From IMG/VR virus record IMGVR_UViG_3300036818_000088, positions 1-64,000 of that record: a stretch of DNA of 64,000 nucleotides; one strand, written 5' to 3'. Numbering within the stretch: position 1 is the stretch's first letter; each line of letters starts with the position of its first letter. Positions 1-64,000 of this stretch are shown here, piece after piece. The stretch is from a virus. The position numbers and the translations under genes are program-made. The notes under the pieces are model-generated. The model had not been told where the DNA came from and made no database searches. It saw only the letters and a program-made list of their open reading frames with translations.

Positions 1-32
1 CAGAGCGGCGCGCAGGGCTTTCAGTGGGTTCT

Positions 33-320
33 TCATGATCCCTCCTCGGGAAAGGCGTGGTCGAAGGCGGCTGCGCACGTTCCCGCTGCCTCCCCTCTGT
101 GGGCACCTGGGTTCGGGCAGTCCTCCCAGAATGGCGGTCCTCCCTGTCCTTCGCCCTCGTAGACGAACTTCGCTGCTGCCTCTGTCGCCTCGTCGGAAAT
201 CACCCGCTCCCGCACCTTCGGTAGCACGGCTTCGAGGGCGACGCGCATACGCGGCCCTTGGTTCTCTGGCAGGCCCGCTGACTTCACGGCCGCCTCGACC
301 AACTCGTCCGGCACCTTCAT
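33..320 (-). CDS. Hypothetical phage protein (EAAAK..YE family), first gene of a leftward operon
   Basis: ATG at 320 follows SD AGGAGGAGG; stop overlaps the ATG (36) of a further leftward ORF that runs off the window. Confidence 0.7.
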   Translation of the reverse strand: MKVPDELVEAAVKSAGLPENQGPRMRVALEAVLPKVRERVISDEATEAAAKFVYEGEGQGGPPFWEDCPNPGAHRGEAAGTCAAAFDHAFPEEGS

Positions 321-334
321 CGCAACCTCCTCCT

Positions 335-379
335 GATCGGGTGTACCCGCTGAGCCTAGCATAGACTGAAGGAACTTCA
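335..379 (-). promoter_or_regulatory. Leftward promoter: TGAA-N5-TTCA palindrome, TGC-TAGGCT extended -10, TACACCCGATC leader box
   Basis: Minus strand reads TGAAGTTCCTTCA gtcta TGCTAGGCT cagcggg TACACCCGATC AGGAGGAGG. Confidence 0.8.
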
Positions 380-428
380 TCTAGCTCCCTTGCGGGATGG
401 CTCTGCCAAAGGGCTTAGACTCCCCGCC

Positions 429-1076
429 GTGGAGAACGGGAAACTGCCGAAGTCCGCTCTGGCACCGATTCCAGGCGGGGAACTCGCGAAGGATGCCGCA
501 GCGGCTTGGAACGCTCCTGGCGGGCCTGCCGACGCCGGACTGCGGCCGACCGGCTCACAATCGAGCTACCGGACCTATGACGAGCAGGTCGCGCTCTACA
601 AGCTCTACCAGGAAGGCAGGGGCAATCTCGCTGCGGTTCCCGGCACCTCCAACCACGGATGGGGGGTCGCGGTCGATCTCGCCGAAACGTGGATGCGGAC
701 TTGGATGGATGAGCATGGGGCCGCCTTTGGCTGGCGCAAGACCGAAGCTTTCAGTGAGTGGTGGCACGTTAATTACGACGGCTCCAAGCACTTCCCGACC
801 TTCGAGACCCTGAAGCGAGGATCGAAGGGCAAGCGCGTCAAGCACTTCACCAAGCGCCTCGCCTTCATCCACCGTCCCAACGGTGCCGCCTACCTGAAGA
901 GAGCCCCCGGCCGCTATGGCAAACGGGTCGAGGTCGCCGTGGGCGCCTTCCAGCTCAATCACGATCTCCGTGCAGATGGCGAGATCGGCCCGAAGACCGC
1001 CGCCAAGATCGACGCTGTCTTCCATAGGCAATATCGCGAGCGGCACAAAGCTCAGCCGCGAGGCCAGCACCGATGA
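429..1076 (+). CDS. Endolysin: M15/VanY-type D,D-peptidase plus C-terminal peptidoglycan-binding domain
   Basis: SYRTYDEQ, PGTSNHGWGVAVD, EWWH motifs; LKRGSKG..AFQ..HDLRADGEIGPKT; probable leaderless GTG 7 nt after TAGACT (416-421). Confidence 0.88.
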   Translation: MENGKLPKSALAPIPGGELAKDAAAAWNAPGGPADAGLRPTGSQSSYRTYDEQVALYKLYQEGRGNLAAVPGTSNHGWGVAVDLAETWMRTWMDEHGAAFGWRKTEAFSEWWHVNYDGSKHFPTFETLKRGSKGKRVKHFTKRLAFIHRPNGAAYLKRAPGRYGKRVEVAVGAFQLNHDLRADGEIGPKTAAKIDAVFHRQYRERHKAQPRGQHR

Positions 1077-1513
1077 GCACGGCAATCCTCGACCGCTTCA
1101 TGTCCAAGGTCGTCTTGAACGGAGGCGAGGACGAGTGCTGGACGTGGGCTGGCTATGTGATGCCGAATGGCTATGGGCAACACTCAATCAAGGGCAAGCA
1201 TGTCTATGCGCATCGTCTTTCCCATGAACTCTTCATTGGCCCGATCCCCGATGGCCTTCAGATCGACCATCTCTGTCGCAACCGCGCCTGCGTCAATCCG
1301 GCGCATCTTGAGGCCGTGACGAATCGGGAGAATCAGCTTCGTAGCGAGAAGACGCTTATCTCAAAGGCCCTTGCGACAACCCATTGCCCGAAGGGCCATC
1401 CCTACAGCCGAGAGAACACCTTTCTTCACTCCGATGGAAGCCGGAGGTGTCGTGAATGCGGGCGGGAAGCATGCCGCGCATATAGGGCAACACAGAAGCT
1501 GGCGGCAGCATGA
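1073..1513 (+). CDS. HNH homing endonuclease (HNH_3 type) with C-terminal Zn finger
   Basis: CWTW.G, YAHRLSHELFIGPIPDGLQIDHLCRNRACVNPAHLE, THCPKGHPY..RRCREC. Confidence 0.92.
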   Translation: MSTAILDRFMSKVVLNGGEDECWTWAGYVMPNGYGQHSIKGKHVYAHRLSHELFIGPIPDGLQIDHLCRNRACVNPAHLEAVTNRENQLRSEKTLISKALATTHCPKGHPYSRENTFLHSDGSRRCRECGREACRAYRATQKLAAA

Positions 1514-1977
1514 AAAGACGATGGAGCCTTCTCTGGGCAGCTCGCTTTGTCTCAGTCTGGGAGGGCTTCAGCCCCGTTGCCTATTTGGACATAATTGCGG
1601 TGCCTGCGATTTACACCTTGGGCTACGGGCATACGGGCAATGTCCATGCGGGCGAACGGGTCACGAAAGCGCAGGCGCTTCGCCTTCTCTCGTCTGACCT
1701 TCGGGTCGCGGCCCGAGCCGTCAAGCAGGGCATCCACGTCAAGCTCTCGGTGCGCCAGCGCATGGCTCTGATCGACCTCGCCTTCAACTGCGGCGGCGGC
1801 GCGGTCATCGGCTCGACCCTCGCCGCCAAGCTCAACGCAAAGGACTACAGGGGCGCCGCCGACTGCTTCCTCGAATGGGACCATGCGGGTGGCGTCGTCG
1901 TGCAGGGCCTCAAGAATCGTCGCGAGGCTGAGCGCGCCATGTTCCTGTCCAAGCCAAAGAAGCGGAGGAAGAAATGA
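1510..1977 (+). CDS. Phage lysozyme, GH24 (RrrD/P21-like)
   Basis: WEGFSPVAYLD..YTLGYGHT catalytic region; ALIDLAFNCG; GLKNRREAERAMF. Confidence 0.92.
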   Translation: MKRRWSLLWAARFVSVWEGFSPVAYLDIIAVPAIYTLGYGHTGNVHAGERVTKAQALRLLSSDLRVAARAVKQGIHVKLSVRQRMALIDLAFNCGGGAVIGSTLAAKLNAKDYRGAADCFLEWDHAGGVVVQGLKNRREAERAMFLSKPKKRRKK

Positions 1978-2333
1978 ATACCGATCCGAGTTCCAACATC
2001 AGCCGCTGGGTTACGTTCTTGCTCGGCCCCCTGATCCTGATCGCCAGCGGCTTCGTCGCGATCAAGGCCAAGTCCTGGTTCAACTACGACCTCGCCCCAG
2101 CCGAAGCGGCGGCCTACTTCACGACCATCATCGGCGGGATCGCGGCTGGCGTTGTGACTTGGGTTAGGAATCGCGGCAAATACGAGATCGCCAAAGCGAC
2201 CGGGATCGACGATGCCACCCTCGACCTGATCGCCAGCGCCATCGCCAGCAGGTTGCCGCAGGCCCCGAGTGCGCCATCGTCCGGTGCCGTTGGCCAAGCT
2301 TCAGGGACTCACCCCCTGACGCCGCCGCGCTGA
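1974..2333 (+). CDS. Putative holin (two hydrophobic segments)
   Basis: Two TM-like stretches directly after two lysins. Confidence 0.6.
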   Translation: MNTDPSSNISRWVTFLLGPLILIASGFVAIKAKSWFNYDLAPAEAAAYFTTIIGGIAAGVVTWVRNRGKYEIAKATGIDDATLDLIASAIASRLPQAPSAPSSGAVGQASGTHPLTPPR

Positions 2334-2377
2334 GCACCTGACAGGCGAAGTCGCGGCGCTGCTGTAACCTTGCCGGC

Positions 2378-2448
2378 GTAGGCATCGGATGCACGATCGG
2401 GTGTAATCGAAGCCATGGCGGGCGCCTTCGGGCGCCCGTCGTCTTTCT
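2378..2448 (+). ncRNA. Putative antisense small RNA (~70 nt) with exposed GAUCGG loop
   Basis: -10 TAACCT at 2365-2370; hairpin 2381-2414 with loop 2395-2400; terminator follows; seed GATCGGGTGTA is the reverse complement of the leader box at seven promoters. Confidence 0.7.
2415..2448 (+). terminator. Intrinsic terminator
   Basis: 12-bp stem ATGGCGGGCGCC / GGCGCCCGTCGT, cUUCGg loop, then CTTTCT. Confidence 0.8.
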
Positions 2449-2452
2449 AGGG

Positions 2453-2480
2453 TGGTAAGGTCCTTCACCACACCCGATCA
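2453..2480 (+). promoter_or_regulatory. Promoter of recombination operon with ACACCCGATC leader box
   Basis: TGG-TAAGGT (2453-2461), degenerate palindrome GTAAGGTCCTTCA, box 2470-2479, SD AAGGAGG. Confidence 0.75.
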
Positions 2481-2497
2481 GCTACAAGGAGGCCCCA

Positions 2498-3733
2498 TTG
2501 CCAGAGAAGACCGATCAGCCCGCGAGCACCGACCTCGCAGAGCGCGAGCCTTCCGCTGCCAACCCGCTCGCCCTGATCGACGACACCTTCACCAAAGACG
2601 AGGTCGGCGCGATAGCCAAGTTCATCGGCGTCTCTGCCGAGGACCCCGGCTTCCGCCCCTTCCTCGCCGTCGCCGCCTCGATGGGCCTCTCGCCGCTTAA
2701 CAGCGAGATCTGGCTGATTAAGGGCCGCCGCGAAGTAGGCGGCAAATGGGAGGATTTCTACCGCCCCGCCGCTGGCCGCGATGGCTTCCTGCGCAAGGCC
2801 GAAGAATCGCCGAAGTTCAGGGGCATCCGCTCCAACACCGTCTGCGCCAACGACACCTTCGAGGTCGAAGACGACGGCGAGGAGGTCAAGATGGTCCATC
2901 GCTTCAAGTCACTCAGCCCCAACGCCCCCAAAGGCAAGGAGGCTCGCTACCGAGGCCCCGTCATCGGCGCCTGGGCCAAGGTCTTCTTCCGCGACGGGCG
3001 CCCACCGCTCTTCTACTTCGCCCCTGCCCACGAGCACGTCAAGACGAAGGTCAAGGATGGCAACGTCGAATTCGCCGGCGCTTGGTCCTACACCTCGGCA
3101 ATGTGCGAGAAGGCCGCCCAGTCACGAGTGCTGCGCCTCGCCTTCCGCATCACCGGCATCGTCCCCGTCGATGAGCTGCGCTCCGATGATCCGCAGATGG
3201 TCGCCAGCTCGACCACTGCCACCGATGCCGACGGCGAGTCGATCGCCGATGATCCCGGTCCTAAGAACGCCGAGTTCATTGACGGCCTTGAGCAGGTGCC
3301 CGAGGAGCTGCGCAAGGAGCTGACCATCGCCCTCGAGCAGCTCAACGAGCTGATCCCCTTCTCTTGGACCCCCGCCAAGGTGCGAATGCGGCTAGGGTCG
3401 GGCTGCGATGAGGAGAAAGCCCGCGCCGTGCTTGAGGAGGTCGAAGCCGAGTTCAAGGCTCTGCGCGACAAGCAGGCCGAGCGCGAGGCCCGCGAAGTCG
3501 AGTCCGTCGAGGAGGCCGTGCAGGTCGTCTTGGCCCGCGATATCAAGCCGCCAGTCGAGCTTCTATACGAAGTGGATGTGGGCGAGCACGATTGGGTGCT
3601 GATCGAAGATGCGGTATTCGATCAGGAAGCTGCGCGCATGGTCCTCAAGACAGAGATGGGCGAAAAGACATTCAGCCCAACCGACGAGTTGGAAGTCCGC
3701 TCGCCACAGGACGCCAGCCCCGACGAGGGCTGA
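2498..3733 (+). CDS. recT: RecT/Bet-family single-strand annealing protein
   Basis: GLSPLNSEIWLI, GRDGFLRKA, IGAWAKV, AMCEKAAQSRVLRLAF; TTG start after AGGAGG; exonuclease partner downstream. Confidence 0.85.
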   Translation: MPEKTDQPASTDLAEREPSAANPLALIDDTFTKDEVGAIAKFIGVSAEDPGFRPFLAVAASMGLSPLNSEIWLIKGRREVGGKWEDFYRPAAGRDGFLRKAEESPKFRGIRSNTVCANDTFEVEDDGEEVKMVHRFKSLSPNAPKGKEARYRGPVIGAWAKVFFRDGRPPLFYFAPAHEHVKTKVKDGNVEFAGAWSYTSAMCEKAAQSRVLRLAFRITGIVPVDELRSDDPQMVASSTTATDADGESIADDPGPKNAEFIDGLEQVPEELRKELTIALEQLNELIPFSWTPAKVRMRLGSGCDEEKARAVLEEVEAEFKALRDKQAEREAREVESVEEAVQVVLARDIKPPVELLYEVDVGEHDWVLIEDAVFDQEAARMVLKTEMGEKTFSPTDELEVRSPQDASPDEG

Positions 3734-3736
3734 GTC

Positions 3737-3952
3737 GTGCAGATCCAGGTTCTAGCCCTCTACCTCGATGACGAGGGGAGGCCGCTGTGGAACTACAACC
3801 ACATTGAGGCCGTGCCGGCTACCGGCGACGCTGAGCAGATGCTGCTTGCGGCGAGAGGCAAGATCGACGATCATCTGCGCCGGGCCAAAGAGGCCATCGG
3901 CACGCAGGCCGAAGCCGACCTGAAACGCCTCGCCGATGAGGCGAAGCCATGA
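3737..3952 (+). CDS. Hypothetical protein
   Basis: Tightly packed ORF in operon. Confidence 0.6.
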   Translation: MQIQVLALYLDDEGRPLWNYNHIEAVPATGDAEQMLLAARGKIDDHLRRAKEAIGTQAEADLKRLADEAKP

Positions 3953-5184
3953 GCGAGCGCATGATCGCCCCGGTGCCCGAGGGGCCGATGAGCCTCGACG
4001 CGGTGATCGAGGCTCTGCCCAAGGTCCGCCAGTCGCTGCTCTCCAAGTTCGATGATTGCCCGTTGAGTTGCTACTTTGAGCTGCGCTGGGCGCAGGGCTG
4101 GTCGACGCACCCCCAGGCTCGCGGCACGATCTTCCACCGCTTCTGCGCCGAGGCGCTCAAAGAGATGAAAGTGCAGGACTCCGAAGGCATCCCCAAAGGC
4201 GTGGCCTTGGCAATCTTGGAGGAGGTGCTCGAGCAGCGCGGCGTCCCGGCTACCGAACGGGTGCGGGTGCCGCTGCGCGAGATCCCCACGCTGCGCATGG
4301 CGGCGATCAAGTTCGCCACCGACAACAGCTTCACGGTCCGCAACATCGTCGATGTCGAGAAGCGGCTGAACGCAAAGCTCAGCTACGTCGATGACGAAGG
4401 GACGGTCCGAGAGCGCGAGCTGACCGGCCAACTCGATGTCCTGGTCGCCGATCCCGACTACGACAAGGGGGCTATATGTGTCGACTTCAAGACGGGGTGG
4501 GGCCTGCCGCCCGAGCGCAATGCCGAGGATCGCGACGCGGCAGAGAAGGGCCTGAGCTACCACGGCTTCTTTCAGCAGCGCTTCTATAGCTGGCTCGTGA
4601 TGCGCAACTACCCCGACATCGACCGCGTGACCCTGCGCGAGTTCTACGTCTACCGCTCCAAAGCCCGCCCTGCGTCCATGCACCGCCGCGACCTCGATCG
4701 CGTCGAGAAGGAACTGAGCGACCTCGTGATGGAGCTCGACCGCTGCATCGCCTCGGGCAAGCCGAAGAAGCTGAGCTTCCCAGAGGTCTCGCCGTGGAAT
4801 CCCCAGCCCGGCAAGTCGTGTACCTGGTGCGTGGCCGGCCATCGCTGCCCGATCGAAGCCGATGTTCGCGAGGCGATAGCCGTACGCAGCCCTCAGGAGG
4901 CCGGAGAGGCCGTCGAGCGCCTGCAGGTCGCTGAAGCCGTCCGCAAATCTCACCGCGCCGCCCTGCGCCCCTGGGTTGAGGAGCACGGCCCGCAGGTCGC
5001 TCGCCATTCCAAGGGGAGGCTGCACTTCGGGCTCAAGACGAATACAGCCGGTGTGCCTGAATTGAGATTCTTCACGTCCCCTGGGAGTGACCGCGCTCCC
5101 TCGCGCAAAAAGGAAGACAAGGCTCTCGAGGACGCCATGCGCCGCTCGATTGAGACGGCGAAAGAGGAGAGGGAGGCAAGCTGA
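3949..5184 (+). CDS. PD-(D/E)XK (RecB/AddB-like) exonuclease, probable Fe-S cysteines
   Basis: DCP, GTIFH, VEK, GQLDVL, VDFKTG, Q..FY, CTWC..C. Confidence 0.85.
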   Translation: MSERMIAPVPEGPMSLDAVIEALPKVRQSLLSKFDDCPLSCYFELRWAQGWSTHPQARGTIFHRFCAEALKEMKVQDSEGIPKGVALAILEEVLEQRGVPATERVRVPLREIPTLRMAAIKFATDNSFTVRNIVDVEKRLNAKLSYVDDEGTVRERELTGQLDVLVADPDYDKGAICVDFKTGWGLPPERNAEDRDAAEKGLSYHGFFQQRFYSWLVMRNYPDIDRVTLREFYVYRSKARPASMHRRDLDRVEKELSDLVMELDRCIASGKPKKLSFPEVSPWNPQPGKSCTWCVAGHRCPIEADVREAIAVRSPQEAGEAVERLQVAEAVRKSHRAALRPWVEEHGPQVARHSKGRLHFGLKTNTAGVPELRFFTSPGSDRAPSRKKEDKALEDAMRRSIETAKEEREAS

Positions 5185-5378
5185 TGGCACAGGCCACATC
5201 GACAAAGCCCCTAGAAGTCGAGCTAATGGTTTGTCCCGTCTGCCGCTCCATCGACAAGCTCGCCGGTGCCTCTCATCTCGGCGTCAAGGGCTTCTGCGTC
5301 GGGCCGATGGGCAAAGGACACAAAAGAGCCCGCAGGGAGCCTGCGCAGTTCAAAGAGGTGGTCTCAGAGCAATGCTGA
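5184..5378 (+). CDS. Small Cys/His Zn-ribbon-like protein, copy 1
   Basis: CPVC..C..H; paralog of 5763-5957. Confidence 0.7.
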   Translation: MAQATSTKPLEVELMVCPVCRSIDKLAGASHLGVKGFCVGPMGKGHKRARREPAQFKEVVSEQC

Positions 5379-5563
5379 TCGGCACCCTGATCTTCGTGGC
5401 CGTCGCCGCTGCGCTCTTCGCCAGCGATCTCTTCTGGGAACTCGTCACCGGGCTTGCCCTGGTCGTCTTCGTCATCGGCGCAGTCCGTCTTGAACCAGCC
5501 CCGGCTCTGACCGCCTTGGCGCTGCTCTGCGGCTGCATCTGGCACTGGGGGAGGATGGCCTGA
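5372..5563 (+). CDS. Small membrane protein
   Basis: MLIGTLIFVAVAAALF..; highly hydrophobic; follows GAGG. Confidence 0.6.
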   Translation: MLIGTLIFVAVAAALFASDLFWELVTGLALVVFVIGAVRLEPAPALTALALLCGCIWHWGRMA

Positions 5564-5763
5564 TGCCCCGCGAAGATCAAAGCTTCGCCTTCTGCGGCTC
5601 CCAGAATGACAAAAAGGCCATCAGAGCTATCGCCCAAATAATCTACAAAGCGGGTTGCGTTTGTGCCGCAAAGATCGAGGTCACGCGCCAGGACAGCGAA
5701 CATGGGACGGCAATAGTCACTCATGAGGATTGCTGCCCGCTGGCGCGTGGGGAGGAGCGCTGA
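5563..5763 (+). CDS. Hypothetical protein (CxC..H..C)
   Basis: TGATG coupling at both ends; GCVC..VTHEDCCPL resembles 27224-27469. Confidence 0.6.
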   Translation: MPREDQSFAFCGSQNDKKAIRAIAQIIYKAGCVCAAKIEVTRQDSEHGTAIVTHEDCCPLARGEER

Positions 5764-5957
5764 TGGCGCAGGCCACGACCACCAAACCGCTCGAAATCGA
5801 CCTTCTCGTGTGCCCGACCTGCCGCACCGTCGACAAGCTCGCCGACGCCACAGCCCTCGGCATCAAGGGCTACTGCGTCGGCTCAGACACCGAGAGGCAC
5901 CCGAGGGTCCGCAGGGAGCCTGCGCGGTTCAGGGAGGTGGCTTCGGATGACCAATGA
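5763..5957 (+). CDS. Small Zn-ribbon-like protein, copy 2
   Basis: MAQATTTKPLEIDLLVCPTC.., close paralog of 5184-5378. Confidence 0.7.
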   Translation: MAQATTTKPLEIDLLVCPTCRTVDKLADATALGIKGYCVGSDTERHPRVRREPARFREVASDDQ

Positions 5958-6126
5958 GAACCGGAAAGCGCTAGCCAGGATACTGCTAGCGGTGTCGCTA
6001 TGGGCGGCGGGCTTGGGGATTTACTTCCTCCTCTCGCACGGCTCTCCGCGTGAATTTGGGATAGCAATGTCGGCGATTCTGGTCAGCATGGGGACCTCCA
6101 TCCTCTTCGACGAGAGGGAGGAGTAG
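5947..6126 (+). CDS. Small membrane protein (59 aa, absent from ORF track)
   Basis: MTNENRKALARILLAVSLWAAGLGIYFLL..; SD GGAGG. Confidence 0.55.
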   Translation: MTNENRKALARILLAVSLWAAGLGIYFLLSHGSPREFGIAMSAILVSMGTSILFDEREE

Positions 6127-6131
6127 CGCTG

Positions 6132-6323
6132 ATGGTGGTCTACGTCCTAATCCAAGGCATGTATGAGAACGAATACCCGACGGGTGTCTATGCAAGCGCG
6201 CTAGACGCGATGGACTCCGCGATGGGCAACTGGAGCGGAGACAAGGGTCGTTGGACGAATGATCTGGACTGGGACGATGCTGCTGAAGTCGTTGGCTATG
6301 TGGTGCGCGAGGAGGCCGACTGA
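6132..6323 (+). CDS. Hypothetical acidic protein
   Basis: VYVL..GVYAS motif common in small phage ORFs; coupled to next gene. Confidence 0.55.
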   Translation: MVVYVLIQGMYENEYPTGVYASALDAMDSAMGNWSGDKGRWTNDLDWDDAAEVVGYVVREEAD

Positions 6324-6973
6324 TGCCCCGCGTCCCCATCGTCCTCACTTGCGAGCTGGGCCACTCTACCGTCATCGGCCACCTATGGGAGCCAGTGAGC
6401 GATAAGGAGATTGACAAGCTGGCCGAACGCAGCGCCTTGCCAGCCGAGTGCGAGTGGCAGGTCGGAGAGTTCAGTGCCGCGAAGGGCGAAGGTTCCGCAA
6501 TGCGCTGCGCGGCGGCTTTTATCGGCCTCCCCCACGTCGAGGGCTGCGACCGCGAAACCGAGCAGCTCGCCCGCATCGGCGGCCAGAACGTCCGCACCCC
6601 CTTGCGCTCAAGCCCCAAGGAGCGCCCCCCTGAGGGGCCTCTGACGCCTTCTGAGTGGCGACGGCGTGTCTGGGACCGCCAGCGCGAGAAACCCGGTCTC
6701 CCGGCTCTGTGCGCCGTCACAGGGGAGCCTCTGAGCTGGAATGCAGACGAGGTCCATCACCCGCTCGACAAGCGCCTCCTGCGGGCCAAGGGCCTCTCTC
6801 ACCGCATCTGGGACGAGCGCAACGGCATGGCCGTCAAGCGGCAGGTCCATCTCGACCACACTTCACGGATGCGTCCGATCCCTCGGCGCTTCGTGCCGGC
6901 GAGCGCTTTTGAGTTCGCCAGGGAGATCGGCCTTTGGGCCATCGCCCGCCTCAACGAAGACCATCCCGAATAG
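6323..6973 (+). CDS. HNH-like nuclease domain protein
   Basis: WRRRVWDR..CAVTG..EVHHP..WDERNGMAV..H. Confidence 0.55.
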   Translation: MPRVPIVLTCELGHSTVIGHLWEPVSDKEIDKLAERSALPAECEWQVGEFSAAKGEGSAMRCAAAFIGLPHVEGCDRETEQLARIGGQNVRTPLRSSPKERPPEGPLTPSEWRRRVWDRQREKPGLPALCAVTGEPLSWNADEVHHPLDKRLLRAKGLSHRIWDERNGMAVKRQVHLDHTSRMRPIPRRFVPASAFEFAREIGLWAIARLNEDHPE

Positions 6974-6987
6974 AAAAGGAGCAGCAC

Positions 6988-7503
6988 ATGGCAGAGCAGC
7001 AACCGCCGGAGGGCCACGAAGGAGCACCGAAGGCCCACGATGGCGCAGAGAACGGCAACGGGAAGTCGATCGCCCAGCAGGCCGATCAGCCGCCCGTGCC
7101 CGAGGTATCGCCCACTCCGCTGGGCAACGAGAAGCAGATGCCGATCCCGAGCCTCTCCGGCGGGCGGCGCAAGCCGCCGGTCAAGGCCCGGATCATCATC
7201 ACGGCCGCAGCAGCCCCGGCGAGGGGACAGGTTTCCATCGAAGGCGAGCAACTGCTGATCTCGCGCGTCCGCTACTTCAAGGCGACCACGACGCCGCGCT
7301 TCGACGGGGAGGGCCGGGTCGAGTCCTTCGACTATGACCAGACGTTCAAGCCGACCTGGACCGAGGGCCTGCAGGACTTCCTCGACGCCAACGGGCTGAA
7401 GCTTGTGCGCCAAGAGGAGGAAGGCGATGAGGTCGACCCTGGCGACATTGTCGACATCGAGAGGCTGCGCGCTCCGGTCACAGAGGAGGCAATCCCCAGC
7501 TAA
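6988..7503 (+). CDS. Hypothetical protein
   Basis: ATG after AAAGGAG. Confidence 0.6.
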   Translation: MAEQQPPEGHEGAPKAHDGAENGNGKSIAQQADQPPVPEVSPTPLGNEKQMPIPSLSGGRRKPPVKARIIITAAAAPARGQVSIEGEQLLISRVRYFKATTTPRFDGEGRVESFDYDQTFKPTWTEGLQDFLDANGLKLVRQEEEGDEVDPGDIVDIERLRAPVTEEAIPS

Positions 7504-7512
7504 CCTCTCTCG

Positions 7513-7847
7513 CCCTGGCTCGGACGGGGCCATCGGGTGCTAACGCCACATGTTCGGCGTAGCCCGAGAAGCCGCTAGCGCGGAGTCGTCACAGCTAGCG
7601 AACAAAAGGGGGCCGGAAGCGCTGAATGCACCGCAGAGATTCGCGATGCATGGGAGGTCAGCGTTCCCGGCCCCACAAGATCGTAGCGGCATAGACCTGA
7701 GAAAAGGAGAGGCCGAGGCGCGGTCGAACTTCGGAAAGTCCGGTGTCCTCATTGAGAACGGCGCCTCGGCCCAAGACGAACTCGGCTACTATAGCCGCCG
7801 TCGCAGCGGCAAAGCAGTAGGAGAGCCCTTCGGGGTACAAGACGAAC
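7513..7847 (+). ncRNA. Highly structured ~335-nt leader or ncRNA upstream of the replication genes
   Basis: -10 TAACCT 7501-7506; at least six consecutive stems; repeated linker CAAGA(T)CG at 7676, 7772 and 7838. Confidence 0.6.
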
Positions 7848-7856
7848 AGGAGGACA

Positions 7857-8582
7857 ATGAGTGCCCCACGGCGTCCGCAGAACGCTGCCGAAGCGCAGTT
7901 CTACGATGAGGCGATTGAGGAGGGCTGGCTTCCGATGAAGCGAGGATGGCCCGACTTCTTTCTCAGCCGCGCCGGCGAGATCGCTGTTGTCGAGATCAAG
8001 CCGAAGCATTCGAAACGGCTGAAGTCCGAGCAAATGAAGGTGCTCGAGGCTTTGGCGGGATTCGGCGTGCCAGCCTTCCGCTGGTCGCCTGACGGCGGCT
8101 TCGAGCGAATCGTGCCAGACGCAACATTGGGGGGTAAGGGGGGAGCAGTTTCCTCTTCTAAGAAAACGAAAAGAGGAAAACAACAAACATCTCTTTGGGA
8201 TGGGGGGTCCGGGGGGGGACCCTTTTTGGCCTCTCACTCCGAAGTGGATGCTGTCTGGGCTGCTTATGTCGAATTCATAAAGCCGCGCTGCGAGGTTGCA
8301 GGCGTTGAGGAGAGATCCTTCATCCACGCTGCACTCAAAGCGGCCAGCACCGATGAGGTCATTGCCTGCATCCGGGTTTGCTCTGAGTCCGACTTCCATA
8401 TGAAGCGCGGCCAGTTCAAGAATCGCAAGGGCGGCAAGTACACCGGTATCGGAAAGATCCTCAAGCCTCGGCCTCGTCTTGGCGAAACCCAGCGCTCGCG
8501 CATCGAATGGTGGCTGGACCGCGCCGAAGAGTCCGGCTCCGCCACCGACGAATTCGGCTGGACCGAGGAGGAGAGAACGTAG
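7857..8582 (+). CDS. VRR-NUC-type nuclease domain fused to a phage replication-initiator-like C-terminus
   Basis: GWPDFF..VVEIK..LKSEQ..L; G-rich low-complexity linker; EVDAVWAAY..; directly precedes DnaC-like loader. Confidence 0.6.
   Translation: MSAPRRPQNAAEAQFYDEAIEEGWLPMKRGWPDFFLSRAGEIAVVEIKPKHSKRLKSEQMKVLEALAGFGVPAFRWSPDGGFERIVPDATLGGKGGAVSSSKKTKRGKQQTSLWDGGSGGGPFLASHSEVDAVWAAYVEFIKPRCEVAGVEERSFIHAALKAASTDEVIACIRVCSESDFHMKRGQFKNRKGGKYTGIGKILKPRPRLGETQRSRIEWWLDRAEESGSATDEFGWTEEERT
8129..8218. other. Candidate replication origin inside the rep gene
   Basis: G6-TAA-G6 and G6-TCC-G8 flank an AT-rich inverted repeat TTTCCTCTT..AAGAGGAAA. Confidence 0.45.
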
Positions 8583-9334
8583 TGAAGGCGGTTCTGTCAG
8601 ATCGCGGCTCTACCGTTTGCTATATGGCCACGATCACCAAGAACTGCCGCGAATGCGGAGCCCGGCTTCGGCTGCAGCTTCCCGAAGGCGCCTTCACCCG
8701 CCAGATCGCCGAGCACCTGCCCGTGCTCTGCAACTCCTGCGGGGATGCAGCCGAGACCGCGGAAGAGAACCGCAAGCTCCAGGAACGACGTGAGGCCGCT
8801 GAGGCGATGTGCGGCATCCCTAACGCCCGGCGTCTCGGCTGGGATCAGATTGAGGTCGATGATCGAGGGTCGGCTATCGCTGCTGCCCGGCGCTGGGCAG
8901 AGGGCGAGCTGAACGGTCTCTTGCTCTGTGGCCCTGTCGGCACGGGGAAGACGCGGCTGGCCGGGATAGCGGCATGGGATCGCGTCCAACACGGTCACCA
9001 TATTCGCTGGGTCAGCGTCGCTCGCCTGGTCGCAATGGACCGCGCTGGCTTCGGCACCAATGAGAAGGCACAGGCCAGCCGCATCCTCACCGGAGCCTCG
9101 CCGCTCGTCCTCGACGATCTCGACAAGGTCGGCACCAACGCGACGGTCCGCTCGCTGCTCTACCTGGCGATCGACAACCGCATCGAGGCCGGGTCGCCCC
9201 TGCTCGTCACCACCAACCTCAAGCCCGACCAGCTCGCCGAGACCTTCGGCGAGGCGATCTCCTCACGCCTGCGCGGCGACTGCGAGGTCCATGTGCTGGC
9301 CGGGGCCGACCGGCGACAACTCGCCTCGGCGTGA
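8582..9334 (+). CDS. DnaC/IstB-like AAA+ helicase loader
   Basis: N-terminal CxxC..CxxC; GPVGTGKT Walker A; LVLDDL Walker B; TTNL; SRL. Confidence 0.9.
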   Translation: MKAVLSDRGSTVCYMATITKNCRECGARLRLQLPEGAFTRQIAEHLPVLCNSCGDAAETAEENRKLQERREAAEAMCGIPNARRLGWDQIEVDDRGSAIAAARRWAEGELNGLLLCGPVGTGKTRLAGIAAWDRVQHGHHIRWVSVARLVAMDRAGFGTNEKAQASRILTGASPLVLDDLDKVGTNATVRSLLYLAIDNRIEAGSPLLVTTNLKPDQLAETFGEAISSRLRGDCEVHVLAGADRRQLASA

Positions 9335-9681
9335 GTACTCCCCGCCATCAAGGGGAGCGCTGTTCACATTGTGGCGCCACATCGGCAGCGGTTGCGGTGG
9401 AGATCGCGGATCGGATAGCCCGACGCTATGGGTGCGATCTGAGTGAGTTGCGTAGTCCTAATCGCCGCAAGGATTTGGTGACGCTTCGTAAGCTGATCGT
9501 CGCAGTTCTACGCGGCGCTGGGTTCAGCTATCCGGTCATCGGTCGCGCTCTCGACCGCGACCACAGCACCCTCATCCAAAATCAACGAAAGATCGAAGAG
9601 GCTGAAAAGGCGGGCTTTGGTACGGCTGTTCCGGGAATGCCTTGGAATGCAGATCATCCTTGGCTGGTAGATCACCCATGA
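9331..9681 (+). CDS. DnaA C-terminal (domain IV)-like HTH protein
   Basis: SYPVIGRALDRDHSTL. Confidence 0.8.
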   Translation: MSTPRHQGERCSHCGATSAAVAVEIADRIARRYGCDLSELRSPNRRKDLVTLRKLIVAVLRGAGFSYPVIGRALDRDHSTLIQNQRKIEEAEKAGFGTAVPGMPWNADHPWLVDHP

Positions 9682-10298
9682 TCGGCAAGTGGACCAAGTC
9701 CCCTGGTGCCGAGCTGCTCGTCTATGCCGAGGTCGGTGGCAAACACATCCCCGCAGGTTCCAAGAACGGCTATGCCGTCCGCTACAAGGACGAACGGGGT
9801 ATCTGGCGGGTGAAGATCATGCGCGACGCCCAAGGCAACGAGAGCGCCTCGGTAACGGTCTCTGACCGCAACCAGAAGAGGCTCGAAAAGCGCGCTGTCG
9901 AGATCCAGGCGGCAGTACTCGGAGGGGCGCGCGGCACCGGCTTCTACATCCCCTCGCGCACGATTCCCCTCGCCGCCATCTGCACTTTCTACACGCCGCA
10001 CCCGAAAGCCCACTACGGCACCGGCGCCAACGCCGACAAGCTGAAGGATTCCGCCCCGGCGTTTCCGATCAGCCCGCCTGACGCGACAAAGCTCTGGAGA
10101 GGATTCGAGGACGCCTTGACCGGCTATATCTGGCACGATGATTCGCGCGTCGTCGGCCAGTTCATCAGCGAGGAATTCGTCGAACGCTGGGAACCGCCAA
10201 TGACTCGATTCTGGCTCTACGCCCTACCGGCGACGGTGGCCGAGCGGCGTGCTGTCGAGGGCGATCCAGTACAGGATTCCCTCCTCGCCGCGACATAG
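9678..10298 (+). CDS. rusA: RusA-family Holliday junction resolvase
   Basis: PAGSKN, PPDATKLWRGFEDALTGYIWHDDSRVV. Confidence 0.85.
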   Translation: MIGKWTKSPGAELLVYAEVGGKHIPAGSKNGYAVRYKDERGIWRVKIMRDAQGNESASVTVSDRNQKRLEKRAVEIQAAVLGGARGTGFYIPSRTIPLAAICTFYTPHPKAHYGTGANADKLKDSAPAFPISPPDATKLWRGFEDALTGYIWHDDSRVVGQFISEEFVERWEPPMTRFWLYALPATVAERRAVEGDPVQDSLLAAT

Positions 10299-10300
10299 GC

Positions 10301-10330
10301 TATGCTGGCTGAAGCAAATTCACCCGATCA
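10301..10330 (+). promoter_or_regulatory. Promoter with TGAA-N5-TTCA palindrome and CACCCGATC box
   Basis: TATGCT 10301-10306; TGAAGCAAATTCA 10310-10322; box 10321-10329; SD GAGGAG. Confidence 0.7.
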
Positions 10331-10342
10331 AGAGGAGTAGGG

Positions 10343-10534
10343 ATGCCAAAGCTGATCGCCGCCGGTGTACTCATTGCCGTTGGTCTCATCGTGATTGTCT
10401 CGCAGGTCTTTCGCAGCGATCCCAACGTGCCCGTCTTCTTCGGTGGCCTGCTGCTCTGCCTACTCGGCGGCATTGGCTTCTCTGATTCTGAAACCGAAAC
10501 CCAAATCGGCAACTACCGAGAGCGCCGCCGGTGA
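10343..10534 (+). CDS. Small 2-TM membrane protein
   Basis: Two hydrophobic segments; SD GAGGAG. Confidence 0.65.
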   Translation: MPKLIAAGVLIAVGLIVIVSQVFRSDPNVPVFFGGLLLCLLGGIGFSDSETETQIGNYRERRR

Positions 10535-10848
10535 TCGGGAAGCGCTACATCGACGGGGACAAGCTGCTGGAGCGGGCTTTCGGAAGGCTCAACGCGCCAC
10601 GCCCCATCGTCGACTGGCTGAAGCGCCAGCCGAGATCACCGAAGCTGATCGGCCGCCAGAAGGCCGCTGAGATCCTCGGCGTAGGCTCGCCCTACATGAC
10701 CCACTTCATCAAGTCCGGGCAGCTCAAACCGATCAGCGTCGAAGGCGGCAAGGACGCTTATGACGAGATCGAAGTCAAGGCACTCGCGGCGAAGCGAGCG
10801 CGCGAACGTCGGGAGAAGGCGAAGAGGGAGGCTGACGCTCATGCCTGA
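10531..10848 (+). CDS. MerR/excisionase-like HTH protein
   Basis: LIGRQKAAEILGV..GQLKP..YDEIEVKAL. Confidence 0.7.
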   Translation: MIGKRYIDGDKLLERAFGRLNAPRPIVDWLKRQPRSPKLIGRQKAAEILGVGSPYMTHFIKSGQLKPISVEGGKDAYDEIEVKALAAKRARERREKAKREADAHA

Positions 10849-11209
10849 CCGCATAGAGGGACTGGAGGAGGAGGTCGAAGCCTCTGCCCGCGTGCTGTAC
10901 CTAAGCCGCTATCCCGACCAGAATTGGATGTGGGTTGATCCGCCGACGAAACACACGTATCGCGGTCTCGCGAGGGCAGCTATCCGCCCCTTCCTCTCCT
11001 CCATCGCCAACCAAGAGCACCGGCTAGTGAGGGAGGCGCTCATGGGGGAGTTCGATCTACGAATTAAGACGGCAGCGCAGAACCGAAATGTATTTATGGT
11101 GGAGAGTTACCAGCGAGCCAAGGACACGACGCTAGCGATCTTCGATGACCTAGATGGCGATGACGGAGAGGCTGTGTCTATTACCCCTACGAGCAAGGAG
11201 GAAGACTGA
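10841..11209 (+). CDS. Hypothetical protein
   Basis: ATG after GGAGG; EASARVLY..YRGLARAAI family. Confidence 0.6.
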   Translation: MPDRIEGLEEEVEASARVLYLSRYPDQNWMWVDPPTKHTYRGLARAAIRPFLSSIANQEHRLVREALMGEFDLRIKTAAQNRNVFMVESYQRAKDTTLAIFDDLDGDDGEAVSITPTSKEED

Positions 11210-12105
11210 TGGAGCAGCAGGTAGTCGAGAAGGCCAGCCGCCGCACAACGCTGATTCTCGGCGAGGTGCAAGCGCCGATCGGCCTCTTCAAAGTCAGCCG
11301 CGATCCGGCCCGTGCCCGCGCTTGGCAGAAGCCCCCGGTCGAGGCCGACCCCGAAGACCGCGAACTGGGCGATGCGCTCGCCGGCACGACCCCCAAAGCC
11401 TCCGTCGACAAGGGCAAGCCCACCGGCGGGGAGCCGATGCCGCACCCCGACAAGGCCGCCGAGGAGAAGCCCGAGAAGCCCCGCAAAGGCATCGTCAAGG
11501 CCGACGGCGAGTTCGTCGACCTGACCGAGCAGATCGAGGCGATCGCCGAGCGCACGACGCTCGACTGCCTTGAGGTCGTCTCCTTCATCCGTCGCCAGCA
11601 GGTGCCGCGCGAGCGCATCACCAACGCCTACTACGTCGGCACCGGCACCCGCAAGAAGGGAGAGGGTCATTCACCCACGCAGGTGCTCGCGCTGCTCTAC
11701 CAGGGCTTGAAGCTCCGGGGCCGCGCCGCAGTCGTGCGCTGGGGCATCCGCACCAAATCGGCTGTCGGCGTAATGATCGCCCACGGCTCCGGCTCCCTCG
11801 TCGTGCTGGAGCTTGCCTACGCCGAGAACGTGCTGGCGCCGAACCCCGAGTGCCTCGCCCACCAGCACGTCGCCTTGGATCAGGGCCGAGTCGAGCAGAT
11901 GGCCGACCTGATCGACGCGATGGCAGAGCCGCGGGCCTCGCTCGATGACATCCGTGACCACCGCGCGATGCTCGAGGCAGAGCTAGTAGTGCGCACCGAG
12001 CATGGCGAGCTAGACGACTTCACCGCCGAGACCTATGAGGCTGACGAGCAGCTCGGCGACCTCGCGCATCTGCTTGAGGAGTCCCTGCAGGCCGCTGCCG
12101 CCTAG
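11209..12105 (+). CDS. ku: Ku-like DNA end-binding protein
   Basis: LILGEVQAPIGLFK, KGIVKADGEFVDL, EVVSFI, AYYVG, LALLYQGL..AAVVRW, LEESL. Confidence 0.85.
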   Translation: MEQQVVEKASRRTTLILGEVQAPIGLFKVSRDPARARAWQKPPVEADPEDRELGDALAGTTPKASVDKGKPTGGEPMPHPDKAAEEKPEKPRKGIVKADGEFVDLTEQIEAIAERTTLDCLEVVSFIRRQQVPRERITNAYYVGTGTRKKGEGHSPTQVLALLYQGLKLRGRAAVVRWGIRTKSAVGVMIAHGSGSLVVLELAYAENVLAPNPECLAHQHVALDQGRVEQMADLIDAMAEPRASLDDIRDHRAMLEAELVVRTEHGELDDFTAETYEADEQLGDLAHLLEESLQAAAA

Positions 12106-12132
12106 CGCCAACCACGAACCGAAGGAGAACCA

Positions 12133-12834
12133 ATGGCCGAGAAATCCGAGAAAGGCAAGAGCGGCGTCATCGCCAAAAGACATCGCGAGATCCGAGACGC
12201 AGGCCAGCGCCTCGTCTTCGTCGGTCTCGACCTTCCCTCTGAGATCGTCGTCAAGGCACTGAGCGAGTCGACCAAGCAGCCACCGCTCCCCGGCGCTAAG
12301 CCGGCCTCGGAGAAAGAAAAGGAGGCGGAGCTAAAGCGGGTGCTGGAGCTGCTCACCGGCAGCGATGACGATGGCAAGCCCACCATCTCAGTCTGGGTCC
12401 GCGTCGGCGGGATCATCGACGGCAGCCCGACCAAGCCCGACGCCGTCCAAGCTGCGATCGACGTGCCGATGGGCCGCAAGGTGCCGGAGAGACCGTGGCC
12501 GAAAGCGCTCTACGCGAGGAAGGGCCCAGACTGGATTGTCACCCCGCGCTTTTCGACGGTTCCCGGTGGCGCGGCGAACGAACCTGACCTCGAAGAGGAA
12601 ACCTACGTCCCCGTCTCCGCCCTTCTCTCCGATGAGGTTGTAGAGGCGGCGGCTAAGGCTCAATACGAGGACGCCGTTTCTGAAGTCGAGGACGCTTTGG
12701 GTCCCGACGACGAGCATGAACCGGAGGGCGTCTGGGACGCCGAGCGAGACAGCATGAAAGAGCTATTTCGCTCAAAGGTCCGTGTGAACTTCCAGGCCGC
12801 CATAGACCACCTAGGAGGAACCGATGCCCACTGA
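12133..12834 (+). CDS. Hypothetical protein (apparently modular)
   Basis: SD AAGGAG; C-terminal EAAAKAQYE module. Confidence 0.6.
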   Translation: MAEKSEKGKSGVIAKRHREIRDAGQRLVFVGLDLPSEIVVKALSESTKQPPLPGAKPASEKEKEAELKRVLELLTGSDDDGKPTISVWVRVGGIIDGSPTKPDAVQAAIDVPMGRKVPERPWPKALYARKGPDWIVTPRFSTVPGGAANEPDLEEETYVPVSALLSDEVVEAAAKAQYEDAVSEVEDALGPDDEHEPEGVWDAERDSMKELFRSKVRVNFQAAIDHLGGTDAH

Positions 12835-13045
12835 CCAGACAGAGCAGGTAACCGTGAGTAAGCGTTCGCAGCGGTGTCCATCCTGCGACTCGCCCCACGC
12901 CTCTCGCTTCCCCGCAACGGCCTTCGAGGGCGAAGCGCTCGCCTGCGCGGACGAGTGGCACCTGACCGACCCGCAGTCACCGCCTACCGAGACCATGCAC
13001 TCGCTAGTCGAGCGAGGCCGAAAGAACGAGGCCGGCCGTGTCTAG
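12824..13045 (+). CDS. Hypothetical protein (CPSC..C..WH)
   Basis: SD AGGAGG; TEQVT start motif. Confidence 0.5.
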   Translation: MPTDQTEQVTVSKRSQRCPSCDSPHASRFPATAFEGEALACADEWHLTDPQSPPTETMHSLVERGRKNEAGRV

Positions 13046-13397
13046 TCATACGACAGAGCAGGTAACACAGTCCACTGAGGTACCGGAGGAGGCGATTGCG
13101 GCGGTGCTGGCGAGCGTCCTTGGCAAGGAAGCCGCCCGCGCATTGGTCGCTGGTCCGTCTTGGATGCACGACGCGGCCATGAAAGCCCTTCGAGATGCCG
13201 CCCCAGCCCTTCGCAAACAAGGAGCCGAGGAAGAGAGAGAGCGGCTACTGGCGATCGTCAAGCAGTTCCACAATAACGCGGTTCGCAGCAAGATTGTGGC
13301 CGAGGAGCAGAACGAAGATTCGTCAGTCGAGTCGATCCGAGTCGGAGAGTTGCGAGAAGTCTTCGTCGCCCTAACCGACAACCAGGAGGCTTCCTGA
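13038..13397 (+). CDS. Hypothetical protein, paralog of 24972-25430
   Basis: Shares EVPEEA, AAPALRKQGAEE and terminal DNQEA. Confidence 0.6.
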   Translation: MSSHTTEQVTQSTEVPEEAIAAVLASVLGKEAARALVAGPSWMHDAAMKALRDAAPALRKQGAEEERERLLAIVKQFHNNAVRSKIVAEEQNEDSSVESIRVGELREVFVALTDNQEAS

Positions 13398-13624
13398 TGG
13401 CAACGGTCGCTGAAGTGAAAAAGGAACGCGAGGCTCCGACCGTCGCGGTTGAGCTAACCGAGCGCGAGCTTCTCCGCGTGATGAAGGCGGCGACGGCCGA
13501 TGAGGTCCGCTGCGAGCAGGCCAGCGACATGGCCCTGAGCAGCATCGGGGAGCCTGCCGTCTACACGCTCGCGGAGAAGCTGCAAGGCGCATTTCGCAGC
13601 GCGGACTTCGGGGAGACTCCCTGA
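13397..13624 (+). CDS. Hypothetical protein
   Basis: TGATG coupling at both ends. Confidence 0.6.
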   Translation: MATVAEVKKEREAPTVAVELTERELLRVMKAATADEVRCEQASDMALSSIGEPAVYTLAEKLQGAFRSADFGETP

Positions 13625-14274
13625 TGGCCGGGTGGAGCGAGCAGTGGACGCTGCGGTCAAAGTCGGAGCCGCCGTACGTGATGACGAAGGGTGGTCCCGC
13701 CATCTACGGCGACCAAACCGTAGAGGTCGTCCCCAAGCTAGAGGCCGAGCAGCAGATCGACAACGCCCTCAAACAGGGAGCCGACCAGGAGCGTCAGCGA
13801 TTCTTTGCACTACTCGACAAAGAGATTGTGATCGCCGAAGCGGTGAGCCATCGCGCCCACGTGAACGTCCTCAAGAGCTTCCAGTCTGCGGTGCTAGCAG
13901 CCAACCAGGAGGTTCCGATGCCAGCTAAAGCGCCTAAAGAATGGCCAGAGCGCCTGAATCTCTCCGCTCTGACGAATGCGTTTGCGACCTTCCCTGATGA
14001 GCGCGAGGAGGACGGTGCTCAAAGCCGCCGCCCTTATGTGCGGGCGGATATCGCTGCGCAAGCTGTTCTCCAGGCCCAAGCAGAGGATGCCCAGCCGGAG
14101 CGTCAGCGGCTTAAGGAGGCGCTGGAGAAGCAGATCAAACTTCGCATCGACGGTGAGGAACGCGGCCAGAAAGCGGCGAAGGAGATCGGCTCAATCGAGA
14201 AAAGTCTCGGGCACAACGCCGCCCGCGAAGCCTACGAAAGTGTCCTCGCCGTCCTGGAGGCCGATCGTGGCTGA
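13624..14274 (+). CDS. Hypothetical protein, probable in-frame fusion of two small genes
   Basis: Internal AACCAGGAGGTTCCGATG (SD plus ATG at 13918). Confidence 0.55.
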   Translation: MAGWSEQWTLRSKSEPPYVMTKGGPAIYGDQTVEVVPKLEAEQQIDNALKQGADQERQRFFALLDKEIVIAEAVSHRAHVNVLKSFQSAVLAANQEVPMPAKAPKEWPERLNLSALTNAFATFPDEREEDGAQSRRPYVRADIAAQAVLQAQAEDAQPERQRLKEALEKQIKLRIDGEERGQKAAKEIGSIEKSLGHNAAREAYESVLAVLEADRG

Positions 14275-15244
14275 GGGGGTGGAGCGGTTCGTAATCTCAC
14301 AAACGCCGACTGGCCCAGCCACCTACAAGGATGGTGCTGGCCCCTGGGTCCACTACTCCGACTATGAGAAGGAGAAGACGCGGGCGGACGAACTCGCGGC
14401 AACGGATGAGGCTCAGCTTGAAAACTGCATCCTCGAACTCGAAGCCCGCGCCCAGAAAGCTGAGGACGCGCTTGCCGAGACGCTCGCAGACCGTGACGCC
14501 GCCTACAAGGGCGAGGAAATTGCCCAGCGTGAACGCGATCAAGCCCGCCAAGAGGTAAAGCGGCTGAAGGCCGAACGCTCAGAGGCAATCCGCGTTGTAG
14601 GCCACCGGCTCTTGTCGCACCCGCTCGTTACGACGATGGACGAGGTCCACCGAAACGCGATCAGCACGGTCCTCGATGCTCTGCTGGAAACTGGCGGACG
14701 GCCTAGTTGGAAATCGCAAGAGGAAGCCCGCCAAGAGGTGCTAGAGGAGGTGGCGGCTGAGTTCGAGAGGCGAGCGAAAGAGCAAGTGAAGAACGAGGCC
14801 GAGTGGGTCGAATCGAAGATGGCTGCGCTCACCTACGAGGCCGCCGCTGCTCATTGCCGCGGCCTCGCCACCCTTGATCCCTCTGGGGAAGTCGAGACCG
14901 ACGTTGACCGCGAGCTAACTGAACGGGCGGCCCATCCCTCCGGGGAGCAGGGGGAGGAGAAGTGCGTCAGCACCATTGTGGACTTCCTCGTCTCTTGGCG
15001 CTACTGCCCCGTGGCCACGGCACCGAACCCATCACTATCGTGCCTCGAAGACGCCGCTAAGCAACTGCTCGCTGCCCTTCGCACCCCCGTTACCGATACC
15101 TCCAAGGAGGAGGCCGACGGCTCGGATCGGTGCGGGGGTTCACGTCAAGTAAAGCGCTGGGGGGCCGGCGGAATGTTCGACTACGTGCCCTGTCAGGGGT
15201 GCATCGACTGTGATCCCTCCAAGGAGGAGCGAGAGGATGCCTGA
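14267..15244 (+). CDS. Hypothetical mosaic coiled-coil protein
   Basis: GTG after GGAGG; internal 14-16-bp direct repeats. Confidence 0.6.
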   Translation: MAEGVERFVISQTPTGPATYKDGAGPWVHYSDYEKEKTRADELAATDEAQLENCILELEARAQKAEDALAETLADRDAAYKGEEIAQRERDQARQEVKRLKAERSEAIRVVGHRLLSHPLVTTMDEVHRNAISTVLDALLETGGRPSWKSQEEARQEVLEEVAAEFERRAKEQVKNEAEWVESKMAALTYEAAAAHCRGLATLDPSGEVETDVDRELTERAAHPSGEQGEEKCVSTIVDFLVSWRYCPVATAPNPSLSCLEDAAKQLLAALRTPVTDTSKEEADGSDRCGGSRQVKRWGAGGMFDYVPCQGCIDCDPSKEEREDA

Positions 15245-15639
15245 GAACGCGATCAGCAACGACCGCGCCGACCGGATCATTCACCACCTGGCGGAGTGCC
15301 ATCGGGAGATTGTCGCCGCCGCCGAAGCTGAGGAGATCGATACCTGGATGGCGGCTGATCTAGTAGGCATCCTCTTCGACAAGGCGAAGGACGAAATCAA
15401 CCGTCGCCGCGCTGCTTCTTCCAAGGAGGTGCAGGGCGATGGCTAAATACGCGGTCACGATCCGTGGCCTAGCAGAGCAGGTCGTGTATGTGAAGGCAGA
15501 GTCGCGCTCCGCCGCGCGAGAGGCCGCCCGTAATCGCGAGTTCCACGACGCTCAGGAAATCGACTTCGCTTCGGGTCATCCCGTATGGCCTTCGCGGGAG
15601 CCGGTTGACCTCTTGGAGGTGGAAGGCGATGGCGAGTAG
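15237..15639 (+). CDS. Two small hypothetical ORFs (15237-15446, 15439-15639)
   Basis: Each preceded by AAGGAGG; overlapping. Confidence 0.55.
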
Positions 15640-16501
15640 CCCAGCCCAACCGCAGCAACTTCTCGACATTGAGATCTGGCAGGCGTGTGAACGCGCAATC
15701 GAGCAAGAGAACCCCTCCCATGTCTTCGGCCTCTTCTCCGGCGGCCACGACTCAGTGTGCGCCCTGCACCGCATCGCCCAGCACCCACGCTTCACCGCAG
15801 CCGTCCACCTCAACACGGGCATTGGCATCCCCGAGACACGCGAGTACGTCTACGAGACCTGCAAAGCATTCGGCTGGCCCTTGATCGAGATGCACGCCGA
15901 GCGCGAGTACGAGGAGATGGTCCTCGACGGCGTCAAAACAAAGCGCGGCATTAACCGAGGCTTCCCCGGCGGCGATGCTTCCCATAAGACCTATTACCAC
16001 TGGCTAAAGCAACGCCAGATCCGCCGCTTGGTCCGAGAGCACAAGCAGCACGATGGCGACCGCATCGCCCTCTCAACTGGAGCCCGCAGGGAGGAGTCCC
16101 AGCGGCGCATGTCAGCGGCCCTAGCGGTTCCCGTTCGACGTGAGGGCGCCCAGCTCTGGCTGAACCCAATCCTTGCCTTCACTTCCAAAGACAAGGACGC
16201 CGATATGGAGACACACGGTATTGAGCGCAACCCCGTGGTTGACATGCTCCATCGCTCGGGAGAGTGCCTGTGCGGTGCGTTGGCCCAGGCCGACGAAATC
16301 CGCGAGATTGAGCTGTTCTTCCCAGACATCGCGCAACGCATCCACGATCTTGAGGAGAAAGTTGAGAGGGCTGGTATCGCAGCTTGCCGTTGGGCAAATC
16401 GCCTTCCCAGCGGTGTCTCCAACGACCAAGAGGCAATGCCTCTCTGCATCGCCTGTACGCCTGTTTTGGAGGAGCCGATCCGAGGAGCCACACACCGATG
16501 A
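15629..16501 (+). CDS. PAPS-reductase-family (PP-loop) protein
   Basis: FSGGHDS, NTGIG, TGARREESQRR, NPI, SGECLCGA. Confidence 0.85.
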   Translation: MASSPAQPQQLLDIEIWQACERAIEQENPSHVFGLFSGGHDSVCALHRIAQHPRFTAAVHLNTGIGIPETREYVYETCKAFGWPLIEMHAEREYEEMVLDGVKTKRGINRGFPGGDASHKTYYHWLKQRQIRRLVREHKQHDGDRIALSTGARREESQRRMSAALAVPVRREGAQLWLNPILAFTSKDKDADMETHGIERNPVVDMLHRSGECLCGALAQADEIREIELFFPDIAQRIHDLEEKVERAGIAACRWANRLPSGVSNDQEAMPLCIACTPVLEEPIRGATHR

Positions 16502-17041
16502 GTAAGCAGGAGGAGGCGATCGAACGACTGATTCGCGAGTACGAGGACCGGGCCTCGGCACAGAACGCCTATCGCCAGGTCGCCGCCACATATCGAGGGG
16601 TCATCAGAGACCTTCAAAAGCTGCTCTCTCCGGTTGATTACGAGGTCAAGAGGACCGACCATGAGTAAGCTAGGGGGGGACGAGATCAAGCTGACCGAAG
16701 CGCAACGACGGGTGCTGAGAGACGCTGCGCGCGACTTGCACGGAGAACGGACCTGCCACGTCGGTCCAGGTGGCGCCCGCGCTGCCAAGGCGCTCGAAGC
16801 TCTCGGCCTTGGCACTTACTACCGCCGGACACAGCGCGGCAGCCGCTTCAACCGCGAAGTCTCGCCGTCGCGCTTCGTCATCAGGGAGGCCGGGATCGAT
16901 GCTCTCGACTTGGGGACCGACCATGAGCTGAAGGCGAGCGGGTCACCACCGTCAACAGGCAGGGCTGGCTCGTTGGGCTTGAGGTTCTGCACTCCCCCCT
17001 ACGGCAGGGAGGTGGGGAGGGATGAGCGACAGCGGAGCTAA
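16498..17041 (+). CDS. Two small hypothetical ORFs (16498-16668, 16661-17041)
   Basis: Both start ATGAGTAAGC; second has KLTEAQRRVL winged-helix-like motif. Confidence 0.5.
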
Positions 17042-17792
17042 AGGAAAACCGAAGAAAAAACTGCCGCGTAAACACGGAACCAGAGCCAAGTACATCAAGG
17101 AGAAATGCCATTGTCCTCGATGCCGCGAAGCCAACAATGACTACCTCGCCAAGCGCCGCTCCAAAAAGCGCGCGGATGCAGCCAAAGTCCCGACCGGCTC
17201 TAACCTCACCACCGCCCAAAAATCCATCCGCGATTCGCTGATCGTCAGCCGGCGCAATCAGGGCTGGTCATTTGAGAAGATCGGCAAAGAGGTCAAGCTG
17301 GGGGTCAGGGCGACGGAAATGGCGTACGAGCGCAAGCTTGCCTCGATGGAGTCGGTGCTGGAGGTCGATGCGAGGAAGATCGTCGAAAGGCTGATAACGG
17401 AAATCCAGTTCTCGGTCGGAGACCTGGAGCAGATCGCTCTCGCCGCGATCGAAGCCGGCAATACCGCCTCGGCGGTCAGCGCCAAGCGAGCGGCCAACGA
17501 GGCGCGAGAGCGCCTACAGAACCTTCTGCAGACGACCGGCGTCCTGCCACACGACCTCGGCACGATCAAACATCAGCTCGAATTCCGCGTCGTCGTCGTG
17601 GAGATCGTCAAACTGGTTCACACCTTCGTCGGGGAAATCGAGGCCATCGCCTTGCCCGAGGACAAGCGACCCGAAGTGCTGAAGGCCGCAGGCAAGCTCA
17701 CCACCGGCCTCGAGCAACTCGACGAGCAACCGAGCGCGAACGGAGGAGACGATGGAACAGCTGAAAAAGAAACAGCCGCAACCGCTTCGTGA
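17022..17792 (+). CDS. Zn-knuckle plus HTH protein, candidate terminase small subunit
   Basis: HGT..Y..CHCPRCREAN; GWSFEKIGKEVKLG HTH; helical C-terminus. Confidence 0.45.
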   Translation: MSDSGAKGKPKKKLPRKHGTRAKYIKEKCHCPRCREANNDYLAKRRSKKRADAAKVPTGSNLTTAQKSIRDSLIVSRRNQGWSFEKIGKEVKLGVRATEMAYERKLASMESVLEVDARKIVERLITEIQFSVGDLEQIALAAIEAGNTASAVSAKRAANEARERLQNLLQTTGVLPHDLGTIKHQLEFRVVVVEIVKLVHTFVGEIEAIALPEDKRPEVLKAAGKLTTGLEQLDEQPSANGGDDGTAEKETAATAS

Positions 17793-17881
17793 GGGCGAAG
17801 TGATCCCGCTGGATGAGAAAGACCGCCTCGATGAGCGCGAGGCCGATATCGGGCCGCCGCCTTCACGGCGCCCCCACCGCG

Positions 17882-18265
17882 ATGACGAGCCACCCGACAA
17901 GGCGGCGTAAACGCTCAGGCGGCATCCTCGGCCGCCTCAGCGCAACGTTCACCGATCCGCGCCGCGTCGGAGGCTCAATCGACCCTGCCACTCGCCAGAT
18001 CGACCCCGAGCGCGCGGTGCTGCTTGAGCGCGTCGCCGTCGCCGAAGTCGCAATGGAGCGCGAGGACGTGGGCGAGTGCGTGCTGGCGATCGAGCTAGCC
18101 GGCAAGCTGAACACGACCAATGAGGAGGCGCGGCTACTGCTGCTCGCCACGCCCGACGCGGCGGCGCTGCTGGTCGCCCAGACACTAGGGCTGGCCCGTC
18201 ACGGCCGCGTCGGGCCTGAGTTCGAGGCTGCGCTTGAGAACAGAATTCGCGAGGCGGCGGGGTAG
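17882..18265 (+). CDS. Hypothetical protein
   Basis: ORF with phage-like codon usage. Confidence 0.55.
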   Translation: MTSHPTRRRKRSGGILGRLSATFTDPRRVGGSIDPATRQIDPERAVLLERVAVAEVAMEREDVGECVLAIELAGKLNTTNEEARLLLLATPDAAALLVAQTLGLARHGRVGPEFEAALENRIREAAG

Positions 18266-18268
18266 GGT

Positions 18269-19303
18269 GTGCGAGTCGGATCGGTCTTCAGCGGACACGG
18301 AGCGCTCGACTTCGGCCTCCACCTCGCCGGCCTTGAGCATGGCTGGTTCTGCGAGTCCGACCCCTTCCGCCGAGACATCCTCTCCAAGCGCTGGCCCGGA
18401 GTCCCAATCTTCGAGGACATCCGAGGACTCGGAGCAGATGACGCTGGATCCATCGATGTCATCGCTGGCGGCTTCCCCTGCCGAGGTATCTCAGCAGCAG
18501 GAAAGCGAGAGGGCTTCGGCCACCCCGAAACCGTTCTGTGGCGAGAGATGCTCCGGACCATTCGCGAGTTTCGACCCCGCTACGTCATCGTGGAGAACGT
18601 GCGCGATCTCCTTGTTCTCCGACCACCCGGAGGACACCCCGGAGACCTCTGGCGAGAGGTTCTTGGAGGGCTTTCCGCGAGCGGGTTCGATGCTGTCTGG
18701 GACGTGCTACCAGCAGCAGCCTTCGGCGCCCCTCACCTCCGTCAAAGGGTCGTCGCCATTGCTGCCCACTCCGACCGTGCAGGATGGGAGCAACGTGGAG
18801 GGCGAGAGCCAGACACGGCGCAACTCCCCGCCGCTGAACGCACTGGTCCGGCTGCTCCCAACCCCAACGGCCAACGACGACAACAAGTCCCCGGAGGCGC
18901 ATCTGGCGATGAAGCGGCGGATGTCGGAGACGGACGGCTCCGACCGCACGCAGATCACGAGCTTGCAGGTACTGGCGAAGGCGGGGTTCCAGCAGCCGAT
19001 GCCGCTCCTTCCGACCCTGACCAGCGCCTCCTACAAACAGGGCGGAACGGCAGCGGAGCAGACGGAGATCAAGCGGATTCTCGGGGTCTTGCCGAGTGGG
19101 GAGAGTACGGATTCGCCATCGAGCGATGGGAGCGAGTCCACGGGCCTGCGCCTAGCCCCCTCATTCGTAGAGTGGATGATGGGTCTTCCCCAGGGGTGGT
19201 CCGATCCCGACTGTCTGCTCTCGGCGACGGAGTTCTCGTTGATCTGGGAATCACAGCGGGGCGCTACGTCCTCGACCTCGACAGAGAAGTAGCCGATGCC
19301 TAA
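18269..19303 (+). CDS. dcm: C5-cytosine DNA methyltransferase (alpha chain, lacks motif IX)
   Basis: FSGHG (I), GGFPC (IV), ENV (VI), PHLRQRV (VIII), RLSALGDGV (X). Confidence 0.93.
   Translation: MRVGSVFSGHGALDFGLHLAGLEHGWFCESDPFRRDILSKRWPGVPIFEDIRGLGADDAGSIDVIAGGFPCRGISAAGKREGFGHPETVLWREMLRTIREFRPRYVIVENVRDLLVLRPPGGHPGDLWREVLGGLSASGFDAVWDVLPAAAFGAPHLRQRVVAIAAHSDRAGWEQRGGREPDTAQLPAAERTGPAAPNPNGQRRQQVPGGASGDEAADVGDGRLRPHADHELAGTGEGGVPAADAAPSDPDQRLLQTGRNGSGADGDQADSRGLAEWGEYGFAIERWERVHGPAPSPLIRRVDDGSSPGVVRSRLSALGDGVLVDLGITAGRYVLDLDREVADA
18438..19292 (+). CDS. Nested alternative-frame methyltransferase beta chain carrying motif IX
   Basis: Own GGAG-N3-ATG; three LLPT(P/L)T repeats; RLAPSFVEWMMGLPQGW. 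Confidence 0.7.
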   Translation: MTLDPSMSSLAASPAEVSQQQESERASATPKPFCGERCSGPFASFDPATSSWRTCAISLFSDHPEDTPETSGERFLEGFPRAGSMLSGTCYQQQPSAPLTSVKGSSPLLPTPTVQDGSNVEGESQTRRNSPPLNALVRLLPTPTANDDNKSPEAHLAMKRRMSETDGSDRTQITSLQVLAKAGFQQPMPLLPTLTSASYKQGGTAAEQTEIKRILGVLPSGESTDSPSSDGSESTGLRLAPSFVEWMMGLPQGWSDPDCLLSATEFSLIWESQRGATSSTSTEK

Positions 19304-20111
19304 ACCCCTAACGCACAGCGAACTGATCGAGCGCCTCCAACGCCGGGTGCTCAGCCATGAGGGCCAAGGGCATCGGGCCTTCCTGCTGACCGAGGTGGGG
19401 CTTGGCTCACGGCGCGCAGATGCGATCAGCATCGGCCTATGGGCTTCGCGCGGGCAGCTTCTCGAAGGCTTCGAGGCGAAGTCCACGCGGGGGGATTGGC
19501 TGCGGGAGTACGAAGACCACCAAAAGGCAGAACCGCTGATGGCTATCGTCGATCGTTACTGGCTCGTCACCAACCCCGATGTCCTGCAACCCGGTGAGTT
19601 GCCCGAGAGTTGGGGCCTGCTCATCTCCAACGGCCGCGGTCGCAACCTGAAGGTCGCCAAGCCGGCGCCGAAGTTGCGCGAGTCAGGTGACAGCGTAGGC
19701 CGTGAAGTCCTCGTCTCGTTGCTGCGGCGCCTGCGTGCCCTCGGTGAGGACGAACGAGCCGAGGTCTATGAACAGGCGCGTGAGGCCGCTGCCCAGTCGG
19801 TTGACTTCGACCGCCGCCGCCTTGAGCATGAAAACGAACGTCTCAAACGTTGGACACAGGAGTTCGAAGAAGGTTGGGATGCCTTCCACCGCGCCCTTGG
19901 ACTCGACCGCTGGAAGTGGCAGCCGACCGTCGAGAATCTCGCCTTCCTCGGCCAGGTCGCCGAAGCCCTGCGTGACGGCCAAGAGGGCCTGGAGCGCCTG
20001 CACCGCGATGTCAAGCACAAGGAAGCAGCAGCCGCTGATCTCGTCGGCCAGCTCAACGATGCGCTCGGCGACCTCGGCGCAGCCATCTACGGCAGGGGGC
20101 AGGCAGCTTGA
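19296..20111 (+). CDS. MmcB-like PD-(D/E)XK nuclease with coiled-coil tail
   Basis: EV..RRADAI..GFEAKSTRGDWLRE..K..DRYWLV..ELPESWGLL. Confidence 0.75.
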   Translation: MPKPLTHSELIERLQRRVLSHEGQGHRAFLLTEVGLGSRRADAISIGLWASRGQLLEGFEAKSTRGDWLREYEDHQKAEPLMAIVDRYWLVTNPDVLQPGELPESWGLLISNGRGRNLKVAKPAPKLRESGDSVGREVLVSLLRRLRALGEDERAEVYEQAREAAAQSVDFDRRRLEHENERLKRWTQEFEEGWDAFHRALGLDRWKWQPTVENLAFLGQVAEALRDGQEGLERLHRDVKHKEAAAADLVGQLNDALGDLGAAIYGRGQAA

Positions 20112-20851
20112 AGCCCTACTACTCCGAGGGCGGGATTGAGATTTGGCATGGCGATTGTCGAGAGGTGCTGCCGCAGATCGGCCCGGTCGACGCGGTCCTT
20201 ACTGATCCGCCCTACGGCGACACGTCCCTCGACTGGGACCAGCCGGTCAAGGGATGGCTGGACCTGATCGACACTCGCCAGGTTTGGTGCTTCGGGTCAA
20301 TGCGCTTCTGGCTCGAGCACGGTTCCGACTTCCGAGAGAACTGGACCTATGCGCAAGAGATCATCTGGGAGAAGCACAACGGGTCAAGCTTCCACGCCGA
20401 TCGTTTCAAGCGGGTGCACGAGTTGGCCATCCACTGGTATCGCGGCGCGTGGTCGGCGCTCTATCGGAACACGCCGGTCACCCTCGACGCGACTCCGCGA
20501 ACAGTTCGACGCAAGCAGCGCCCGCCGCACACCGGCCATATCGAGGCCGGTTCCTATCGCTCCCTTGACGGTGGCCTCAAGCTCATGCGCTCAGTGCTGC
20601 AGGTCCGCTCTGAGCACGGCCGCGCCGTACACCCGTGCCAGAAGCCGCTCGGCATCCTTACCCCGCTGCTTGGCTGCTCGGTTCCCCAGGGTGGCCTGGT
20701 CCTCGATCCGTTCATGGGCAGTGGGACCACGCTGCTTGCAGCTAAGAACCTGAATCGCCGAGCCATCGGTATCGAGATCGAGGAGCGCTTCTGTGAGGTC
20801 GCCGTCCAACGACTGGCGCAGGAAGTGCTCGATGTCGAGGCGGCATGCTGA
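20108..20851 (+). CDS. N4-C/N6-A DNA methyltransferase (beta class)
   Basis: GDC, TDPPY, HPCQKP, VLDPFMGSGTT, IGIEI. Confidence 0.93.
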   Translation: MKPYYSEGGIEIWHGDCREVLPQIGPVDAVLTDPPYGDTSLDWDQPVKGWLDLIDTRQVWCFGSMRFWLEHGSDFRENWTYAQEIIWEKHNGSSFHADRFKRVHELAIHWYRGAWSALYRNTPVTLDATPRTVRRKQRPPHTGHIEAGSYRSLDGGLKLMRSVLQVRSEHGRAVHPCQKPLGILTPLLGCSVPQGGLVLDPFMGSGTTLLAAKNLNRRAIGIEIEERFCEVAVQRLAQEVLDVEAAC

Positions 20852-20893
20852 ACCTCCTTCACCACATGCTAAGATGCCCTGCACACCCGATCA
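20849..20893 (+). promoter_or_regulatory. Promoter: palindrome, extended -10 and ACACCCGATC box
   Basis: TGAACCTCCTTCA ccaca TGCTAAGAT gccctgc ACACCCGATCA. Confidence 0.85.
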
Positions 20894-20917
20894 TCGACTC
20901 CTGAAGGAGCGTGCCAG

Positions 20918-21492
20918 ATGCCCGACGATTTCCTCATCACCGAATTCAAGGACTCGGCCGAGATCCCGCCGGAGGTTGCCGAGAGACAGTTCGAAGTATA
21001 CCGCCGCCTCATGAGCACCCGGATCTTCGATCATCAGCGCGACTGCCCCGAAGATGTCCAACGCCGCAGCTTCCCCCCTGTCGTAGGCCCCGGCCGCGGT
21101 CGCCCCCTCAAGCCGTGAGCGAGCCTTTCGAGCTGCGCGGTCGCAAGCTCTACCAACAGAGCGAACGGGTAAAACTCAGCCCCGGCGACAGCGCAGAAGT
21201 CAACCGTCGCCAGGCCCGCGCGATGCAAGATGCCGTCGCCAAGGCTCGCGCAGAGGGTCGGCTGACGGTTGCCGATGCCCGTGGCGAGCTAGGCGTCCTG
21301 CATGAAGTCCTGCGCCAACTCAATGTCGCCGGCTCACTTCCCGTCGGCATCCGCCTCGCCCCCGCCGAGCGCGAGTACGGTCTCCGCACCAAGGTCCAGG
21401 CCGCCCAGCGCCAGCGTCGCCGTGCCGAGAAGAAAGCCCGCGCCGCAGGTCGAGCACCGAAGAAATCGAAGTCGCGCAAGCGTCGCGGCTAG
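20918..21492 (+). CDS. Two hypothetical ORFs (20918-21118, 21115-21492)
   Basis: SD AAGGAG; GTGA overlap; basic C-terminus. Confidence 0.55.
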
Positions 21493-21532
21493 CGCTAACG
21501 ATCTTCGGACCAAAGTACGCTCCGCCCTGTGC

Positions 21533-21938
21533 ATGGGAACCGATCTGCGACTACTGCAATCGCTTGGATGCTACCTCGGGATGGTGCTCCTCGTTGGCCA
21601 ACTTCTGCTTCGCGCGTTCGCTCAGATCCCTTTCGACTCTCTCTTCCTCGGCATCACCGGCCTTCTTATCCTCACGCCAATGTTCGGCACCGACTTCGTT
21701 GTTGCGGTAATAAGAGCGGTGCGGGGTAGTGGGGGAGCCAATGATCGGAGTTCCACCGATGGCCTCTAACCCAGTCCAAACGGTGGTAGCCTTCATGCGG
21801 CAACGCGCCCGCCTGATGGCAACCAAGGCACCCAAGGATGCGCCTTGGCTGCTGATCGGCGTATTGATCCTAGGAATAATCTTGCTGCTGCTCTACGGCC
21901 TCGCCTCGCAGCTTGACATGGGAATGGTGAGCTGGTGA
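21533..21938 (+). CDS. Two small membrane proteins (21533-21769, 21741-21938)
   Basis: Hydrophobic segments; overlapping. Confidence 0.5.
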
Positions 21939-22783
21939 CGCGCCAAGACATTGTCGAAGCCGTCGAAGAGGCGCAAAGGCCGCTTGTCACTCGCGTAGAC
22001 AGGCTGAGCAAGGAACGCCATTATCTGCTGGCGATCACCGCCCTCGCCTTCATCACCGCCATCGTGTCGGTTCTCTACGGCCTCAACCGCGAAGACGCAC
22101 TGCAAAATCAGCTCGATGCCAACCAGAAGCAGGGAGCGCTCAGCCGAATCGTCGTCTGCGCTGCCGCCAAGAGCACCTCGCTGGCGCCACGCGACCAGCC
22201 GCTCGGTGGCGAGACCCGTGACCGCTACCTGAACCGCCTTGAGGCCCAGCGCGAGCAGCTCTTGGCTGTCGTCGACCTGCGCTGCCCGACCCTGCCCGGA
22301 TTCTCATCCTTCCCTTTCCTGCGCGCACATGCCATCGCTGAAATCGAAACGATCCTGCAACGATTGGCGCCTGACAAGCTGCGGCGAGCGCTCGAAGCCG
22401 AAGCGGTACATAAAACGGCTTCCGTCTTGCCCACCGAATCTTCGTCGGCGACTATTCCTGCCATCGCCGACGGCGTGGAAGGATCGGGCAATTCGGCTAT
22501 CCCCGCCAGCCCTCCGGGTAGTTCGCCCTCTCCCAAACACCCGTCCTCACCCCAGCCCCACGGCCCATCGCCTCCTCATGAAAGCGGCGGCGATGGTGGT
22601 GAGAAACATCCCAACCAGCCAATCACGTCGCCTGTGACGCCAGTGTCCGAACCAAACCCCGAACCCTCTACTGAACCGACTCCCTCAGAGCCCGAAGCTG
22701 CCGCCAAACCGGGCCTGCTCGATCCGACGCTCAACAAAGTCTGCGAACTGGCGTCAGCAGTCGGACTCTGCACACCGCGCTAG
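21935..22783 (+). CDS. Single-TM protein with Pro/Ser-rich C-terminal region
   Basis: YLLAITALAFITAIVSVLYGL; PSSPQPHGPSPP..EPNPEPSTEP. Confidence 0.65.
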   Translation: MTRQDIVEAVEEAQRPLVTRVDRLSKERHYLLAITALAFITAIVSVLYGLNREDALQNQLDANQKQGALSRIVVCAAAKSTSLAPRDQPLGGETRDRYLNRLEAQREQLLAVVDLRCPTLPGFSSFPFLRAHAIAEIETILQRLAPDKLRRALEAEAVHKTASVLPTESSSATIPAIADGVEGSGNSAIPASPPGSSPSPKHPSSPQPHGPSPPHESGGDGGEKHPNQPITSPVTPVSEPNPEPSTEPTPSEPEAAAKPGLLDPTLNKVCELASAVGLCTPR

Positions 22784-22858
22784 GCTTCCTCCCCGGATGT
22801 CCTGCCGGGGAACCCAAACGTGACCATGCCTGCCCGCGGCCTTGGCGAGGGTGCGGTG

Positions 22859-24628
22859 ATGACCACGGGCCTCAGTCTGCGGGAGCTGGTCAGCGAAGAG
22901 GCACGACGGCAATCGGGAGAGCGCGACATCCACCGCCGAGGGATGCGTGAGTACGCGCAGCTCGTCCCTGAGGGCAATATGGGGCCGCTGCGTCTCGACG
23001 ACTTTCCCTACCAGGTCGAGCCGTTTTATTCCGATGAGATCGCCGATGCGCCAGAGGTTTGTCTAAGGAAGGGGAATCAGGTCGGGGCGAGCACCGCTCT
23101 CTGGCGTTGGGCCGTCCGCCGCTGCGACCAGTTCAACGAGACGACGATCTACTTCTTCCCGACCGCCACGCATGTCACCGACTTTGGCGATGAGAGAATC
23201 GAGCCTTCAATCGAAGCAAGCGACTATCTTCTTCGGCGAATTCCGCAGGGGCACACCCGCCGCAAGGGCATGAAGCAGATCGGCGGCGGCATCCTGCATC
23301 TCCGCGGCCTGCAATCCAAGGTGGGAGCCCAAGCTGTCGCCGCCCAAGCGATCGTGATCGACGAGTACGATAGTTGTCCTGCGGACTCGATCGCCGACGC
23401 CGAGCGCCGCCTTACCGGTGCCGCCCAGACGGGTCACAAGCCACGCATCCGCCGGATCGGCCGTCCCTCGCTGCCGGGCTACGGGATCGACGCAGTCTTC
23501 GGCGAAAGCGACCAGCGCCAGTGGCATGTGACCTGCCCGGAATGTGGCGAGGTGCAGCTGATCGAGTTCGCCGAGAACCTGCGCTGGCGAAGCGGTGCCG
23601 GCGGCGACCGGATTTTGCGCCCCGGCCGCGACGATTACGAGGTCCGCAAAGACATCGCCGAGGCATGGCGGGCCTGCCGCTCATGCGAGGCCAGCCTCGA
23701 GGGTGACCCGATCAAGCAGGGCGTCTGGAAGGCAACCGCGCATGGCCCCGGCCGCGGCCCCGGATTCCACATCTCGCGGATGATCGTCCCCTACACCGAT
23801 CTCGCGCAGATCGTCATCGCTTCCAGGGCGACCAAGATCAGTGAGGTCGAAGCCTTCCACAACGGCGACCTCGGCATTCCCTACGCCGCCGCCGACGCGA
23901 TGCTCACCGACGCCGACCTTGACCGCGCGATGGCACATGGCTATGAGGAAGCACAGATGAGCTACCAGGGGAACATGCCGGTGACAATGGGAATAGATGT
24001 CGCCTCCGAGCGCGATCTCTCAGCACGCATTACCGAGCACTGGCCCGACGGCACCCGCAAGGCGCTGCGCGTCTTTGAACCGCATGACTTCGAGGAAGTG
24101 GCGAAGGCGATGGAAGCCTTCAACGTCACCATCGCCGCGGTCGACGCCCAGCCCGAGCGCCGCTCCGCCAAGGCCCTCATGCGCGACTTCCCCGGCCGCG
24201 TCGTGCTAGTCGAATTCGAGAGCAGCCCACGGGCACCGGCTTGGAAATACAAGCCCGAGGAGAACACCGTCCGCATCAATCGAACCGAGGCGCTCGACGC
24301 GATGATGGACGGTATCCGCGACGGCTCCAATGTGCTGCTGCGCGAGGAGCCGCCCAACTACCGTGAGCAGATGAAGGCCCTGAAGCGCCGGATCGAGGAA
24401 GACAGTAAAGGGCAGCCGAGAAAGGTCTATGTGACCACGGGTTCAGCGGGGGACGATTACGCTTTCGCTGAGACCTATGACCTCGTCGCCAAGGAGATGC
24501 TGATGCAGATCCAGATGGCTTCCGAAATGGAGGGCGAACCCGTGCAGATGACGCCCGACCAGGCTCCCGTGCGGCTCGGATACGGTGTCTCCGATTACGA
24601 TCCTGGCCTCTCGGGAGGAGAATACTGA
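22859..24628 (+). CDS. Terminase large subunit, lambda GpA family
   Basis: PYQ, KGNQVGAS (Walker A-like), IVIDEYD (Walker B), SDQRQWHVTCPECG, CRSC, GFHIS, MGIDV, DDYAFA. Confidence 0.92.
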   Translation: MTTGLSLRELVSEEARRQSGERDIHRRGMREYAQLVPEGNMGPLRLDDFPYQVEPFYSDEIADAPEVCLRKGNQVGASTALWRWAVRRCDQFNETTIYFFPTATHVTDFGDERIEPSIEASDYLLRRIPQGHTRRKGMKQIGGGILHLRGLQSKVGAQAVAAQAIVIDEYDSCPADSIADAERRLTGAAQTGHKPRIRRIGRPSLPGYGIDAVFGESDQRQWHVTCPECGEVQLIEFAENLRWRSGAGGDRILRPGRDDYEVRKDIAEAWRACRSCEASLEGDPIKQGVWKATAHGPGRGPGFHISRMIVPYTDLAQIVIASRATKISEVEAFHNGDLGIPYAAADAMLTDADLDRAMAHGYEEAQMSYQGNMPVTMGIDVASERDLSARITEHWPDGTRKALRVFEPHDFEEVAKAMEAFNVTIAAVDAQPERRSAKALMRDFPGRVVLVEFESSPRAPAWKYKPEENTVRINRTEALDAMMDGIRDGSNVLLREEPPNYREQMKALKRRIEEDSKGQPRKVYVTTGSAGDDYAFAETYDLVAKEMLMQIQMASEMEGEPVQMTPDQAPVRLGYGVSDYDPGLSGGEY

Positions 24629-24629
24629 G

Positions 24630-24926
24630 GTGTCGGTATCCAAAGCCGAAATGGGAGAGAAGAATCCGATCGCATACGCGCAGGGAGCCAAGCGCGCTCG
24701 CGAGGCCCGCTCCAACGTCGCTGCCCAGCTCGCCGCCCTGATCGAGTCCGCCGACCTGACCGGCTCCCATCCCTTCGTCGCCAAACGAGTCATGGGCTAC
24801 TCCCAAGCGGTGAAGGCCCACGATCCCCTGCTGATCCGAGCGGCCCTGATGGACTTGGCGGCGGCGGCAGGCGCAACCGCAGCGGCAATCGACCTCTGCT
24901 CTCCACAGACCCGTCAGGCGGCCTGA
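24630..24926 (+). CDS. Hypothetical protein
   Basis: GTG after GGAGGAG. Confidence 0.55.
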   Translation: MSVSKAEMGEKNPIAYAQGAKRAREARSNVAAQLAALIESADLTGSHPFVAKRVMGYSQAVKAHDPLLIRAALMDLAAAAGATAAAIDLCSPQTRQAA

Positions 24927-24931
24927 GCCGG

Positions 24932-24957
24932 TGCTAGGCTGCCCCTGCACCCGATCC
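24932..24957 (+). promoter_or_regulatory. Promoter with TGCACCCGATC box (no TGAA palindrome)
   Basis: TGCTAGGCT gcccc TGCACCCGATC ct AAGGAG. Confidence 0.7.
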
Positions 24958-24971
24958 TAAGGAGAACACCG

Positions 24972-26779
24972 ATGCAGAGCAGCACGCCTGAGATACCAGA
25001 GGAGGCAGAGGAGACTGCCTTGGACAACGCGCACGTTGGCTGGCGGGTACATCCCGACTCCTCGGAGGCGAACCACATTCGCCGTGCCCTCCAGGCCGCT
25101 GCCCCGGTCCTCCGCCAGCAGGGGGCTGAGGAAGCGGAGCAGAAGCTTGAAAGCTGGTGGAAAGACACCACAAACTACTGGCATCAGCGCGCTGGGGAGC
25201 TTGAACAGCAGCTAGGCGTCGAACGCGAGGCGGCCATTGCGGAGTTCCTGCAACGGGCGCGATGGGCACAGGAAGACTCCGAGAAGCACAGGGCGCGGGG
25301 TGATAATGAAGCGGCCCAGCTAGCCCGTGAGCGAGAGCGAACCTACGCCCTCGCCATAACCTATCTGCGGGAGTTCCCTGACAATCCCTCTGCCCTTCGC
25401 GCCGCCCTCGATAATCAGGAGGCTCACTGATGCCATCCGACGACCTGATCCTCCCCCCCGGCTCCGATAGGCCCCCTACCGAGGGCGCAGCGCTGCTGGG
25501 CAACGAGGCCAAGCACCTCGCCGCCCAGCGCGCAGGGCTCTACTGCACCTCCTGCGGGCAGTCGATGGACGAGCCGGGCTGGGAGTACTTCTCTGTGCGC
25601 TCCGATGTCCGCGAAGGCGTCCCCGTCATCGTCAGCGGCATCGCCTACATCTGCAACCGCGACTGCTGCACCGAAGCCCGCTCGGCACTTGAGAAGACAG
25701 CCGCAGGCCGTCGCCCTTGGCAGCCGTGGCACATCTTCTACGTCGAGGTGCCCGATGCCCTGCCGCCAGTTGAGCCTGGCGAGGAGGCCGAAGCGGAGAC
25801 CTCCGATGCCTAACCCGACAGAGCCGACGCGGTATCGACTCGCCTCAGTTAAGGGCTATGTCGGGAGGCTTGTTGAGGACCGAACTGGGGGCATAGTTCT
25901 CTGGCGCGACCACGAGAAAGCCGTACAGCGCATAGCCGAGAACGAGAGGGAGCGGCTGGCGAGGAAAGAGCGACCCGGCCTTCCACCAATCCTGATGTCA
26001 CTTCATGATGCCGCGCCCGAGTTGGCGGCGATCATCGCGGCGGCACTGACTGTTGCCGAGGAGGAGGTTCTGAAGGAAGTTGCCGACTGCCTCCGCCCGT
26101 TCGTGGAGGCCAAGCCGCTGCCCGGCTCGAAGGACGACCGCTATCAGGTCACGGTAGATGGCGCGGCGCTTTGCGAGGCCAAGGAGCTGCTTTCCCACCC
26201 GTTCCTCGCCGCCCCACCCGACAACCAAGAGACTCCCTAATGGCTGAGGGAGCCAGGCACGAGCTCGCCGACCACATCGCCACGATCCTCAAGCGCGCCT
26301 ATCCGAACGAAGTCGCCAAGGACGAACTCGAAGACCAGGCCGGCGTCAGCTCGAAAGACCTCCGCGCCGCCCTCGATTCGCTCAGCGAGGAAGGCGAACT
26401 AGACCCTCTCGCCGAGCACTTCCGCTGGCGCGACCCGAGCGGCCAAGACAAGCCGCCGCCCGACCAGCCCGATGAAGAGGACAGGCAGAGCGCCACGGCG
26501 CCAGCCAACACGACCGCTGGCGGAGCGACAGGCAAACTCGACCTGAAGGTGGCGATCGGTTTCGCCATCGACAATCCCGAGGACGACGAAGGCGTCAAGC
26601 AGCAGGCCCAGCAGATCATCGAACAGATCAAGAGCGCCCTTGAGGATATGCCCGGCATGGGAGTCGCGGTCAGCGCCAAGCGCCTTGAGGTCTTTGATCG
26701 CCCTCGCGTGCTGTTCGACGCCGCTGAGGAGGCGAGCGTTGAGGAGGCAGAGCCAGAAGCGCCCGAGGAAGAGCAGTAG
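24972..26779 (+). CDS. Four hypothetical ORFs (24972-25430, 25430-25813 with CxxC..CxxxC, 25806-26240, 26240-26779 with winged-helix-like N-terminus)
   Basis: Translationally coupled; SD motifs. Confidence 0.6.
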
Positions 26780-26804
26780 AAGCCCCGCGAGAAGGGAGAA
26801 TGGA

Positions 26805-27161
26805 ATGCAGGCAGGAACTGCGACAGCGCCGCGCCGCCAGCAGACGATGGATGCGCTGGCTATGGCGAACCGTCGTCGGCAAGACCACAAGAATCTGAAA
26901 TGGGAGATCGCATCCGGTGCCGTGACAGCCAAGGCGGCGTTCGCCGACCCCCGCGCCATCGGTGCCTTCACGGTCGGGAATTTGCTCATTGCGCAACGCG
27001 GCTGGGGTGAGCGGAAAGCGATCAGGTTCCTAATGGCCATCGGCGCAACCTCGGCGGTCCTCGTTAAGCCCGTCGACAAGCTGACGGAGCGCCAGCGCGA
27101 CATCTTGCTGCGGGCGCTTGACCGCCCCTTCGCCGTGCCAGTCGATGGCGACGTATGGTGA
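26805..27161 (+). CDS. mihF: Actinobacterial integration host factor (mIHF, S13-like H2TH) homologue
   Basis: ALAMANRRR..LKWEIASG..VGNLLIAQRGWGERKA..VDKLTERQR. Confidence 0.75.
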   Translation: MQAGTATAPRRQQTMDALAMANRRRQDHKNLKWEIASGAVTAKAAFADPRAIGAFTVGNLLIAQRGWGERKAIRFLMAIGATSAVLVKPVDKLTERQRDILLRALDRPFAVPVDGDVW

Positions 27162-27204
27162 AGTAGCTTCAGCTATGTGCTAATGTCCACGGCACACCCG
27201 ATCA
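27159..27204 (+). promoter_or_regulatory. Promoter: palindrome, extended -10 and ACACCCGATC box
   Basis: TGAAGTAGCTTCA gctatg TGCTAATGT ccacggc ACACCCGATCA. Confidence 0.85.
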
Positions 27205-27223
27205 AACGACTCCTCATGGGATC

Positions 27224-28915
27224 GTGAACATGCCTTCACCGACCAACCGCCAGATCATCATCGCCCCTCTCTCCGCCGATACGGAAGAGTCGATCCGCCA
27301 AGGCTGCATCGCTCAGGGCTGCACCTGCGGCGAGCGCCTCGTCATCAGCATTCGCCAGCTCGCCGACGACGAGCGGCCACCCGGCACTGAGGACTACGGC
27401 AAGGCCACCAAGGTCGATGTCGAGCATTCGCTGGAGTGTCCCCTGCTGCTCGCAACAGGGAGGAACTAGATGCCGGCGAAAGCAAAGCTCTCTGCGAAGG
27501 CGAAACGAGCCGTAGTCAAACTGCAGGCGGTTGAGGATAAGTTGCTCACCGCGCAAGCCACGATCCCCGGAATGATCCGCGAGGTGCAGGAGGTCAAGGC
27601 GATGTTCGCTGGCACTGACGAGAAGGAGGCGAGCAATGTCGATCCTGCTGAGTGAGGCCGCTGAGCGCGTCACGAAAGAGATTAGCCGAGCCCGCTCCAA
27701 GGGAGAGGGGTTCCGAGCCGTCTGCGAGCGCCTCGGCGTCTCTGCCACGGAACTGAACGTCTTGGTCGCAGAGGAAGTCGAGCGCCTCCCCGCCGGCAGC
27801 ACTCTTGACGGGGCCATGCTGCACGGGATGCTCATCGGAGTCGCGGCTCGCTCAGAGGATGCGCTGTGATTCGGCGCTGGCTCCGGCGATTCTTCAGCCC
27901 GGCCCCGCTGCCCGGTCCTGCACCCGCCCGCGAGATCGCCCTGCGCGCCAAGCGCCAAGAACAACGAGAAAGAAGGAGGCCCTAAGCGTGGTAATTCTTA
28001 AACTCGACATACACCCTTTGGACGACGACCCCACCTGCTTCATAGTCGAGTTGGAGGCCTTGTCAGACAACAGCTCGACGGTGCGGACCTACAAAGGAGA
28101 GATGAACGGCATCGTTATGACTGATCGCCTAGCCAGCTCCGAGCACCTCGAACTTGCTGACGATATGGAGAAGGTATGGGAGAAGCATCGCACCACGCGG
28201 CGGGCACGACTAATGGAGATTTTCGACCGCCGCGACGGACTAATCACATGACCGGGAAGGAAGCCCTAATGCCTCGCAAGACCAGCGAAATCAACGATTG
28301 CCAATTTCCGTTCGCCGAGGACACCACGCCGTTCATCTTCGTCCTCAATACCCCTCCAGAGACCCCTTTTGCGCTCATCGCAATCAAGGACAAGTACCTC
28401 CGCCGGGGCTACGTGTCGGCTTGGACTGCGGCTGGGAAGTACGACCTCGTGATCCTCGCTACCGACCTGCGCGACGCTGGCGCAGACTGCTCCCTGCTCG
28501 CCGTATGGACCGGTGCCAATGCCTCACACGTCTTCGAGATCGACGACCTCGATGAGGCAAGGGACGCGCTGGGCTGATGTCTATGGATATCCCCCAGCCC
28601 GTTGAGCCGATGACTGCGAGAGAGGCTCTTCTGGCCATCCAGCTCGTCAACGACGCAGATGACCGACAGGTGTCGGGCTATCCCACTCATCTCGAAACGA
28701 TGCGAGCCATCTTCCGTCTCACCGAGGTAGGACTTGATCGGATTGCGCCGCCGAACTTCGAGCTGACCGACCAGCTCGCCGACCGGCTGGCTGAAGCGCA
28801 TGGGCTACTGGCCCGCGTTGCCAACGGTGAGTACGTCGAGCACCGCGAGATTCACGAAGTTCGGACACTTCCGCCGGACCTCGAAGCGATGGTCGAGAGG
28901 AGGATCGGCAAATGA
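27224..28915 (+). CDS. Cluster of small hypothetical ORFs (27224-27469, 27470-27655, 27636-27869, 27988-28251, 28248-28577, 28577-28915)
   Basis: Tightly packed or overlapping with SD motifs; no recognisable domains. Confidence 0.55.
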
Positions 28916-29271
28916 ACTTCCGGGAGGAGATGGTCGCAGCGATCCGGCGTGGGGACAAGACCCAGACGCGCCGGGTCGCCAACGACAACCCGAACTCCCC
29001 GTGGTACCGAGGCGGCTGCGCCTACAAAATGGGTCGCGTCTATGCGATCTGTCCTGGGCGAGCTAAGAGCGGTATCGGCTTCATGGAACTGAAGAAGGAA
29101 CCAACCCTCGAGAAGCTCGGCGCGATCGACGAAGCCGGGGTGCGGCGTGAGGGCTTCGCCAGCACCAAAGACTTCATCGCCTACTGGACCAACCTGCATG
29201 GGGAGTGGGACCCTTCGATCAGGGTTTGGAAGATCGTCTTCGCGCCGCTGACCTGGAAGGCAGATAGCTGA
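28912..29271 (+). CDS. ASCH/PUA-like domain protein
   Basis: MNF..MVAAIRRGDKTQTRR..REGF..F..W..VWKIVF. Confidence 0.8.
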   Translation: MNFREEMVAAIRRGDKTQTRRVANDNPNSPWYRGGCAYKMGRVYAICPGRAKSGIGFMELKKEPTLEKLGAIDEAGVRREGFASTKDFIAYWTNLHGEWDPSIRVWKIVFAPLTWKADS

Positions 29272-30073
29272 TGGGCGAGATCAAGCACCACGCAATCATC
29301 GTGACAGCGACCTATGGCGAGCCTACATTGGGATCACGCACCAGTGGCGAGGAACGCCACTGGGCCGAGATCGCTTACCGCCAAGCCATCGACATTTTCG
29401 GTTCGGCTCAAGTCACGACGCCGACACCCTCTCTCCTAAATGCCACCCGCAGCTTCCTTGTCGCCCCCGATGGAAGTAAGGAGGGCTGGGAGGACAGCGA
29501 TGAAGGCGATCAGCGGCGAGAGGAGTTCGTCGAGTGGCTGCGAGGCCAAGCCTATGATGATGGGAGCAGCCCTCTGGCGTGGATTGAGCTGTACTTCGCC
29601 GCCGAGCAGCAGTTCATGGGCGACTTCCCCGGAGCCGAGATCGTCCGTGGCTCCCATGAAAGGGACCGGGCATGAACGCTCCCCTCAAATGCGCCGTCTG
29701 CCACTTCGAGCTAACCACCGCCGACGCTGAGGATGCCGTGAGGACTGACGTTGGCCCCTGTCACCGAGAGTGCTTTCATGGGCCAGTTCCCCCCCAAGAC
29801 AACCCCGACGATGTGCTCGGCGATGCTGGTCTCTTTGAAGAGAATGGCGCCCCCGAGATCAGCACCTGGACCGACGAGAAGATCGAGGCGGAGGAAGACG
29901 CTCGCCGCGAGCACAACGATGTGCCGCTACCCGACCGCGGCGACGGCTTCCACAATGCGATGGCCTCGGCGCTGACGGATGACGGCGAGGCGACCGACTG
30001 CTTTGAATGTCATGCCGAGCCAGCGATCAATGGCGGCCTTGGCTTCCTCTGCCGGGGGAGGTCGATGCTCTGA
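29271..30073 (+). CDS. Two hypothetical ORFs (29271-29675, 29672-30073)
   Basis: HHAIIVT..PDGSKEGW family; Cys-rich second ORF. Confidence 0.6.
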
Positions 30074-30591
30074 TGACGACTGAACCCCTAGCCGGTATGG
30101 AGAAGGGCAGCGTCGTCTTCAGCGAGAATCGCCGGTACCGCTATGCGCTGCTGCGGTGGTGGGATAAAAGGCTGCCCCACGTCTTGTGGGTGATGCTGAA
30201 CCCCTCGACCGCAGACGCCAACACCGACGACCCCACGATGCACCGCGTCATCGGCTTCTCAATGGATCGGCTTTACGGCAGCCTCACCGTCGTCAACGCC
30301 TTCGCCTTGATCTCTACCGACCCACTCGGGCTGGTCGCCGTCGATGATCCGGTTGGCCCCGAGAACGATTCCATGCTGGCGCAAGAGGTCTCGCAGGCCG
30401 ACACGATCATCTGTGCATGGGGTAGCCAGCGTGTCGGGCTGCACTCCCGTATCCGCGAGGTCCGGGCGCTGATCGCTGAGCATCGTCGCGCCGAGGCCCG
30501 AATCCTTTGCCTCGGCACGAACGCCGATCACTCCCCGCGCCATCCCGTCCGTCTGCCAACCTCAACGACACTAGTTCCCTTCGAGGTCTAA
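30073..30591 (+). CDS. DUF1643-family protein
   Basis: RYRYALLRWW, WVMLNPSTAD..DDPT, VVNAFA..STDP, ICAWG, PRHP. Confidence 0.88.
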   Translation: MTTEPLAGMEKGSVVFSENRRYRYALLRWWDKRLPHVLWVMLNPSTADANTDDPTMHRVIGFSMDRLYGSLTVVNAFALISTDPLGLVAVDDPVGPENDSMLAQEVSQADTIICAWGSQRVGLHSRIREVRALIAEHRRAEARILCLGTNADHSPRHPVRLPTSTTLVPFEV

Positions 30592-30640
30592 GCATGGCGA
30601 TCAAGCCACCTACGACTCCCGCTGCCCCGAGTGCGATGAG

Positions 30641-33600
30641 ATGATCTACGAAGGCGAATCAGAGGGCGTCTGCGCCTCCTGCGGCAAGCCGCTCGGCATC
30701 CGAGCTAACTGGCGGATGACTCAATCAGGACGCGCCTACCACTACGGCTGCGAGCCAACCGAAGTCGCTGACAAGCAGGGCGAGAGCCTGACCGAGCATG
30801 CCGAACGGGCAGCGCGCAGCGTCACTCACGGCCGCGGTCAGCAGGTGCTCGATCAGGAGGTGCAGGACGATGATCGCTAGAGCCTGCTACGTCATCTGCG
30901 ACCGCTGCGGTGATCCAGCCTCAATCTCGACAGACGGAGCCAAGATCGCCCGCTCACACGCTCGCCAAGAGGGCTTCAAGCGAATCGCCGTCGACACTGG
31001 ACTTCGACACGAAGACGTTTGCTCGCGCTGCCTTCGGCCTGAGGATGAGGAACCACATCAATGAGTTCCCGCATCCACTGCTGGCTCCACGGCCACGACT
31101 GGGGGCGCTGGGACCGCGGCAACCACAAAGACATCTTCGGCAACATCTGGTCCCTGCGCTGGTGCAAGCAGTGCCGGGCTTCACAGAGGAGGTGCGTCGG
31201 GTGAGTAAGCAGGGGGTGGACTACACGCTAAAGCAGGCAGAGAGGCTTAAGCGAAAGATCGACCGCGAGGTCGCGAAGATCGAGGATGCCCTGTCGGTGC
31301 TTCGGCATACCGTGCCCGATACGACCGCCAGCAACTTCGCCCCCGGCGCCGGAGGCATCGACGGGATCGCAGAGGAAGTGCGCGCGAATCGGCCACGGCC
31401 TGAACGACATCATCGACCGCCGAACGGAGACCGACCATGAGTAAGCAGCTATCCGACCCTTGGCGCCGGCACATCCCTACGCTGACCCACATTATGAACG
31501 CGGTCCACCAGGTCCGCTGGGATCGCTGCATCGACGCTGGCGGCGGCATCCTGCGCCTCTACGGCTGGGTCGACCGCGTGGACGATCATGCCGATTTCGT
31601 GATCCTCGACGCCCTGCACTCCATCTACGGACTCAGTTTCCTTTTCGCGACCTCAAGCCCCGACCCGTCCATCAGCGCCGAAATGGCCGTAGCCATCGGC
31701 ATCTCCTTCGACGACCACGTCTCCTGCCAGCGCATCGAGCAGGTCTTCGGTGGTGCGGTGGTCAACGCGATCAAGCTGGGCGGCACCTCGTGAACAAATG
31801 CCCCTTCTGCAGCATGACCTTGACGTTTGGCGACGGTGCCCTGTGCTCCAAAAAAGACTGCCCGGCGTCGAAGCCCTGCCCTACCTGTGGTGCCGGGTGG
31901 GAGGCGATCGAGACCGGCAGGTACGGCAGGGTGACCCGGCTCTGCTCTCTCGTCTGCGTCCGCGACCATCGCAGCCACTTCCGCTACAGCGACAAGTTCT
32001 TCTGGTGGGTGGAAACCGAGCACGGGCCACCTCGCCGCCCCGTCGAGAAGATGCTGCGCCACGAACTCATCACCGAAGCCATACGCCTCGGGATCAAGAA
32101 CCCCGACCTCTACATCGTTCGCGAGCTGCGGCCTGTCGTCGCCAGCAGGCTGCGCCAGGAGGCGGGGCGCTGATGCCACTGATCGGGCTGCGGACTCCCA
32201 CGGCTCGGCACATCGAGAACCACATCGACCGCCTCGCGGTGAAGCTCGCCCGTGAGTGGGGCACGGTCTCGCCGCTCTGCCGCATCTACCTCGACCCGAA
32301 GACGACCAAGCGCGCTGTCATCGAGCGCTTCAGCCCCGCCGTCATCTGCCCAGATTGCATCCGGGTTGCTCGGCGCTGGTACGCGGCCCGCTACTTCGTG
32401 CCCTTCGATGCCGTGCAGCGTCGGCGGTTGCTCGATGCGATCGGCTGGGATCTTGAGGCGGTGGTAGCGAATGGCTGAATCGCCCGAGGACGTGAGGAGG
32501 GAGTTTGAACGCGAGCTGACTGAGTTCGCCGAAGCCAACGTAATCGGAAAAGCTCCTGCGAGGAAGAGCGGAATCCGAAACACTGAGGAAGCCGTCGAGT
32601 CGCTTATGAAGCGGACCTATGGAGCCACCGAGGCCAATGCATCCGCTGAGAACGTCTGGGCCTGCAACTTTCCCTTGGAACCTGAGCCGCCAATCTCGGT
32701 CCACTTTGAGGCTGGCGAGGAGATCCCAAACATCTGGCAAGAGCCACGCCGCCGCTGCCAGTGGAGCTGCTCTGATCCGGCGCATCCGTGGCCGCATCCG
32801 CTCAACTGGCTGAGGATGAAGTTCTTCGGCTACCCTCGCCGTTGCCCGCTACATGGCATTCGCCCCGAGCCACTAGTCAACGTGGACGTATCCGCCATTC
32901 TCCCGCGGCGGGACATCATCGTCAGCCATGTGAAGGTGAAATAGCAGTTGGACTCCTCCGCCCTAATTAACCGCCTCCGCGCCATCGCCACCGACTCCGC
33001 GCTAGACGCCGACCGCCTCCTTCGCAGAGCAGAGCGCGGTGGCATCGAATCCTCAGAGCAGCGCAGCGAAGCCAGCGGCAAGCGCAACGATGCTGCCTTC
33101 CTGCACCAACTCGCCGATGCGCTCGAGCGCTGCCCGCTCGACGACCTCGAAGATATAGCCGAGCGGGCGAGCGGGTGATGTCAAGAGCGCCGCTTCGTAG
33201 ATAGTCAAACAAAAGGAGACCAGCATGTGGGCAGGAATAGCCATTGGAGTCCTCGGCACCATCGTCGTCGAGGCCATCGTCGCTGTCGTCTTGGTGCTGA
33301 AGTACGGCGAAGGCTGGGGCGACTGATCGACCCGCCAGAGATCGACTCCGAGTGGCACTATCCGAAATGGACGAACGGGCGATGGTCAGGACGGCGGTGG
33401 CCTGCAGGCTGGGAGCCGTGGGCACCCGAGATTCCCGACTTCCCACCGGGATGAGACGCGACCACCAAAGCACCGAGCTGACCCGCGCCCACGATGCGCA
33501 GGGCTTTGAGCACTGGCCGCTCGCCGCGATCTACACCTTGCGGGCGATGGGCAGCGTTGGCGGTAATCAGTGGATGGACACCGTGGAAGTCCAGGAAGCG

Positions 33601-35075
33601 AGCCAAGTCATCGGCCGCACGCTCAGCTACCCTGCTGCTCGCAACGGCATCCGCTATCTCGTCAATACGTGGGATGCCGAGGAGAGTGTCCGCGATCTTT
33701 GGTCGATTCAACGCCTCACCCCCAAAGGGCGCCAGCGCGCCGCCAGGTCCTTTGCGCTGTTCCCGGCCGAACGCAAGGATCGCGAGATCAGCGTTATCGA
33801 GAAGCTGCCACCCGATCCCGTCACCCCGCTATGGCGAATCCTCTACGACGAGGGAGAGGTACTCGTCATCGCCGCTGATCGCCAAGCAGCCCTCGCCCTC
33901 TTCGAGTCAGAGACAGGAGAGGATGCCCATAGGGCTGAGCCGGTGGATACGACAGCGCCCGTGGTGCTGACTTGGACGCTGCGCTGAGCATGGCTCGCCG
34001 CTCCCCCAACCGCTCTCGCTACCACAAGAGCGTCCGCCAAGACCGCAACCGCATCGCCGGAGAACAACGCCAAGCCAAGGGAGAGCCAAACGACCAAGAA
34101 CGCTGGGCCGACGAGCTCGTGCGCAAACTCCGAAAAGGCAATTGAGGGCAAGCGCGATACGGTGAACCAGTGTCGTCAGTGTCGCGACAAGACACCGCCA
34201 AACAGACAAGTGGTGCCGACAATGGACAAACGGAGGAGAGAGGACCACAATGCGGCGCTATTTCCGACCCCCGACTTCGCCGCCCCGCCGAGCCGTCCCT
34301 TAACATGCCGCTATGCCCGATCAGCTACCTGTCCGCTGCCCTGCCGCCCAGCCTCTCGTCGGCCCACCGGTAGGCGGCCCCTCAGTCATCTGCGGCATCC
34401 TGCGCCGCGAGGGCGACGCCCAGGACGGCATCAGGGAGGGCACAGGCCAAGAGCACCTGACCGTCAAGGGCGACCCCTCGATCGTCCACGGCTTCTGCTG
34501 CGGCACAGCCCTTCCGCCGGCAACCGTCGAGCAGGCCAAGGGCGAGGCCCGTGCCAACTACGGCTACTGCTCGATCTGGCAGCAAGAGAAGGAGCGCATC
34601 TGGGTAGAAGCCGAGAAGGCGTGGGGAGCGACGCCCCGCAAAGAGATGGCGCCGATCACCTCGGCCGACGACCTGATCGCTAGCCTGAGCTGATGGCTAG
34701 TCTGAAGAAGGGCGACTGGGTGCAGGTCATGCCGCTGCCCAGCTCCTACGCTTGGGCCGAGCCGCGCATCGGCATCATTGACAAGCGCTACCTCGGCTAC
34801 GGCGGGCCGGGACGGTGGGTCTATGACATCGAGGTCGACGGCGAGGTGCTGCCCGAGGTTGCCGAGTCGCGGATCGAGGCGGCGGCATGAGCGAGCTTGG
34901 GTGGTCGATCCGCTGGCACGTCACCCGTATCTTGGTCGGGAACTCATCGTTCTTTGTCGCGGCGGTCACAGACGGCGTTCACGCCTTCCTACGGGAGTTC
35001 TCCGGGACGTGGTCTAATCGCTGGCGGCGAAGTGACCGGGATGAGTTCCGCCGCCGCTGGGATGCTTCTAGATGA
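30641..35075 (+). CDS. Array of about 15 small hypothetical ORFs, several with CxxC pairs (e.g. 30641-30880, 31437-31793, 31790-32173, 32471-32944, 33352-33987, 34313-34693, 34693-34890)
   Basis: Coupled ORFs on + strand; no catalytic motifs recognised. Confidence 0.5.
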
Positions 35076-35129
35076 CCATGGCGACCGCCGCCTAACTCCC
35101 GCCCGACCAACCCATAAGGAGAAGCCCAC

Positions 35130-35933
35130 ATGCTCCACACACTCGCCCTCGTCAACGAGTCCACGGTCGTCGAGGACGCTGAGCTGAAACAGATCGCTCG
35201 CGCCCTGCAGCACCAGATCAACCACGACTTCGCCCCGCACTGGTTCACCAACGGCAACGTGGTCGCCGTGCCGAAGGGCCAGAAGGCTGACGCCGCGCAT
35301 TGGTGGATCGTCATCGCCGACGATGTCGAAGAGGCCGGCGCGCTCGGCTACCACGACCTGACTCCGGATCTGAAGCCGGTGGCGATCGTCGGCGCCAAGA
35401 CCGATCTCGAATACGACGCCAAGGTCAGCGTCACGATCAGCCACGAGGCGCTCGAGATGCTCGGCGACCCCTACATCATGCTCACCGCCGAAGACCCGGT
35501 TGCCGGGCGTCTATATGCCTATGAGACAGCCGACGCCGTAGAGGCCGACGATCTCGGCTACGACGTTTTCGGCGTCACCCTCTCGGACTTCGTCTTCCCG
35601 ACCTACTTCCAAACCGAGTTCCGGGGCAAGAGCCAGCAGATGAGCTTCCGCGGCAACGTCAGCCAGCCCTTCGAGCTGGCGACCGGGGGCTACCTCAGCT
35701 ACCGCGAGATCGGCGACTCGAAGTGGAAGCAGGAAACCAAGCAGGAGGCCGCTGCTGATCCCCAACAGCGCCAGCACGCCCAGCGCCATCCCGGCTTCCC
35801 CCCCGGCTCTCGCCGCGAGCGCCGCATACGCCGCAGCCAAGCCGCGTTGAAGGTCAGCGACCACGCTCTCTCGCCGGGTCATGGCGGCGGACGGGCTGCG
35901 TTGCGGGTGGTGCAGGGAGGGAAGGATTGCTGA
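35130..35933 (+). CDS. Zincin-like (HExxE) putative metallopeptidase
   Basis: GALGYHD, SHEALEMLGDP, YETADAVE, LSDFVFP. Confidence 0.55.
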   Translation: MLHTLALVNESTVVEDAELKQIARALQHQINHDFAPHWFTNGNVVAVPKGQKADAAHWWIVIADDVEEAGALGYHDLTPDLKPVAIVGAKTDLEYDAKVSVTISHEALEMLGDPYIMLTAEDPVAGRLYAYETADAVEADDLGYDVFGVTLSDFVFPTYFQTEFRGKSQQMSFRGNVSQPFELATGGYLSYREIGDSKWKQETKQEAAADPQQRQHAQRHPGFPPGSRRERRIRRSQAALKVSDHALSPGHGGGRAALRVVQGGKDC

Positions 35934-35975
35934 ACCTCCTTCACTCTCCTGCTACGATGTAGCTACACCCGATCA
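35931..35975 (+). promoter_or_regulatory. Promoter: palindrome, extended -10 and TACACCCGATC box
   Basis: TGAACCTCCTTCA ctctcc TGCTACGAT gtagc TACACCCGATCA GAGGAG. Confidence 0.85.
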
Positions 35976-35983
35976 GAGGAGCG

Positions 35984-36250
35984 TTGATGTTCGGTATTCG
36001 CATAGGAGGCAGCGGACAGGTCTATCTCTCAGTGCCAGTCCTGATTGACGACGAGTGGACTACCTGCTGGCGCTTGCTGGAGTCTTGGCAATACGGAGGC
36101 GCAAAGCGCAACGATGCTGGCCGCATCTTCCATAACGATCCGACGCTGCCGCATCCGCTAACCGGTAGGCCTAGTGATCCGCCGCGGTGCACGGACTGGG
36201 CTAAGCAACCACAGGCGATGCTTGAAGTGCTGGCGGCTTCGGTTTGGTGA
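35984..36250 (+). CDS. Hypothetical protein
   Basis: SD GAGGAG downstream of box promoter. Confidence 0.55.
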   Translation: MMFGIRIGGSGQVYLSVPVLIDDEWTTCWRLLESWQYGGAKRNDAGRIFHNDPTLPHPLTGRPSDPPRCTDWAKQPQAMLEVLAASVW

Positions 36251-36765
36251 TCTATCGCATCTGGACCGATGGCTGTTGTCTAAAGCCGCCGTGGGGGAAA
36301 GAGGGAGCCGGCGGCTGGGCGATGGTGGTTGAGGAAGACGGAAAGGTGCTCGCTACCGATTGCGTCGGCTATGAGTGGACCAACCCCTTGGAGATGGAGA
36401 TGCGCGCTGTCATCGCTGCGCTGCGCTACGCCGATGGGCGCCAAGTCGAGATCTTCTGCGATGCCAAGGTCGTCGTCACCGGTGCGATGGAGCACCTCTC
36501 CGCCTACCGTCGCAAGGGCTGGCGCACCGTGCCGGGAGGCGAGGTCGCGCTGTGGCAGCGGGTCGAGGAACTGCTGTTGGGCAGCCTCACCACGATCTTA
36601 TGGGTGCCGAGTCACTCGGGCTATCCCTTTAACGAATACGCCGATGAGCTCGCCGATATCGCCGCTAGGGGCGCTCGCACGGCGCGCTTCGACCCGCTGC
36701 CTACCGCTGCGGTGATCGCCTCGCAGTTCGCGCCGTTGGTTGCACAGGGGACAGCCAGTGGATAG
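36247..36765 (+). CDS. rnhA: Ribonuclease HI
   Basis: IWTDG, GGW, TN..MEMRAV, IFCD, WVPSHSG..NEYADELA. Confidence 0.9.
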   Translation: MIYRIWTDGCCLKPPWGKEGAGGWAMVVEEDGKVLATDCVGYEWTNPLEMEMRAVIAALRYADGRQVEIFCDAKVVVTGAMEHLSAYRRKGWRTVPGGEVALWQRVEELLLGSLTTILWVPSHSGYPFNEYADELADIAARGARTARFDPLPTAAVIASQFAPLVAQGTASG

Positions 36766-37240
36766 GGCAGCCAAGGTCGCCAAGGCGAGGAAGCTGCGCG
36801 AGCAGGGGTTGAGCTATGCAGAGATCAGCGAACAGCTAGGCATCTCGTATTCAACGGCCTACGACTATGTAACCGAAGCCACCACGCGCTGGAGGCGAGA
36901 GCACCCTGATCGCCTTCGTGAACAAAACCTCGCCCGCAACGATGCCAAGCGTGAGGCGGAAGCCGGAGAGTGCGAGAGGTGCGGCGGTCGGGTCAGTGAC
37001 GGTAAAAGGTTCGATAGATGCAATGAGTGCCGCCGTACCGAGGAACGTTCCGACACCGCCGAGCGCGCCGAACGCTTCATCCGTCTGCGCGAACGCGGCT
37101 TGCTCAACCATCAGATCGCCGAGCTTGAGGGGGTTTCTATGCAAGCCGTTGCCACAGTGCTGTACCGGGCGCATAGGCAGATCGGCCTCTACGTCCCGCC
37201 CTCGCCCTACCACCATCCCAAGCCCCCGATCCTCGGCTAG
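36758..37240 (+). CDS. HTH - Zn ribbon - HTH DNA-binding protein
   Basis: GLSYAEISEQLGISYSTAYDY; CERC..CNEC; GLLNHQIAELEGVS. Confidence 0.7.
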   Translation: MDRAAKVAKARKLREQGLSYAEISEQLGISYSTAYDYVTEATTRWRREHPDRLREQNLARNDAKREAEAGECERCGGRVSDGKRFDRCNECRRTEERSDTAERAERFIRLRERGLLNHQIAELEGVSMQAVATVLYRAHRQIGLYVPPSPYHHPKPPILG

Positions 37241-37491
37241 GCTTGCACCCAGTCAACTTCGACCGAAGGAATTCTATGCAGATCAAGGTGCGAAACGAAT
37301 ACGGTTGTACGGAGGTGCTGGTCGTCAATCCAGCCACCGACATGGTGCTATACGAAATCTCTTTGCAGGACGGCAAAGAGGTTGTGGTCACCGCTGTCAA
37401 CGCCCACGAGGCCTCCGACATTGAGGTCGGCGAGGTCACCGTCTCCGGCAACTTCGAGCCGAGCGGCGAAGGTTCCGAGTAGAATTTCGCT

Positions 37492-37677
37492 ACGACGGTC
37501 GGAAGAGAGGGGCGAGCGTGGGGAAGGCACCACACCAAGCGCTCGCCGCCTGGCCATTGACTCTCCGGGTGCTATCGAGCACGGACTTGTGCCGACGATC
37601 GAAAACGGCGGCGTCAACCTCAGCTAGGACTCGGCAGGGCAGTCGCGATCCGCGCCAGCGACTACCCTTCACCGCGT
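37492..37677 (+). ncRNA. Putative ~186-nt multibranch ncRNA
   Basis: Starts 6 nt after TAGAAT (37480-37485); 5' and 3' ends pair; four internal stems. Confidence 0.6.
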
Positions 37678-37973
37678 GAGGATGCTCGGGCGAACCTGTA
37701 TCTACGGCTATGGCCTATCGGATGCTCCGCGGTCCTGGCGAAAGCTCTCCCGTCGCCGCACTAAGCGCCGCGAGCGCCAGCGATGGAAGAGAGAGGTGGC
37801 AGCGTGAGGAAACGAGCACGGGAACGATGGCTGCGCTTCAGAGACGAGCACGGCTTCCCGAAGATCACGCCGATGGCGAAGCTCTACCGGAAGCAAGGGC
37901 TGCGTCCGGCGAGTGCTGAGGAGTTCGAGGCCGTCTGCGCGGCCGAAGGCATCGGGCCGCCGGACGGTGAGGG

Positions 37974-38384
37974 ATGAGCCAGGCGCAGCAGCTTAACGAG
38001 GGCGACCGAGTCCGCTTCGTCGGCCACATCATGCACGAGGCTCCGCCGATCCTGAAGGGCGAGAAGGGCGCAGCGGGAACCATCGAGGATGGCGGCTACG
38101 GCGACCTCTACCGGATGCGTCTCGACAAGACTGGGACCACGGTCCAGATCCACGCCATGCAGGTCGAGCGTGTAGACGGCAAACCGGTCTGCCGCGTCTG
38201 TGGCTGCACCAACGATTACCCCTGCACTCGCCGCACCAAGGCGTCCAACTGGACCTGCGGCTGGGCCGAGGATGACCTATGCACCGCCTGCACTCCCGAC
38301 GCCGCGCCGGGCTGGGTACATCGCTCGGCCAAGGCGATTGAGGACGGCGACGACATGCTCCGCTCCTCGCTTGGTGGTTTCTAG
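37974..38384 (+). CDS. SH3-like plus Cys-rich hypothetical protein
   Basis: GDRVRF; CRVCGCT..C..CGWAEDDLCTAC. Confidence 0.6.
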   Translation: MSQAQQLNEGDRVRFVGHIMHEAPPILKGEKGAAGTIEDGGYGDLYRMRLDKTGTTVQIHAMQVERVDGKPVCRVCGCTNDYPCTRRTKASNWTCGWAEDDLCTACTPDAAPGWVHRSAKAIEDGDDMLRSSLGGF

Positions 38385-40433
38385 ATGGCCGTCCGCGACC
38401 GCTTCCTCGCCCGCGCCTCCGAGGTGCTGACTAACTGGTCAGGACTCGCCGTCACCGAGGCTGAGGAGCTGGATGTCCTGCGCGAGCGCTCTGAGGGCTT
38501 CGGCGAACTCGCGAACTTCGCCGAGGATCTCGCTGATCGCGCCTTGGACTTCGCCGGTGGCGGGGAATATGCGCCGCGCGAGGCTAAGATCGAGAACCGC
38601 CGCCGCCTCGCCCGCCGATCGCGTACTGCTCTTGTTCACGATCCGATCGCCGGCAGCGAGGCGAACCTGCGGGCGAACTTCGCCTTCGGCAAGGGCATTA
38701 GCAAGCCCAAGGCCGCAGAGAAGAAGGTGCAGGAGATCGTCGACCGCGCCTGGATGGATCCGGTCAATCAAAAGAAGCTGACCAGCTACCAGGCTCAGCG
38801 CAAGCGCTCCAACGACCTCATCACATCGGCCAACCTCTTCCTCGGCTTCATCGAGCACAACGGCCGCATCCACGTCGTCTTCCTCGAGCCAGATGAGGTC
38901 ACCGACATCGTCTCGGACCCAGACGATGACGAAATCCCTCTGTACTACGTGACACGCAAACGCAAGCAGGATTGGGACTTTTTTCAAGATATGCCTAAGC
39001 CGGTGCTCGGCTATGAGATGGAAGGGGGGCGCGAGCTCGTCTTCTACTTCCCGCACTGGCGCTTCGTCGAGGAGCAGATGAGCTGGGCCGAAGAGACCGG
39101 CAGCGAACAGCCGAAGCTGCCGCCACCAGAGAAGCGCGGCGATGCCTGGATCGAGCATGTGGCGATCAACCAGATCGGCCGAACGCATTTCGGCATTCCG
39201 CCATGGGCTCGGACCCTTCGCTTCTTCTCGGCGATGAATCAGCTCACCGAGGCGCAGGTGGCAATGCGCCAAGGTGCTGCCTCGATCATCGCCCAGCGCA
39301 TCCGCCGCGGTGGCCCCAAAGATGTGCAGCGCGCCGCGGCCGGCGTCCTCAACATGGTCGGCGAGTTCGGCGCCGCACGCTTCGGTCGCCGAGCCGAACC
39401 GCAGAACGCCGGCATCGGTACCGAGCCGCAGGTCGGCAAACCACCGGTGCCCGCCGGCTCATGGCTGACCTCCAACGAAGGCGAGCGCCTCGAAGCAGTC
39501 AACCTCAGTTCGGGTGCGAGCCAGGCCGCCCAAGATGCCCAGATCGTTCGCGCTCCCCTCGCGGCTGCTTCGGGCTTCGGGCAGCATTACCTTGGCGATC
39601 CCTCCTCGACGACGCTTGCCGGTGGAACGACCTTGGAGTTGCCAACGCTACTTGAGGTGAGTTCTTGGCAGGAGACCTTTGAGGGCCTTTATCGCTGGTT
39701 TATCGACCGCTCGATCGAGGCAGCCGTGCGCGCCGGGCAGCTCGGCGGGCTTGTCGGCACTCAGCGAGGCGATGGGCGCTCACTCGCCGACCTGCGCCTC
39801 CCCGAGGACAAGGCGGAGATGGAGAAACGCCTCGGCGTCGATCTCAGCTACAGCTTTGAAATGCCCTACCCAGGTCGGCGCAACCTGCCCGATGTCGTCG
39901 CCGCGATCGTCGCGGTCGCCTCGGGCTTCGATCCGATGGGCGTCGACAAGCCGCTACGCCGCAACCTGCTTGACTTCTTCGCCCGCCACGGCCTGCTCAC
40001 CGAGGACCCGGCAAAGTGGGTCGAGGAAGCGCTGCCCGAGGAGGGCGAAATGCCTCCCTTTCCCGGTAGCGGCGTCGGCATGGAAACCGAAGAAGGGCCA
40101 GAAGGCCCGGTCACCCGCGTCGGCCCCAACGCCGCAGCCCCCTCCAAAAATGGCCGCGAGACGAGCGAACAGCCGCAGTACCCCGGTCAGAAAACCCGCA
40201 GCCGCCCCCCCTCGAACGAACTCGGCGGCGGCACCCGCACGCGCGAGGTGATGGAGGCGGCGCTGGCCGAGGGCACGACCCCCGACCCCGGCGCCTTCAT
40301 CGACGCGATGAACGCCGACGCCGCGCGCGAGTTCGCCGCGCTCGCCGCCGATCCCGCTGCGCTGCTTGCGGGGAAGGCTCCGTCTGCCGATCCTGCGAAG
40401 GCCAGGAACGGCTCCAATGGGGTGCCCTCTTAG
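38385..40433 (+). CDS. Portal protein
   Basis: 682 aa; DPIA..ANFAFGKG; EVTDIVSDPDD; FGIPP; HYLGD; precedes MuF-like and head genes. Confidence 0.8.
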   Translation: MAVRDRFLARASEVLTNWSGLAVTEAEELDVLRERSEGFGELANFAEDLADRALDFAGGGEYAPREAKIENRRRLARRSRTALVHDPIAGSEANLRANFAFGKGISKPKAAEKKVQEIVDRAWMDPVNQKKLTSYQAQRKRSNDLITSANLFLGFIEHNGRIHVVFLEPDEVTDIVSDPDDDEIPLYYVTRKRKQDWDFFQDMPKPVLGYEMEGGRELVFYFPHWRFVEEQMSWAEETGSEQPKLPPPEKRGDAWIEHVAINQIGRTHFGIPPWARTLRFFSAMNQLTEAQVAMRQGAASIIAQRIRRGGPKDVQRAAAGVLNMVGEFGAARFGRRAEPQNAGIGTEPQVGKPPVPAGSWLTSNEGERLEAVNLSSGASQAAQDAQIVRAPLAAASGFGQHYLGDPSSTTLAGGTTLELPTLLEVSSWQETFEGLYRWFIDRSIEAAVRAGQLGGLVGTQRGDGRSLADLRLPEDKAEMEKRLGVDLSYSFEMPYPGRRNLPDVVAAIVAVASGFDPMGVDKPLRRNLLDFFARHGLLTEDPAKWVEEALPEEGEMPPFPGSGVGMETEEGPEGPVTRVGPNAAAPSKNGRETSEQPQYPGQKTRSRPPSNELGGGTRTREVMEAALAEGTTPDPGAFIDAMNADAAREFAALAADPAALLAGKAPSADPAKARNGSNGVPS

Positions 40434-40620
40434 ATGGCCCGGCTGCTTACGCGCTATTGGAATTGGCGGCGAGAGAAAGTTGAGTTGGCTTTGGCGGATC
40501 AGAGTCACCACCGCTCCGAATGGGGCTGGTCCTACAAGCCAAGCGATTGGACTGCATCCGACAAGCGCAAGGCTCGGCTGGAGCACCGCCTTTCCTGCAT
40601 CCAAAAGAAGCTCGGGATAA

Positions 40621-41595
40621 GTGGAACAGCAGCGCCGACAAGCTCCGCCTAAGCCAGTCCCGGTCATCCTGCCCGGTGCAGTGGGCGGTGTGGCGGGCAG
40701 CATCCCTGGCTCGGCGTCGGCGACAGCCTCGCTAACTGCCGGTGCCGGTGGTGACACCACCATCGCCGAGGTCTCCGGCAAGTCCGCCGCTGCAGTCTTG
40801 GCGGTGCTGGCGCGGCTCTCGGCCAAGCGCCTCGCTGCGATGCGCGAGCGCCTGCTTGCCTCCGGTACCGCGCTCGGCGACATCGACAAAGCACTCGCCG
40901 AAGAGGTCCAGCGCGAAGCCGTCTACAAGCGCCTCGCCGATCAGCGGGTGAAAGCTGGCATGAAGCTAGCTTTGCGCGCCAGCGATCCCAGCGTCCGCGC
41001 CGCCGCCGCCGAGAAGGTGCTGGCCCGCGAGCAGCGCTTCGCCCAACAGCGCGCCTCGGCCTCAGCCGAACGGGTGCTCGCCTCGGCCGAGCTGCAGGAA
41101 TTGCGACGGATCAGCCCGCAGGGAGCGTTCTGGCGGCTTGGGGCGCGTCAGACGCACACGCCCGACTGCGTGGCTATGGCGGGTCAGTTTTTCCCATGGA
41201 CCGTCCTCAATGAGGTCCACCCGCTGCGACATCCCGGCTGCGGCTGTTTCTTGGTTAGCCTCGGCTCGGCGATCTCCGAAGGCTTGATGGCTCCCGGCGA
41301 CATCCCCACCGACGCTGCTGCCCGCAAGCTCGCCGCCGGGGTCATCGCCCAGGTCCGCCAAGAGAAGGCCGACGCCATCCGCAAGTACGGACTCGAAGAG
41401 GAAGCCACCCGTGAGATCGTCATCCGTGAGCGCCTCGCCGAGACCGGAGCCGATGCCGACCTGCTCGCCGCCGCGCCGCTTCGCTGCGAAAGGTGTTCCC
41501 GAGTCCGACTGAACCAACACCGCCTACGCCTGCTGCGCGAAAAGCAGGCCGAACGGCAATTCGGGATCGCGGCAGCCATCCCCGTCGCCGAGTAG
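40621..41595 (+). CDS. MuF/gp7-like minor head protein
   Basis: HTPDCVAMAG..PLRHPGCGC after portal. Confidence 0.7.
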   Translation: MEQQRRQAPPKPVPVILPGAVGGVAGSIPGSASATASLTAGAGGDTTIAEVSGKSAAAVLAVLARLSAKRLAAMRERLLASGTALGDIDKALAEEVQREAVYKRLADQRVKAGMKLALRASDPSVRAAAAEKVLAREQRFAQQRASASAERVLASAELQELRRISPQGAFWRLGARQTHTPDCVAMAGQFFPWTVLNEVHPLRHPGCGCFLVSLGSAISEGLMAPGDIPTDAAARKLAAGVIAQVRQEKADAIRKYGLEEEATREIVIRERLAETGADADLLAAAPLRCERCSRVRLNQHRLRLLREKQAERQFGIAAAIPVAE

Positions 41596-41895
41596 GCTGA
41601 TGGAGCCCTACGACGAACGAAAGGACCGCATGCAAACCGAGCAGGTAACCCGAGCCAGCGAAGCCCTATTCGACGGCGGCAATTCAGAGGAGATCACCCT
41701 TCAAACCGAAGCCTATGAGGGGAGCGTTGCAGTCCATTCCCGCAGGGCAAACGAGGAGGAGGAGGACTTCCCGGCGCTTTCCGTTTATCTCTCGCCCGTC
41801 GATGCCGTGATCCACGCTGAGCGCATCATCGAGGCAGCCCGCCAAGCCGTCAAAGATCCCACCTTCGTGCCCTAACCCGCAACCTCGACCCCCGC

Positions 41896-41934
41896 TGAAC
41901 CAACTTCACACGCCGCCGCCAATTCGCGTAGACT
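41896..41934 (+). promoter_or_regulatory. TGAA-N5-TTCA palindrome with downstream -10 (no leader box)
   Basis: TGAACCAACTTCA 41896-41908, intergenic; TAGACT 41929-41934. Confidence 0.5.
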
Positions 41935-42581
41935 CCTAAGCGGTAGACAGAGCGGCCCGGCCCCTCTCGTGGCGTTGGAGCCGGGCCGCATCCGCCCCCG
42001 ACCTTATGCCGAACCTGATGGTCGCCCTCATCACCCTCGGCGAGGTCAGAGATCGCAGCCTCGCGTTGTGGGTCGAGGAGGTCAACGCGAAGCTCGCGCA
42101 GAAGTGAACCCAATCACTGTCCACCTCCCCGCCGATCCGGCCGCTCCGATCAAGCGCTCCCGCCCCTACCTGACCCGCTGCGGCCTCAGCGCCCGGCTCC
42201 CCTCGCGCACCCGGACGCGCGAGGATGAGGACGGTCCCTACCTCGTCGCCGGGCCGCATCCTCGCTACTACCGCGTCTGCCCTGACTGTGGGGCCGATGG
42301 TGCGACCTGGGACGGTGGCGTCGGGTGAGCCTGTTCGTCTGCGATGAATGCGGCGTAGTTGAGAACACGGCGCTGGCCGGGTTCGGCGGCTACTGGGGGC
42401 GGAACCGTAAAGACCTCGGGCACGGGGAGCAGGGCGTAGGAGATGGCAAGGCCCGCTGCTCCCAGTGCAACCCGCAGATCGGTAAGTGGCACGGCTGCTT
42501 TCCTCGCGGAAAGTGGGATGGCAAACGCCAAGTCATCAATCGGTGAACTTCTGCGTCCGGCACCGCATCTAGATTCTCCCC

Positions 42582-42648
42582 GAGAGCAGTGTCGGCGACC
42601 CTTGGCGGTGCTCTCAACTAGTCCTCGCTGTAGCGGTGTCCGCCGACA
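42582..42648 (+). ncRNA. Putative pseudoknotted small RNA with HDV-like helix order
   Basis: Starts 6 nt after TAGATT; GAGAGC/GCTCTC crosses TGTCGGCG/CGCCGACA. Confidence 0.4.
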
Positions 42649-42666
42649 AGTAGATAATCCCCAACC

Positions 42667-43337
42667 GTGGCCCCGCCTCAGCGCTATGACTCGCCTGCCA
42701 GGCAGATGCTCATCTTGGGACAGGCGGCTCGTGCCGAGGGTCTCAGTTTCGATGAGTTCTGGCAGCGCGCCGTGCGCCCCGGACAACCAGCCCTGACTCC
42801 CCGCCGGCTCGGCAGAGGCAAGTACGACGGCCTCGAGCACCAAGCCGTCGTCTGGCCCTCGGACACCGCCGAACGAACCGACGCCCAAGAGGCGATGCTC
42901 CGCTGCGAGGACGTGTGGCGCCGGGCCTATGACCGCGAGCCTCAGACACCCGGAGACCGCGCCCTTGCCAGCCTCTATGAGATCTGGGCCGAGCGGGAAC
43001 TTGGCGGGATCGAAGCGGGGAGAGTTGTAGGCTTGGCGGCATGAAGTTCGACCCCAATGATGCGCAGATCGCCACGGCCAAGAAGCTGATCGGCGAGGGC
43101 GGCGACTGGCCGGAGATTTTGTGGTCGCGCTGGTTCACCCAGCGGATGACGGGAGAGGGTGAGCCAACCGAAAATCTTCTGGTCCTCGTTGCGAACAGGC
43201 CCGAGAATCCGATGTGGACCGACCAAATCTTCCTCATCGACGAGGAGGGTGTCTCTGAGCAGATCGCGGAACGGGCGCGCATCCCTGCCGACGATGAACT
43301 CGGCATCCGCCCGATTCCAGAGGTAGCGACGGTATGA
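42667..43337 (+). CDS. Two hypothetical ORFs (42667-43044, 43041-43337)
   Basis: Probable leaderless GTG after GATAAT; ATGA overlaps. Confidence 0.55.
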
Positions 43338-44659
43338 CCCCTCTCGACCTCGCCAGCTTTCCCGTGCAAGAGGCCGGGGAACATCCTCACGACAATCCGG
43401 CCAAGCCGTTCTCGACCTCGAAAACCTCGAACTGGGTCGCTCGGGCCGGGGGCTTGCCGCATTACATTCAGCACGTCGCTCACGCCTTGGCCAAGACGCA
43501 CGGCACCTCTCGGGCGATCGAGATGGCCGTCGGCATCGTCAAAAACTGGGCGGAGGGAAAGGGCCATGTGCATCCCGCAATCAAGGCCGCCGCCGCGAAG
43601 GCGATGGCCGAGTGGGAGGCCAAGAAGGCGAAAGCACATGCCCTGAAAGAGGAAGCGGCGCTTGAGGATTTCCATGACGAGTTCGTCGCCGGGTGTAAGG
43701 AGCGATTGCGCGTCCTCTCTATCGCGCTCGACCCCGACGCGATCCTTGAGGCCATGCAGGAGGGCAGCGGCTTCATGGTGCTCACCGCCGAGGAAGCCGA
43801 GTTCGGCCCGGACTCACTGGCAGAGGTCGACCTCTGCCAGAAAGGTCGACAAAAGATGGCCAAGGCGAAAACCGCTCGCCACGATGGCAGCTTCCCGATC
43901 CCCAACACTGACTTCTTGGGTAAGGCAATCAAGGCGGTCGGCGGCGCGAAAGATCCCGCCGCCGCGAAGGCGTGGATCAAGAAGCGCGCCAAGGCTCTCG
44001 GCGCCACCAAGATGCTGCCTTCCAACTGGGGCAACGCGATGGCCGAGTCCGAGCTGACGCAACTCGCCGAGGAACTGCTCGATACCTTGATGCTTTGCGA
44101 GGCGCTCGCTGAGGCATACAACCCCCCGACATGGGTGATCCCCAAGCAGGCTCGCCAGCCCGGCTTCAAACCGCTGAAACCGCCGAAAGCGAAATCGTCA
44201 TCGACCAAAAGCTCGTCCTCCAAATACGATCCGAACAAACACCCCCGCGACCAGATCGGCCAGTTCCTGCAGAAGGGCCACACCGGGCCGGCGGTCAAGG
44301 GCATCCAGCAGAAGCTCGGGATCAAGCCCACTGGCACCTACGACTCCAGCACGGTGGCCCGCATCCGCACCTACCAGGAGAACCACGGACTCGTGGTCGA
44401 CGGGATCGTCGGCGCGCAGACGGCGGCTTCGCTGCTGGGCAAGCCCAAACGCAAAATAGGTGCGCTGCCCGGTGGCCTGCGCAAAGGACTTCAGGGACTC
44501 GTCAAACACAAGCTGAAGGAAGAGGAGGTGCTGAGTGAGGCCCTCGAAGAGCGCACCTTGCACACCGCCACCCAGCAGCGAGACAACGGCGTCAAGTCGG
44601 CCACCCACTCCTCGATCCGCTCGGCGATCTACGACTTGGCCGGTAGTGGGTCAGTTTGA
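43334..44659 (+). CDS. Multidomain head-region protein with peptidoglycan-binding domain, truncated by IS end
   Basis: GGLPHYIQHVAHAL; GSFPIPN..AIKAVG..WIKKRA; YDPNKHPRD..GQF; PG_binding-like LQKGHTG..VDGIVGAQT; last codons GSGSV* lie in the IS inverted repeat. Confidence 0.7.
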   Translation: MTPLDLASFPVQEAGEHPHDNPAKPFSTSKTSNWVARAGGLPHYIQHVAHALAKTHGTSRAIEMAVGIVKNWAEGKGHVHPAIKAAAAKAMAEWEAKKAKAHALKEEAALEDFHDEFVAGCKERLRVLSIALDPDAILEAMQEGSGFMVLTAEEAEFGPDSLAEVDLCQKGRQKMAKAKTARHDGSFPIPNTDFLGKAIKAVGGAKDPAAAKAWIKKRAKALGATKMLPSNWGNAMAESELTQLAEELLDTLMLCEALAEAYNPPTWVIPKQARQPGFKPLKPPKAKSSSTKSSSSKYDPNKHPRDQIGQFLQKGHTGPAVKGIQQKLGIKPTGTYDSSTVARIRTYQENHGLVVDGIVGAQTAASLLGKPKRKIGALPGGLRKGLQGLVKHKLKEEEVLSEALEERTLHTATQQRDNGVKSATHSSIRSAIYDLAGSGSV

Positions 44660-44890
44660 AATCGCCCTCTCTGTAGAAGCGATCTTGTGACAAGTCAACA
44701 CAAAAGTGAAGGAGATTCAGTTCCATCGGGGAGATGTGCGAAGGTTGACAAACCGCAAGTGACCGAGATGAACTTCACCCGGAAAAACGCAGCCAAACAG
44801 GACGACCCCCCGGCGAGCGTAGACGCCAATCCAAGCTCACCGAGGGGTCCGGGCGCACCAGCCGCCGGTACTCGGCGGCAGCAAGATCAT

Positions 44891-44927
44891 GCCCACGACC
44901 CCGGACGCAAGCCTGGGGTCGTGGGCC
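44891..44927. terminator. Strong hairpin, probable terminator for the passenger gene
   Basis: GCCCACGACCCCGG..CTGGGGTCGTGGGC. Confidence 0.55.
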
Positions 44928-44932
44928 ATCTT

Positions 44933-45139
44933 TCAAGCCGCCTTCGGGGTCGCCACGGCATCAGCGGCCTGGATAAACCAGACCGGATCGAAGCCAGCGA
45001 CTGCCACCAGCGGCAGGCTGTCTCCCGCCTTGCACCAGACGGCGACATTCAGTCGCTCGCCAAAGTGGTCAACGAGTTCGTACTTGCCAGCCTTCGGAGG
45101 GTTATCTCCAGGCTGGTACCTCAGGGGCGGCCGTTGCAT
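44933..45139 (-). CDS. YjzC-like small protein (IS passenger)
   Basis: YQPGDNPPKAGKYELV..GDSLP; SD AAGGAGG. Confidence 0.6.
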   Translation of the reverse strand: MQRPPLRYQPGDNPPKAGKYELVDHFGERLNVAVWCKAGDSLPLVAVAGFDPVWFIQAADAVATPKAA

Positions 45140-45286
45140 GGCCCCTCCTTTGCATCCATGAGATAGCTCGGGTCGTTACGGGCCTGTAACCCTGCGGCCT
45201 GGGCTATCTCAATTTTTCCCGCTTTCTGCGGGCCAACTGCGCAGGATCGTCATTCGCCCGGATGGATTTTGTATGTCGCACTCGAC

Positions 45287-45982
45287 CTAATCGAGCAACC
45301 CGGCGATCTCCTCAAGCGACCAAATGTGATCGGTCACCCCGGCAGCCATCGCCGGAGTCCGGGGGTAGCGCTCCCTCAGCGCCGTATGCGGGCGAGCGAA
45401 GTTGTAATGGAGGTAGTGAAGGCTGACGGCCTGGGCAAGGTTCTCAATCTTCTTGCTGAATCCGTTGGTCAGCCGCGTGAAGCGGCGCATCCCCATCCGC
45501 ATGGTCAAGTTCTGCCGCTCGACGTAGCTGGTTGAGATCCGGTCAGGATCGGGGTCACCCTTCAGGACTCGCGTTTTCGTGCCGGTGCAGACCGCCGGGC
45601 TGTATTTGCGCTCGGGAGTGCCGCTCTCGGCCCGGTAGGTCTTCATGATCTGCGCCCAGTCGACCTGATGGCGGAAGGATGGCCCTACGGTCCCTTCATA
45701 GATCACGTGCCCGTCGGTGCTTAGCTGGATGCGGCCGGCCATCCGGCTCGCCAGGTCGGTCAGGAAGACTTCGGCATCGTCGGAGGTCCGCTCCCCGACC
45801 AGCCAGGAGGGAACCAGCTTCGTATCGGCGCACAGCGCCGTAAAGGTCCATACGTCGCCGTAGCCATACGTGCCCTTGAATTCCTCTGGCACATTCTTCT
45901 GCTTGGCGTAGCAATACGCCCAAATCTCGTCGGCCTCAATCACTTTGCAGGGGAGATCGACAAACACGCCGTCTTGGTACTC
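45287..45982 (-). pseudogene. IS1-family DDE transposase, 5'-truncated
   Basis: DEIW, GDVWTF, LSTDG, TSYVERQNLTMRMGMRRFTRLTNGFSKK, TPAMAAG; similarity stops at EYQD with an in-frame stop just upstream and no HTH. Confidence 0.85.
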
Positions 45983-46135
45983 GCGGCCGCACCTTTGCGG
46001 TCAGCAACGGCACCGAGAACCTTCAGGCCAGCGGCGTCGAGGAAGCCGCCGACACGGCCAAGGAGCTCGACTCGCGTTCGGGCACGGGCGCGTCCGGCAC
46101 GCCAGTCGTGAGCAGCAGCTAGGCTTTCGCTGGCG

Positions 46136-46887
46136 ATGTCCGCGCAGAACGTCAATTCGGCTCCATATCCCGATGCGCTCGATGCCTTGGTGGATGTACT
46201 CACCTATCGGCCGGGCTGGTCCTTCCGGCTTGTCGTCATGGATCGGGGGCAGGGAAGCGAAGGATTGACCTTCGAGGTCACATCGGTCGGCTACAACACC
46301 TACGAACCCGAAGCAGGGCGCACCTATCGCGTGCGCCACCTCTTCCCGGTCCCACCCGCGGCCTACAACCGCGAGTCATGGCAGCGCTGGATTCTGGAGC
46401 GCCTTCTCGAGATCGAGACCCATGAGGCATGCGAGTTCATGCAGATCGACGCCGTGCGGCCTTTCGGCCCCAATCACGGGCCGGGCCACGATCCCTATTA
46501 CGTTCGCGAGGTCAGCCGGGTCGAGGACGCGGAGACATCCTTCCGCGGCGAGCGCGATGCAGGGAGTCAGAGCACCTGATCGAACCACCCGACCCCCGCC
46601 TCGTCGCCCGTGCCCGCGAGCGAGGGCCAAAGATCGAGGGCCTGCGCAAGATGCTCCGCGAGCACTGCCGCTTCGAGTTCAAGAACGGCACGGTTGTCAA
46701 GCAGCGTCGGATCGGCGACCGCACAGGCTGCGCCACCTTCACCGTCGTCCGCCCCGACGGTGCCGAGCAGACTTTCCACCACGGCATCGTCAACTACGGC
46801 TTGGCCTATGAATTCGCGATGGCCGAGTCCGTAGAGCAGCGGATCGAGGGGAAGGATCATCCGCTGATGCAGGCAGCTGGCAGCTAA
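46136..46887 (+). CDS. Two hypothetical ORFs (46136-46579, ~46576-46887)
   Basis: YRPGW..ETHEACEF..PNH family; second start uncertain. Confidence 0.55.
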
Positions 46888-46897
46888 ACTTGTCATT

Positions 46898-46997
46898 GGG
46901 TAGGTGCGCGCGAGACGCGAGAAATCGCCCGAAGGCTGCCCACCGGGCGGCAGCTTCCCTAAAGAGGAAGTGTCCAACTTCGGCTCGCGGCCTATCC
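46898..46997 (+). ncRNA. Putative 100-nt ncRNA with two three-way junctions
   Basis: Starts 7 nt after TAAACT; six helices including GCGA-GAAA-UCGC; ends pair. Confidence 0.65.
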
Positions 46998-47050
46998 CGT
47001 TCTTGCCTTCCTGACGGTATGCCCCCGCGCTGGCTCCTATCATCGCTGTC

Positions 47051-48691
47051 GTGAGCGGCGTGACCAAGACCTGCCCCAACTGCGGCCATGAACACGACAA
47101 GAAGGTCACGAAATGCGAGTCCTGTGGCGGCGACATGTCGAAGGCCAAGGAGGAGGTCGAGCCGCAGGGCCTCGAAGAGGGAGCGGTTCTCCCCGATAGC
47201 GACCTGCTGCCGGTCGTCGAGTCCCAAGCGACGCTGATCGTTCCGAAAAAGGGCAAGGTCTTCGAGCAGCGCAAGGTGGAGATCGCCGGTCGCGTGCAAG
47301 AGGTCAACGTCGGGCGCTTCGCGATCATCCGGCCATGCATGAGCCGGGGCCGGCGCATCCGCGGCCTCGCTCCGATCTATGAGGCTTCGATGCTGGCCGA
47401 GTCCGCCGGTGTCTTCGGCGGCTGGCCGATGTACGCCGATCACATCACCGAGCAGCTCAAAGAGGCGATCTACGAATCGCTGATGGAGGAACTCGGCGAG
47501 GAGAAGGTCAAGGCGTTGGAGGGCCGACTGCGTGAGGCCGGCCGCTCGATCAAAGACCTCGGCGGCCGACTGTTGAAGACATGGTTCGATCCTGAACTTG
47601 TGATGGAGCACGACGCTGAACGCGGCTATCGCAAGGGCGGGATCGTCGGCGATGTGGTGCCCCAGCCCTTCATCCACGAGATGTTCGAGGCCGACCCCGG
47701 AGTGCTCAACGTGTCGATCAACGCTTGGCCCCGTCGGGTCAAAGTCGGCCGCCCGAGCTGGGACAACTCCCAGAAGGGTGCGGTCATCGAGGGCATCGCC
47801 GCCAAGCCGATGGGTTCGGTCGACTTCGTGTTCCTCGGTGGTGCAGGGGGCGCGCCGATCACAGAGCACGAGCGCCAGGTTGCGGTATCCGTTTTGGCGA
47901 GCACCTATCCTTCGCCGCGCGAAAGGAATCAAGGAGACGAAATGCCTAAAAAACTCGCCGAGATGAGCACCGCAGAGGTCCGGGTGCTGCCAAAGCCCAA
48001 GCTGCTTGAACTGCTCAAGGAGGAAGGTGGCGAGTCGGTTGCCGAGACGATCGCCGAGGCGATCCAGCTAGGCAACTCCGGCAACGGTGGCTCCGGTTCG
48101 GGCAGCGACTCCGGCGCTCTCAGCGAGGACGCGGTCCAGGAGATGCTCGCCGAGCACGAGCGCAAACTTCGCGAGGGCTTCGATGAGAGCCTCAAAGCGG
48201 CCCGCGAGGAAGGCGACAAAGAGCTGCGCGAGCGCGAGGATGCGCGCGCCCTCGAAAGCGTCGCCCACGATCTGCTCGCAGAGGCCGCTACCAACGGCTT
48301 CCCCCAGGCTTGGGTCGACCAGCTCAAGCCTCGCTACACCGTCACCACCGCTGGCATCGGCTCGGGCTTGAAGCTCGCCGAGTCCGACCTGACCAACGGC
48401 GAAGGCGAGAAAGTCAACGCCGAGGATGCCATGCGCGAGCGCGTCAAGGCCGACATCGCCGAGGCGATCAAGCTGATCGAGGCCGGTGGCGGCAAGCCGC
48501 GGGTCAAGGGCTTCGGCGCCAGCGCCCCCGACCCACAGGGCGAGGGCAAAGACAAAGAGGGCAGCGGCAAGAGCCTCATACAAGAGGCCGACAGCGACGC
48601 CTTCATCGGGTTCCTGCGGGAGTCCGGGGATGTCACGGGCAACAAGGACACAGACGAGGCGGCCTTCGCCGGGATGTTTGGAGGGAGCTAG
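47051..48691 (+). CDS. Prohead protease / scaffold fusion
   Basis: MYADH, RSIKDLGG, VSINA, SVDFV..GAGG; coiled-coil C-half; leaderless GTG after TATCAT. Confidence 0.8.
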   Translation: MSGVTKTCPNCGHEHDKKVTKCESCGGDMSKAKEEVEPQGLEEGAVLPDSDLLPVVESQATLIVPKKGKVFEQRKVEIAGRVQEVNVGRFAIIRPCMSRGRRIRGLAPIYEASMLAESAGVFGGWPMYADHITEQLKEAIYESLMEELGEEKVKALEGRLREAGRSIKDLGGRLLKTWFDPELVMEHDAERGYRKGGIVGDVVPQPFIHEMFEADPGVLNVSINAWPRRVKVGRPSWDNSQKGAVIEGIAAKPMGSVDFVFLGGAGGAPITEHERQVAVSVLASTYPSPRERNQGDEMPKKLAEMSTAEVRVLPKPKLLELLKEEGGESVAETIAEAIQLGNSGNGGSGSGSDSGALSEDAVQEMLAEHERKLREGFDESLKAAREEGDKELREREDARALESVAHDLLAEAATNGFPQAWVDQLKPRYTVTTAGIGSGLKLAESDLTNGEGEKVNAEDAMRERVKADIAEAIKLIEAGGGKPRVKGFGASAPDPQGEGKDKEGSGKSLIQEADSDAFIGFLRESGDVTGNKDTDEAAFAGMFGGS

Positions 48692-48694
48692 CAG

Positions 48695-49450
48695 ATGTAC
48701 GATGAGCCAGGCGGGCGTGTTCGCGTCCAGAACTTGACCGGGAAAGCGATCCCGAATGGTGCCCCGGCCTACCTCGGCGGCCATGTCGGCTTCGTCGGGA
48801 AGAACACCCAGCTCGACCGCTGGGTGAAACCCGGCTCCGAAGAAGCCACTCACGTCATGGACAAAGAGTGGTGCGTGATGTTCGTAATCGACAAACACGA
48901 GTTGGCGCTGGCAGGCCTGCTCGCCACGGCCAGCGTCGGCGACAAGCTCTTCTTCGACGGCGACAGCCAGGAAGTCGTCTTGGCGGCTGGCGCCGGTGCA
49001 AGTGCGGCCAACGAGAAACAGTCGGTCAAAATCGAGGCGACCGGCGGCACATCGAAGTGGACCGTCCCCGTCTTCGAGGATCCCGCCGAACAGACGGGCA
49101 AAATCAAATGGGACGCGACCGCGAAAGAAGTGCAGGAAGCGCTCGATGCCCTGCCCGGTCTCAACCCCGGCGATGTCGTCGTCACTGGCGGCCCCGGCGA
49201 CGCCACTGGCACCACGCCCTACATCCTTACCTTCGGAGGCCGACTGGCCGACACCGATGTCGCCGCGACCACCGTCGACACCACCGAACTCACCGGCGAA
49301 AAAAAAGCGACGATCACCACCTCGACTGCTGGCGCCGGCAGTGCCGACACGGTGATGCCGCTCGGCGTCGTGGACGTGATCGACACCTCGCGCTCTCCAT
49401 CGGTGGCCCTCGTCAACTGCTCTGACCTCAAGCCCTTCCTGACCAGCTAA
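48695..49450 (+). CDS. Capsid cement/decoration protein (DUF2190-like) with inserted beta domain
   Basis: Between scaffold and capsid; ATGGT..DATAKEVQEALDAL..VVVTGGP. Confidence 0.55.
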   Translation: MYDEPGGRVRVQNLTGKAIPNGAPAYLGGHVGFVGKNTQLDRWVKPGSEEATHVMDKEWCVMFVIDKHELALAGLLATASVGDKLFFDGDSQEVVLAAGAGASAANEKQSVKIEATGGTSKWTVPVFEDPAEQTGKIKWDATAKEVQEALDALPGLNPGDVVVTGGPGDATGTTPYILTFGGRLADTDVAATTVDTTELTGEKKATITTSTAGAGSADTVMPLGVVDVIDTSRSPSVALVNCSDLKPFLTS

Positions 49451-49467
49451 GGAGACAACTGCACCAC

Positions 49468-50592
49468 ATGGGACTTCTCACTACAGCTAAAGGGCGATGG
49501 GGCAACTGGGGCAAGCACCTGGAGATGATGGAGGCGTTTGAGAGCTTCCGCAAAAACCCCCGCGTCCTTGAGGGCCTCTTCGGCAAGGAGGGCTATGAGG
49601 CCCTGCTGCAAGAGGGCAGCGGCGCACCCGAAGCCCGCGTGGACTTCCCGATCTTCCTGCAAACGGTCGTGCACCACCGCATCCGCGAGCGCTTCAAGAC
49701 GATGGCATCGGAATGGGAAAAGTTCGTTGGCATCGAGTCCGCTCAGGACTTCCGCGAGCACACAGTCAGCTCGCTCGGCGCGATCCGCGGCTTCCAGCCG
49801 GTCGGTGAGGGCGAACCCTACCCCCGCCTGCGCAGCTCCGAGGAGGAAGGGCCGCCCTTCAGCGTCGGCAAGTGGGGCGGTATCTACGCGCTGACGATGG
49901 AGCTCGTCATCAACGACGAAATGGACCGCCTGCTCAACCGCATCCCCGGCGAGCTTGGCGAAGCGGCAGCCGAGTACGTCACTGAACTAATCATCGCCTT
50001 CATCGAGTCCAACCCGACCTACCCGGTGGATTCGCTGCCCTTCTTCCACGAATCGCGGGAAAACAACGTCACCGGCAAATCGGCCGAAGCGACCGAGGAT
50101 AATCTGATGGCCGCAATCGACACGATGAAGCTGCGGCGCAACTCCGAAAACAAGCCGATCACGATCGTCCCTCGGCGCATCCTCGTGCGGAACCCTTCGC
50201 TGAAGGCGAAGTTCGACGCGATGATCCGCTCCCAGACGACCGGCGTGCGCTCCGAGATCACCGCCGAAGGCGCCCCCGGCTTCGCGCCTGGCACCGACAA
50301 CGCCGTCGCCAACGTGCTGCCGCCCGATGCGGTCGTACAGGACTCCTGGCTGAACGCGCCCAACGACTATTACCTCTTCGCCGACGCCCAGAAACGGCCG
50401 GCCTTCGTCGCTGCCTTCCTCAAGGGCCAGCGCACCCCGCAGATGTTCCTGCAGGACTCCGGCATGCGCGGAGTCGGCGGTGGCGGCGCGGATCCCTACT
50501 CGATGGACTTCGACGAGATCCCGTACAAGCTGCGACACTTCACTGGCGTCGCGTCGGGTGAGCCCCTCGCGGCAACTCGATTCCAGCCTTAA
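49468..50592 (+). CDS. Major capsid protein (Mu gpT-like HK97 fold)
   Basis: DFPIFL, DFR, VGEGEPY, KWGGIYALTMELVINDE, AFLKGQRTP, YKLRH. Confidence 0.9.
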   Translation: MGLLTTAKGRWGNWGKHLEMMEAFESFRKNPRVLEGLFGKEGYEALLQEGSGAPEARVDFPIFLQTVVHHRIRERFKTMASEWEKFVGIESAQDFREHTVSSLGAIRGFQPVGEGEPYPRLRSSEEEGPPFSVGKWGGIYALTMELVINDEMDRLLNRIPGELGEAAAEYVTELIIAFIESNPTYPVDSLPFFHESRENNVTGKSAEATEDNLMAAIDTMKLRRNSENKPITIVPRRILVRNPSLKAKFDAMIRSQTTGVRSEITAEGAPGFAPGTDNAVANVLPPDAVVQDSWLNAPNDYYLFADAQKRPAFVAAFLKGQRTPQMFLQDSGMRGVGGGGADPYSMDFDEIPYKLRHFTGVASGEPLAATRFQP

Positions 50593-50603
50593 GGAGGCGC
50601 GCC

Positions 50604-51641
50604 TTGACACCCAGCTCGCTCGTTACCGACGTAGCCACGGTCGGCCCCGAAGATGTGGACTCGCCGGGCGAACTGGCGCCGAAAGTCGTCAAGTCCCAGG
50701 AAGCGCACGAGCTGATAAAGCGCGTCCGTGCCAACTATCCGGTCGACCTCGTCGTGGTCGAGTCGCGCGAGGAGGACAGGCCGCGCACTGCCGCCCTTGA
50801 CGCCGATGAGGTTCTGGAGGCGGCCACCGAGGAGTTTGGCGATGACTCGGAGCCGGGTGGCGTGGTCAAGGTGCTGAGCGCCCGCGTGCGTGGCAAGGAC
50901 CAGCCGCTCGCCGAGAAGGCCGTCTGCGTGCTCTGGGAGACCCCCTCTGGCCGCACGGCTCGCGGTGCCTTCGGCTATGCGCCGCTCAGCACTTCGATCG
51001 AGGACTTCGACAGCAAGATCGCCTCGGGCGAGATCACCGAAGTCGACGAGGGCGACGCCAAGGACTTGAAGCGCACGGTCGAGCGTCAAGAGGACCAGAT
51101 CAGGCGGCTCAACCAGCAGCTTGCCTCACAGAGCGGCAGCCACGACTCCGAGTCAGCCGATGTTGAGATCCCAACCGGCAAAGCGAACGAACTCATCAAG
51201 CGCATCCGCGCCGGCGACTTCAGCGCCGAAGATCTCACCGCGCTGCTTGAAGTCGAGCAGGGCGAGAAGACGCCGCGCAACTCAGTGATCGACGCCGCCG
51301 AGAAGGCCCTCGAGCAGCTCAGCCAGGAGTAGCCCCCCGTGGGTTCCTCCACCCGCTACACCGTCCGGCTGGAGGATCCGAACTCCGAGGAGTTCCGCAT
51401 CGTCAACCTCGATGCCTCCTCGCCAGAGCAGGCCAAGGCGCTTTGCGAAGACAAGGAGCGCCAGCTTGTCGCTGTCACGCTCTCCGAAGAGGACCTAGCG
51501 AGCGAGCATGAGCGCTCCGAGCAGCGCGGTCGCCGCACTGGCCGCCTGGTCGCCCATGAGCAGCAGGTGTCCTATGCGGTCGTCTCGGTGAACCCCCGCG
51601 GCGAGCGCCCTGAGCAGCCATCCAATGCCGAGGAGGGCTGA
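50604..51641 (+). CDS. Two hypothetical head-region proteins (50604-51332, 51339-51641)
   Basis: First ends in L..E..KTPRNSVI motif typical of post-capsid genes. Confidence 0.6.
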
Positions 51642-51644
51642 GCC

Positions 51645-52088
51645 TTGGCGATCGAAGTCAAGTGGTTCGGGCTCGGCCTGCTCGACATGCTGGAGGCTCC
51701 ACGCGACCTTGAGGCCGAAACACTGAAGCTGGCCTTGGTCAAAGCGGCCTACACTCCGGATCGCGATACGCAGGACTTCTGGAACGATGTCTCGGGCAAC
51801 GAGCTCGCCGAAGGCAACGGCTATGTGACCGGTGGCAAAACCCTCGCTGGCGTCGCCACTTCCTACGATTCGGCCTCCGATCAGGTTCGCCTCGACTTCA
51901 ACGACGTGACTTGGGAATTCACCGCCTCCCAGAAATGGAAATTCGCGGTCCTCTATATCGACACCGCGGGGGCGTCCTCAACCGACCCGGTGATCGGCCT
52001 GCTGAGCTGGGATTCCGAACAGGCCGTCTCGACCAGTTTCACGCTGGTTATCGACGCCGCCGGGTTGCTGTACATAGATACGACCTGA
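51645..52088 (+). CDS. Putative virion structural protein
   Basis: LKLALV..YTP..GNGYVTGGKTL..DVTW..AVLY. Confidence 0.65.
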   Translation: MAIEVKWFGLGLLDMLEAPRDLEAETLKLALVKAAYTPDRDTQDFWNDVSGNELAEGNGYVTGGKTLAGVATSYDSASDQVRLDFNDVTWEFTASQKWKFAVLYIDTAGASSTDPVIGLLSWDSEQAVSTSFTLVIDAAGLLYIDTT

Positions 52089-52102
52089 TCGAGGGCTGAG
52101 GC

Positions 52103-54691
52103 GTGGCAATCGTCTCGCCCACGTTCGTCCTAGAGGCTGAGACCTCTTGGACGACCACGAACCCAGCATCGCTTGAAAAAGCCCTCGCGGTAGTCGCGGG
52201 CGAACGCATCACTGTCTTGGCGATCGACGAACAGGCCGCCGGCACGCTGGCCTTGGCGATCTCTGGCGGCGGGCTGACCTGGAAAGAAGAGAAACTCAGC
52301 CACCCCGAAGGTGAGTGCTATGTCGTCATATGGACGGCGACGGCGGCGAAAACCGAAACGATCACCATCAAAGTCACGGCGACTGGCAAAGGCCAGTTCG
52401 GGAATATCGGCCGCTGGGGCTTCAATGCATTGGCGTGGAAAGGCTCTGAAGGGATCGGCGCGGTTGTCCTCACGACCGGCTCGGGTGCCCCGCTGGTCAA
52501 AATCAAAACCGGACAGGACAACAGTGCGCTGGTCGTTGTCAACGCCGACTTCGCAGCGAAAAGCGGCTCGACGCGCAAGGCCAGGCCCATCGCTGAGCCG
52601 GGCAAGGCCGTCACCTGCAACGCGGCTACCGATGTCTTCACCTGTACCGCCCACGGCTATCGGGAAAACGATGAGGTCCAGTTCTCAGGGCTCACCGGCG
52701 GCGCTGGGATTACCGCAGGGACGATCTATTACGTCATCGCCTCTGGGCTGGCCGCGAACGAATTCAAGGTCAGCGCGACGCTGGGAGGCACGGCGCTCAA
52801 CGTCACCTCGAACCTGACTGCAGGCACGGTCGCCCGAACCTACGCCGAGCAGACCTACTCGACTACCAGCGGCGCCTACACCGTCTATGGCGGCTTTCAC
52901 GGCAATGTCGGGGCGGCGGGAGAAAAGGAAGTCGGCTTCACCGAACCCACGGGACAGACCTTCACGGCCGTCGCGATCGAGGTCAAGGGAACCAAAACAG
53001 CAGAACCGCCAAGCGTCACCACCGAACCGGCCACCGAAATCGGCCTCATTACCGCGACCTTCAACGGCACGGTCGATCCGAAGGGATTGTCGACGACCTA
53101 CTGGTTCGAGTACGGCACGGATACCAAATACGGCTCAACCACCGAAAAAGTAAAAGGTCTCGAAACCAAAAAAGCTGTCTCGGCCAAAGTCACGGGCCTC
53201 CTCGCCGGCCAGACTTACCACTTCCGCTTGGTCGCCGAAAACAGCGCTGGGATCACCTATGGGCTCGATAGCGAAGAGACAGAGGAAAAAGAACCCGTTA
53301 AAGAGACACCCACCCCGGGTGGTGCCGATGCCAAAGGAACCGCCCCGGTTGCCTCTGCAGCGCTTGTCCAAGATGGCGCCACTGCCACCGGGAGCCAGCC
53401 TGCGCTCTCTGTTCCCGTAGCGGCTGGAGGTGCGCCTGCCAGCGGCACAGAACCCAAAGCACAGGAATCGGCTACCGAGACCCCGGTGCCGGGAGGATCG
53501 ACGGCCTCGGGTATTGGTCCACAGGCAAGCGTCGCAGGGCCGCAGGGAGGCTCTCTTGCCGGTGGCGCAGCGCCAGCTTCGGCAGTTCCAAGCGACAGCG
53601 GAGGCGCTCTCGGCTCCGGCAATGGGGTGGTGCCCGATTACGGCGCGATGCCGATCGCCGGCGAAGCGCAGGCAAACGGAGATGGCCCAAGCGCCACAGC
53701 CGCGGTTCTCGCCGGAGGGGCAGTCGCAGACGGTGCCTCGCCGACAGAGCGCCAGGCCGCCTCGCCCCCGCCGGGAGGCGCTATTGCCAGTGGCCAAGAG
53801 CCAACTGCCGCATCGACTGCCGCGCCGGGGGAAGCCGCCGGGGCTGGCGCAGGGCCTACCGCTGCGACCTCGGTAGCAATCGGTGGGGCCAGTGCGGGCG
53901 GTATCGAGCCGCAGGAGGCCGAAGAAGAAAGCGCATCGCTGCCCTCCGGTGGTGCTGAGGCCGGAGGCTCCGAACCGTCCACCGCTGCTCAGGCCGACTC
54001 AGGCGGCGCATCTGCCGGCGGCCCCGGCCCCGGCGCCGCTGCCTCGCCAGCCCTCGGCGGCGCTCAAGGCGACGGGATTACCCCCGCGACCATCACAATG
54101 GTCGGCCAAGGCGGCGCTATAGCGGCAGGCAACGCTCCCAGCGAGCACGAAACCACAGTCGAGGCCGCAATCCCCGGTGGGGCACTCGCCAATGGCACGG
54201 GGCCGCAGCAGGCCGTAGCGTCGGGAATAGGCGGGGCTGAGGGCGCTGGCCTGCCGGGTAGTGCCGGGGCGGCCTGCGGTCGAGGCGAGGCTGAGGCGGC
54301 TGGGCAAGAGCCCGGCTCCCACGTTCTCGCCATCGCGGTCGCCGGTGGCGCAGATGGTGGCTGGAATCCTCCGGTCGCGCTGATCGCGCTCGGGCCGCGA
54401 GGGTTGGCGCAGGGCGATGGTTCCTCGCCATCCCTCTCGGCACTGGTTGAGTCAGGAGGAGCGCTAGCCGCCGGATACCCGCTCGAAGAAATCACCTCCG
54501 GCACCGTCGTAGGCACTGCGGGACTCAGCGTGGATCCCGCCGGCTCTGCCTCCGTAGGAGACGTGGATACAGGCGCGGCAAGCCTCAGCGCGACACCTGC
54601 GGGCGCTTCCTCTGTGCGGGAAGAGAATGCGGGCGCCGCTACCGTAGGCAGCGAGAAGATGGCCAGCGCGACGACCACCGAGACCCCATGA
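52103..54691 (+). CDS. Long fibre-like virion protein: beta domains, FN3 and about 21 GGAxAxGxxP repeats
   Basis: ATFNGTVDPKG..TYWFEYGT..GLLAGQTYHFRLVAEN; periodic Gly/Ala repeats. Confidence 0.7.
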   Translation: MAIVSPTFVLEAETSWTTTNPASLEKALAVVAGERITVLAIDEQAAGTLALAISGGGLTWKEEKLSHPEGECYVVIWTATAAKTETITIKVTATGKGQFGNIGRWGFNALAWKGSEGIGAVVLTTGSGAPLVKIKTGQDNSALVVVNADFAAKSGSTRKARPIAEPGKAVTCNAATDVFTCTAHGYRENDEVQFSGLTGGAGITAGTIYYVIASGLAANEFKVSATLGGTALNVTSNLTAGTVARTYAEQTYSTTSGAYTVYGGFHGNVGAAGEKEVGFTEPTGQTFTAVAIEVKGTKTAEPPSVTTEPATEIGLITATFNGTVDPKGLSTTYWFEYGTDTKYGSTTEKVKGLETKKAVSAKVTGLLAGQTYHFRLVAENSAGITYGLDSEETEEKEPVKETPTPGGADAKGTAPVASAALVQDGATATGSQPALSVPVAAGGAPASGTEPKAQESATETPVPGGSTASGIGPQASVAGPQGGSLAGGAAPASAVPSDSGGALGSGNGVVPDYGAMPIAGEAQANGDGPSATAAVLAGGAVADGASPTERQAASPPPGGAIASGQEPTAASTAAPGEAAGAGAGPTAATSVAIGGASAGGIEPQEAEEESASLPSGGAEAGGSEPSTAAQADSGGASAGGPGPGAAASPALGGAQGDGITPATITMVGQGGAIAAGNAPSEHETTVEAAIPGGALANGTGPQQAVASGIGGAEGAGLPGSAGAACGRGEAEAAGQEPGSHVLAIAVAGGADGGWNPPVALIALGPRGLAQGDGSSPSLSALVESGGALAAGYPLEEITSGTVVGTAGLSVDPAGSASVGDVDTGAASLSATPAGASSVREENAGAATVGSEKMASATTTETP

Positions 54692-55491
54692 GCCACGACA
54701 TCGGCGATACCAGCCGCCTGCGTCTTGTCGATGTCCTAGACGAGGACGGCAAAGCGGCCGATCCCGGCGAGCTGAAGCTCGAAATCCGGCGCCCCGACGG
54801 AGAAGTGATCGTCCGTGAATGGCCCTCGGGCAGCGAGATCGTCAAAGAGTCGACCGGCAACTTCAACTCGTTGGTGCTCTGGGACGAAGCAGGCGCATGG
54901 GAATACCGCTGGCTCGCCAGCGAAGGCGTCACGGTCAAGGAGGGCGGCACCGTCTATGTCGGCATCGAGACGATGGACACTCCGTTCCCCGACGAAGACT
55001 TCACCGTCGCCGAAGTCTGGGCACGCTCACCGTTGCTGCAGACGCGCTATGTGCGCGGCTCGGGCGATCCCGAGCTGGTCCTGCGCGTCGCCACTGCGGC
55101 ACCGTTGGTCGGCTCGCTGACCGGGCGGATCATCGCCGGCACCGAAGGCGAAGCCGTGTCCGACGGGATGAAAGAGCTGGCGCTGAGCGCGATCGCGATG
55201 AAGACCGAGCAGCTCGACTCCGCCGTCGGTTCGGTGAGCAGTCGCGAAGAGGCGCTCGAACGATCCGCCCTGCGCTCGATCTCGGCGGGGTCATGGAGCG
55301 AGTCCTACTGGGGGCCAGGCGAGGCGGCCCAAGGCAAGCAGCTCGACACCGACCCAACGCTCGCCTCGCTGCTTTGGGCACTCTGCACGGAACAGAAGAA
55401 AGGCGAATGGCTCGAACTCTGGGAGGGCAAGGAAAAGGGCTTCTCGGTGGTCGAGGCCTTCGCGTACAGTCAGAGGCCGGGGGGTTATTGA
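54688..55491 (+). CDS. Ig-like plus head-tail adaptor-like protein
   Basis: IVKESTGNF..AGAWEYRW; SISAGSWSESY. Confidence 0.55.
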   Translation: MSHDIGDTSRLRLVDVLDEDGKAADPGELKLEIRRPDGEVIVREWPSGSEIVKESTGNFNSLVLWDEAGAWEYRWLASEGVTVKEGGTVYVGIETMDTPFPDEDFTVAEVWARSPLLQTRYVRGSGDPELVLRVATAAPLVGSLTGRIIAGTEGEAVSDGMKELALSAIAMKTEQLDSAVGSVSSREEALERSALRSISAGSWSESYWGPGEAAQGKQLDTDPTLASLLWALCTEQKKGEWLELWEGKEKGFSVVEAFAYSQRPGGY

Positions 55492-55650
55492 CCGCTCGCG
55501 CCCGAAAGCCGCCTCGCAAGCTGGTCCTGCCTGACGAGACCTGTCTCGATCGACTGTGGGCACGGCTCAGGGATCGCCCAACCCTTCAGGAGCAAATCGA
55601 GGCTAGGCCGGACACGGTGACTCTTCGGACGCGCAAATGGCCGAAGTAAA

Positions 55651-56025
55651 GTGGCCATCCCCCGTCCACATACCGCCACGCCGGTGCTCTGGGTGCAATC
55701 AGGCGAACGGATCGAGGGTGAGCGCGATGTCTCGATGGAGCTCGGCACGCCCTTCGGCTGCTTCCTGCAACTCCCCGGCGGCGAGGAGGATTCAGGCACT
55801 CCCCGCGGCCGACGCCAAGTCAAACGCCCGACTCTGCTCTTCAACGCCCGTGATCTCATCGGCGAGGTGATCGAACTCTCCAACGCCGACGAACTGCTGG
55901 TCGAAGCGCCGCTGCTCACTGGTCCCGATCCGGTGCGCTGGCAGATCGTCGGCACGCCGGAGTACCTCGCCTCGCCTCGGCGTCTTGTCGGGTTTCAGGC
56001 GCGGCTCAAGCGGGTGGAAGACTAA
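55651..56025 (+). CDS. Putative head-tail stopper
   Basis: Position; WQIVGTP..ARLKRV. Confidence 0.55.
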   Translation: MAIPRPHTATPVLWVQSGERIEGERDVSMELGTPFGCFLQLPGGEEDSGTPRGRRQVKRPTLLFNARDLIGEVIELSNADELLVEAPLLTGPDPVRWQIVGTPEYLASPRRLVGFQARLKRVED

Positions 56026-56245
56026 TGACGATCACCGTCGGCAAGCGCACGCGGTGGAACATGGGCGAGGTGAAAACGCTGCGCGCAGCGGCGGAGATAC
56101 CCGGTGTCAACCTCGCCCGCATCAACACCATCGTCCGGCGCTGCGACGGCGACTTCGACCTCGCCCTGACCGCGTTGACGATGAAGCCCCGGCCCGACTG
56201 GGTTGAGCATTTCTTGACCGCCGACGTAACGGAGGAGAACGGCTT

Positions 56246-56548
56246 TTGAGTGCCGGGGACACACTCCAAGGCCGCCATCTCCCCGACCGCGAGTTCACCC
56301 GCCGGCTAGCCAACCCCGAGGCACCCCCGGTCGCCGACGGCGACTACGGCCGCGTCTACCGCGATGGCCACTATGTCTGGATGTGCTGCACGCCCGGCCA
56401 CCACATCGGCGATCTCTCAGCGCACGCCGTGACCGAATTTGCCGATGGCACGGTCACCGTCGCCCCCTCGATCTTGGTTCACGCGCCAGGCCATGCCGAT
56501 CAGGGCTGGCACGGCTATCTCGAGCGAGGACGCTGGCGCGAGTGCTGA
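56246..56548 (+). CDS. DUF6527-like protein
   Basis: GTVTVAPSIL..WHGYLERGRW. Confidence 0.6.
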   Translation: MSAGDTLQGRHLPDREFTRRLANPEAPPVADGDYGRVYRDGHYVWMCCTPGHHIGDLSAHAVTEFADGTVTVAPSILVHAPGHADQGWHGYLERGRWREC

Positions 56549-56551
56549 CCT

Positions 56552-57097
56552 GTGGGTCTTGAACTAAACCGCCCCGTTTCTTCGCTGTTTGACGAGAGCT
56601 TCGCCGCCGATGTGGCCCGCGAGATCGTCGACCAAGTCGGCGACCGGATGCTCGAGCGGGTCAAGGACCGCACGCCGATCGCCGATCTGCCGCTCGCCTA
56701 TCACGGCGACTTCGCCACATGGATCGAGGATCGCGGCGGTCGCAAGCCTGGCACCCTGCGCGAGCGCTGGCGGCGCACCGGGGTACAGGGGCAGTCCGGC
56801 TCGGGCCTCAAGGTCGTGGTCTTCAACCCCGACCCGGTCACGGTGATGGTCGAGCACAACACGCGCCCCCACCTGATCCGCGCTCACCTGCGAACCCGCG
56901 CCGATGGCGGCACCTACCAAGGCCTGCTGCGCTACCCGCAGGGGGCGAGCTTCCACTTCGCGGTGGAGACGCACCACCCAGGCACGCAGGGCCAGCATTT
57001 CTTGCGAAATACACTCGCCGAAATCGAGGCCGTTTGGCCCGAGATCGGGACGCGCGTCCTCGACCTCTCAATTGTCTTTTACGATGAGCGATACTAG
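56552..57097 (+). CDS. HK97 gp10-like neck protein
   Basis: RTP, GTLRERW, VEHNTRPHLIR, HPGTQGQHFLR. Confidence 0.75.
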   Translation: MGLELNRPVSSLFDESFAADVAREIVDQVGDRMLERVKDRTPIADLPLAYHGDFATWIEDRGGRKPGTLRERWRRTGVQGQSGSGLKVVVFNPDPVTVMVEHNTRPHLIRAHLRTRADGGTYQGLLRYPQGASFHFAVETHHPGTQGQHFLRNTLAEIEAVWPEIGTRVLDLSIVFYDERY

Positions 57098-57745
57098 ATG
57101 TGGACTGCTGACGACATCTCAAGATCGCTCAGGCGCTACCTCGCCGCCGCCCTCCCCGAGGAGTGGACGATCCGCCTTGAGGTGCGCGAGGTGCGAGACG
57201 AGGATCGTCCTGTCGCCGTGGTCGAACTCGGCGCGATCTCATCGGTGCGAGCACGCGAGGCGATCACCCAAGGCGAGGTCGAATCGCTGGCGCCGGTGAC
57301 GATCACCGCCTACCCGCCGCTGCCCGATGAGCCCAAAGCCGGGGAAGATCCGGCCACCGATCCGCTGCGCGAGGCCCGCCAGCAGGCCGCGACCATCGCC
57401 TCGGGTCTTGAGCGCCTGCTGGTTTACGGGCTGACCGTCACCACCGAACCCGAAGAAGGCCAGCGCGTGCACTGGGCCGGTCCCTTCCGCATCCCGCTCT
57501 ACGACTACGCCGACGTGCCGCTGAGCGGACCCGAACGCGAAGGCCCCAAAGAGCCGCACGACGTGCTCTGGGTGCCCCAGGAGTCGGTCAGCGTCGAGCC
57601 GATCCAGGACACCGAAGACCGCCGCCGCTGGTCGGTCGCGATGGACTTCCGCGTCTCGATGGAGGCACCTGGCCGCGAACGAGCCGAAGACGAAGGCTTC
57701 CTCGCCGAAGGCATCGAAGGCAGCTTCGTCCCGCCACCCGGCTAG
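57098..57745 (+). CDS. Putative tail terminator
   Basis: Position before sheath; IPLYDY. Confidence 0.55.
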   Translation: MWTADDISRSLRRYLAAALPEEWTIRLEVREVRDEDRPVAVVELGAISSVRAREAITQGEVESLAPVTITAYPPLPDEPKAGEDPATDPLREARQQAATIASGLERLLVYGLTVTTEPEEGQRVHWAGPFRIPLYDYADVPLSGPEREGPKEPHDVLWVPQESVSVEPIQDTEDRRRWSVAMDFRVSMEAPGRERAEDEGFLAEGIEGSFVPPPG

Positions 57746-57813
57746 GGGAAGCGGCCCGATCTAGCCGCCAAGTGACAGTATCCATTCTGGGCAGCACCTA
57801 TCCTGCGAGCGGA

Positions 57814-58131
57814 ATGGGCGAGCCTGCACAGAGTCCCGAGAGCACCCCCCTCAAGCCGAGCCGCGATGAGCTAAACGAGCGCGCCGCCGAGCTTGGCATT
57901 GCCAGCCCCGAGGGTCTCAAGAACATGGAGGCTGTCGAAGAGGCGATCTCCGACGCCGAAGCCCTGCCGCGCTTCAGCCGAGCCGAAGTGCTTGACCTCG
58001 CCCGCTCGCTGACCGGCTTCTCGCGCAACCACATGGCTGGCGCCCTGCACGGCAACGAGCAGAAGACCTTCACCAAGGAAGAGGCCACCAAGATCGGTGA
58101 GCGCTTCGCCCGCCATGAGGCGGTGGCCTAG
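57814..58131 (+). CDS. Small protein preceding sheath
   Basis: ELNERAAELGI; MAGAL..FTKEEA. Confidence 0.55.
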   Translation: MGEPAQSPESTPLKPSRDELNERAAELGIASPEGLKNMEAVEEAISDAEALPRFSRAEVLDLARSLTGFSRNHMAGALHGNEQKTFTKEEATKIGERFARHEAVA

Positions 58132-59606
58132 TGGGCGGCGGCACAACCCTGACGCTGCCCCAGAACGAGGGCACCTACATCACCCTGCAGGGCCAGCGTA
58201 CGGTTCGCCCGAGCGCATCGGTTGCCCAGACAGTCGCGATCCCGCTGATCTGCGACTGGGGGCCGCTCGGCTCTGAAGAAATCGTCAAGTCCGAAACCTT
58301 CGGCGAATGGGAGTCGCTCTTCGGCAACTCCGACACGCCCGGCCGCGATGCGGCGCTGGCGGCCTTCGTCGGCACCGGCATCGAAGGCAACGTCGCCGCC
58401 GGTGCGGTCAAGTCCTACCGGATGGCGACCAGCTCCGCCGCCGCCTCGACCGTGACGCTGAAAAACACGAAAGAAGGCGGCAAAAGCGCGCTCAAACTCA
58501 CCGCCCGCTACACCGGCGAGCGCGGGGACCGGATCTCGATGGCTGTCGCCGCCGATCCGACCGACGAAACCAAGGCGCGCTTCACGGTGATGTTCGACGG
58601 CGTGCGCAAGGAGAGCTACTCCTACACCAAAATCGACCTCGCCGAACTCGCCGCCAAGCTTGAAGCCAACTCCTCGCTGATCCCGACCGTGGCGGTCCTC
58701 GAAGATGGAGTCGCGCTTGCGACGACCGCCAGCACCTCGCTTGCCGGCGGCAACAACGGCGACGAACTCACCTCCAAAGAGTGGCTCGCAGCGACCGAAG
58801 CGCTCGAGTTCGAGGACTTCTCGGTCTTCGTCCCCTACGACCTCTCCGACAAAGCGATCCGCGCCAGCCTCTTCGCCTGGACACAGAGCCAGGCCGAAGA
58901 GATGCGGCCGGTCTTCACGATCTTCGGTGGTCCCGAAGGCGAGGAACTGATCGACGGCATCGAACGCGCCCGCGAAATCGAAGATCCTCACGTCATCGCG
59001 ATCGGCGGCGGGGACTTCCATGACGACTTCCTCGACAAGGACATCTCGACCGCCCAGCTCGCCCCGCGCATCGCCGGCATCCTCGCCGGCCTCGGCGAAT
59101 CCAAGTCGCTGCTGAACGTGCCGATCGCCGGGCTTAAGCAGATCGGCACCTCGCTGATTGCCCCCGACGAGCAGCACACGGCGAGCGAAAACGGCCTCAC
59201 CGTCTTCCGCCGCACGACGATCCCCGAGGCCGAACTGGTCATCGCCAACGGCGTCACCACCTTCACCGACGACACCGACCTGACCCGGCCGGTGGAACTG
59301 TTCAGCGACCCGCGCATTATCCGCGTCGCCGACCTCTTCATCCGTCGCATGAAGGAATGGGGGGACCGCAACATCGTCGGCCCGACCACGGTCACCGAGG
59401 AGACCGAAGCGGCCGTCCGCGAGCGCGGCGACGCCGAACTGAAAGCGCTCACCGACCGCAACCTGATCCTGCCGGGCAAAACGCCCGACGAAAAGCCCTT
59501 CTTCCGGCTCGTCGACAACGCAGGCAAACCGGCGATCGTCTTCGAGTTCGGCTGGGTCTTCGCGCGGACTACACGATGGTTGATCGGGCGAGGAAGCGTG
59601 CGCTGA
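58131..59606 (+). CDS. Contractile tail sheath protein
   Basis: GTYI, DWGP, ARYTGERG, LAGGNNG, IANGVTT, RIIRVAD. Confidence 0.9.
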   Translation: MGGGTTLTLPQNEGTYITLQGQRTVRPSASVAQTVAIPLICDWGPLGSEEIVKSETFGEWESLFGNSDTPGRDAALAAFVGTGIEGNVAAGAVKSYRMATSSAAASTVTLKNTKEGGKSALKLTARYTGERGDRISMAVAADPTDETKARFTVMFDGVRKESYSYTKIDLAELAAKLEANSSLIPTVAVLEDGVALATTASTSLAGGNNGDELTSKEWLAATEALEFEDFSVFVPYDLSDKAIRASLFAWTQSQAEEMRPVFTIFGGPEGEELIDGIERAREIEDPHVIAIGGGDFHDDFLDKDISTAQLAPRIAGILAGLGESKSLLNVPIAGLKQIGTSLIAPDEQHTASENGLTVFRRTTIPEAELVIANGVTTFTDDTDLTRPVELFSDPRIIRVADLFIRRMKEWGDRNIVGPTTVTEETEAAVRERGDAELKALTDRNLILPGKTPDEKPFFRLVDNAGKPAIVFEFGWVFARTTRWLIGRGSVR

Positions 59607-59707
59607 TGGGCCACATCGTTGAGACCGAGCATTCCTATGCGAATACGCAGCCTGCGCATCCAGAATGCAATTGGAAGAAGGGCGCGTCATTGGAGGTGGC
59701 TGCGTAA
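59606..59707 (+). pseudogene. HNH endonuclease remnant
   Basis: 33-aa ORF GHIV..HSYANTQPAHPECNWKKG matches an HNH C-terminal half. Confidence 0.6.
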
Positions 59708-60225
59708 TGGGCGGCTTTGCAGGACCGACGGCTTCACTTAAGGCCCGCAACCGCCGCTCCGGCCGTTCTGGCACCGTCTGGTCGGAGGGCAAGATGCTGG
59801 GCGAGGTCAGCTCGATCGAATGGACTGTCGAGGTCGAACAGATCGCCGTGCCGATCCCCGGCACTTGGCAGGACGGCCTCAAGCCCGGCGCTGAGGCGCG
59901 CCGCGGCACGATGCGGATCGACGATGTCGATGACAAATGGCGCCGCTACGTCTGGGAATTCCTCGATGCTCGCCGCCGCAACGACGCCGAGACGGCCGCC
60001 GAGTTCCCCGCCTTCAACATCATCACCCAGATCGCCGATATCGGCACCCCCGGCGGCTCCAAGACGCGCTGGGCGCTGCGCGACTGCCAGCTCTTCAGCT
60101 ACTCGGGTGGATTCAGCCAGCAGGACCAGTACCTGCAGCGTGACATCCCCTTCAGCTTCGAGTCAGATGCGCCGATCGACTCCTTCGCATACGCCGAAGG
60201 CGGCATCGTCAACTACGCGGGTTAG
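59707..60225 (+). CDS. Tail tube protein (XkdM-like)
   Basis: After sheath; SGRSGTVWSEG..GTM..FNIITQIAD..DIPFSFE. Confidence 0.8.
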   Translation: MGGFAGPTASLKARNRRSGRSGTVWSEGKMLGEVSSIEWTVEVEQIAVPIPGTWQDGLKPGAEARRGTMRIDDVDDKWRRYVWEFLDARRRNDAETAAEFPAFNIITQIADIGTPGGSKTRWALRDCQLFSYSGGFSQQDQYLQRDIPFSFESDAPIDSFAYAEGGIVNYAG

Positions 60226-60510
60226 GTCGCAGGGCCGTGGCCCACTGCGACTATGAGTCGGCTTGGTTGGCCCTAGGCGAGCGGCTGCGGGCCAAGCCGG
60301 GCTGGGGCTCCAAGGAGCTGCATGAGCTTATGGCCGAGATCGCCGCCGCGCATCGCCTTCCCGAGAACTTCGTCCAGCAGATTGTCCGCCTCTACGGCGG
60401 CACAGTTCACCTACAAATCACCCCGGAGACGGGGGCCGCTGGACTCGACGAGTCACTGACCGCCGAGCCCAAGCCACTCGATCCCGAGGCATCAACGGCA
60501 CTAGGAGGCC

Positions 60511-61197
60511 ATGATGAGCGAGCAGGACACCAAGACAGCGCCGAAGGCAGCACTGGGAGGGGCGAACAGCCGCCCCGAGCCGGGAGCGGTAGCCGAGCAG
60601 ATCGAGCCACCGTCGCGGCCTGAGAAGCCCGAGGAGCCCAAGCCGGGCGACCACCTGCCGCCAGGGGCACCGGAGGGACTCAAGGAGGCCGTCGCCGGCC
60701 CGCTTGATGAGGGCCACGACGATGAGACCGCAGCCGAGGCGGCGATGAAGGAGAAGGGCGCGCTGGACTTCATGCTCAGCAACCCCTCGCCGCAGCCCTT
60801 CAAGGTGCCGGCGATCGTCGAGACCCCCGCAGGGCCGAAGAAGCTCACCTTTCACATGCGCCAGATCGACGGCAGCCGGATCGAGGCGCTGGAGAACGAG
60901 CACACCAACGGCGTCGGCCCCTTCGCCACGGTCGACCGCACCCGGCTGAACGCCGCCAAGATCGCCGAGGCCACCGAGAAGATGGTCGATGAGAACGGCA
61001 AGGAGATGACGCCGGGCGATCCTGAGTTTCTCAGCGGCGGCGAGGGAGTCCCGCATATCGCCTTCGAGCGGATGTTTCGCTATGAGCCCGGCGTCGCCGA
61101 TCAGATCGCCGAACAGATCGACCGCATGGCCGGACAGGCTCGTGATCGGGTTGGCATGGCGGAGCGGGAGATGACCACGGCAACCCGAAATTTCTAA
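60511..61197 (+). CDS. Tail assembly chaperone (G); -1 frameshift gives GT ending at 61406
   Basis: Slippery A AAT TTC (61188-61194) directly before TAA; -1 frame open to TAG at 61404-61406. Confidence 0.8.
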   Translation: MMSEQDTKTAPKAALGGANSRPEPGAVAEQIEPPSRPEKPEEPKPGDHLPPGAPEGLKEAVAGPLDEGHDDETAAEAAMKEKGALDFMLSNPSPQPFKVPAIVETPAGPKKLTFHMRQIDGSRIEALENEHTNGVGPFATVDRTRLNAAKIAEATEKMVDENGKEMTPGDPEFLSGGEGVPHIAFERMFRYEPGVADQIAEQIDRMAGQARDRVGMAEREMTTATRNF

Positions 61198-61406
61198 AGC
61201 GGCGTGGGTCGACGTGGCTGATTTTTGCCCAATGGCAGCATCGGGGAATCCGGCCCTCAAAGGCGTGGGCCGGATTCGAGGAGCCACCGTGGCCTTCGCG
61301 GGCGGAGGCCGTCGAGAAGGCTTTCGCGATCCACGCCGCCGAGATAGAAGCAACGACGCACGAGCTGCTCAACTCGATCTTGGGAGCCTTGGGAGAGGAC
61401 GAGTAG

Positions 61407-64000
61407 ATGGCCGGTGAGGTCAGAGGCACTTTCTCGCTCAACGACCGCCCGGCAACGGAGGCGATGCGGCGCCTCCAGCGCCAGGGTGAGGAGCTCGACC
61501 TCGTCCTCGACAAGCTCGGCAAAACAGTCGACGGCGTCTTCAGCTCCGAGAATGTCGCCGAAGTCAAGCTCTACGAAGAGGCACTGTCGCGGCTCGACTC
61601 CCAAGCGCGACGGACCTTCAACTCGATCGGGCGCAACGCGCGCGAGGCAGAGTTCCAGGTCGTCGGCTCGATCCGCCGCATGGACTCCTCGGTCATCCTC
61701 TTCCGCGAGAACCTCGATGCCCTCAGCCGCGAGAAAGCCACGCCGAAGATCAACCTCAAAGGGGTCGATGAGGCGCTGGCCCAGACTGAACTCCTGCACA
61801 AACGGATCAACGCGCTCGGGCGCGAGGTGGCGACGCCGCGGGTCGGCGTCTCGCAGTCTTCCTTCGTTTCCGGTGCGGCCAACCGAGCCGCAGGGGGCGG
61901 TGGTTCGAGCTTCGGCGGCGGGAGGGGAGGCCTGAACATCCCCTTCGCCGGCACTGCGCCGTGGGCGTTGGTCGGCGGCGCGCTTGCGGCGGCTCCACCC
62001 CTCATAGGCGCGACAACGGCTCTCGGCGGCTCGCTTGCCGGCGCCGCGCTTGGAGCAGGCTCAATCGGCCTTGGTGCCGCCGGGGTCGGCGCGACTGCAC
62101 TGGGAGAGATCGCGCCGGTGGCGGTGTCCTCGATCATCGGCATCAAAGCCGCCTCCAAAGCGCTGAAAAGCTACCGCGAAGAGGTCATCCGCTCAGGCGT
62201 CAACTCCGAAGCGGCGAAGGAGAAGTACCGCCTCTACAACATGGAACTGGAAAAAGCCCCGATCGGCACAGCGCGGTTCCTGCGGGCTAAAGAAGGGCTG
62301 GTCGAAGATTTCCAGTCGAGCACCAAGCCGGCCCAGCGCGGCTTCACCGGGATCGGCACTCGGGGCCTCAACCTCGGCCGCCAGCTCACCCCGCAGTTCT
62401 CGCGCCTCTCCAACGAATTCTTCAACGAAGCCCAGCCGCAGGCCAACAAATTCGCCGACTTCGTTGCCTCGTCCGAATCGCGCCAGTTCTTCGAGTCGAT
62501 GGGGCGAGAGTCAAAAGCGGCACTCGCGCCGACCGAGCAGATCGCCGAAAGCACCACCGGCACCCTGATGAACCTCTCCCGCGCCGCCCGCCCCTTCTTC
62601 CACGAAGGGCTGATGTTCCTCGACAAATGGACGCGCGGCTGGCACACCTCGAGCAAAGACGTTCGCGGCACCCGCGAAGACATGGCGCGCTGGGTCGGCG
62701 ACCTGAAGACGTGGGCGAAACTCACCGGCGCGACCTTCGAACTGCTGAAGGATCTCGGCTCGGCCGGGGCGGGTGAAGGCAACTCCCTGGTCGGCGACCT
62801 GACCAAACAGCTCGAAGTCTGGGACGAATGGGTGCAGCACAACCCGCGTGAGGTCAGGACGTTCTTCAAAGAATCGGTCGAATCCACCGAGAAGCTCGCC
62901 GGTGCCATCGGCAAAATCGCCAGCCTGATCTGGCAGATCGGCCGCCAGCTTGGGCCGATGCTCGACCAACTCTCCAACCTCGTCACCTTGGCCGGTAACG
63001 CGGGGCTGCTGACCCCCGGTGGTCTACCTCTCCTATTGGCGGGTGGAGCAGGACTACGCAGCGCTACTCGCGGCCTCGGAACTCGCATCCGAGGTGCGGT
63101 GCCAGGGATGGGTGGAGGGTTCACCGAAGGGGCGGTGGCTGGTGCTGCCCTGGGCGGGGGTGCAGCGGGAGCAGAGGCCGCAGCGTTTCGTCCTGGTCTC
63201 GGCAACGCCTACCGCATCTATCGCAACGTTGGAGAGCGCGGCGTGTTGGGCGCAGGGTTGGGGGCTGCCCGGACTACTGCCGCTGGGGCAGGGCTTGAGC
63301 GGTTTGGCCGCGGCTTCGCCGGCCGCTTTCTTCCCTTTGCCCTCCTCAGCGGTGCCCTTGGGGCAGCCGGGACACAGGGCAACTTCCATGAACGTATCCA
63401 AGGTGGCCTGTCTCAAGCCACATTCGGCATCATCCCGCCACCCCAAAGCATCGAAGAAAAGTACTCCGGCGGCTACCACGATGCATTGGAAAGCCTTCGC
63501 AACAACCAGATCGTCGGCCACCATATGGGCCTTGGCCGCGAACGCCGCTGGGACATGGAGTTGCGCCAAGCACGCGCCCAGTCCCAGTACGGCGGTACCG
63601 ACCCGAGCCTTCAAGGTGCAGCGGCTGGTTATCGCTCGCGAGCCGAAGACATCGAAGCCAGACAAACAGCCGCAGCGAGCAGCATGCTCGGAGATCTCAC
63701 AGGTGCCTTCGACATTCGCGGCCGACATGGTGCCGGTGACAAAGCCAACTACCAGCGCACCATCGACGGGATCGAACGGCGTGTCTCGAAACTGCACGGC
63801 CGCACCCGCAAGGAGTTCTCGCAGATGGGCATCGACTGGGCGGCCGAAGTGGCCAAGGCCAACCCGAAGCTCAAACGCGCCTATGACGAAATGGCCGAGC
63901 AGATGGAAACTCGGCTGCGCAAAGCGGGGGCCGAAATCCGGGTCATCAACGGCAACATCGTCGATGTCTCGGCGAAATCGTGGGGCAAGGTCGCCGACCT
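61407..64000 (+). CDS. Tape measure protein (partial, open at window end)
   Basis: ATG adjacent to GT stop; Ala/Gly-rich helical and hydrophobic repeats; position after chaperone. Confidence 0.88.
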   Translation, partial: MAGEVRGTFSLNDRPATEAMRRLQRQGEELDLVLDKLGKTVDGVFSSENVAEVKLYEEALSRLDSQARRTFNSIGRNAREAEFQVVGSIRRMDSSVILFRENLDALSREKATPKINLKGVDEALAQTELLHKRINALGREVATPRVGVSQSSFVSGAANRAAGGGGSSFGGGRGGLNIPFAGTAPWALVGGALAAAPPLIGATTALGGSLAGAALGAGSIGLGAAGVGATALGEIAPVAVSSIIGIKAASKALKSYREEVIRSGVNSEAAKEKYRLYNMELEKAPIGTARFLRAKEGLVEDFQSSTKPAQRGFTGIGTRGLNLGRQLTPQFSRLSNEFFNEAQPQANKFADFVASSESRQFFESMGRESKAALAPTEQIAESTTGTLMNLSRAARPFFHEGLMFLDKWTRGWHTSSKDVRGTREDMARWVGDLKTWAKLTGATFELLKDLGSAGAGEGNSLVGDLTKQLEVWDEWVQHNPREVRTFFKESVESTEKLAGAIGKIASLIWQIGRQLGPMLDQLSNLVTLAGNAGLLTPGGLPLLLAGGAGLRSATRGLGTRIRGAVPGMGGGFTEGAVAGAALGGGAAGAEAAAFRPGLGNAYRIYRNVGERGVLGAGLGAARTTAAGAGLERFGRGFAGRFLPFALLSGALGAAGTQGNFHERIQGGLSQATFGIIPPPQSIEEKYSGGYHDALESLRNNQIVGHHMGLGRERRWDMELRQARAQSQYGGTDPSLQGAAAGYRSRAEDIEARQTAAASSMLGDLTGAFDIRGRHGAGDKANYQRTIDGIERRVSKLHGRTRKEFSQMGIDWAAEVAKANPKLKRAYDEMAEQMETRLRKAGAEIRVINGNIVDVSAKSWGKVAD

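Follow-up and report, generated by a model that had tools for sequence, protein, structure and literature searches.

To our knowledge, the antisense RNAs described in phages (C4, CI, CA, sar and OOP) each control one neighbouring operon. Phage-encoded small RNAs which act in trans are mostly directed at host genes. In bacteria, the RNAIII and Rsa RNAs of Staphylococcus aureus (UCCC loops) and the actinobacterial 6C RNA act independently of Hfq and pair a G- or C-rich loop with a common motif near the ribosome-binding sites of many mRNAs. Many operons are also addressed at once by the gp71 stoperators of the Cluster A mycobacteriophage L5, asymmetric DNA sites of ~13 bp which are bound by a protein of this temperate phage. 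They occur in the narrow gaps between genes, point in the direction of transcription and have no fixed link with promoters.

The C4 (phages P1 and P7), CI (P4) and CA (N15) RNAs are, like the candidate RNA described here, phage-encoded structured RNAs of ~70-100 nt, the loops of which pair with short leader boxes controlling downstream genes (PMC12197685). Their targets lie in their own operon or transcript, which for the C4 clan is an immunity operon with an antirepressor, or seqA/seqC of P4; they form part of lysogenic immunity and C4 is excised from a precursor. In the Cluster K mycobacteriophages, a short asymmetric repeat (SAS), the 13-bp GGGATAGGAGCCC, is present in 11-19 copies in one orientation, directly before the starts of genes in the non-structural half; it includes the Shine-Dalgarno (SD) sequence, lies 3-7 bp from the start codon and often has an inverted repeat immediately upstream (extended SAS) (PMC3203893). 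Whether SAS is read by an RNA or a protein was left open by the authors, who cited the stoperators as a contrast to it (PMC3203893). The locus compared with these systems below is encoded in an uncultured phage from soil, of which a 64-kb stretch (the window) of a 76-kb record was analysed.

A repeated promoter cassette with a box at the transcription start

The exact 9-mer CACCCGATC occurs nine times in the window against 0.81 copies expected (the largest count in any shuffle was four), and nine times in the whole 76-kb record, in which the backwards control has no copies. Allowing up to one mismatch, the pattern YACACCCGATC gives eight matches against 2.0 expected, a number reached in 0/100 shuffles. 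Seven CACCCGATC copies are located at approximately +1 of a repeated promoter cassette and an eighth is reversed (2395-2405(-)), while the ninth (33809-33817) falls within the ORF 33352-33987, without promoter context, and probably represents a chance occurrence. The seven boxes, with the genes that they precede, are as follows.

335-345 (-): box TACACCCGATC, leader of a divergent 95-aa gene (320-33), with TGCTAGGCT at 353-361(-) and the palindrome at 367-379
2453-2461 (+): extended -10 TGgTAAGGT of the recT operon promoter, read from the sequence; the same place is occupied by TGGTAATGT and TGGTAAGTT in the related genomes G009 and G006, respectively
2469-2479 (+): box CACACCCGATC, leader of a recT-like SSAP gene (2498-3733), followed by genes for an exonuclease, a DnaC-like loader and RusA
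10319-10329 (+): box TTCACCCGATC, leader of an operon coding for a 63-aa membrane protein, a MerR/Xis-like HTH protein and a Ku-like protein
20882-20892 (+): box CACACCCGATC, leader of a small gene (20918-21118) upstream of the terminase large subunit gene, with the palindrome at 20849-20861 and TGCTAAGAT at 20867-20875
24946-24956 (+): box TGCACCCGATC, leader of a 152-aa gene (24972-25430), with TGCTAGGCT at 24932-24940; one G.U against the anti-box
27193-27203 (+): box CACACCCGATC, leader of a 79-aa gene (27230-27469), with the palindrome at 27159-27171 and TGCTAATGT at 27178-27186
35964-35974 (+): box TACACCCGATC, leader of an 87-aa gene, an RNase H gene (36244-36765) and an HTH protein gene (36740-37240), with the palindrome at 35931-35943 and TGCTACGAT at 35950-35958

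The cassette is ordered as a palindrome (TGAA-N5-TTCA), TGCTAnnnT, box and SD. Seven copies of the palindrome are present against 0.43 expected, and 5/7 boxes have one upstream. Each of the seven boxes is found between genes, with a start codon following at a distance of 12-26 nt. There are only seven TG[CT]TAnnnT sequences in the 76-kb genome, five of which are found 5-7 nt upstream of a box. Six boxes are preceded by TGnTAnnnT at a fixed spacing and the seventh (10319) by a plain TAnnnT; the latter site is atypical and reordered, with the -10 placed first and the palindrome (10310-10322) overlapping the box. The box thus belongs to a recurring promoter cassette, of which it is the +1 portion, and is not a free-standing leader motif. 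A sequence-only reading of this DNA had claimed an excess of boxes over chance, an intergenic position for all seven and a location at about +1 after a TGn-TAnnnT in six, with the site at 10319 as the exception, and each of these claims is upheld by the counts above. Its gene assignments also hold, with a lysis cassette upstream and the recT/exo, Ku-like and RNase H genes downstream of boxes.

A candidate small RNA between the lysis cassette and the recT operon

The reversed box copy, hereafter the anti-box, occupies the loop and 3' arm of a hairpin just 5' of the recT promoter, in the following arrangement.

390-2333 (+): lysis cassette coding for a VanY/PG-binding endolysin, an HNH endonuclease, a phage lysozyme and a 119-aa protein, upstream of the hairpin
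2365-2370 (+): -10-like hexamer TAACCT, read directly from the sequence
2377-2448 (+): predicted small RNA of ~70 nt, comprising a 5' hairpin and an intrinsic terminator, from the fold and with inferred ends
2381-2414 (+): anti-box hairpin of 12 pairs with two A.A mismatches and the loop GAUCGG, from the RNA fold
2395-2405 (+): anti-box GAUCGGGUGUA, the reverse complement of the box, from the motif scan and in-register pair count
2415-2448 (+): intrinsic terminator with a 12-bp GC stem, UUCG loop and U-rich tail, from the RNA fold

Folding of positions 2371-2450 as RNA gave a dG of -40.9 kcal/mol (z = -3.9), with 0/200 shuffles as stable. GUGUA forms the 3' arm after the GAUCGG loop in this fold, and the thermodynamic fold of the terminator hairpin is unambiguous. 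Reading and folding therefore agree with the -10, 12-pair hairpin and UUCG terminator proposed in the sequence-only reading. The hairpin at 2419-2438 was missed by a simple terminator scan, because extension of the stem reduces the tail window to four T. The small-RNA promoter lacks an evident -35 element. The unit contains no conserved ORF, and an 11-codon ATG frame inside the terminator was rejected as a peptide-coding candidate since it is not conserved in G009; ARAGORN identified no tRNA or tmRNA within the 64-kb window. A promoter of its own and a Rho-independent terminator, which are general features of trans-encoded small RNAs, are both present as in silico predictions. The region 2365-2448 is best explained as a small non-coding transcription unit, in which a sigma-A-type -10 is followed by a 5' hairpin and then by an intrinsic terminator. 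No terminator was read between the stop codon at 2333 and the hairpin, and the latter may also belong to the 3' UTR or 3' end of the lysis-cassette mRNA.

An Rfam scan of the whole window gave no gathering-level matches. In a permissive scan of 2330-2500, the C4 model (RF01695, clan CL00128) reached 13.8 bits (E = 3.3), where the cut-off is 45, and aligned to the terminator hairpin only. The candidate small RNA is not a member of the C4/CI family, which answers a check suggested in the sequence-only reading.

Conservation and covariation among related phages

The comparison set comprised eight genomes, that of the window (G000) and seven further virus records (G009, G006, G008, G011, G012, G013 and G014), the exonucleases of which share 43-63% identity with that of the window. 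The -10, hairpin with reverse box, terminator, box promoter, box, SD, SSAP gene and exonuclease gene are common to all eight, and each of the seven relatives contains an equivalent small-RNA unit of 72-100 nt. A TAnnnT hexamer (TAACCT, TAGTCT, TAGACT, TAGAAT, TATTCT, TACGAT, TATCAT or TAGGCT) is located 22-47 nt upstream of the anti-box in 8/8 genomes; the genome-wide frequency of this pattern is 0.0007-0.0015 per position (about once per kb), with a probability of 0.02-0.04 for at least one occurrence in 30 nt. A strong GC hairpin followed by a U-rich tail is likewise found at the terminator position in 8/8 genomes. A leftward promoter or start site at 2395-2405, which the sequence-only reading had named as a test of its own proposal, was rejected, as no leftward cassette is present at the reverse copy in any of the eight genomes and no TAnnnT on that strand in seven of them, with G006 alone having a near -10. 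An invertible promoter switch between the inverted repeats was also rejected, the segment being only 63 bp in length and the other boxes being left unexplained.

The anti-box hairpin is identical at 31/34 positions to that of G009, where the flanking genes are 70-72% identical, and a G.U pair in the G000 stem is replaced by A-U in G009. Over GCACGATCGGGTGTAATCGAAGCC, which covers the anti-box and the hairpin 3' arm, the two genomes are identical at 24/24 positions, which in such a background is indicative of purifying selection.

Box variants among the relatives (ACACCCGAUC, CACCACCCGAAC, GUUACCCGAUC, UACCCGAG(U/C) and UACCCCGAGC) are accompanied by changes in the reverse copy. The box ACACCCGAUC is found with the reverse copy GAUCGGGUGU in G000 and G009, CACCACCCGAAC with GUUCGGGUGGUG in G006, GUUACCCGAUC with GAUCGAGUAAC in G008 (one central A.C mismatch), UACCCGAGU with ACUCGGGUA in G013, UACCCGAGC with GCUCGGGUA in G014, and UACCCCGAGC with GCUCGGGGUG in G011, where an extra C is matched by an extra G. 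At least five box variants, one of them an indel, thus have a matching anti-box, with statistics that are thin because only ~5 independent lineages are represented. Hairpin and terminator are kept, and the anti-box covaries with its own box, across the eight genomes, which is the outcome that the sequence-only reading had required of relatives and is here obtained in silico. The core ACCCGA is invariant in 8/8 genomes and the box therefore probably has an additional role, for example as a start-site or initial-transcript element or as a protein site. The 6-nt core is too short to inform on mimicry of, or pairing with, 16S rRNA.

In each of these phages the loop is complementary to a short tag at the predicted start of 6-11 of its own operon transcripts, and in-register helices of 8-16 bp are possible at 3-11 promoter-linked boxes per genome. 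The window anti-box pairs in register with all seven boxes, over 9-11 bp, while the boxes of G009 pair over only 9 bp, and TACCCGAGT is present in eight copies in G013 (control 0). Pairing is maintained through G.U in several variants, namely the window box at 24946, four G006 sites and the common GAGCUG/GAGUUG forms of G012 and G013. In-register pair counts were used in place of a cross-genome RNAduplex matrix of small RNA against leaders, from which nothing could be learned owing to the long spurious duplexes formed by GC-rich sequences. Cofolding of the small RNA with each leader gave ddG values of -8 to -17 kcal/mol, against -0.5 to -8 for a scrambled box, and the minimum free energy structure includes the box/anti-box helix. 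The anti-box core is unpaired with a probability of 0.67-0.85 in 5/8 genomes. Shuffling of the flanks lowers this to 0.30-0.41, with at most 15/200 shuffles reaching the observed value; loop exposure of the core is poor in G008. The stems which close the loop differ and yet pair, with GCU/AGC in G012, ACU/AGU in G013 and UUGC/GCGG in G014. An accessible seed with covarying complementarity across relatives, a further general feature of trans-encoded small RNAs, is thus found in silico.

Approximately 20 further relatives were seen as proteins only, in Logan/ENA assemblies, some on 70-80-kb contigs, with terminases 55-78% identical. Among isolated phages, megablast of positions 1-8000 gave no match and tblastn with the terminase nothing above 25% identity. 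Exact-peptide scans of IMG/VR with single proteins (RecT, terminase) returned no matches, and the exact promoter-plus-box DNA pattern only five, all unrelated and single-copy. Scanning of metagenome contigs with a RecT alignment retrieved only remote relatives (27-28%). Genome contigs yielded none with RecT and two Solirubrobacterales MAG contigs with the terminase, one of which is the more distant relative G010 (L053); this carries another tag, GTCACCCTT, at +1 after a similar -10.

Proposed mechanism and alternative explanations

The conserved unit and its covarying complementarity point to a trans-acting antisense RNA of 70-100 nt which would pair with the 5' tag of the box operons, a reading to which a probability of roughly 0.55 is assigned. 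The promoter family (palindromic operator, TGCTAnnnT and tag) would start its transcripts with the C-rich tag yACACCCGAUC as approximately the first ten nucleotides, and the seven tagged promoters would drive the recombination/replication operon, the Ku operon, the pre-terminase unit, the RNase H unit and small-gene units. Pairing would begin between the G-rich loop and the 5' end of the transcript, the loop and 3' arm (GAUCGGGUGUA) being complementary to the tag, and the helix would grow to 9-11 bp, ending 0-14 nt before the SD. A single RNA would in this way act post-transcriptionally on the whole promoter class, most likely by limiting 30S access or altering 5'-end-dependent decay, and the outcome would be a temporal (early/middle-to-late) switch in an apparently virulent phage. 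We infer the making of the RNA, its action in trans and the sign of its effect. With slightly more doubt than confidence, it is tentatively proposed that the whole constitutes an RNA address-tag system, in which operator-controlled promoters would write a ~10-nt tag and a dedicated small RNA, transcribed where the lysis cassette ends and from a promoter without the tag, would read it by its hairpin loop, switching the transcript class post-transcriptionally during infection.

Of the proposal in the sequence-only reading that one RNA serves many leaders, the RNA-level complementarity and geometry have good support, given the covariation and the conserved -10, while the box as a stand-alone leader motif does not, being part of the promoter cassette. 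Of the four refuting conditions named in that reading, three could be addressed in silico, through the hairpin and its covariation in relatives, the lack of a leftward cassette and the conserved rightward -10, and the proposal withstood all three. A link between the palindromic operator on the box promoters and the small RNA was absent from that reading. Its alternative functions, immunity or an early-to-late switch, can be separated further: no Phage_integrase or Resolvase match (tyrosine/serine recombinase) is present in the 92%-complete record, and immunity is therefore unlikely and a temporal switch, which fits better, the more likely function. A missing integrase is not in itself proof that the phage is virulent.

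The foremost alternative, itself unlikely, is a cis-acting RNA, the anti-box of which would pair only on its own molecule with the recT-leader box, on read-through transcripts from the lysis cassette or the small promoter. The loop would close over the terminator and alter translation, processing or stability of the read-through recT mRNA, and the other boxes would match only through common membership of one promoter cassette. The anti-box indeed adjoins the recT box in 8/8 genomes, 74-141 nt upstream of it, and the recT leader is its best complement in G012 and G013. Extra anti-box copies also adjoin boxes in G012 (63.75 kb), G013 (559-567, in a pair at 559-600) and G009 (16995-17005, in a pair at 16995-17032 that would enclose the endolysin start codon), and these side-by-side pairs keep a cis model alive. 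However, strong terminators (~12-16 bp GC-rich stems with a U-rich tail) stand between the anti-box and the recT box, so that read-through should be rare, and the conserved dedicated -10 just upstream is predicted to give a short separate RNA which, if it accumulates, must pair with the identical tags elsewhere. Furthermore, distant boxes match the anti-box better than the adjacent recT box in G000 and G006, and the anti-box is therefore not tuned to its neighbour only.

Also improbable, and ranked after the cis model, is a DNA operator, in which the box would be an asymmetric +1 site where a DNA-binding protein of the phage acts as repressor or roadblock (cf. the mycobacteriophage L5 stoperators) and the reverse copy an auxiliary operator 5' of the recT promoter, for example for looping. 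Such a site would accord with the overlap of the box with the start site of every cassette promoter, co-oriented with transcription, with the retention of the core ACCCGA in distant relatives and with the HTH proteins encoded at 10531-10848 and 36740-37240, and covariation of direct and reverse copies would be expected if both copied one DNA site. Those promoters, however, already have a separate palindromic operator, and the reverse-direct spacing is variable (74, 75, 75, ~89, ~92, ~141 and ~112 bp, with ~30, 34 and 67 bp in the extra pairs), so that there is no helical phasing. The rightward -10 and terminator, the loop display with changing stems and the G.U-compatible variants would be left unexplained, and a lysogenic repressor system is not indicated because no integrase was found. 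Far less probable again is a promoter-intrinsic origin, the box being an initial-transcribed or start-site element preferred by the host RNA polymerase and the reverse copy, without function, having been left behind by an inverted duplication that arose locally as cassettes were shuffled. Consistent with this origin are the evident mobility and repetition of the cassettes and the different tag at +1 in more distant relatives. It is at odds with the retention of the reverse copy at one syntenic place in eight genomes so far diverged in their exonucleases, with the way in which this copy follows the box variant of each genome, insertion included, and with the 24/24-nt stretch shared by G000 and G009 in a 70% identical background.

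Comparison with known systems

If the trans-acting antisense RNA is real, a phage RNA would govern a regulon of its own dispersed operons through a shared 5' tag, which would be a new way to time the lytic programme, on top of the palindromic operator at those promoters. Matched tag/anti-tag pairs differ between phages, and such a pair could then provide a compact orthogonal device for gene control in high-GC Gram-positive bacteria.

Unlike those of C4, CI and CA, the putative targets lie at the 5' ends of seven operons which are scattered from 335 to 35974 and share a promoter cassette, with only the recT leader adjacent to the RNA; the candidate small RNA also has a predicted -10 and terminator of its own, and no integrase was found. 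RNAIII, the Rsa RNAs and 6C are encoded by the host and read the SD itself as their common motif, whereas here the phage would write a dedicated 5' tag by means of a shared promoter cassette. In contrast to the stoperators, the box is fixed to the +1 of a promoter class, and its reverse copy has the features of an RNA gene (-10, loop display and terminator).

The box differs from SAS in being separate from the SD, at the +1 of a -10 and 12-26 nt from the start codon; box and SAS are unrelated in sequence and come from phages of different hosts. The layout is nonetheless SAS-like, in that the seven boxes share one orientation relative to their genes (one of which is divergent), five of them are preceded by a palindrome and a single reverse copy stands away from gene starts, a resemblance which represents analogy and not homology. 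A trans-acting RNA at this locus would thus supply a testable hypothesis for the start-associated motifs of actinobacteriophages, the function of which has been open since 2011, and the same tag logic might account for the SAS repeats of Cluster K, which also have a lone reverse copy.

Promoters and operons carrying the box

The IMG/VR record, whose first 64 kb form the window, is 76,181 bp long (64% GC; 92% complete according to CheckV), with nearly every gene in the window on the + strand, and its genes for the terminase large subunit, portal, head protease and tail sheath are those of a myovirus-like phage. No close relative was found among isolated phages. Its protein relatives carry the source labels Solirubrobacterales (partly from the unpublished genome G010 and partly from public records) or Conexibacter, which makes a soil actinobacterium of the Solirubrobacterales the probable host. 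In related phages some of the large terminase subunits (P0005, P0006 and P0027; 850-990 aa, with the Hint/intein domains PF13403 and PF14890) are intein-containing versions of the 602-aa terminase in the window.

The C-rich box (yACACCCGATC), which the sequence-only reading took to be enriched and intergenic, occurs in eight copies with at most one mismatch (2.0 expected), and its exact 9-mer CACCCGATC in nine (0.81 expected), while the 9-mer read backwards is absent from the whole genome. Seven copies do lie between genes, in the same direction as the gene that each precedes, and end 12-26 nt upstream of the start codon. The 9-mer copy at 33809 is located within an ORF, lacks promoter context and is probably a chance match. 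Alignment of the seven box sites gave a cassette in the order palindrome TGAA-N5-TTCA, 5-6 nt, extended -10 TGCTAnnnT, 5-7 nt, box, 0-14 nt, Shine-Dalgarno (SD). Only seven TG(C/T)TAnnnT motifs are found in the 76-kb genome, five of which precede a box; the -10 of the recT site is TGgTAAGGT. As the start point usually lies 6-8 nt from the -10, each cassette transcript would begin with the box as roughly its first ten nucleotides. The palindrome (seven copies; 0.43 expected) occupies the approximate -35 position of the box promoters, which makes it a likely operator for a dimeric regulator.

Copies of the palindrome TGAA-N5-TTCA in the window
367-379
10310-10322
20849-20861
27159-27171
35931-35943
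41896-41908
44707-44719

Genes and operons preceded by a box
recT-like SSAP, exonuclease, DnaC-like loader and RusA
small membrane protein, MerR/Xis-like HTH and Ku-like protein
small gene upstream of the terminase
two units of small genes of no assigned function
87-aa gene, RNase H and HTH protein
one divergent 95-aa gene

Two further features concern expression in this genome. The window contains only three copies of the hexamer TAGACT (7.5 expected), all intergenic, promoter-like and without a box, with sites in the 416-430 region and at 41929-41934; the copy at 416-421 is 7 nt upstream of a GTG (429-431), a candidate endolysin start on a leaderless mRNA. TAGACT may mark a second, tag-less promoter class for lysis and structural genes, the -10 of the small RNA included. 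Leaders at 20893-20917 and 27204-27229, and at 33919(-), 50387 and 72797 in the related genome G006, carry CGACUCCUGAAGGAG or CUUCCUGAUGGAGG directly after the box, with a CUCC or CUUCC anti-SD able to pair with the SD, which may add a second layer of translational control.

A predicted small RNA between the lysis cassette and recT

The lysis cassette upstream of the recT site codes for a VanY/PG-binding endolysin, an HNH endonuclease, a lysozyme and a 119-aa protein. The HNH gene (1073-1513; PHROG 826, E = 8e-53) lies between two endolysin genes and is missing at this place in the relative G009. The cassette is followed by the unit described in the sequence-only reading, all three elements of which are present.

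Elements of the predicted small RNA (+ strand)
2365-2370, -10 (TAACCT)
2381-2414, hairpin with 12 pairs, two A.A mismatches and loop GAUCGG, enclosing the reverse complement of the box (anti-box, 2395-2405)
directly after the hairpin, terminator with a 12-bp GC stem, UUCG loop and U-rich tail

Hairpin and terminator together fold with a dG of -40.9 kcal/mol (z = -3.9). The hairpin sequence would also form the 3' end of any lysis-cassette mRNA.

Conservation and covariation in related phages

Alignment-based scans of IMG/VR and GTDB records with the terminase, RecT and exonuclease yielded seven usable relatives, the exonucleases of which are 43-63% identical to that of the window.

Related virus records with their palindromes and tags (boxes)
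G009: 22 kb, fragment
G006: 79 kb; palindrome GGTAAG-N3-CTTACC; tag CACCACCCGAAC
G008: 53 kb; tag GUUACCCGAUC
G011: 76 kb; tag UACCCCGAGC
G012: 78 kb, complete, direct terminal repeats; palindrome GATAAC-N3-GTTATC; tag (U/C)ACCCGAG(C/U)
G013: 86 kb, complete, direct terminal repeats; palindrome and tag as in G012
G014: 70 kb; palindrome GGGTAACGCTGTTAC; tag ACCCGAGC

The same kind of cassette (palindrome, TAnnnT -10, C-rich +1 tag and SD) is common to all seven, with palindrome and tag sequences varying from clade to clade. Each genome contains 3 to 11 promoter-linked tags, and TACCCGAGT occurs eight times in G013 compared to none in the control. The more distant relatives L053 and L007 (terminase 50-52% identical) keep the TGnTAnnnT -10 and +1 tag with a different tag sequence, GTCACCCTT or GTCACCGAC; the L053 tag GTCACCCTT rests on the unpublished genome G010. 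Directly upstream of a box promoter in G014 (IMGVR_UViG_3300031823_000006, ~18526-18610, flipped) is a tRNA-like sequence, by eye resembling tRNA-Leu with anticodon UAA and a long variable arm, whose acceptor stem (GCUCGGG/CCCGAGC) happens to include the box/anti-box core.

The gap between the lysis cassette and the SSAP gene shows one element order in all eight genomes: TAnnnT, 16-41 nt, anti-box, U-tailed terminator, cassette -10, tag, SD and SSAP start. In each, the anti-box is the reverse complement, imperfect in some, of the genome's own tag. The two change together on the 3' side (GAUC with GAUC, GAAC with GUUC, GAG(U/C) with (A/G)CUC) and the 5' side (CAC with GUG, CCAC with GUGG, GUUAC with GUAAC), and the additional C of the G011 tag (ACCCCGA) is met by an additional G. 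Imperfections comprise a central A.C mismatch in G008, one 5'-side mismatch at the G012 recT box and only 9 bp of pairing for the G009 boxes. The tag core ACCCGA never varies, which makes a second role for the tag probable.

A leftward start at 2395-2405, the scenario weighing against a small RNA, is not supported. The minus strand shows a terminator ahead of the reverse copy, and no palindrome or TAnnnT precedes it on that strand, aside from a near -10 with the wrong spacing in G006 only (TGCTATCCG). TAnnnT hexamers are infrequent on the plus strand (0.0007-0.0015 per position), yet all eight genomes have exactly one at a distance of 22-47 nt upstream of the anti-box (P ~0.03 each). The U-rich terminator tail is likewise on the plus strand, and these two signals bound a predicted RNA of 72-100 nt, read rightward, in all eight genomes.

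Features at the RNA level

In predicted folds the anti-box core (CGGG and neighbours) sits in the hairpin loop in G000 (the genome of the window), G009, G012 and G014; in G006 it falls in an open internal region, in G011 and G013 it is partly looped, and in G008 it is not exposed. When anti-box and terminator were fixed and the flanks shuffled, no more than 15 of the 200 shuffles equalled this exposure in five genomes. The loop-closing stems vary yet still pair (GCU/AGC, ACU/AGU, UUGC/GCGG). G000 and G009 are identical at 24/24 positions over GCACGATCGGGTGTAATCGAAGCC, compared to 70-72% in the flanking genes, and a G.U pair in G000 is an A-U pair in G009. Several box variants depart from the perfect complement solely through changes that give G.U pairs; this is only suggestive of RNA pairing, since the helix has non-wobble mismatches as well, towards its 5' edge. 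Cofolding the small RNA of the window with the seven leaders gave ddG values of -8 to -17 kcal/mol, compared to -0.5 to -8 for scrambled boxes, with the expected helix included in the minimum free energy structure.

Proposed mechanism and alternatives

The small RNA would have a promoter of its own, and lysis-cassette transcripts might release it from their 3' ends as well; its G-rich loop would pair with the C-rich 5' tag on every cassette transcript. The simplest outcome would be lowered 30S access, as the helix ends 0-14 nt upstream of the SD; as it also covers the 5' end, 5'-end-dependent decay could instead be altered in either direction. Immunity or an early-to-late switch had been suggested; a temporal switch is preferred over immunity, as no integrase or resolvase was found in the 92%-complete record. 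We infer the sign, timing and trans action of the small RNA.

Pairing of the anti-box with the adjacent tag on read-through RNA, in cis, also fits the arrangement, as the anti-box adjoins the recT tag in every genome. Three relatives (G012, G013 and G009) have further anti-box copies beside tags, that in G013 directly upstream of the first promoter, which fits either such cis pairing or a bracketing operator. Cis pairing alone is, however, difficult to reconcile with the very strong terminators, the unit's own -10, and the better fit of distant than adjacent tags to the anti-box in G000 and G006. Box and reverse copy could also be one DNA site in two orientations, or an operator bracketing the promoter, and for one site in two orientations the covariation would be expected too. 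The same promoters, however, already carry a palindromic operator, the reverse-to-direct spacing ranges from ~30 to 141 bp without helical phasing, and a DNA site would leave unexplained why the reverse copy is flanked by a promoter and a terminator and displayed in a loop. The proposed trans-acting RNA has stood up to the comparative checks of synteny, covariation and strand; its expression and function are predicted from sequence.

In G012 (IMGVR_UViG_3300044899_000017, 63742-63815) the second anti-box, CUCGGGUAC, lies in a hairpin loop (stem CUUCGG/CCGAAG) followed by a GC hairpin, at a gene 3' end directly before another box promoter, and could belong to a second, 3'-UTR-type anti-tag RNA. 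In G009 (IMGVR_UViG_3300045935_000128, 16995-17032, flipped) GGAUCGGGU and ACCCGAUC form an inverted repeat around the predicted endolysin GTG. The extra anti-box can pair with ACCCGAUC directly after this GTG, so that box and anti-box sequences may form a hairpin in cis across the start of the lysis gene; the window's own genome lacks this inverted repeat.

Comparison with known systems

The small RNA would resemble C4, CI and CA in its mode of action; the targets of these loop-seed antisense RNAs, unlike its own dispersed ones, lie within one operon. It is not a member of the C4 family, scoring 13.8 bits in Rfam (cut-off 45) through the terminator only. The nearest described layout is found in Cluster K mycobacteriophages, whose SAS/ESAS repeats are asymmetric, lie at gene starts downstream of an inverted repeat and include one reverse copy away from gene starts; the authors left open whether RNA or protein is involved (PMC3203893). 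The box differs from these in sequence and exact position. A 2025 review of phage-derived sRNAs describes no RNA governing many operons of its own phage through a common leader (PMC12197685). For the multi-operon 5'-tag geometry we could find no described counterpart, and the small RNA itself, as predicted here, would fall within the phage antisense RNAs.

Follow-up and report, generated by a model that had tools for sequence, protein, structure and literature searches.

A 353-nt non-coding gap (positions 7504–7856, plus strand) lies directly ahead of the replication genes of an uncultured soil phage. We tentatively read it, at somewhat less than even confidence, as a structured intercistronic RNA that acts in cis on the replication mRNA and controls its processing, stability or translation; we infer both that the gap acts as RNA and that its role lies in processing or translation. 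The window analyzed here is a 64-kb stretch of the 76-kb phage genome. Within it, the gap extends from the stop codon of ORF 6934–7503 to the ATG of ORF 7857–8582. The preliminary description had called it the largest gap in a gene-dense region, which is true locally, and the sequence features quoted there were all found in place.

Both neighboring genes are on the plus strand, as are nearly all genes of the phage. The upstream gene (6934–7503; called product of 171 aa from the ATG at 6988) has 7 homologs with 60–84% identity, but Pfam and PHROG assign it no family. The downstream gene (7857–8582) encodes an N-domain with a PD-(D/E)XK (Hjc/VRR-NUC-like) fold and a C-domain shared with HTH_36 replication-type proteins. 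The structure model of the N-domain is an Hjc/EndA-like PD-(D/E)XK fold, that is, Holliday-junction-resolvase-like, and residues D33/E47/K49 are present; when the protein family was searched by sequence against solved structures, no match was returned. Genes for a DnaC-like loader, a DnaA domain-IV protein and RusA follow. The early operon comprises, in order, RecT, an exonuclease, several small genes, the gap and the replication genes. The Shine-Dalgarno sequence AGGAGG at 7848–7853, inside the gap, serves ORF 7857–8582. A Ku gene, strong GGAGG sites and an extended -10 of the TANNNT type give the phage an actinophage-like character, and its host is probably an actinobacterium.

The gap is non-coding by every test run. 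Its GC content by codon position is flat (0.68/0.67/0.53) while GC3 is ∼0.8 in the neighboring genes, and its ORFs on either strand found no match in Pfam or PHROG. The borders of the gap agree with the homologs on both sides: those of the upstream protein share its end point and those of the downstream protein share its starting Met. Translation of ORF 7550–7909, or of a small peptide, is highly improbable. The frame starts with an ATG, runs for 119 codons without a stop and reaches into the next gene; yet it lacks a Shine-Dalgarno sequence, its GC3 is 0.66 (versus ∼0.8 in real genes) and it matches no family. Its single match among 1.84e9 representative proteins was a low-complexity, repetitive protein of 1993 aa, although relatives of both neighboring genes sit in public protein sets. 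According to the preliminary description, conservation and translation of this ORF would have refuted its proposal; we found neither a real homolog nor a GC3 signature. No start codon follows any Shine-Dalgarno-like tract within the gap.

Folding of the gap is far more stable than expected by chance. Folded as RNA, it reached z-scores of -4.58 (plus strand) and -5.70 (minus strand), with 0 of 100 shuffles equally good, and a z-score of -6.0 with DNA parameters. After correction for GC content, it ranked about 4th–6th among 427 windows of the same size on both strands of the 76-kb genome (top ∼1%). The gap therefore does fold better than dinucleotide shuffles (z -4.6 to -5.7), a point on which the preliminary description had let its proposal depend. 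Unpaired bases on the plus strand were 44% A and 11% U; A-rich unpaired bases are usual in structured RNAs. Because folding is no less stable on the minus strand or with DNA parameters, stability alone says neither that the gap acts as RNA nor which strand would do so.

The gap had been described as a chain of hairpins. Strong structure is indeed predicted, but the favored fold, rather than linear, is a closed multibranch domain of ∼240 nt (7571–7810, plus strand), held by a closing stem, 7571–7583/7798–7810. This domain (tested as 7569–7812) had a z-score of -5.43 and folded identically in four flank contexts. The closing stem had a pair probability of 0.92–0.98, and shuffling either of its arms cost 7–9 kcal/mol (z ∼ -3.3); 1 in 150 segment shuffles was as good, a modest significance for one of several tests. 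The stem competes with a local hairpin at 7573–7600 (CGCTAGC/GCTAGCG) and, being long-range, can form in a single strand only. We also considered GCTAGC palindromes as paired operators and discarded the idea: 17 copies occur genome-wide, with no avoidance, so the palindrome is not distinctive.

All the stems listed in the preliminary description were at their places, but just two were clearly non-random when taken singly, and five of the seven hairpins were near chance. The first of the two is a long irregular hairpin on the plus strand (7609–7674), composed of a lower stem (8+8 bp), a bulge of 6 nt (GGGAGG) on the 3′ side and an upper stem (5+3 bp). Its 24 pairs fall into four segments, with a 6-nt asymmetric loop; with a dG of -41.9, a z-score of -5.49 and pair probabilities of 0.98–1.00, it ranked second by stability among the 70-nt windows of the 76-kb genome. 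The second is a plus-strand inverted repeat at 7711–7771, in which a perfect, GC-rich 11-bp stem (7711–7721/7761–7771; pair probability 1.00) encloses a branched interior of 39 nt (z -3.04). Hairpins 7507–7570, 7571–7602 and 7781–7814 were marginal (z -1.75 to -2.1) and the UUCG hairpin near 7825–7836 was at chance level (z +0.1). A small plus-strand hairpin, CGGCTA-CTA-TAGCCG followed by ...GCAAAGCA (7783–7816), is the sole match in the genome to the pattern GGCTA[GC]TA-N15-30-GCAAAGCA.

The Shine-Dalgarno sequence at 7848–7853 was mostly unpaired when the coding flanks were included in the folds. A translational-coupling switch in which CCUCU (7504–7508) pairs with it was rejected: the pairing had P ∼0.9 in the isolated gap and was gone with the coding flanks. 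A ribosome or CsrA sponge was likewise set aside, as enrichment was only marginal (AGGAG 3 versus 0.8 expected, P 0.05; GGA P 0.15).

The A-rich linkers are ACAAGATCGTA at 7675, CCAAGACGAAC at 7771 and ACAAGACGAAC at 7837. They had been called repeated: an exact 10-mer, CAAGACGAAC, does recur, at 7772 and 7838 and nowhere else in the window, but the third linker has just CAAGA in common with this pair. By our own estimate, some exact 10-mer repeat would occur in 356 nt with a chance of ∼0.06, so the pair is borderline. Copy 1 (7772–7781, plus strand) lies directly 3′ of hairpin 7711–7771 and partly pairs with 7584–7590 in the minimum-energy fold; shuffling it changed the energy without significance (z -0.5). 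Copy 2 (7838–7847, plus strand) lies directly 5′ of the Shine-Dalgarno sequence. Tandem Repeats Finder detected no tandem repeat in 7504–7856, and within the gap nothing recurs beyond one 10-mer and one 14-mer (12 of 14 positions). The suggestion of a processed array is thus not supported, since there is no tandem repeat and the units between linkers are unlike each other. Nor did we find a ToxI-like type III toxin-antitoxin array, for which the gap has no tandem unit of ∼30–40 nt, or a ToxN/AbiQ-type endoribonuclease downstream, where the neighbor combines a PD-(D/E)XK fold with a replication-type C-domain. Two further matches were discarded: a second copy of 7544–7570 at 66208–66233 is a chance match within coding sequence, and a match at 41051–41071 lies inside a gene.

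We then asked how the gap might be transcribed. The promoter class of this phage has an extended -10, TGnTAnnnT, followed 7–9 nt later by CACCCGATCA. The promoter motif TGNTANNNT is depleted genome-wide (8 sites in 64 kb versus 20 expected), and 6 of the 8 sites are at promoters with a CACCCGAT box. No TGNTANNNT occurs in or beside the gap on either strand; indeed, there is no site between 4077 and 20867. The nearest upstream plus-strand promoter, TGGTAAGGT-N9-CACCCGATCA, is at 2453–2480 and is the presumed source of the transcript through the gap; the next boxed promoter is at 10321. The gap contains no U-tract intrinsic terminator on the plus strand (one weak match on the minus strand), and its hairpins are followed by CAAGA... 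rather than by U runs. Because of the missing plus-strand terminator and the strand bias, the gap should be read through from promoter 2453–2471. Most likely, it is transcribed inside the 2.47–10.3 kb early operon, as the absence of a promoter of its own suggests. A large ncRNA that stands alone under a promoter of its own is not supported, given that TGNTANNNT is absent from the surroundings and no U-tract terminator is present. The gap also belongs to no Rfam family, among them riboswitches, ribozymes, C4/CI-type phage RNAs, GOLLD/ROOL, tmRNA and introns: a search of 6500–9000 against Rfam 15 (permissive filters, E up to 10) gave only one chance match in the gap (11.6 bits, E 9.1), and the whole window had no gathering-level match and no tRNA or tmRNA.

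One feature at the start of the gap points elsewhere. The CACCCGAT box is over-represented in the phage (10 copies versus 2.4 expected) and lies 7–9 nt past the -10 in at least six promoters, just ahead of ribosome-binding sites. Within the gap it is found in reverse orientation only: as had been observed, ATCGGGTG at 7532–7539 is an 8-nt complement of this leader box, which starts phage transcripts. The complement belongs to a plus-strand module, TAACCT-N25-ATCGGGTG(C)TAA.CG (7501–7546), with a second copy of the arrangement at 2365–2410; its TAACCT (7501–7506) overlaps the stop codon of ORF 6934–7503. The gap could thus encode a stand-alone trans-acting RNA, a larger sibling of the small-RNA candidate at 2365–2445, transcribed from TAACCT as a weak -10, whose 5′ AUCGGGUG would pair with the CACCCGAU start of phage transcripts. 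TAACCT-N25-ATCGGGTG is confined to 2365 and 7501 and has the same spacing at both (in the fairer simulation, a shared 6-mer at equal offset had a chance of ∼0.024), and the over-representation and promoter association of CACCCGAT are consistent with such pairing. However, TAACCT lacks the TGn and is unlike the promoter type of the phage, no terminator precedes the next gene, and the 25-nt spacers are identical at just 9 of 25 positions. Moreover, the box match is 8 nt here versus 10 nt at 2396, and at 7532–7539 it is partly inside predicted stems rather than displayed in a loop. We consider a trans-acting RNA decidedly improbable.

Structure at this position could also serve replication at the DNA level: the inverted repeats, as hairpins or cruciforms or as folded displaced single strands (compare single-strand initiation sites), may form an entry site for the initiator-like protein and the DnaC-like loader. 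We regard this as unlikely, though it deserves some weight. The gap is directly upstream of the genes for the initiator-like protein, the DnaC-like loader and the DnaA domain-IV protein, and many phage origins lie in or beside the initiator gene. The z-score of -6.0 with DNA parameters and the equally good folding of both strands suit a DNA element, as does the resolvase-like N-domain with D33/E47/K49, cruciforms being four-way junctions. On the contrary, the gap has no iterons, direct or tandem repeats or DnaA boxes, and its GC content stays at 0.61–0.65 with no AT-rich segment. The sole AT-rich dip is inside the downstream gene, near 8150–8300, where a better origin-like stretch was found (8128–8220): G-tracts (G6/G6/G6/G8) flanking an AT-rich inverted repeat. 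Mapping of the origin by GC skew gave no signal, and the closing stem and the A-rich loops would have no role in double-stranded DNA.

The preliminary description had raised the gap as a possible RNA partner of the adjacent nuclease. A nucleic-acid partner for the 7857–8582 protein is conceivable because its N-domain models as an Hjc/EndA-like fold, but no finding ties the protein to the gap RNA.

Comparison with relatives bears on both DNA-level and RNA-level readings. A blastn search of the window against deposited phages gave no similarity, and a scan of viral and genome contigs with both neighboring proteins, their alignments and exact DNA patterns found no close kin. A metagenome scan with the downstream protein family retrieved only relatives that are 43–46% identical. 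One homolog of the downstream protein, encoded on a 10.7-kb contig, is 81% identical to it. We did find a soil relative that is ∼95% identical, represented in one soil DNA run by short, low-depth contigs; parts of the window that they leave uncovered are uninformative. In it, the gap piece 7738–7850 differs from the window at 1 of 113 bases, as read from one 151-nt contig of depth 2 that is the sole piece inside the gap, and the four flanking pieces of coding sequence show 35 differences in 684 bases (P ∼0.02, our own binomial estimate). Past 7850, exactly at the ribosome-binding site, the contig no longer resembles the window. Because of this divergence, the high identity of the gap could also come from recent recombination.

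Directly upstream of homologs of the 7857–8582 gene, in six other phage contigs, we found a different conserved hairpin (model R1). It spans ∼80 nt within a 140-nt gap, has an invariant loop, CTTTGGCTAGTAGC, and shows some compensatory changes. The R1 hairpin follows a PD-(D/E)XK exonuclease module and precedes helicase or loader genes; it is single-copy in each genome and always at this locus, a constancy that would also suit a DNA-level entry site. The R1 covariance model found an unseen member in record G002 with 58 bits. The G002 homolog has a different N-domain yet keeps the hairpin; the hairpin of the relatives is thus not matched to the nuclease-like domain, which argues against a site for a junction-binding initiator. 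Searched against the window with E values up to 10 allowed, the R1 model gave no match, nor did an unfiltered search of 7400–7950. A loose pattern, GGCTA[GC]TA...GCAAAGCA, is common to 7783–7816 and the R1 element, but it was picked after both had been seen, and homology of the two is unproven since the covariance model does not match 7783–7816.

These comparisons also bear on another alternative, in which the gap has no dedicated function: it would be a spacer at a mosaic junction, or what is left of a lost gene, that carries GC-rich palindromes by chance, and its identity in the soil relative would reflect recent recombination rather than selection. The lack of a family match, the hairpins near chance, the borderline 10-mer and the divergence past 7850, as at a module boundary, fit a spacer of this kind. 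So does the strong mosaicism around the 7857–8582 gene, which is the only gene that G001 and G002 share with this phage. However, phage genomes are tightly packed, and an idle gap of 353 nt is unusual here; folding at z -4.6 to -6.0 and a rank in the top ∼1% are unexpected for decayed coding sequence, and the long-range complementarity beats shuffles. A functionless spacer is thus an unlikely account, if one with points in its favor.

Under our preferred reading of a cis-acting intercistronic RNA, the gap would be transcribed from the promoter near 2453–2471, on the plus strand, as one internal segment of the long early operon. The core (7571–7810) would fold as a closed ∼240-nt domain around two very stable hairpins, and the A-rich tail past the core would bear the site at which ribosomes bind for the first replication gene. 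As the mechanism, we consider it most likely that the domain acts as a punctuation mark for mRNA processing and stability, much as RNase III sites do between the genes of phage T7: hairpin 7609–7674, whose internal loop is asymmetric, would either be cleaved or stop exonucleases. The replication-gene mRNA would then have a lifetime and a translation uncoupled from those of the upstream recombination-gene mRNA. Such control of processing or translation, if real, would add a new case of timing control at the RNA level in the phages of high-GC soil bacteria.

A more far-reaching possibility, quite improbable in our judgment, is that the gap is an undescribed structured nucleic-acid domain of ∼240–350 nt that acts in replication initiation. 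It might be the 5′ portion, in folded form, of a transcript by which the G-tract/AT-rich origin candidate in the next gene is primed or opened, or a single-strand or cruciform landing site for the Holliday-junction-resolvase-like initiator; in other lineages of soil phages, non-homologous structured elements would occupy this slot. If the gap does act in initiation alongside a junction-nuclease-type initiator, an undescribed type of origin would be indicated. The R1 hairpin, which other phages carry at this slot, is a separate, single-copy and conserved element that is directly testable for covariation and function.

To our knowledge, structured non-coding elements of phage operons are poorly catalogued beyond T7, lambda and T4, and they are almost unknown in the phages of high-GC soil bacteria. 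The RNase III signals of T7 (R0.3, R1.1 and others) are irregular hairpins of ∼60 nt with an asymmetric internal loop, located in non-coding spacers of polycistronic transcripts without a promoter or terminator of their own. Hairpin 7609–7674 resembles them in its irregular shape, its length of about two helical turns, its internal loop and its intercistronic and presumably intra-operon position. However, the T7 signals are single hairpins in short spacers while here a 240-nt multibranch domain occupies a 353-nt gap; a role in RNase III cleavage or stability is suggested by analogy of shape only. The T4 replication-gene operators (targets of gp43, gp32 and RegA) span 20–40 nt and overlap the ribosome-binding site. 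As in T4, the gap places structured RNA just upstream of the ribosome-binding site of a replication gene, and autogenous control is conceivable; unlike in T4, the Shine-Dalgarno sequence here is not part of the stable domain, and the fold prediction leaves it open. In ColE1 (RNA II) and at the R-loop origins of T4, replication is primed by a transcript. The gap would similarly yield a multi-hairpin transcript upstream of a G-rich stretch (8128–8220) that could favor an RNA-DNA hybrid, but it has no dedicated promoter or antisense partner, and the G-tracts are inside coding sequence.

Cluster A mycobacteriophages produce abundant intergenic non-coding transcripts in their early lytic operons (D29 63-64, StarStuff 68-69, and a stable leader RNA from Pleft), whose function is unknown (PMC5712189). 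Those RNAs and the gap have in common an intergenic location, an early lytic operon and phages of high-GC hosts; the gap, however, is a predicted RNA, and the window has no sequence similarity to any deposited phage. The R1 element is a parallel in position. It differs from the gap in its size of ∼80 nt and its invariant loop; like the gap, it is structured and lies directly upstream of an initiator-like gene. Because six other contigs carry such an element upstream of homologs of this gene, a structured element at this position is a recurring theme.

The gap between ORF 6934-7503 and ORF 7857-8582 measures 353 nt (7504-7856, + strand). The IMG/VR record is 76,181 nt long, with a CheckV completeness of 92%; the window is its first 64 kb, and nearly all genes of the window lie on the + strand. 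The upstream gene, ORF 6934-7503 (+), has no assigned family; its product has seven homologs (60-84% identity) that end at the same point. ORF 7857-8582 encodes an initiator-like protein and is followed by genes for a DnaC-like helicase loader (8507-9334), a DnaA domain-IV protein (9331-9681), RusA (9642-10298) and, beyond RusA, a Ku homolog (11209-12105). RecT (2498-3733) and a PD-(D/E)XK exonuclease (3949-5184) are encoded upstream in the same direction. The Ku homolog, RecT and the exonuclease, together with TANNNT-type promoters and 63% GC, point to an actinobacterial host.

On all tests available the gap is non-coding. Its GC content by codon position is flat (0.68/0.67/0.53), versus a GC3 of ~0.8 in the neighbouring genes, and its ORFs on both strands have no Pfam or PHROG match. 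The preliminary description had set against an RNA the possibility that ORF 7550-7909 is conserved. It is not: the ORF has no ribosome-binding site and a single match among 1.84 billion representative proteins, a low-complexity, repetitive protein of 1993 aa. Although this reading frame exists, a protein-coding gap is thus very improbable.

The structure of the gap is genuine and stands out in this genome. Every sequence quoted in the preliminary description was found where it had been placed, and the gap folds better than shuffles, as had been expected: RNA folding gave z scores of -4.58 (+ strand) and -5.70 (- strand), well past chance, and a rank of about 4th-6th among 427 windows of the genome on either strand. 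Hairpin 7609-7674 (z -5.5) is second in stability among the 70-nt windows of the whole genome; hairpin 7711-7771 scores z -3.0, three smaller segments z -1.75 to -2.1, and the UUCG hairpin, at z +0.1, is at chance level. Instead of a linear chain of hairpins, as originally proposed, the favoured fold is a closed multibranch domain (7571-7810, z -5.4) that was the same with four choices of flanks. Its closing stem (7571-7583/7798-7810) has a pair probability >0.9 and competes with the local CGCTAGC/GCTAGCG hairpin; shuffling either arm costs 7-9 kcal/mol (z ~-3.3, 1 of 150 shuffles as good). The repeated linkers survive in part: CAAGACGAAC occurs exactly at 7772 and 7838 and nowhere else, which is statistically borderline, and the third linker has CAAGA alone in common with them. 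The gap holds no tandem repeats, and the idea of a processed array was dropped. Elsewhere in the genome, structure is strongest at 44680-45970 (356-nt windows, z -3.5 to -3.9), one of its few minus-strand islands; this stretch adjoins a gene on the minus strand (45287-45967) that weakly matches an IS1 transposase, and it may be what is left of an insertion sequence, with terminators.

The suggested comparison with known RNA families gave no Rfam match for the gap, even at E 10. No tRNA or tmRNA was found in it, nor a second copy of it in the genome. The leader box mentioned in the preliminary description, CACCCGAT, which marks phage transcript starts, is over-represented (10 seen versus 2.4 expected); at no fewer than six places it follows an extended -10 (TGnTAnnnT) at a distance of 7-9 nt. 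The boxed promoter or leader sites are 336-361 (- strand), 2453-2480, 20867-20893, 24932-24957, 27178-27204 and 35950-35975; at 10293-10330 the box is present and exact TGNTANNNT, the extended -10 motif, is absent. At boxed promoters a GGAGG ribosome-binding site follows shortly after the box (CACCCGATCA), and at four boxed sites the -35 position is occupied by a TGAAG-N4-CTTCA palindrome. TGNTANNNT is much rarer than expected (8 sites versus ~20 in 64 kb), and six of the eight are boxed promoters. Because neither strand carries it between 4077 and 20867, the gap lacks a promoter by the phage's own rules; it also lacks a U-tract terminator on the + strand. The gap should therefore be transcribed as an interior segment of the operon beginning at 2453-2471 and extending to ~10.3 kb. 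This pattern argues for a co-transcribed cis element and against a stand-alone RNA gene, so that the large independent ncRNA first envisaged is not upheld.

A stand-alone RNA could act in trans as an anti-leader, since positions 7532-7539 complement the box. The arrangement TAACCT-N25-ATCGGGTG is confined to positions 2365 and 7501, with equal spacing; in a fairer simulation, a 6-mer is shared at equal offset by chance with a frequency of ~0.024. Downstream of the copy at 2365 come a strong UUCG terminator (2414-2445) and, after it, the promoter at 2453. In this copy TAACCT-N25-GATCGGGTGT sits within a hairpin, the terminator is bracketed by a perfect inverted repeat of 10 bp made up of GATCGGGTGT (2395-2404) and ACACCCGATC (2469-2478), and 2381-2450 is fourth in stability among the genome's 70-nt windows. 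The anti-box of the gap is 8 nt only and is predicted to lie partly inside stems. A trans-acting role is possible but weak, and we consider a stand-alone anti-leader RNA improbable.

Stability does not separate the + from the - strand, nor RNA from DNA (z -6.0 with DNA parameters). The long-range closing stem and the composition of the unpaired bases (44% A, 11% U on the + strand) favour a single-stranded molecule of the + strand. A predicted sequestration of the Shine-Dalgarno sequence by CCUCU (7504-7508) was lost once flanks were included, and the Shine-Dalgarno was then mostly open. The stability with DNA parameters would also suit a hairpin-type DNA or single-strand replication element, which we hold to be unlikely. 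As a classical origin the gap was rejected, having no iterons, DnaA boxes or AT-rich segment. More origin-like in sequence is 8128-8220, the lowest-GC spot of the region, which lies inside ORF 7857-8582 and encodes the variable linker of its product: TGGGGGGTAAGGGGGG and TGGGGGGTCCGGGGGGGG lie on either side of an AT-rich stretch, which includes the inverted repeat TTTCCTCTT/AAGAGGAAA.

The 7857-8582 protein, which has 70 homologs besides itself, consists of an N-terminal domain, this linker and a C-terminal domain that is fused to HTH_36 in other phages; it ends ~70 residues short of most homologs, without their FPSAD...GIETV domain. The AlphaFold model of the N-terminal domain is confident, and Foldseek gave weak but consistent matches to Hjc resolvases and tRNA-splicing endonucleases (TM 0.45-0.64 on target). 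The D/E/K catalytic triad (PD...E.K nuclease motif) is intact. Several homologs (P0023, P0024, P0028, P0032, P0034, P0037) have another residue in place of the lysine or the glutamate, so the nuclease-like domain may bind rather than cut in parts of the family.

In six contigs with more distant homologs (L008/G001, L021-L024, G002) the upstream gap is just ~140 nt and holds a conserved ~80-nt hairpin with the invariant loop CTTTGGCTAGTAGC, a 12-13-bp stem with compensatory changes at four pairs, and a conserved 3' tail, CGGACGC.AAG (L008 3826-3905; L021 1595-1675; L022 3843-3923; L023 3831-3909; L024 1198-1278; L039 12348-12428). The hairpin, which has no Rfam match, is present once per genome in 78-kb soil phages, after a gene for a PD-(D/E)XK exonuclease and directly before the initiator-like gene; DnaB comes next. 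Its covariance model found G002, which was outside the training set, and matched nothing in the window; around this locus the initiator-like gene is the only one that G001 and G002 have in common with the window's phage. Thus, a structured element before the initiator-like gene is a recurring theme, but the window's element shows no demonstrable homology to the relatives' hairpin. G002 retains the hairpin despite a different N-terminal domain in its homolog, which argues against the hairpin as a specific partner of the nuclease-like domain.

A soil DNA run contained fragments of a phage ~95% identical to the window's. In its coding pieces on the flanks there are 35 differences over 684 positions, versus 1 over 113 in the sole piece inside the gap (7738-7850; one contig, depth 2), a weak hint that the gap may be under constraint. 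This 151-nt contig, 99% identical over 7738-7850, is unlike the window past 7850, and the high identity could therefore equally reflect recent module exchange at a gene boundary. The divergence point (7850/7851) coincides exactly with the ribosome-binding site of this ORF, 7857-8582, which suggests that the related phage has a mosaic junction where the gene begins. Such a junction would fit a functionless mosaic spacer, a reading that has also to accommodate the exceptional fold and that we rate as unlikely.

We tentatively read the gap as a structured RNA that lies between cistrons of the early operon and acts in cis, possibly marking the boundary between recombination and replication modules. 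By analogy of shape, hairpin 7609-7674 may have a T7-style role in processing and stability. The nearest published parallel to the gap comes from Cluster A mycobacteriophages, whose early operons contain intergenic non-coding RNAs with no known function (PMC5712189).
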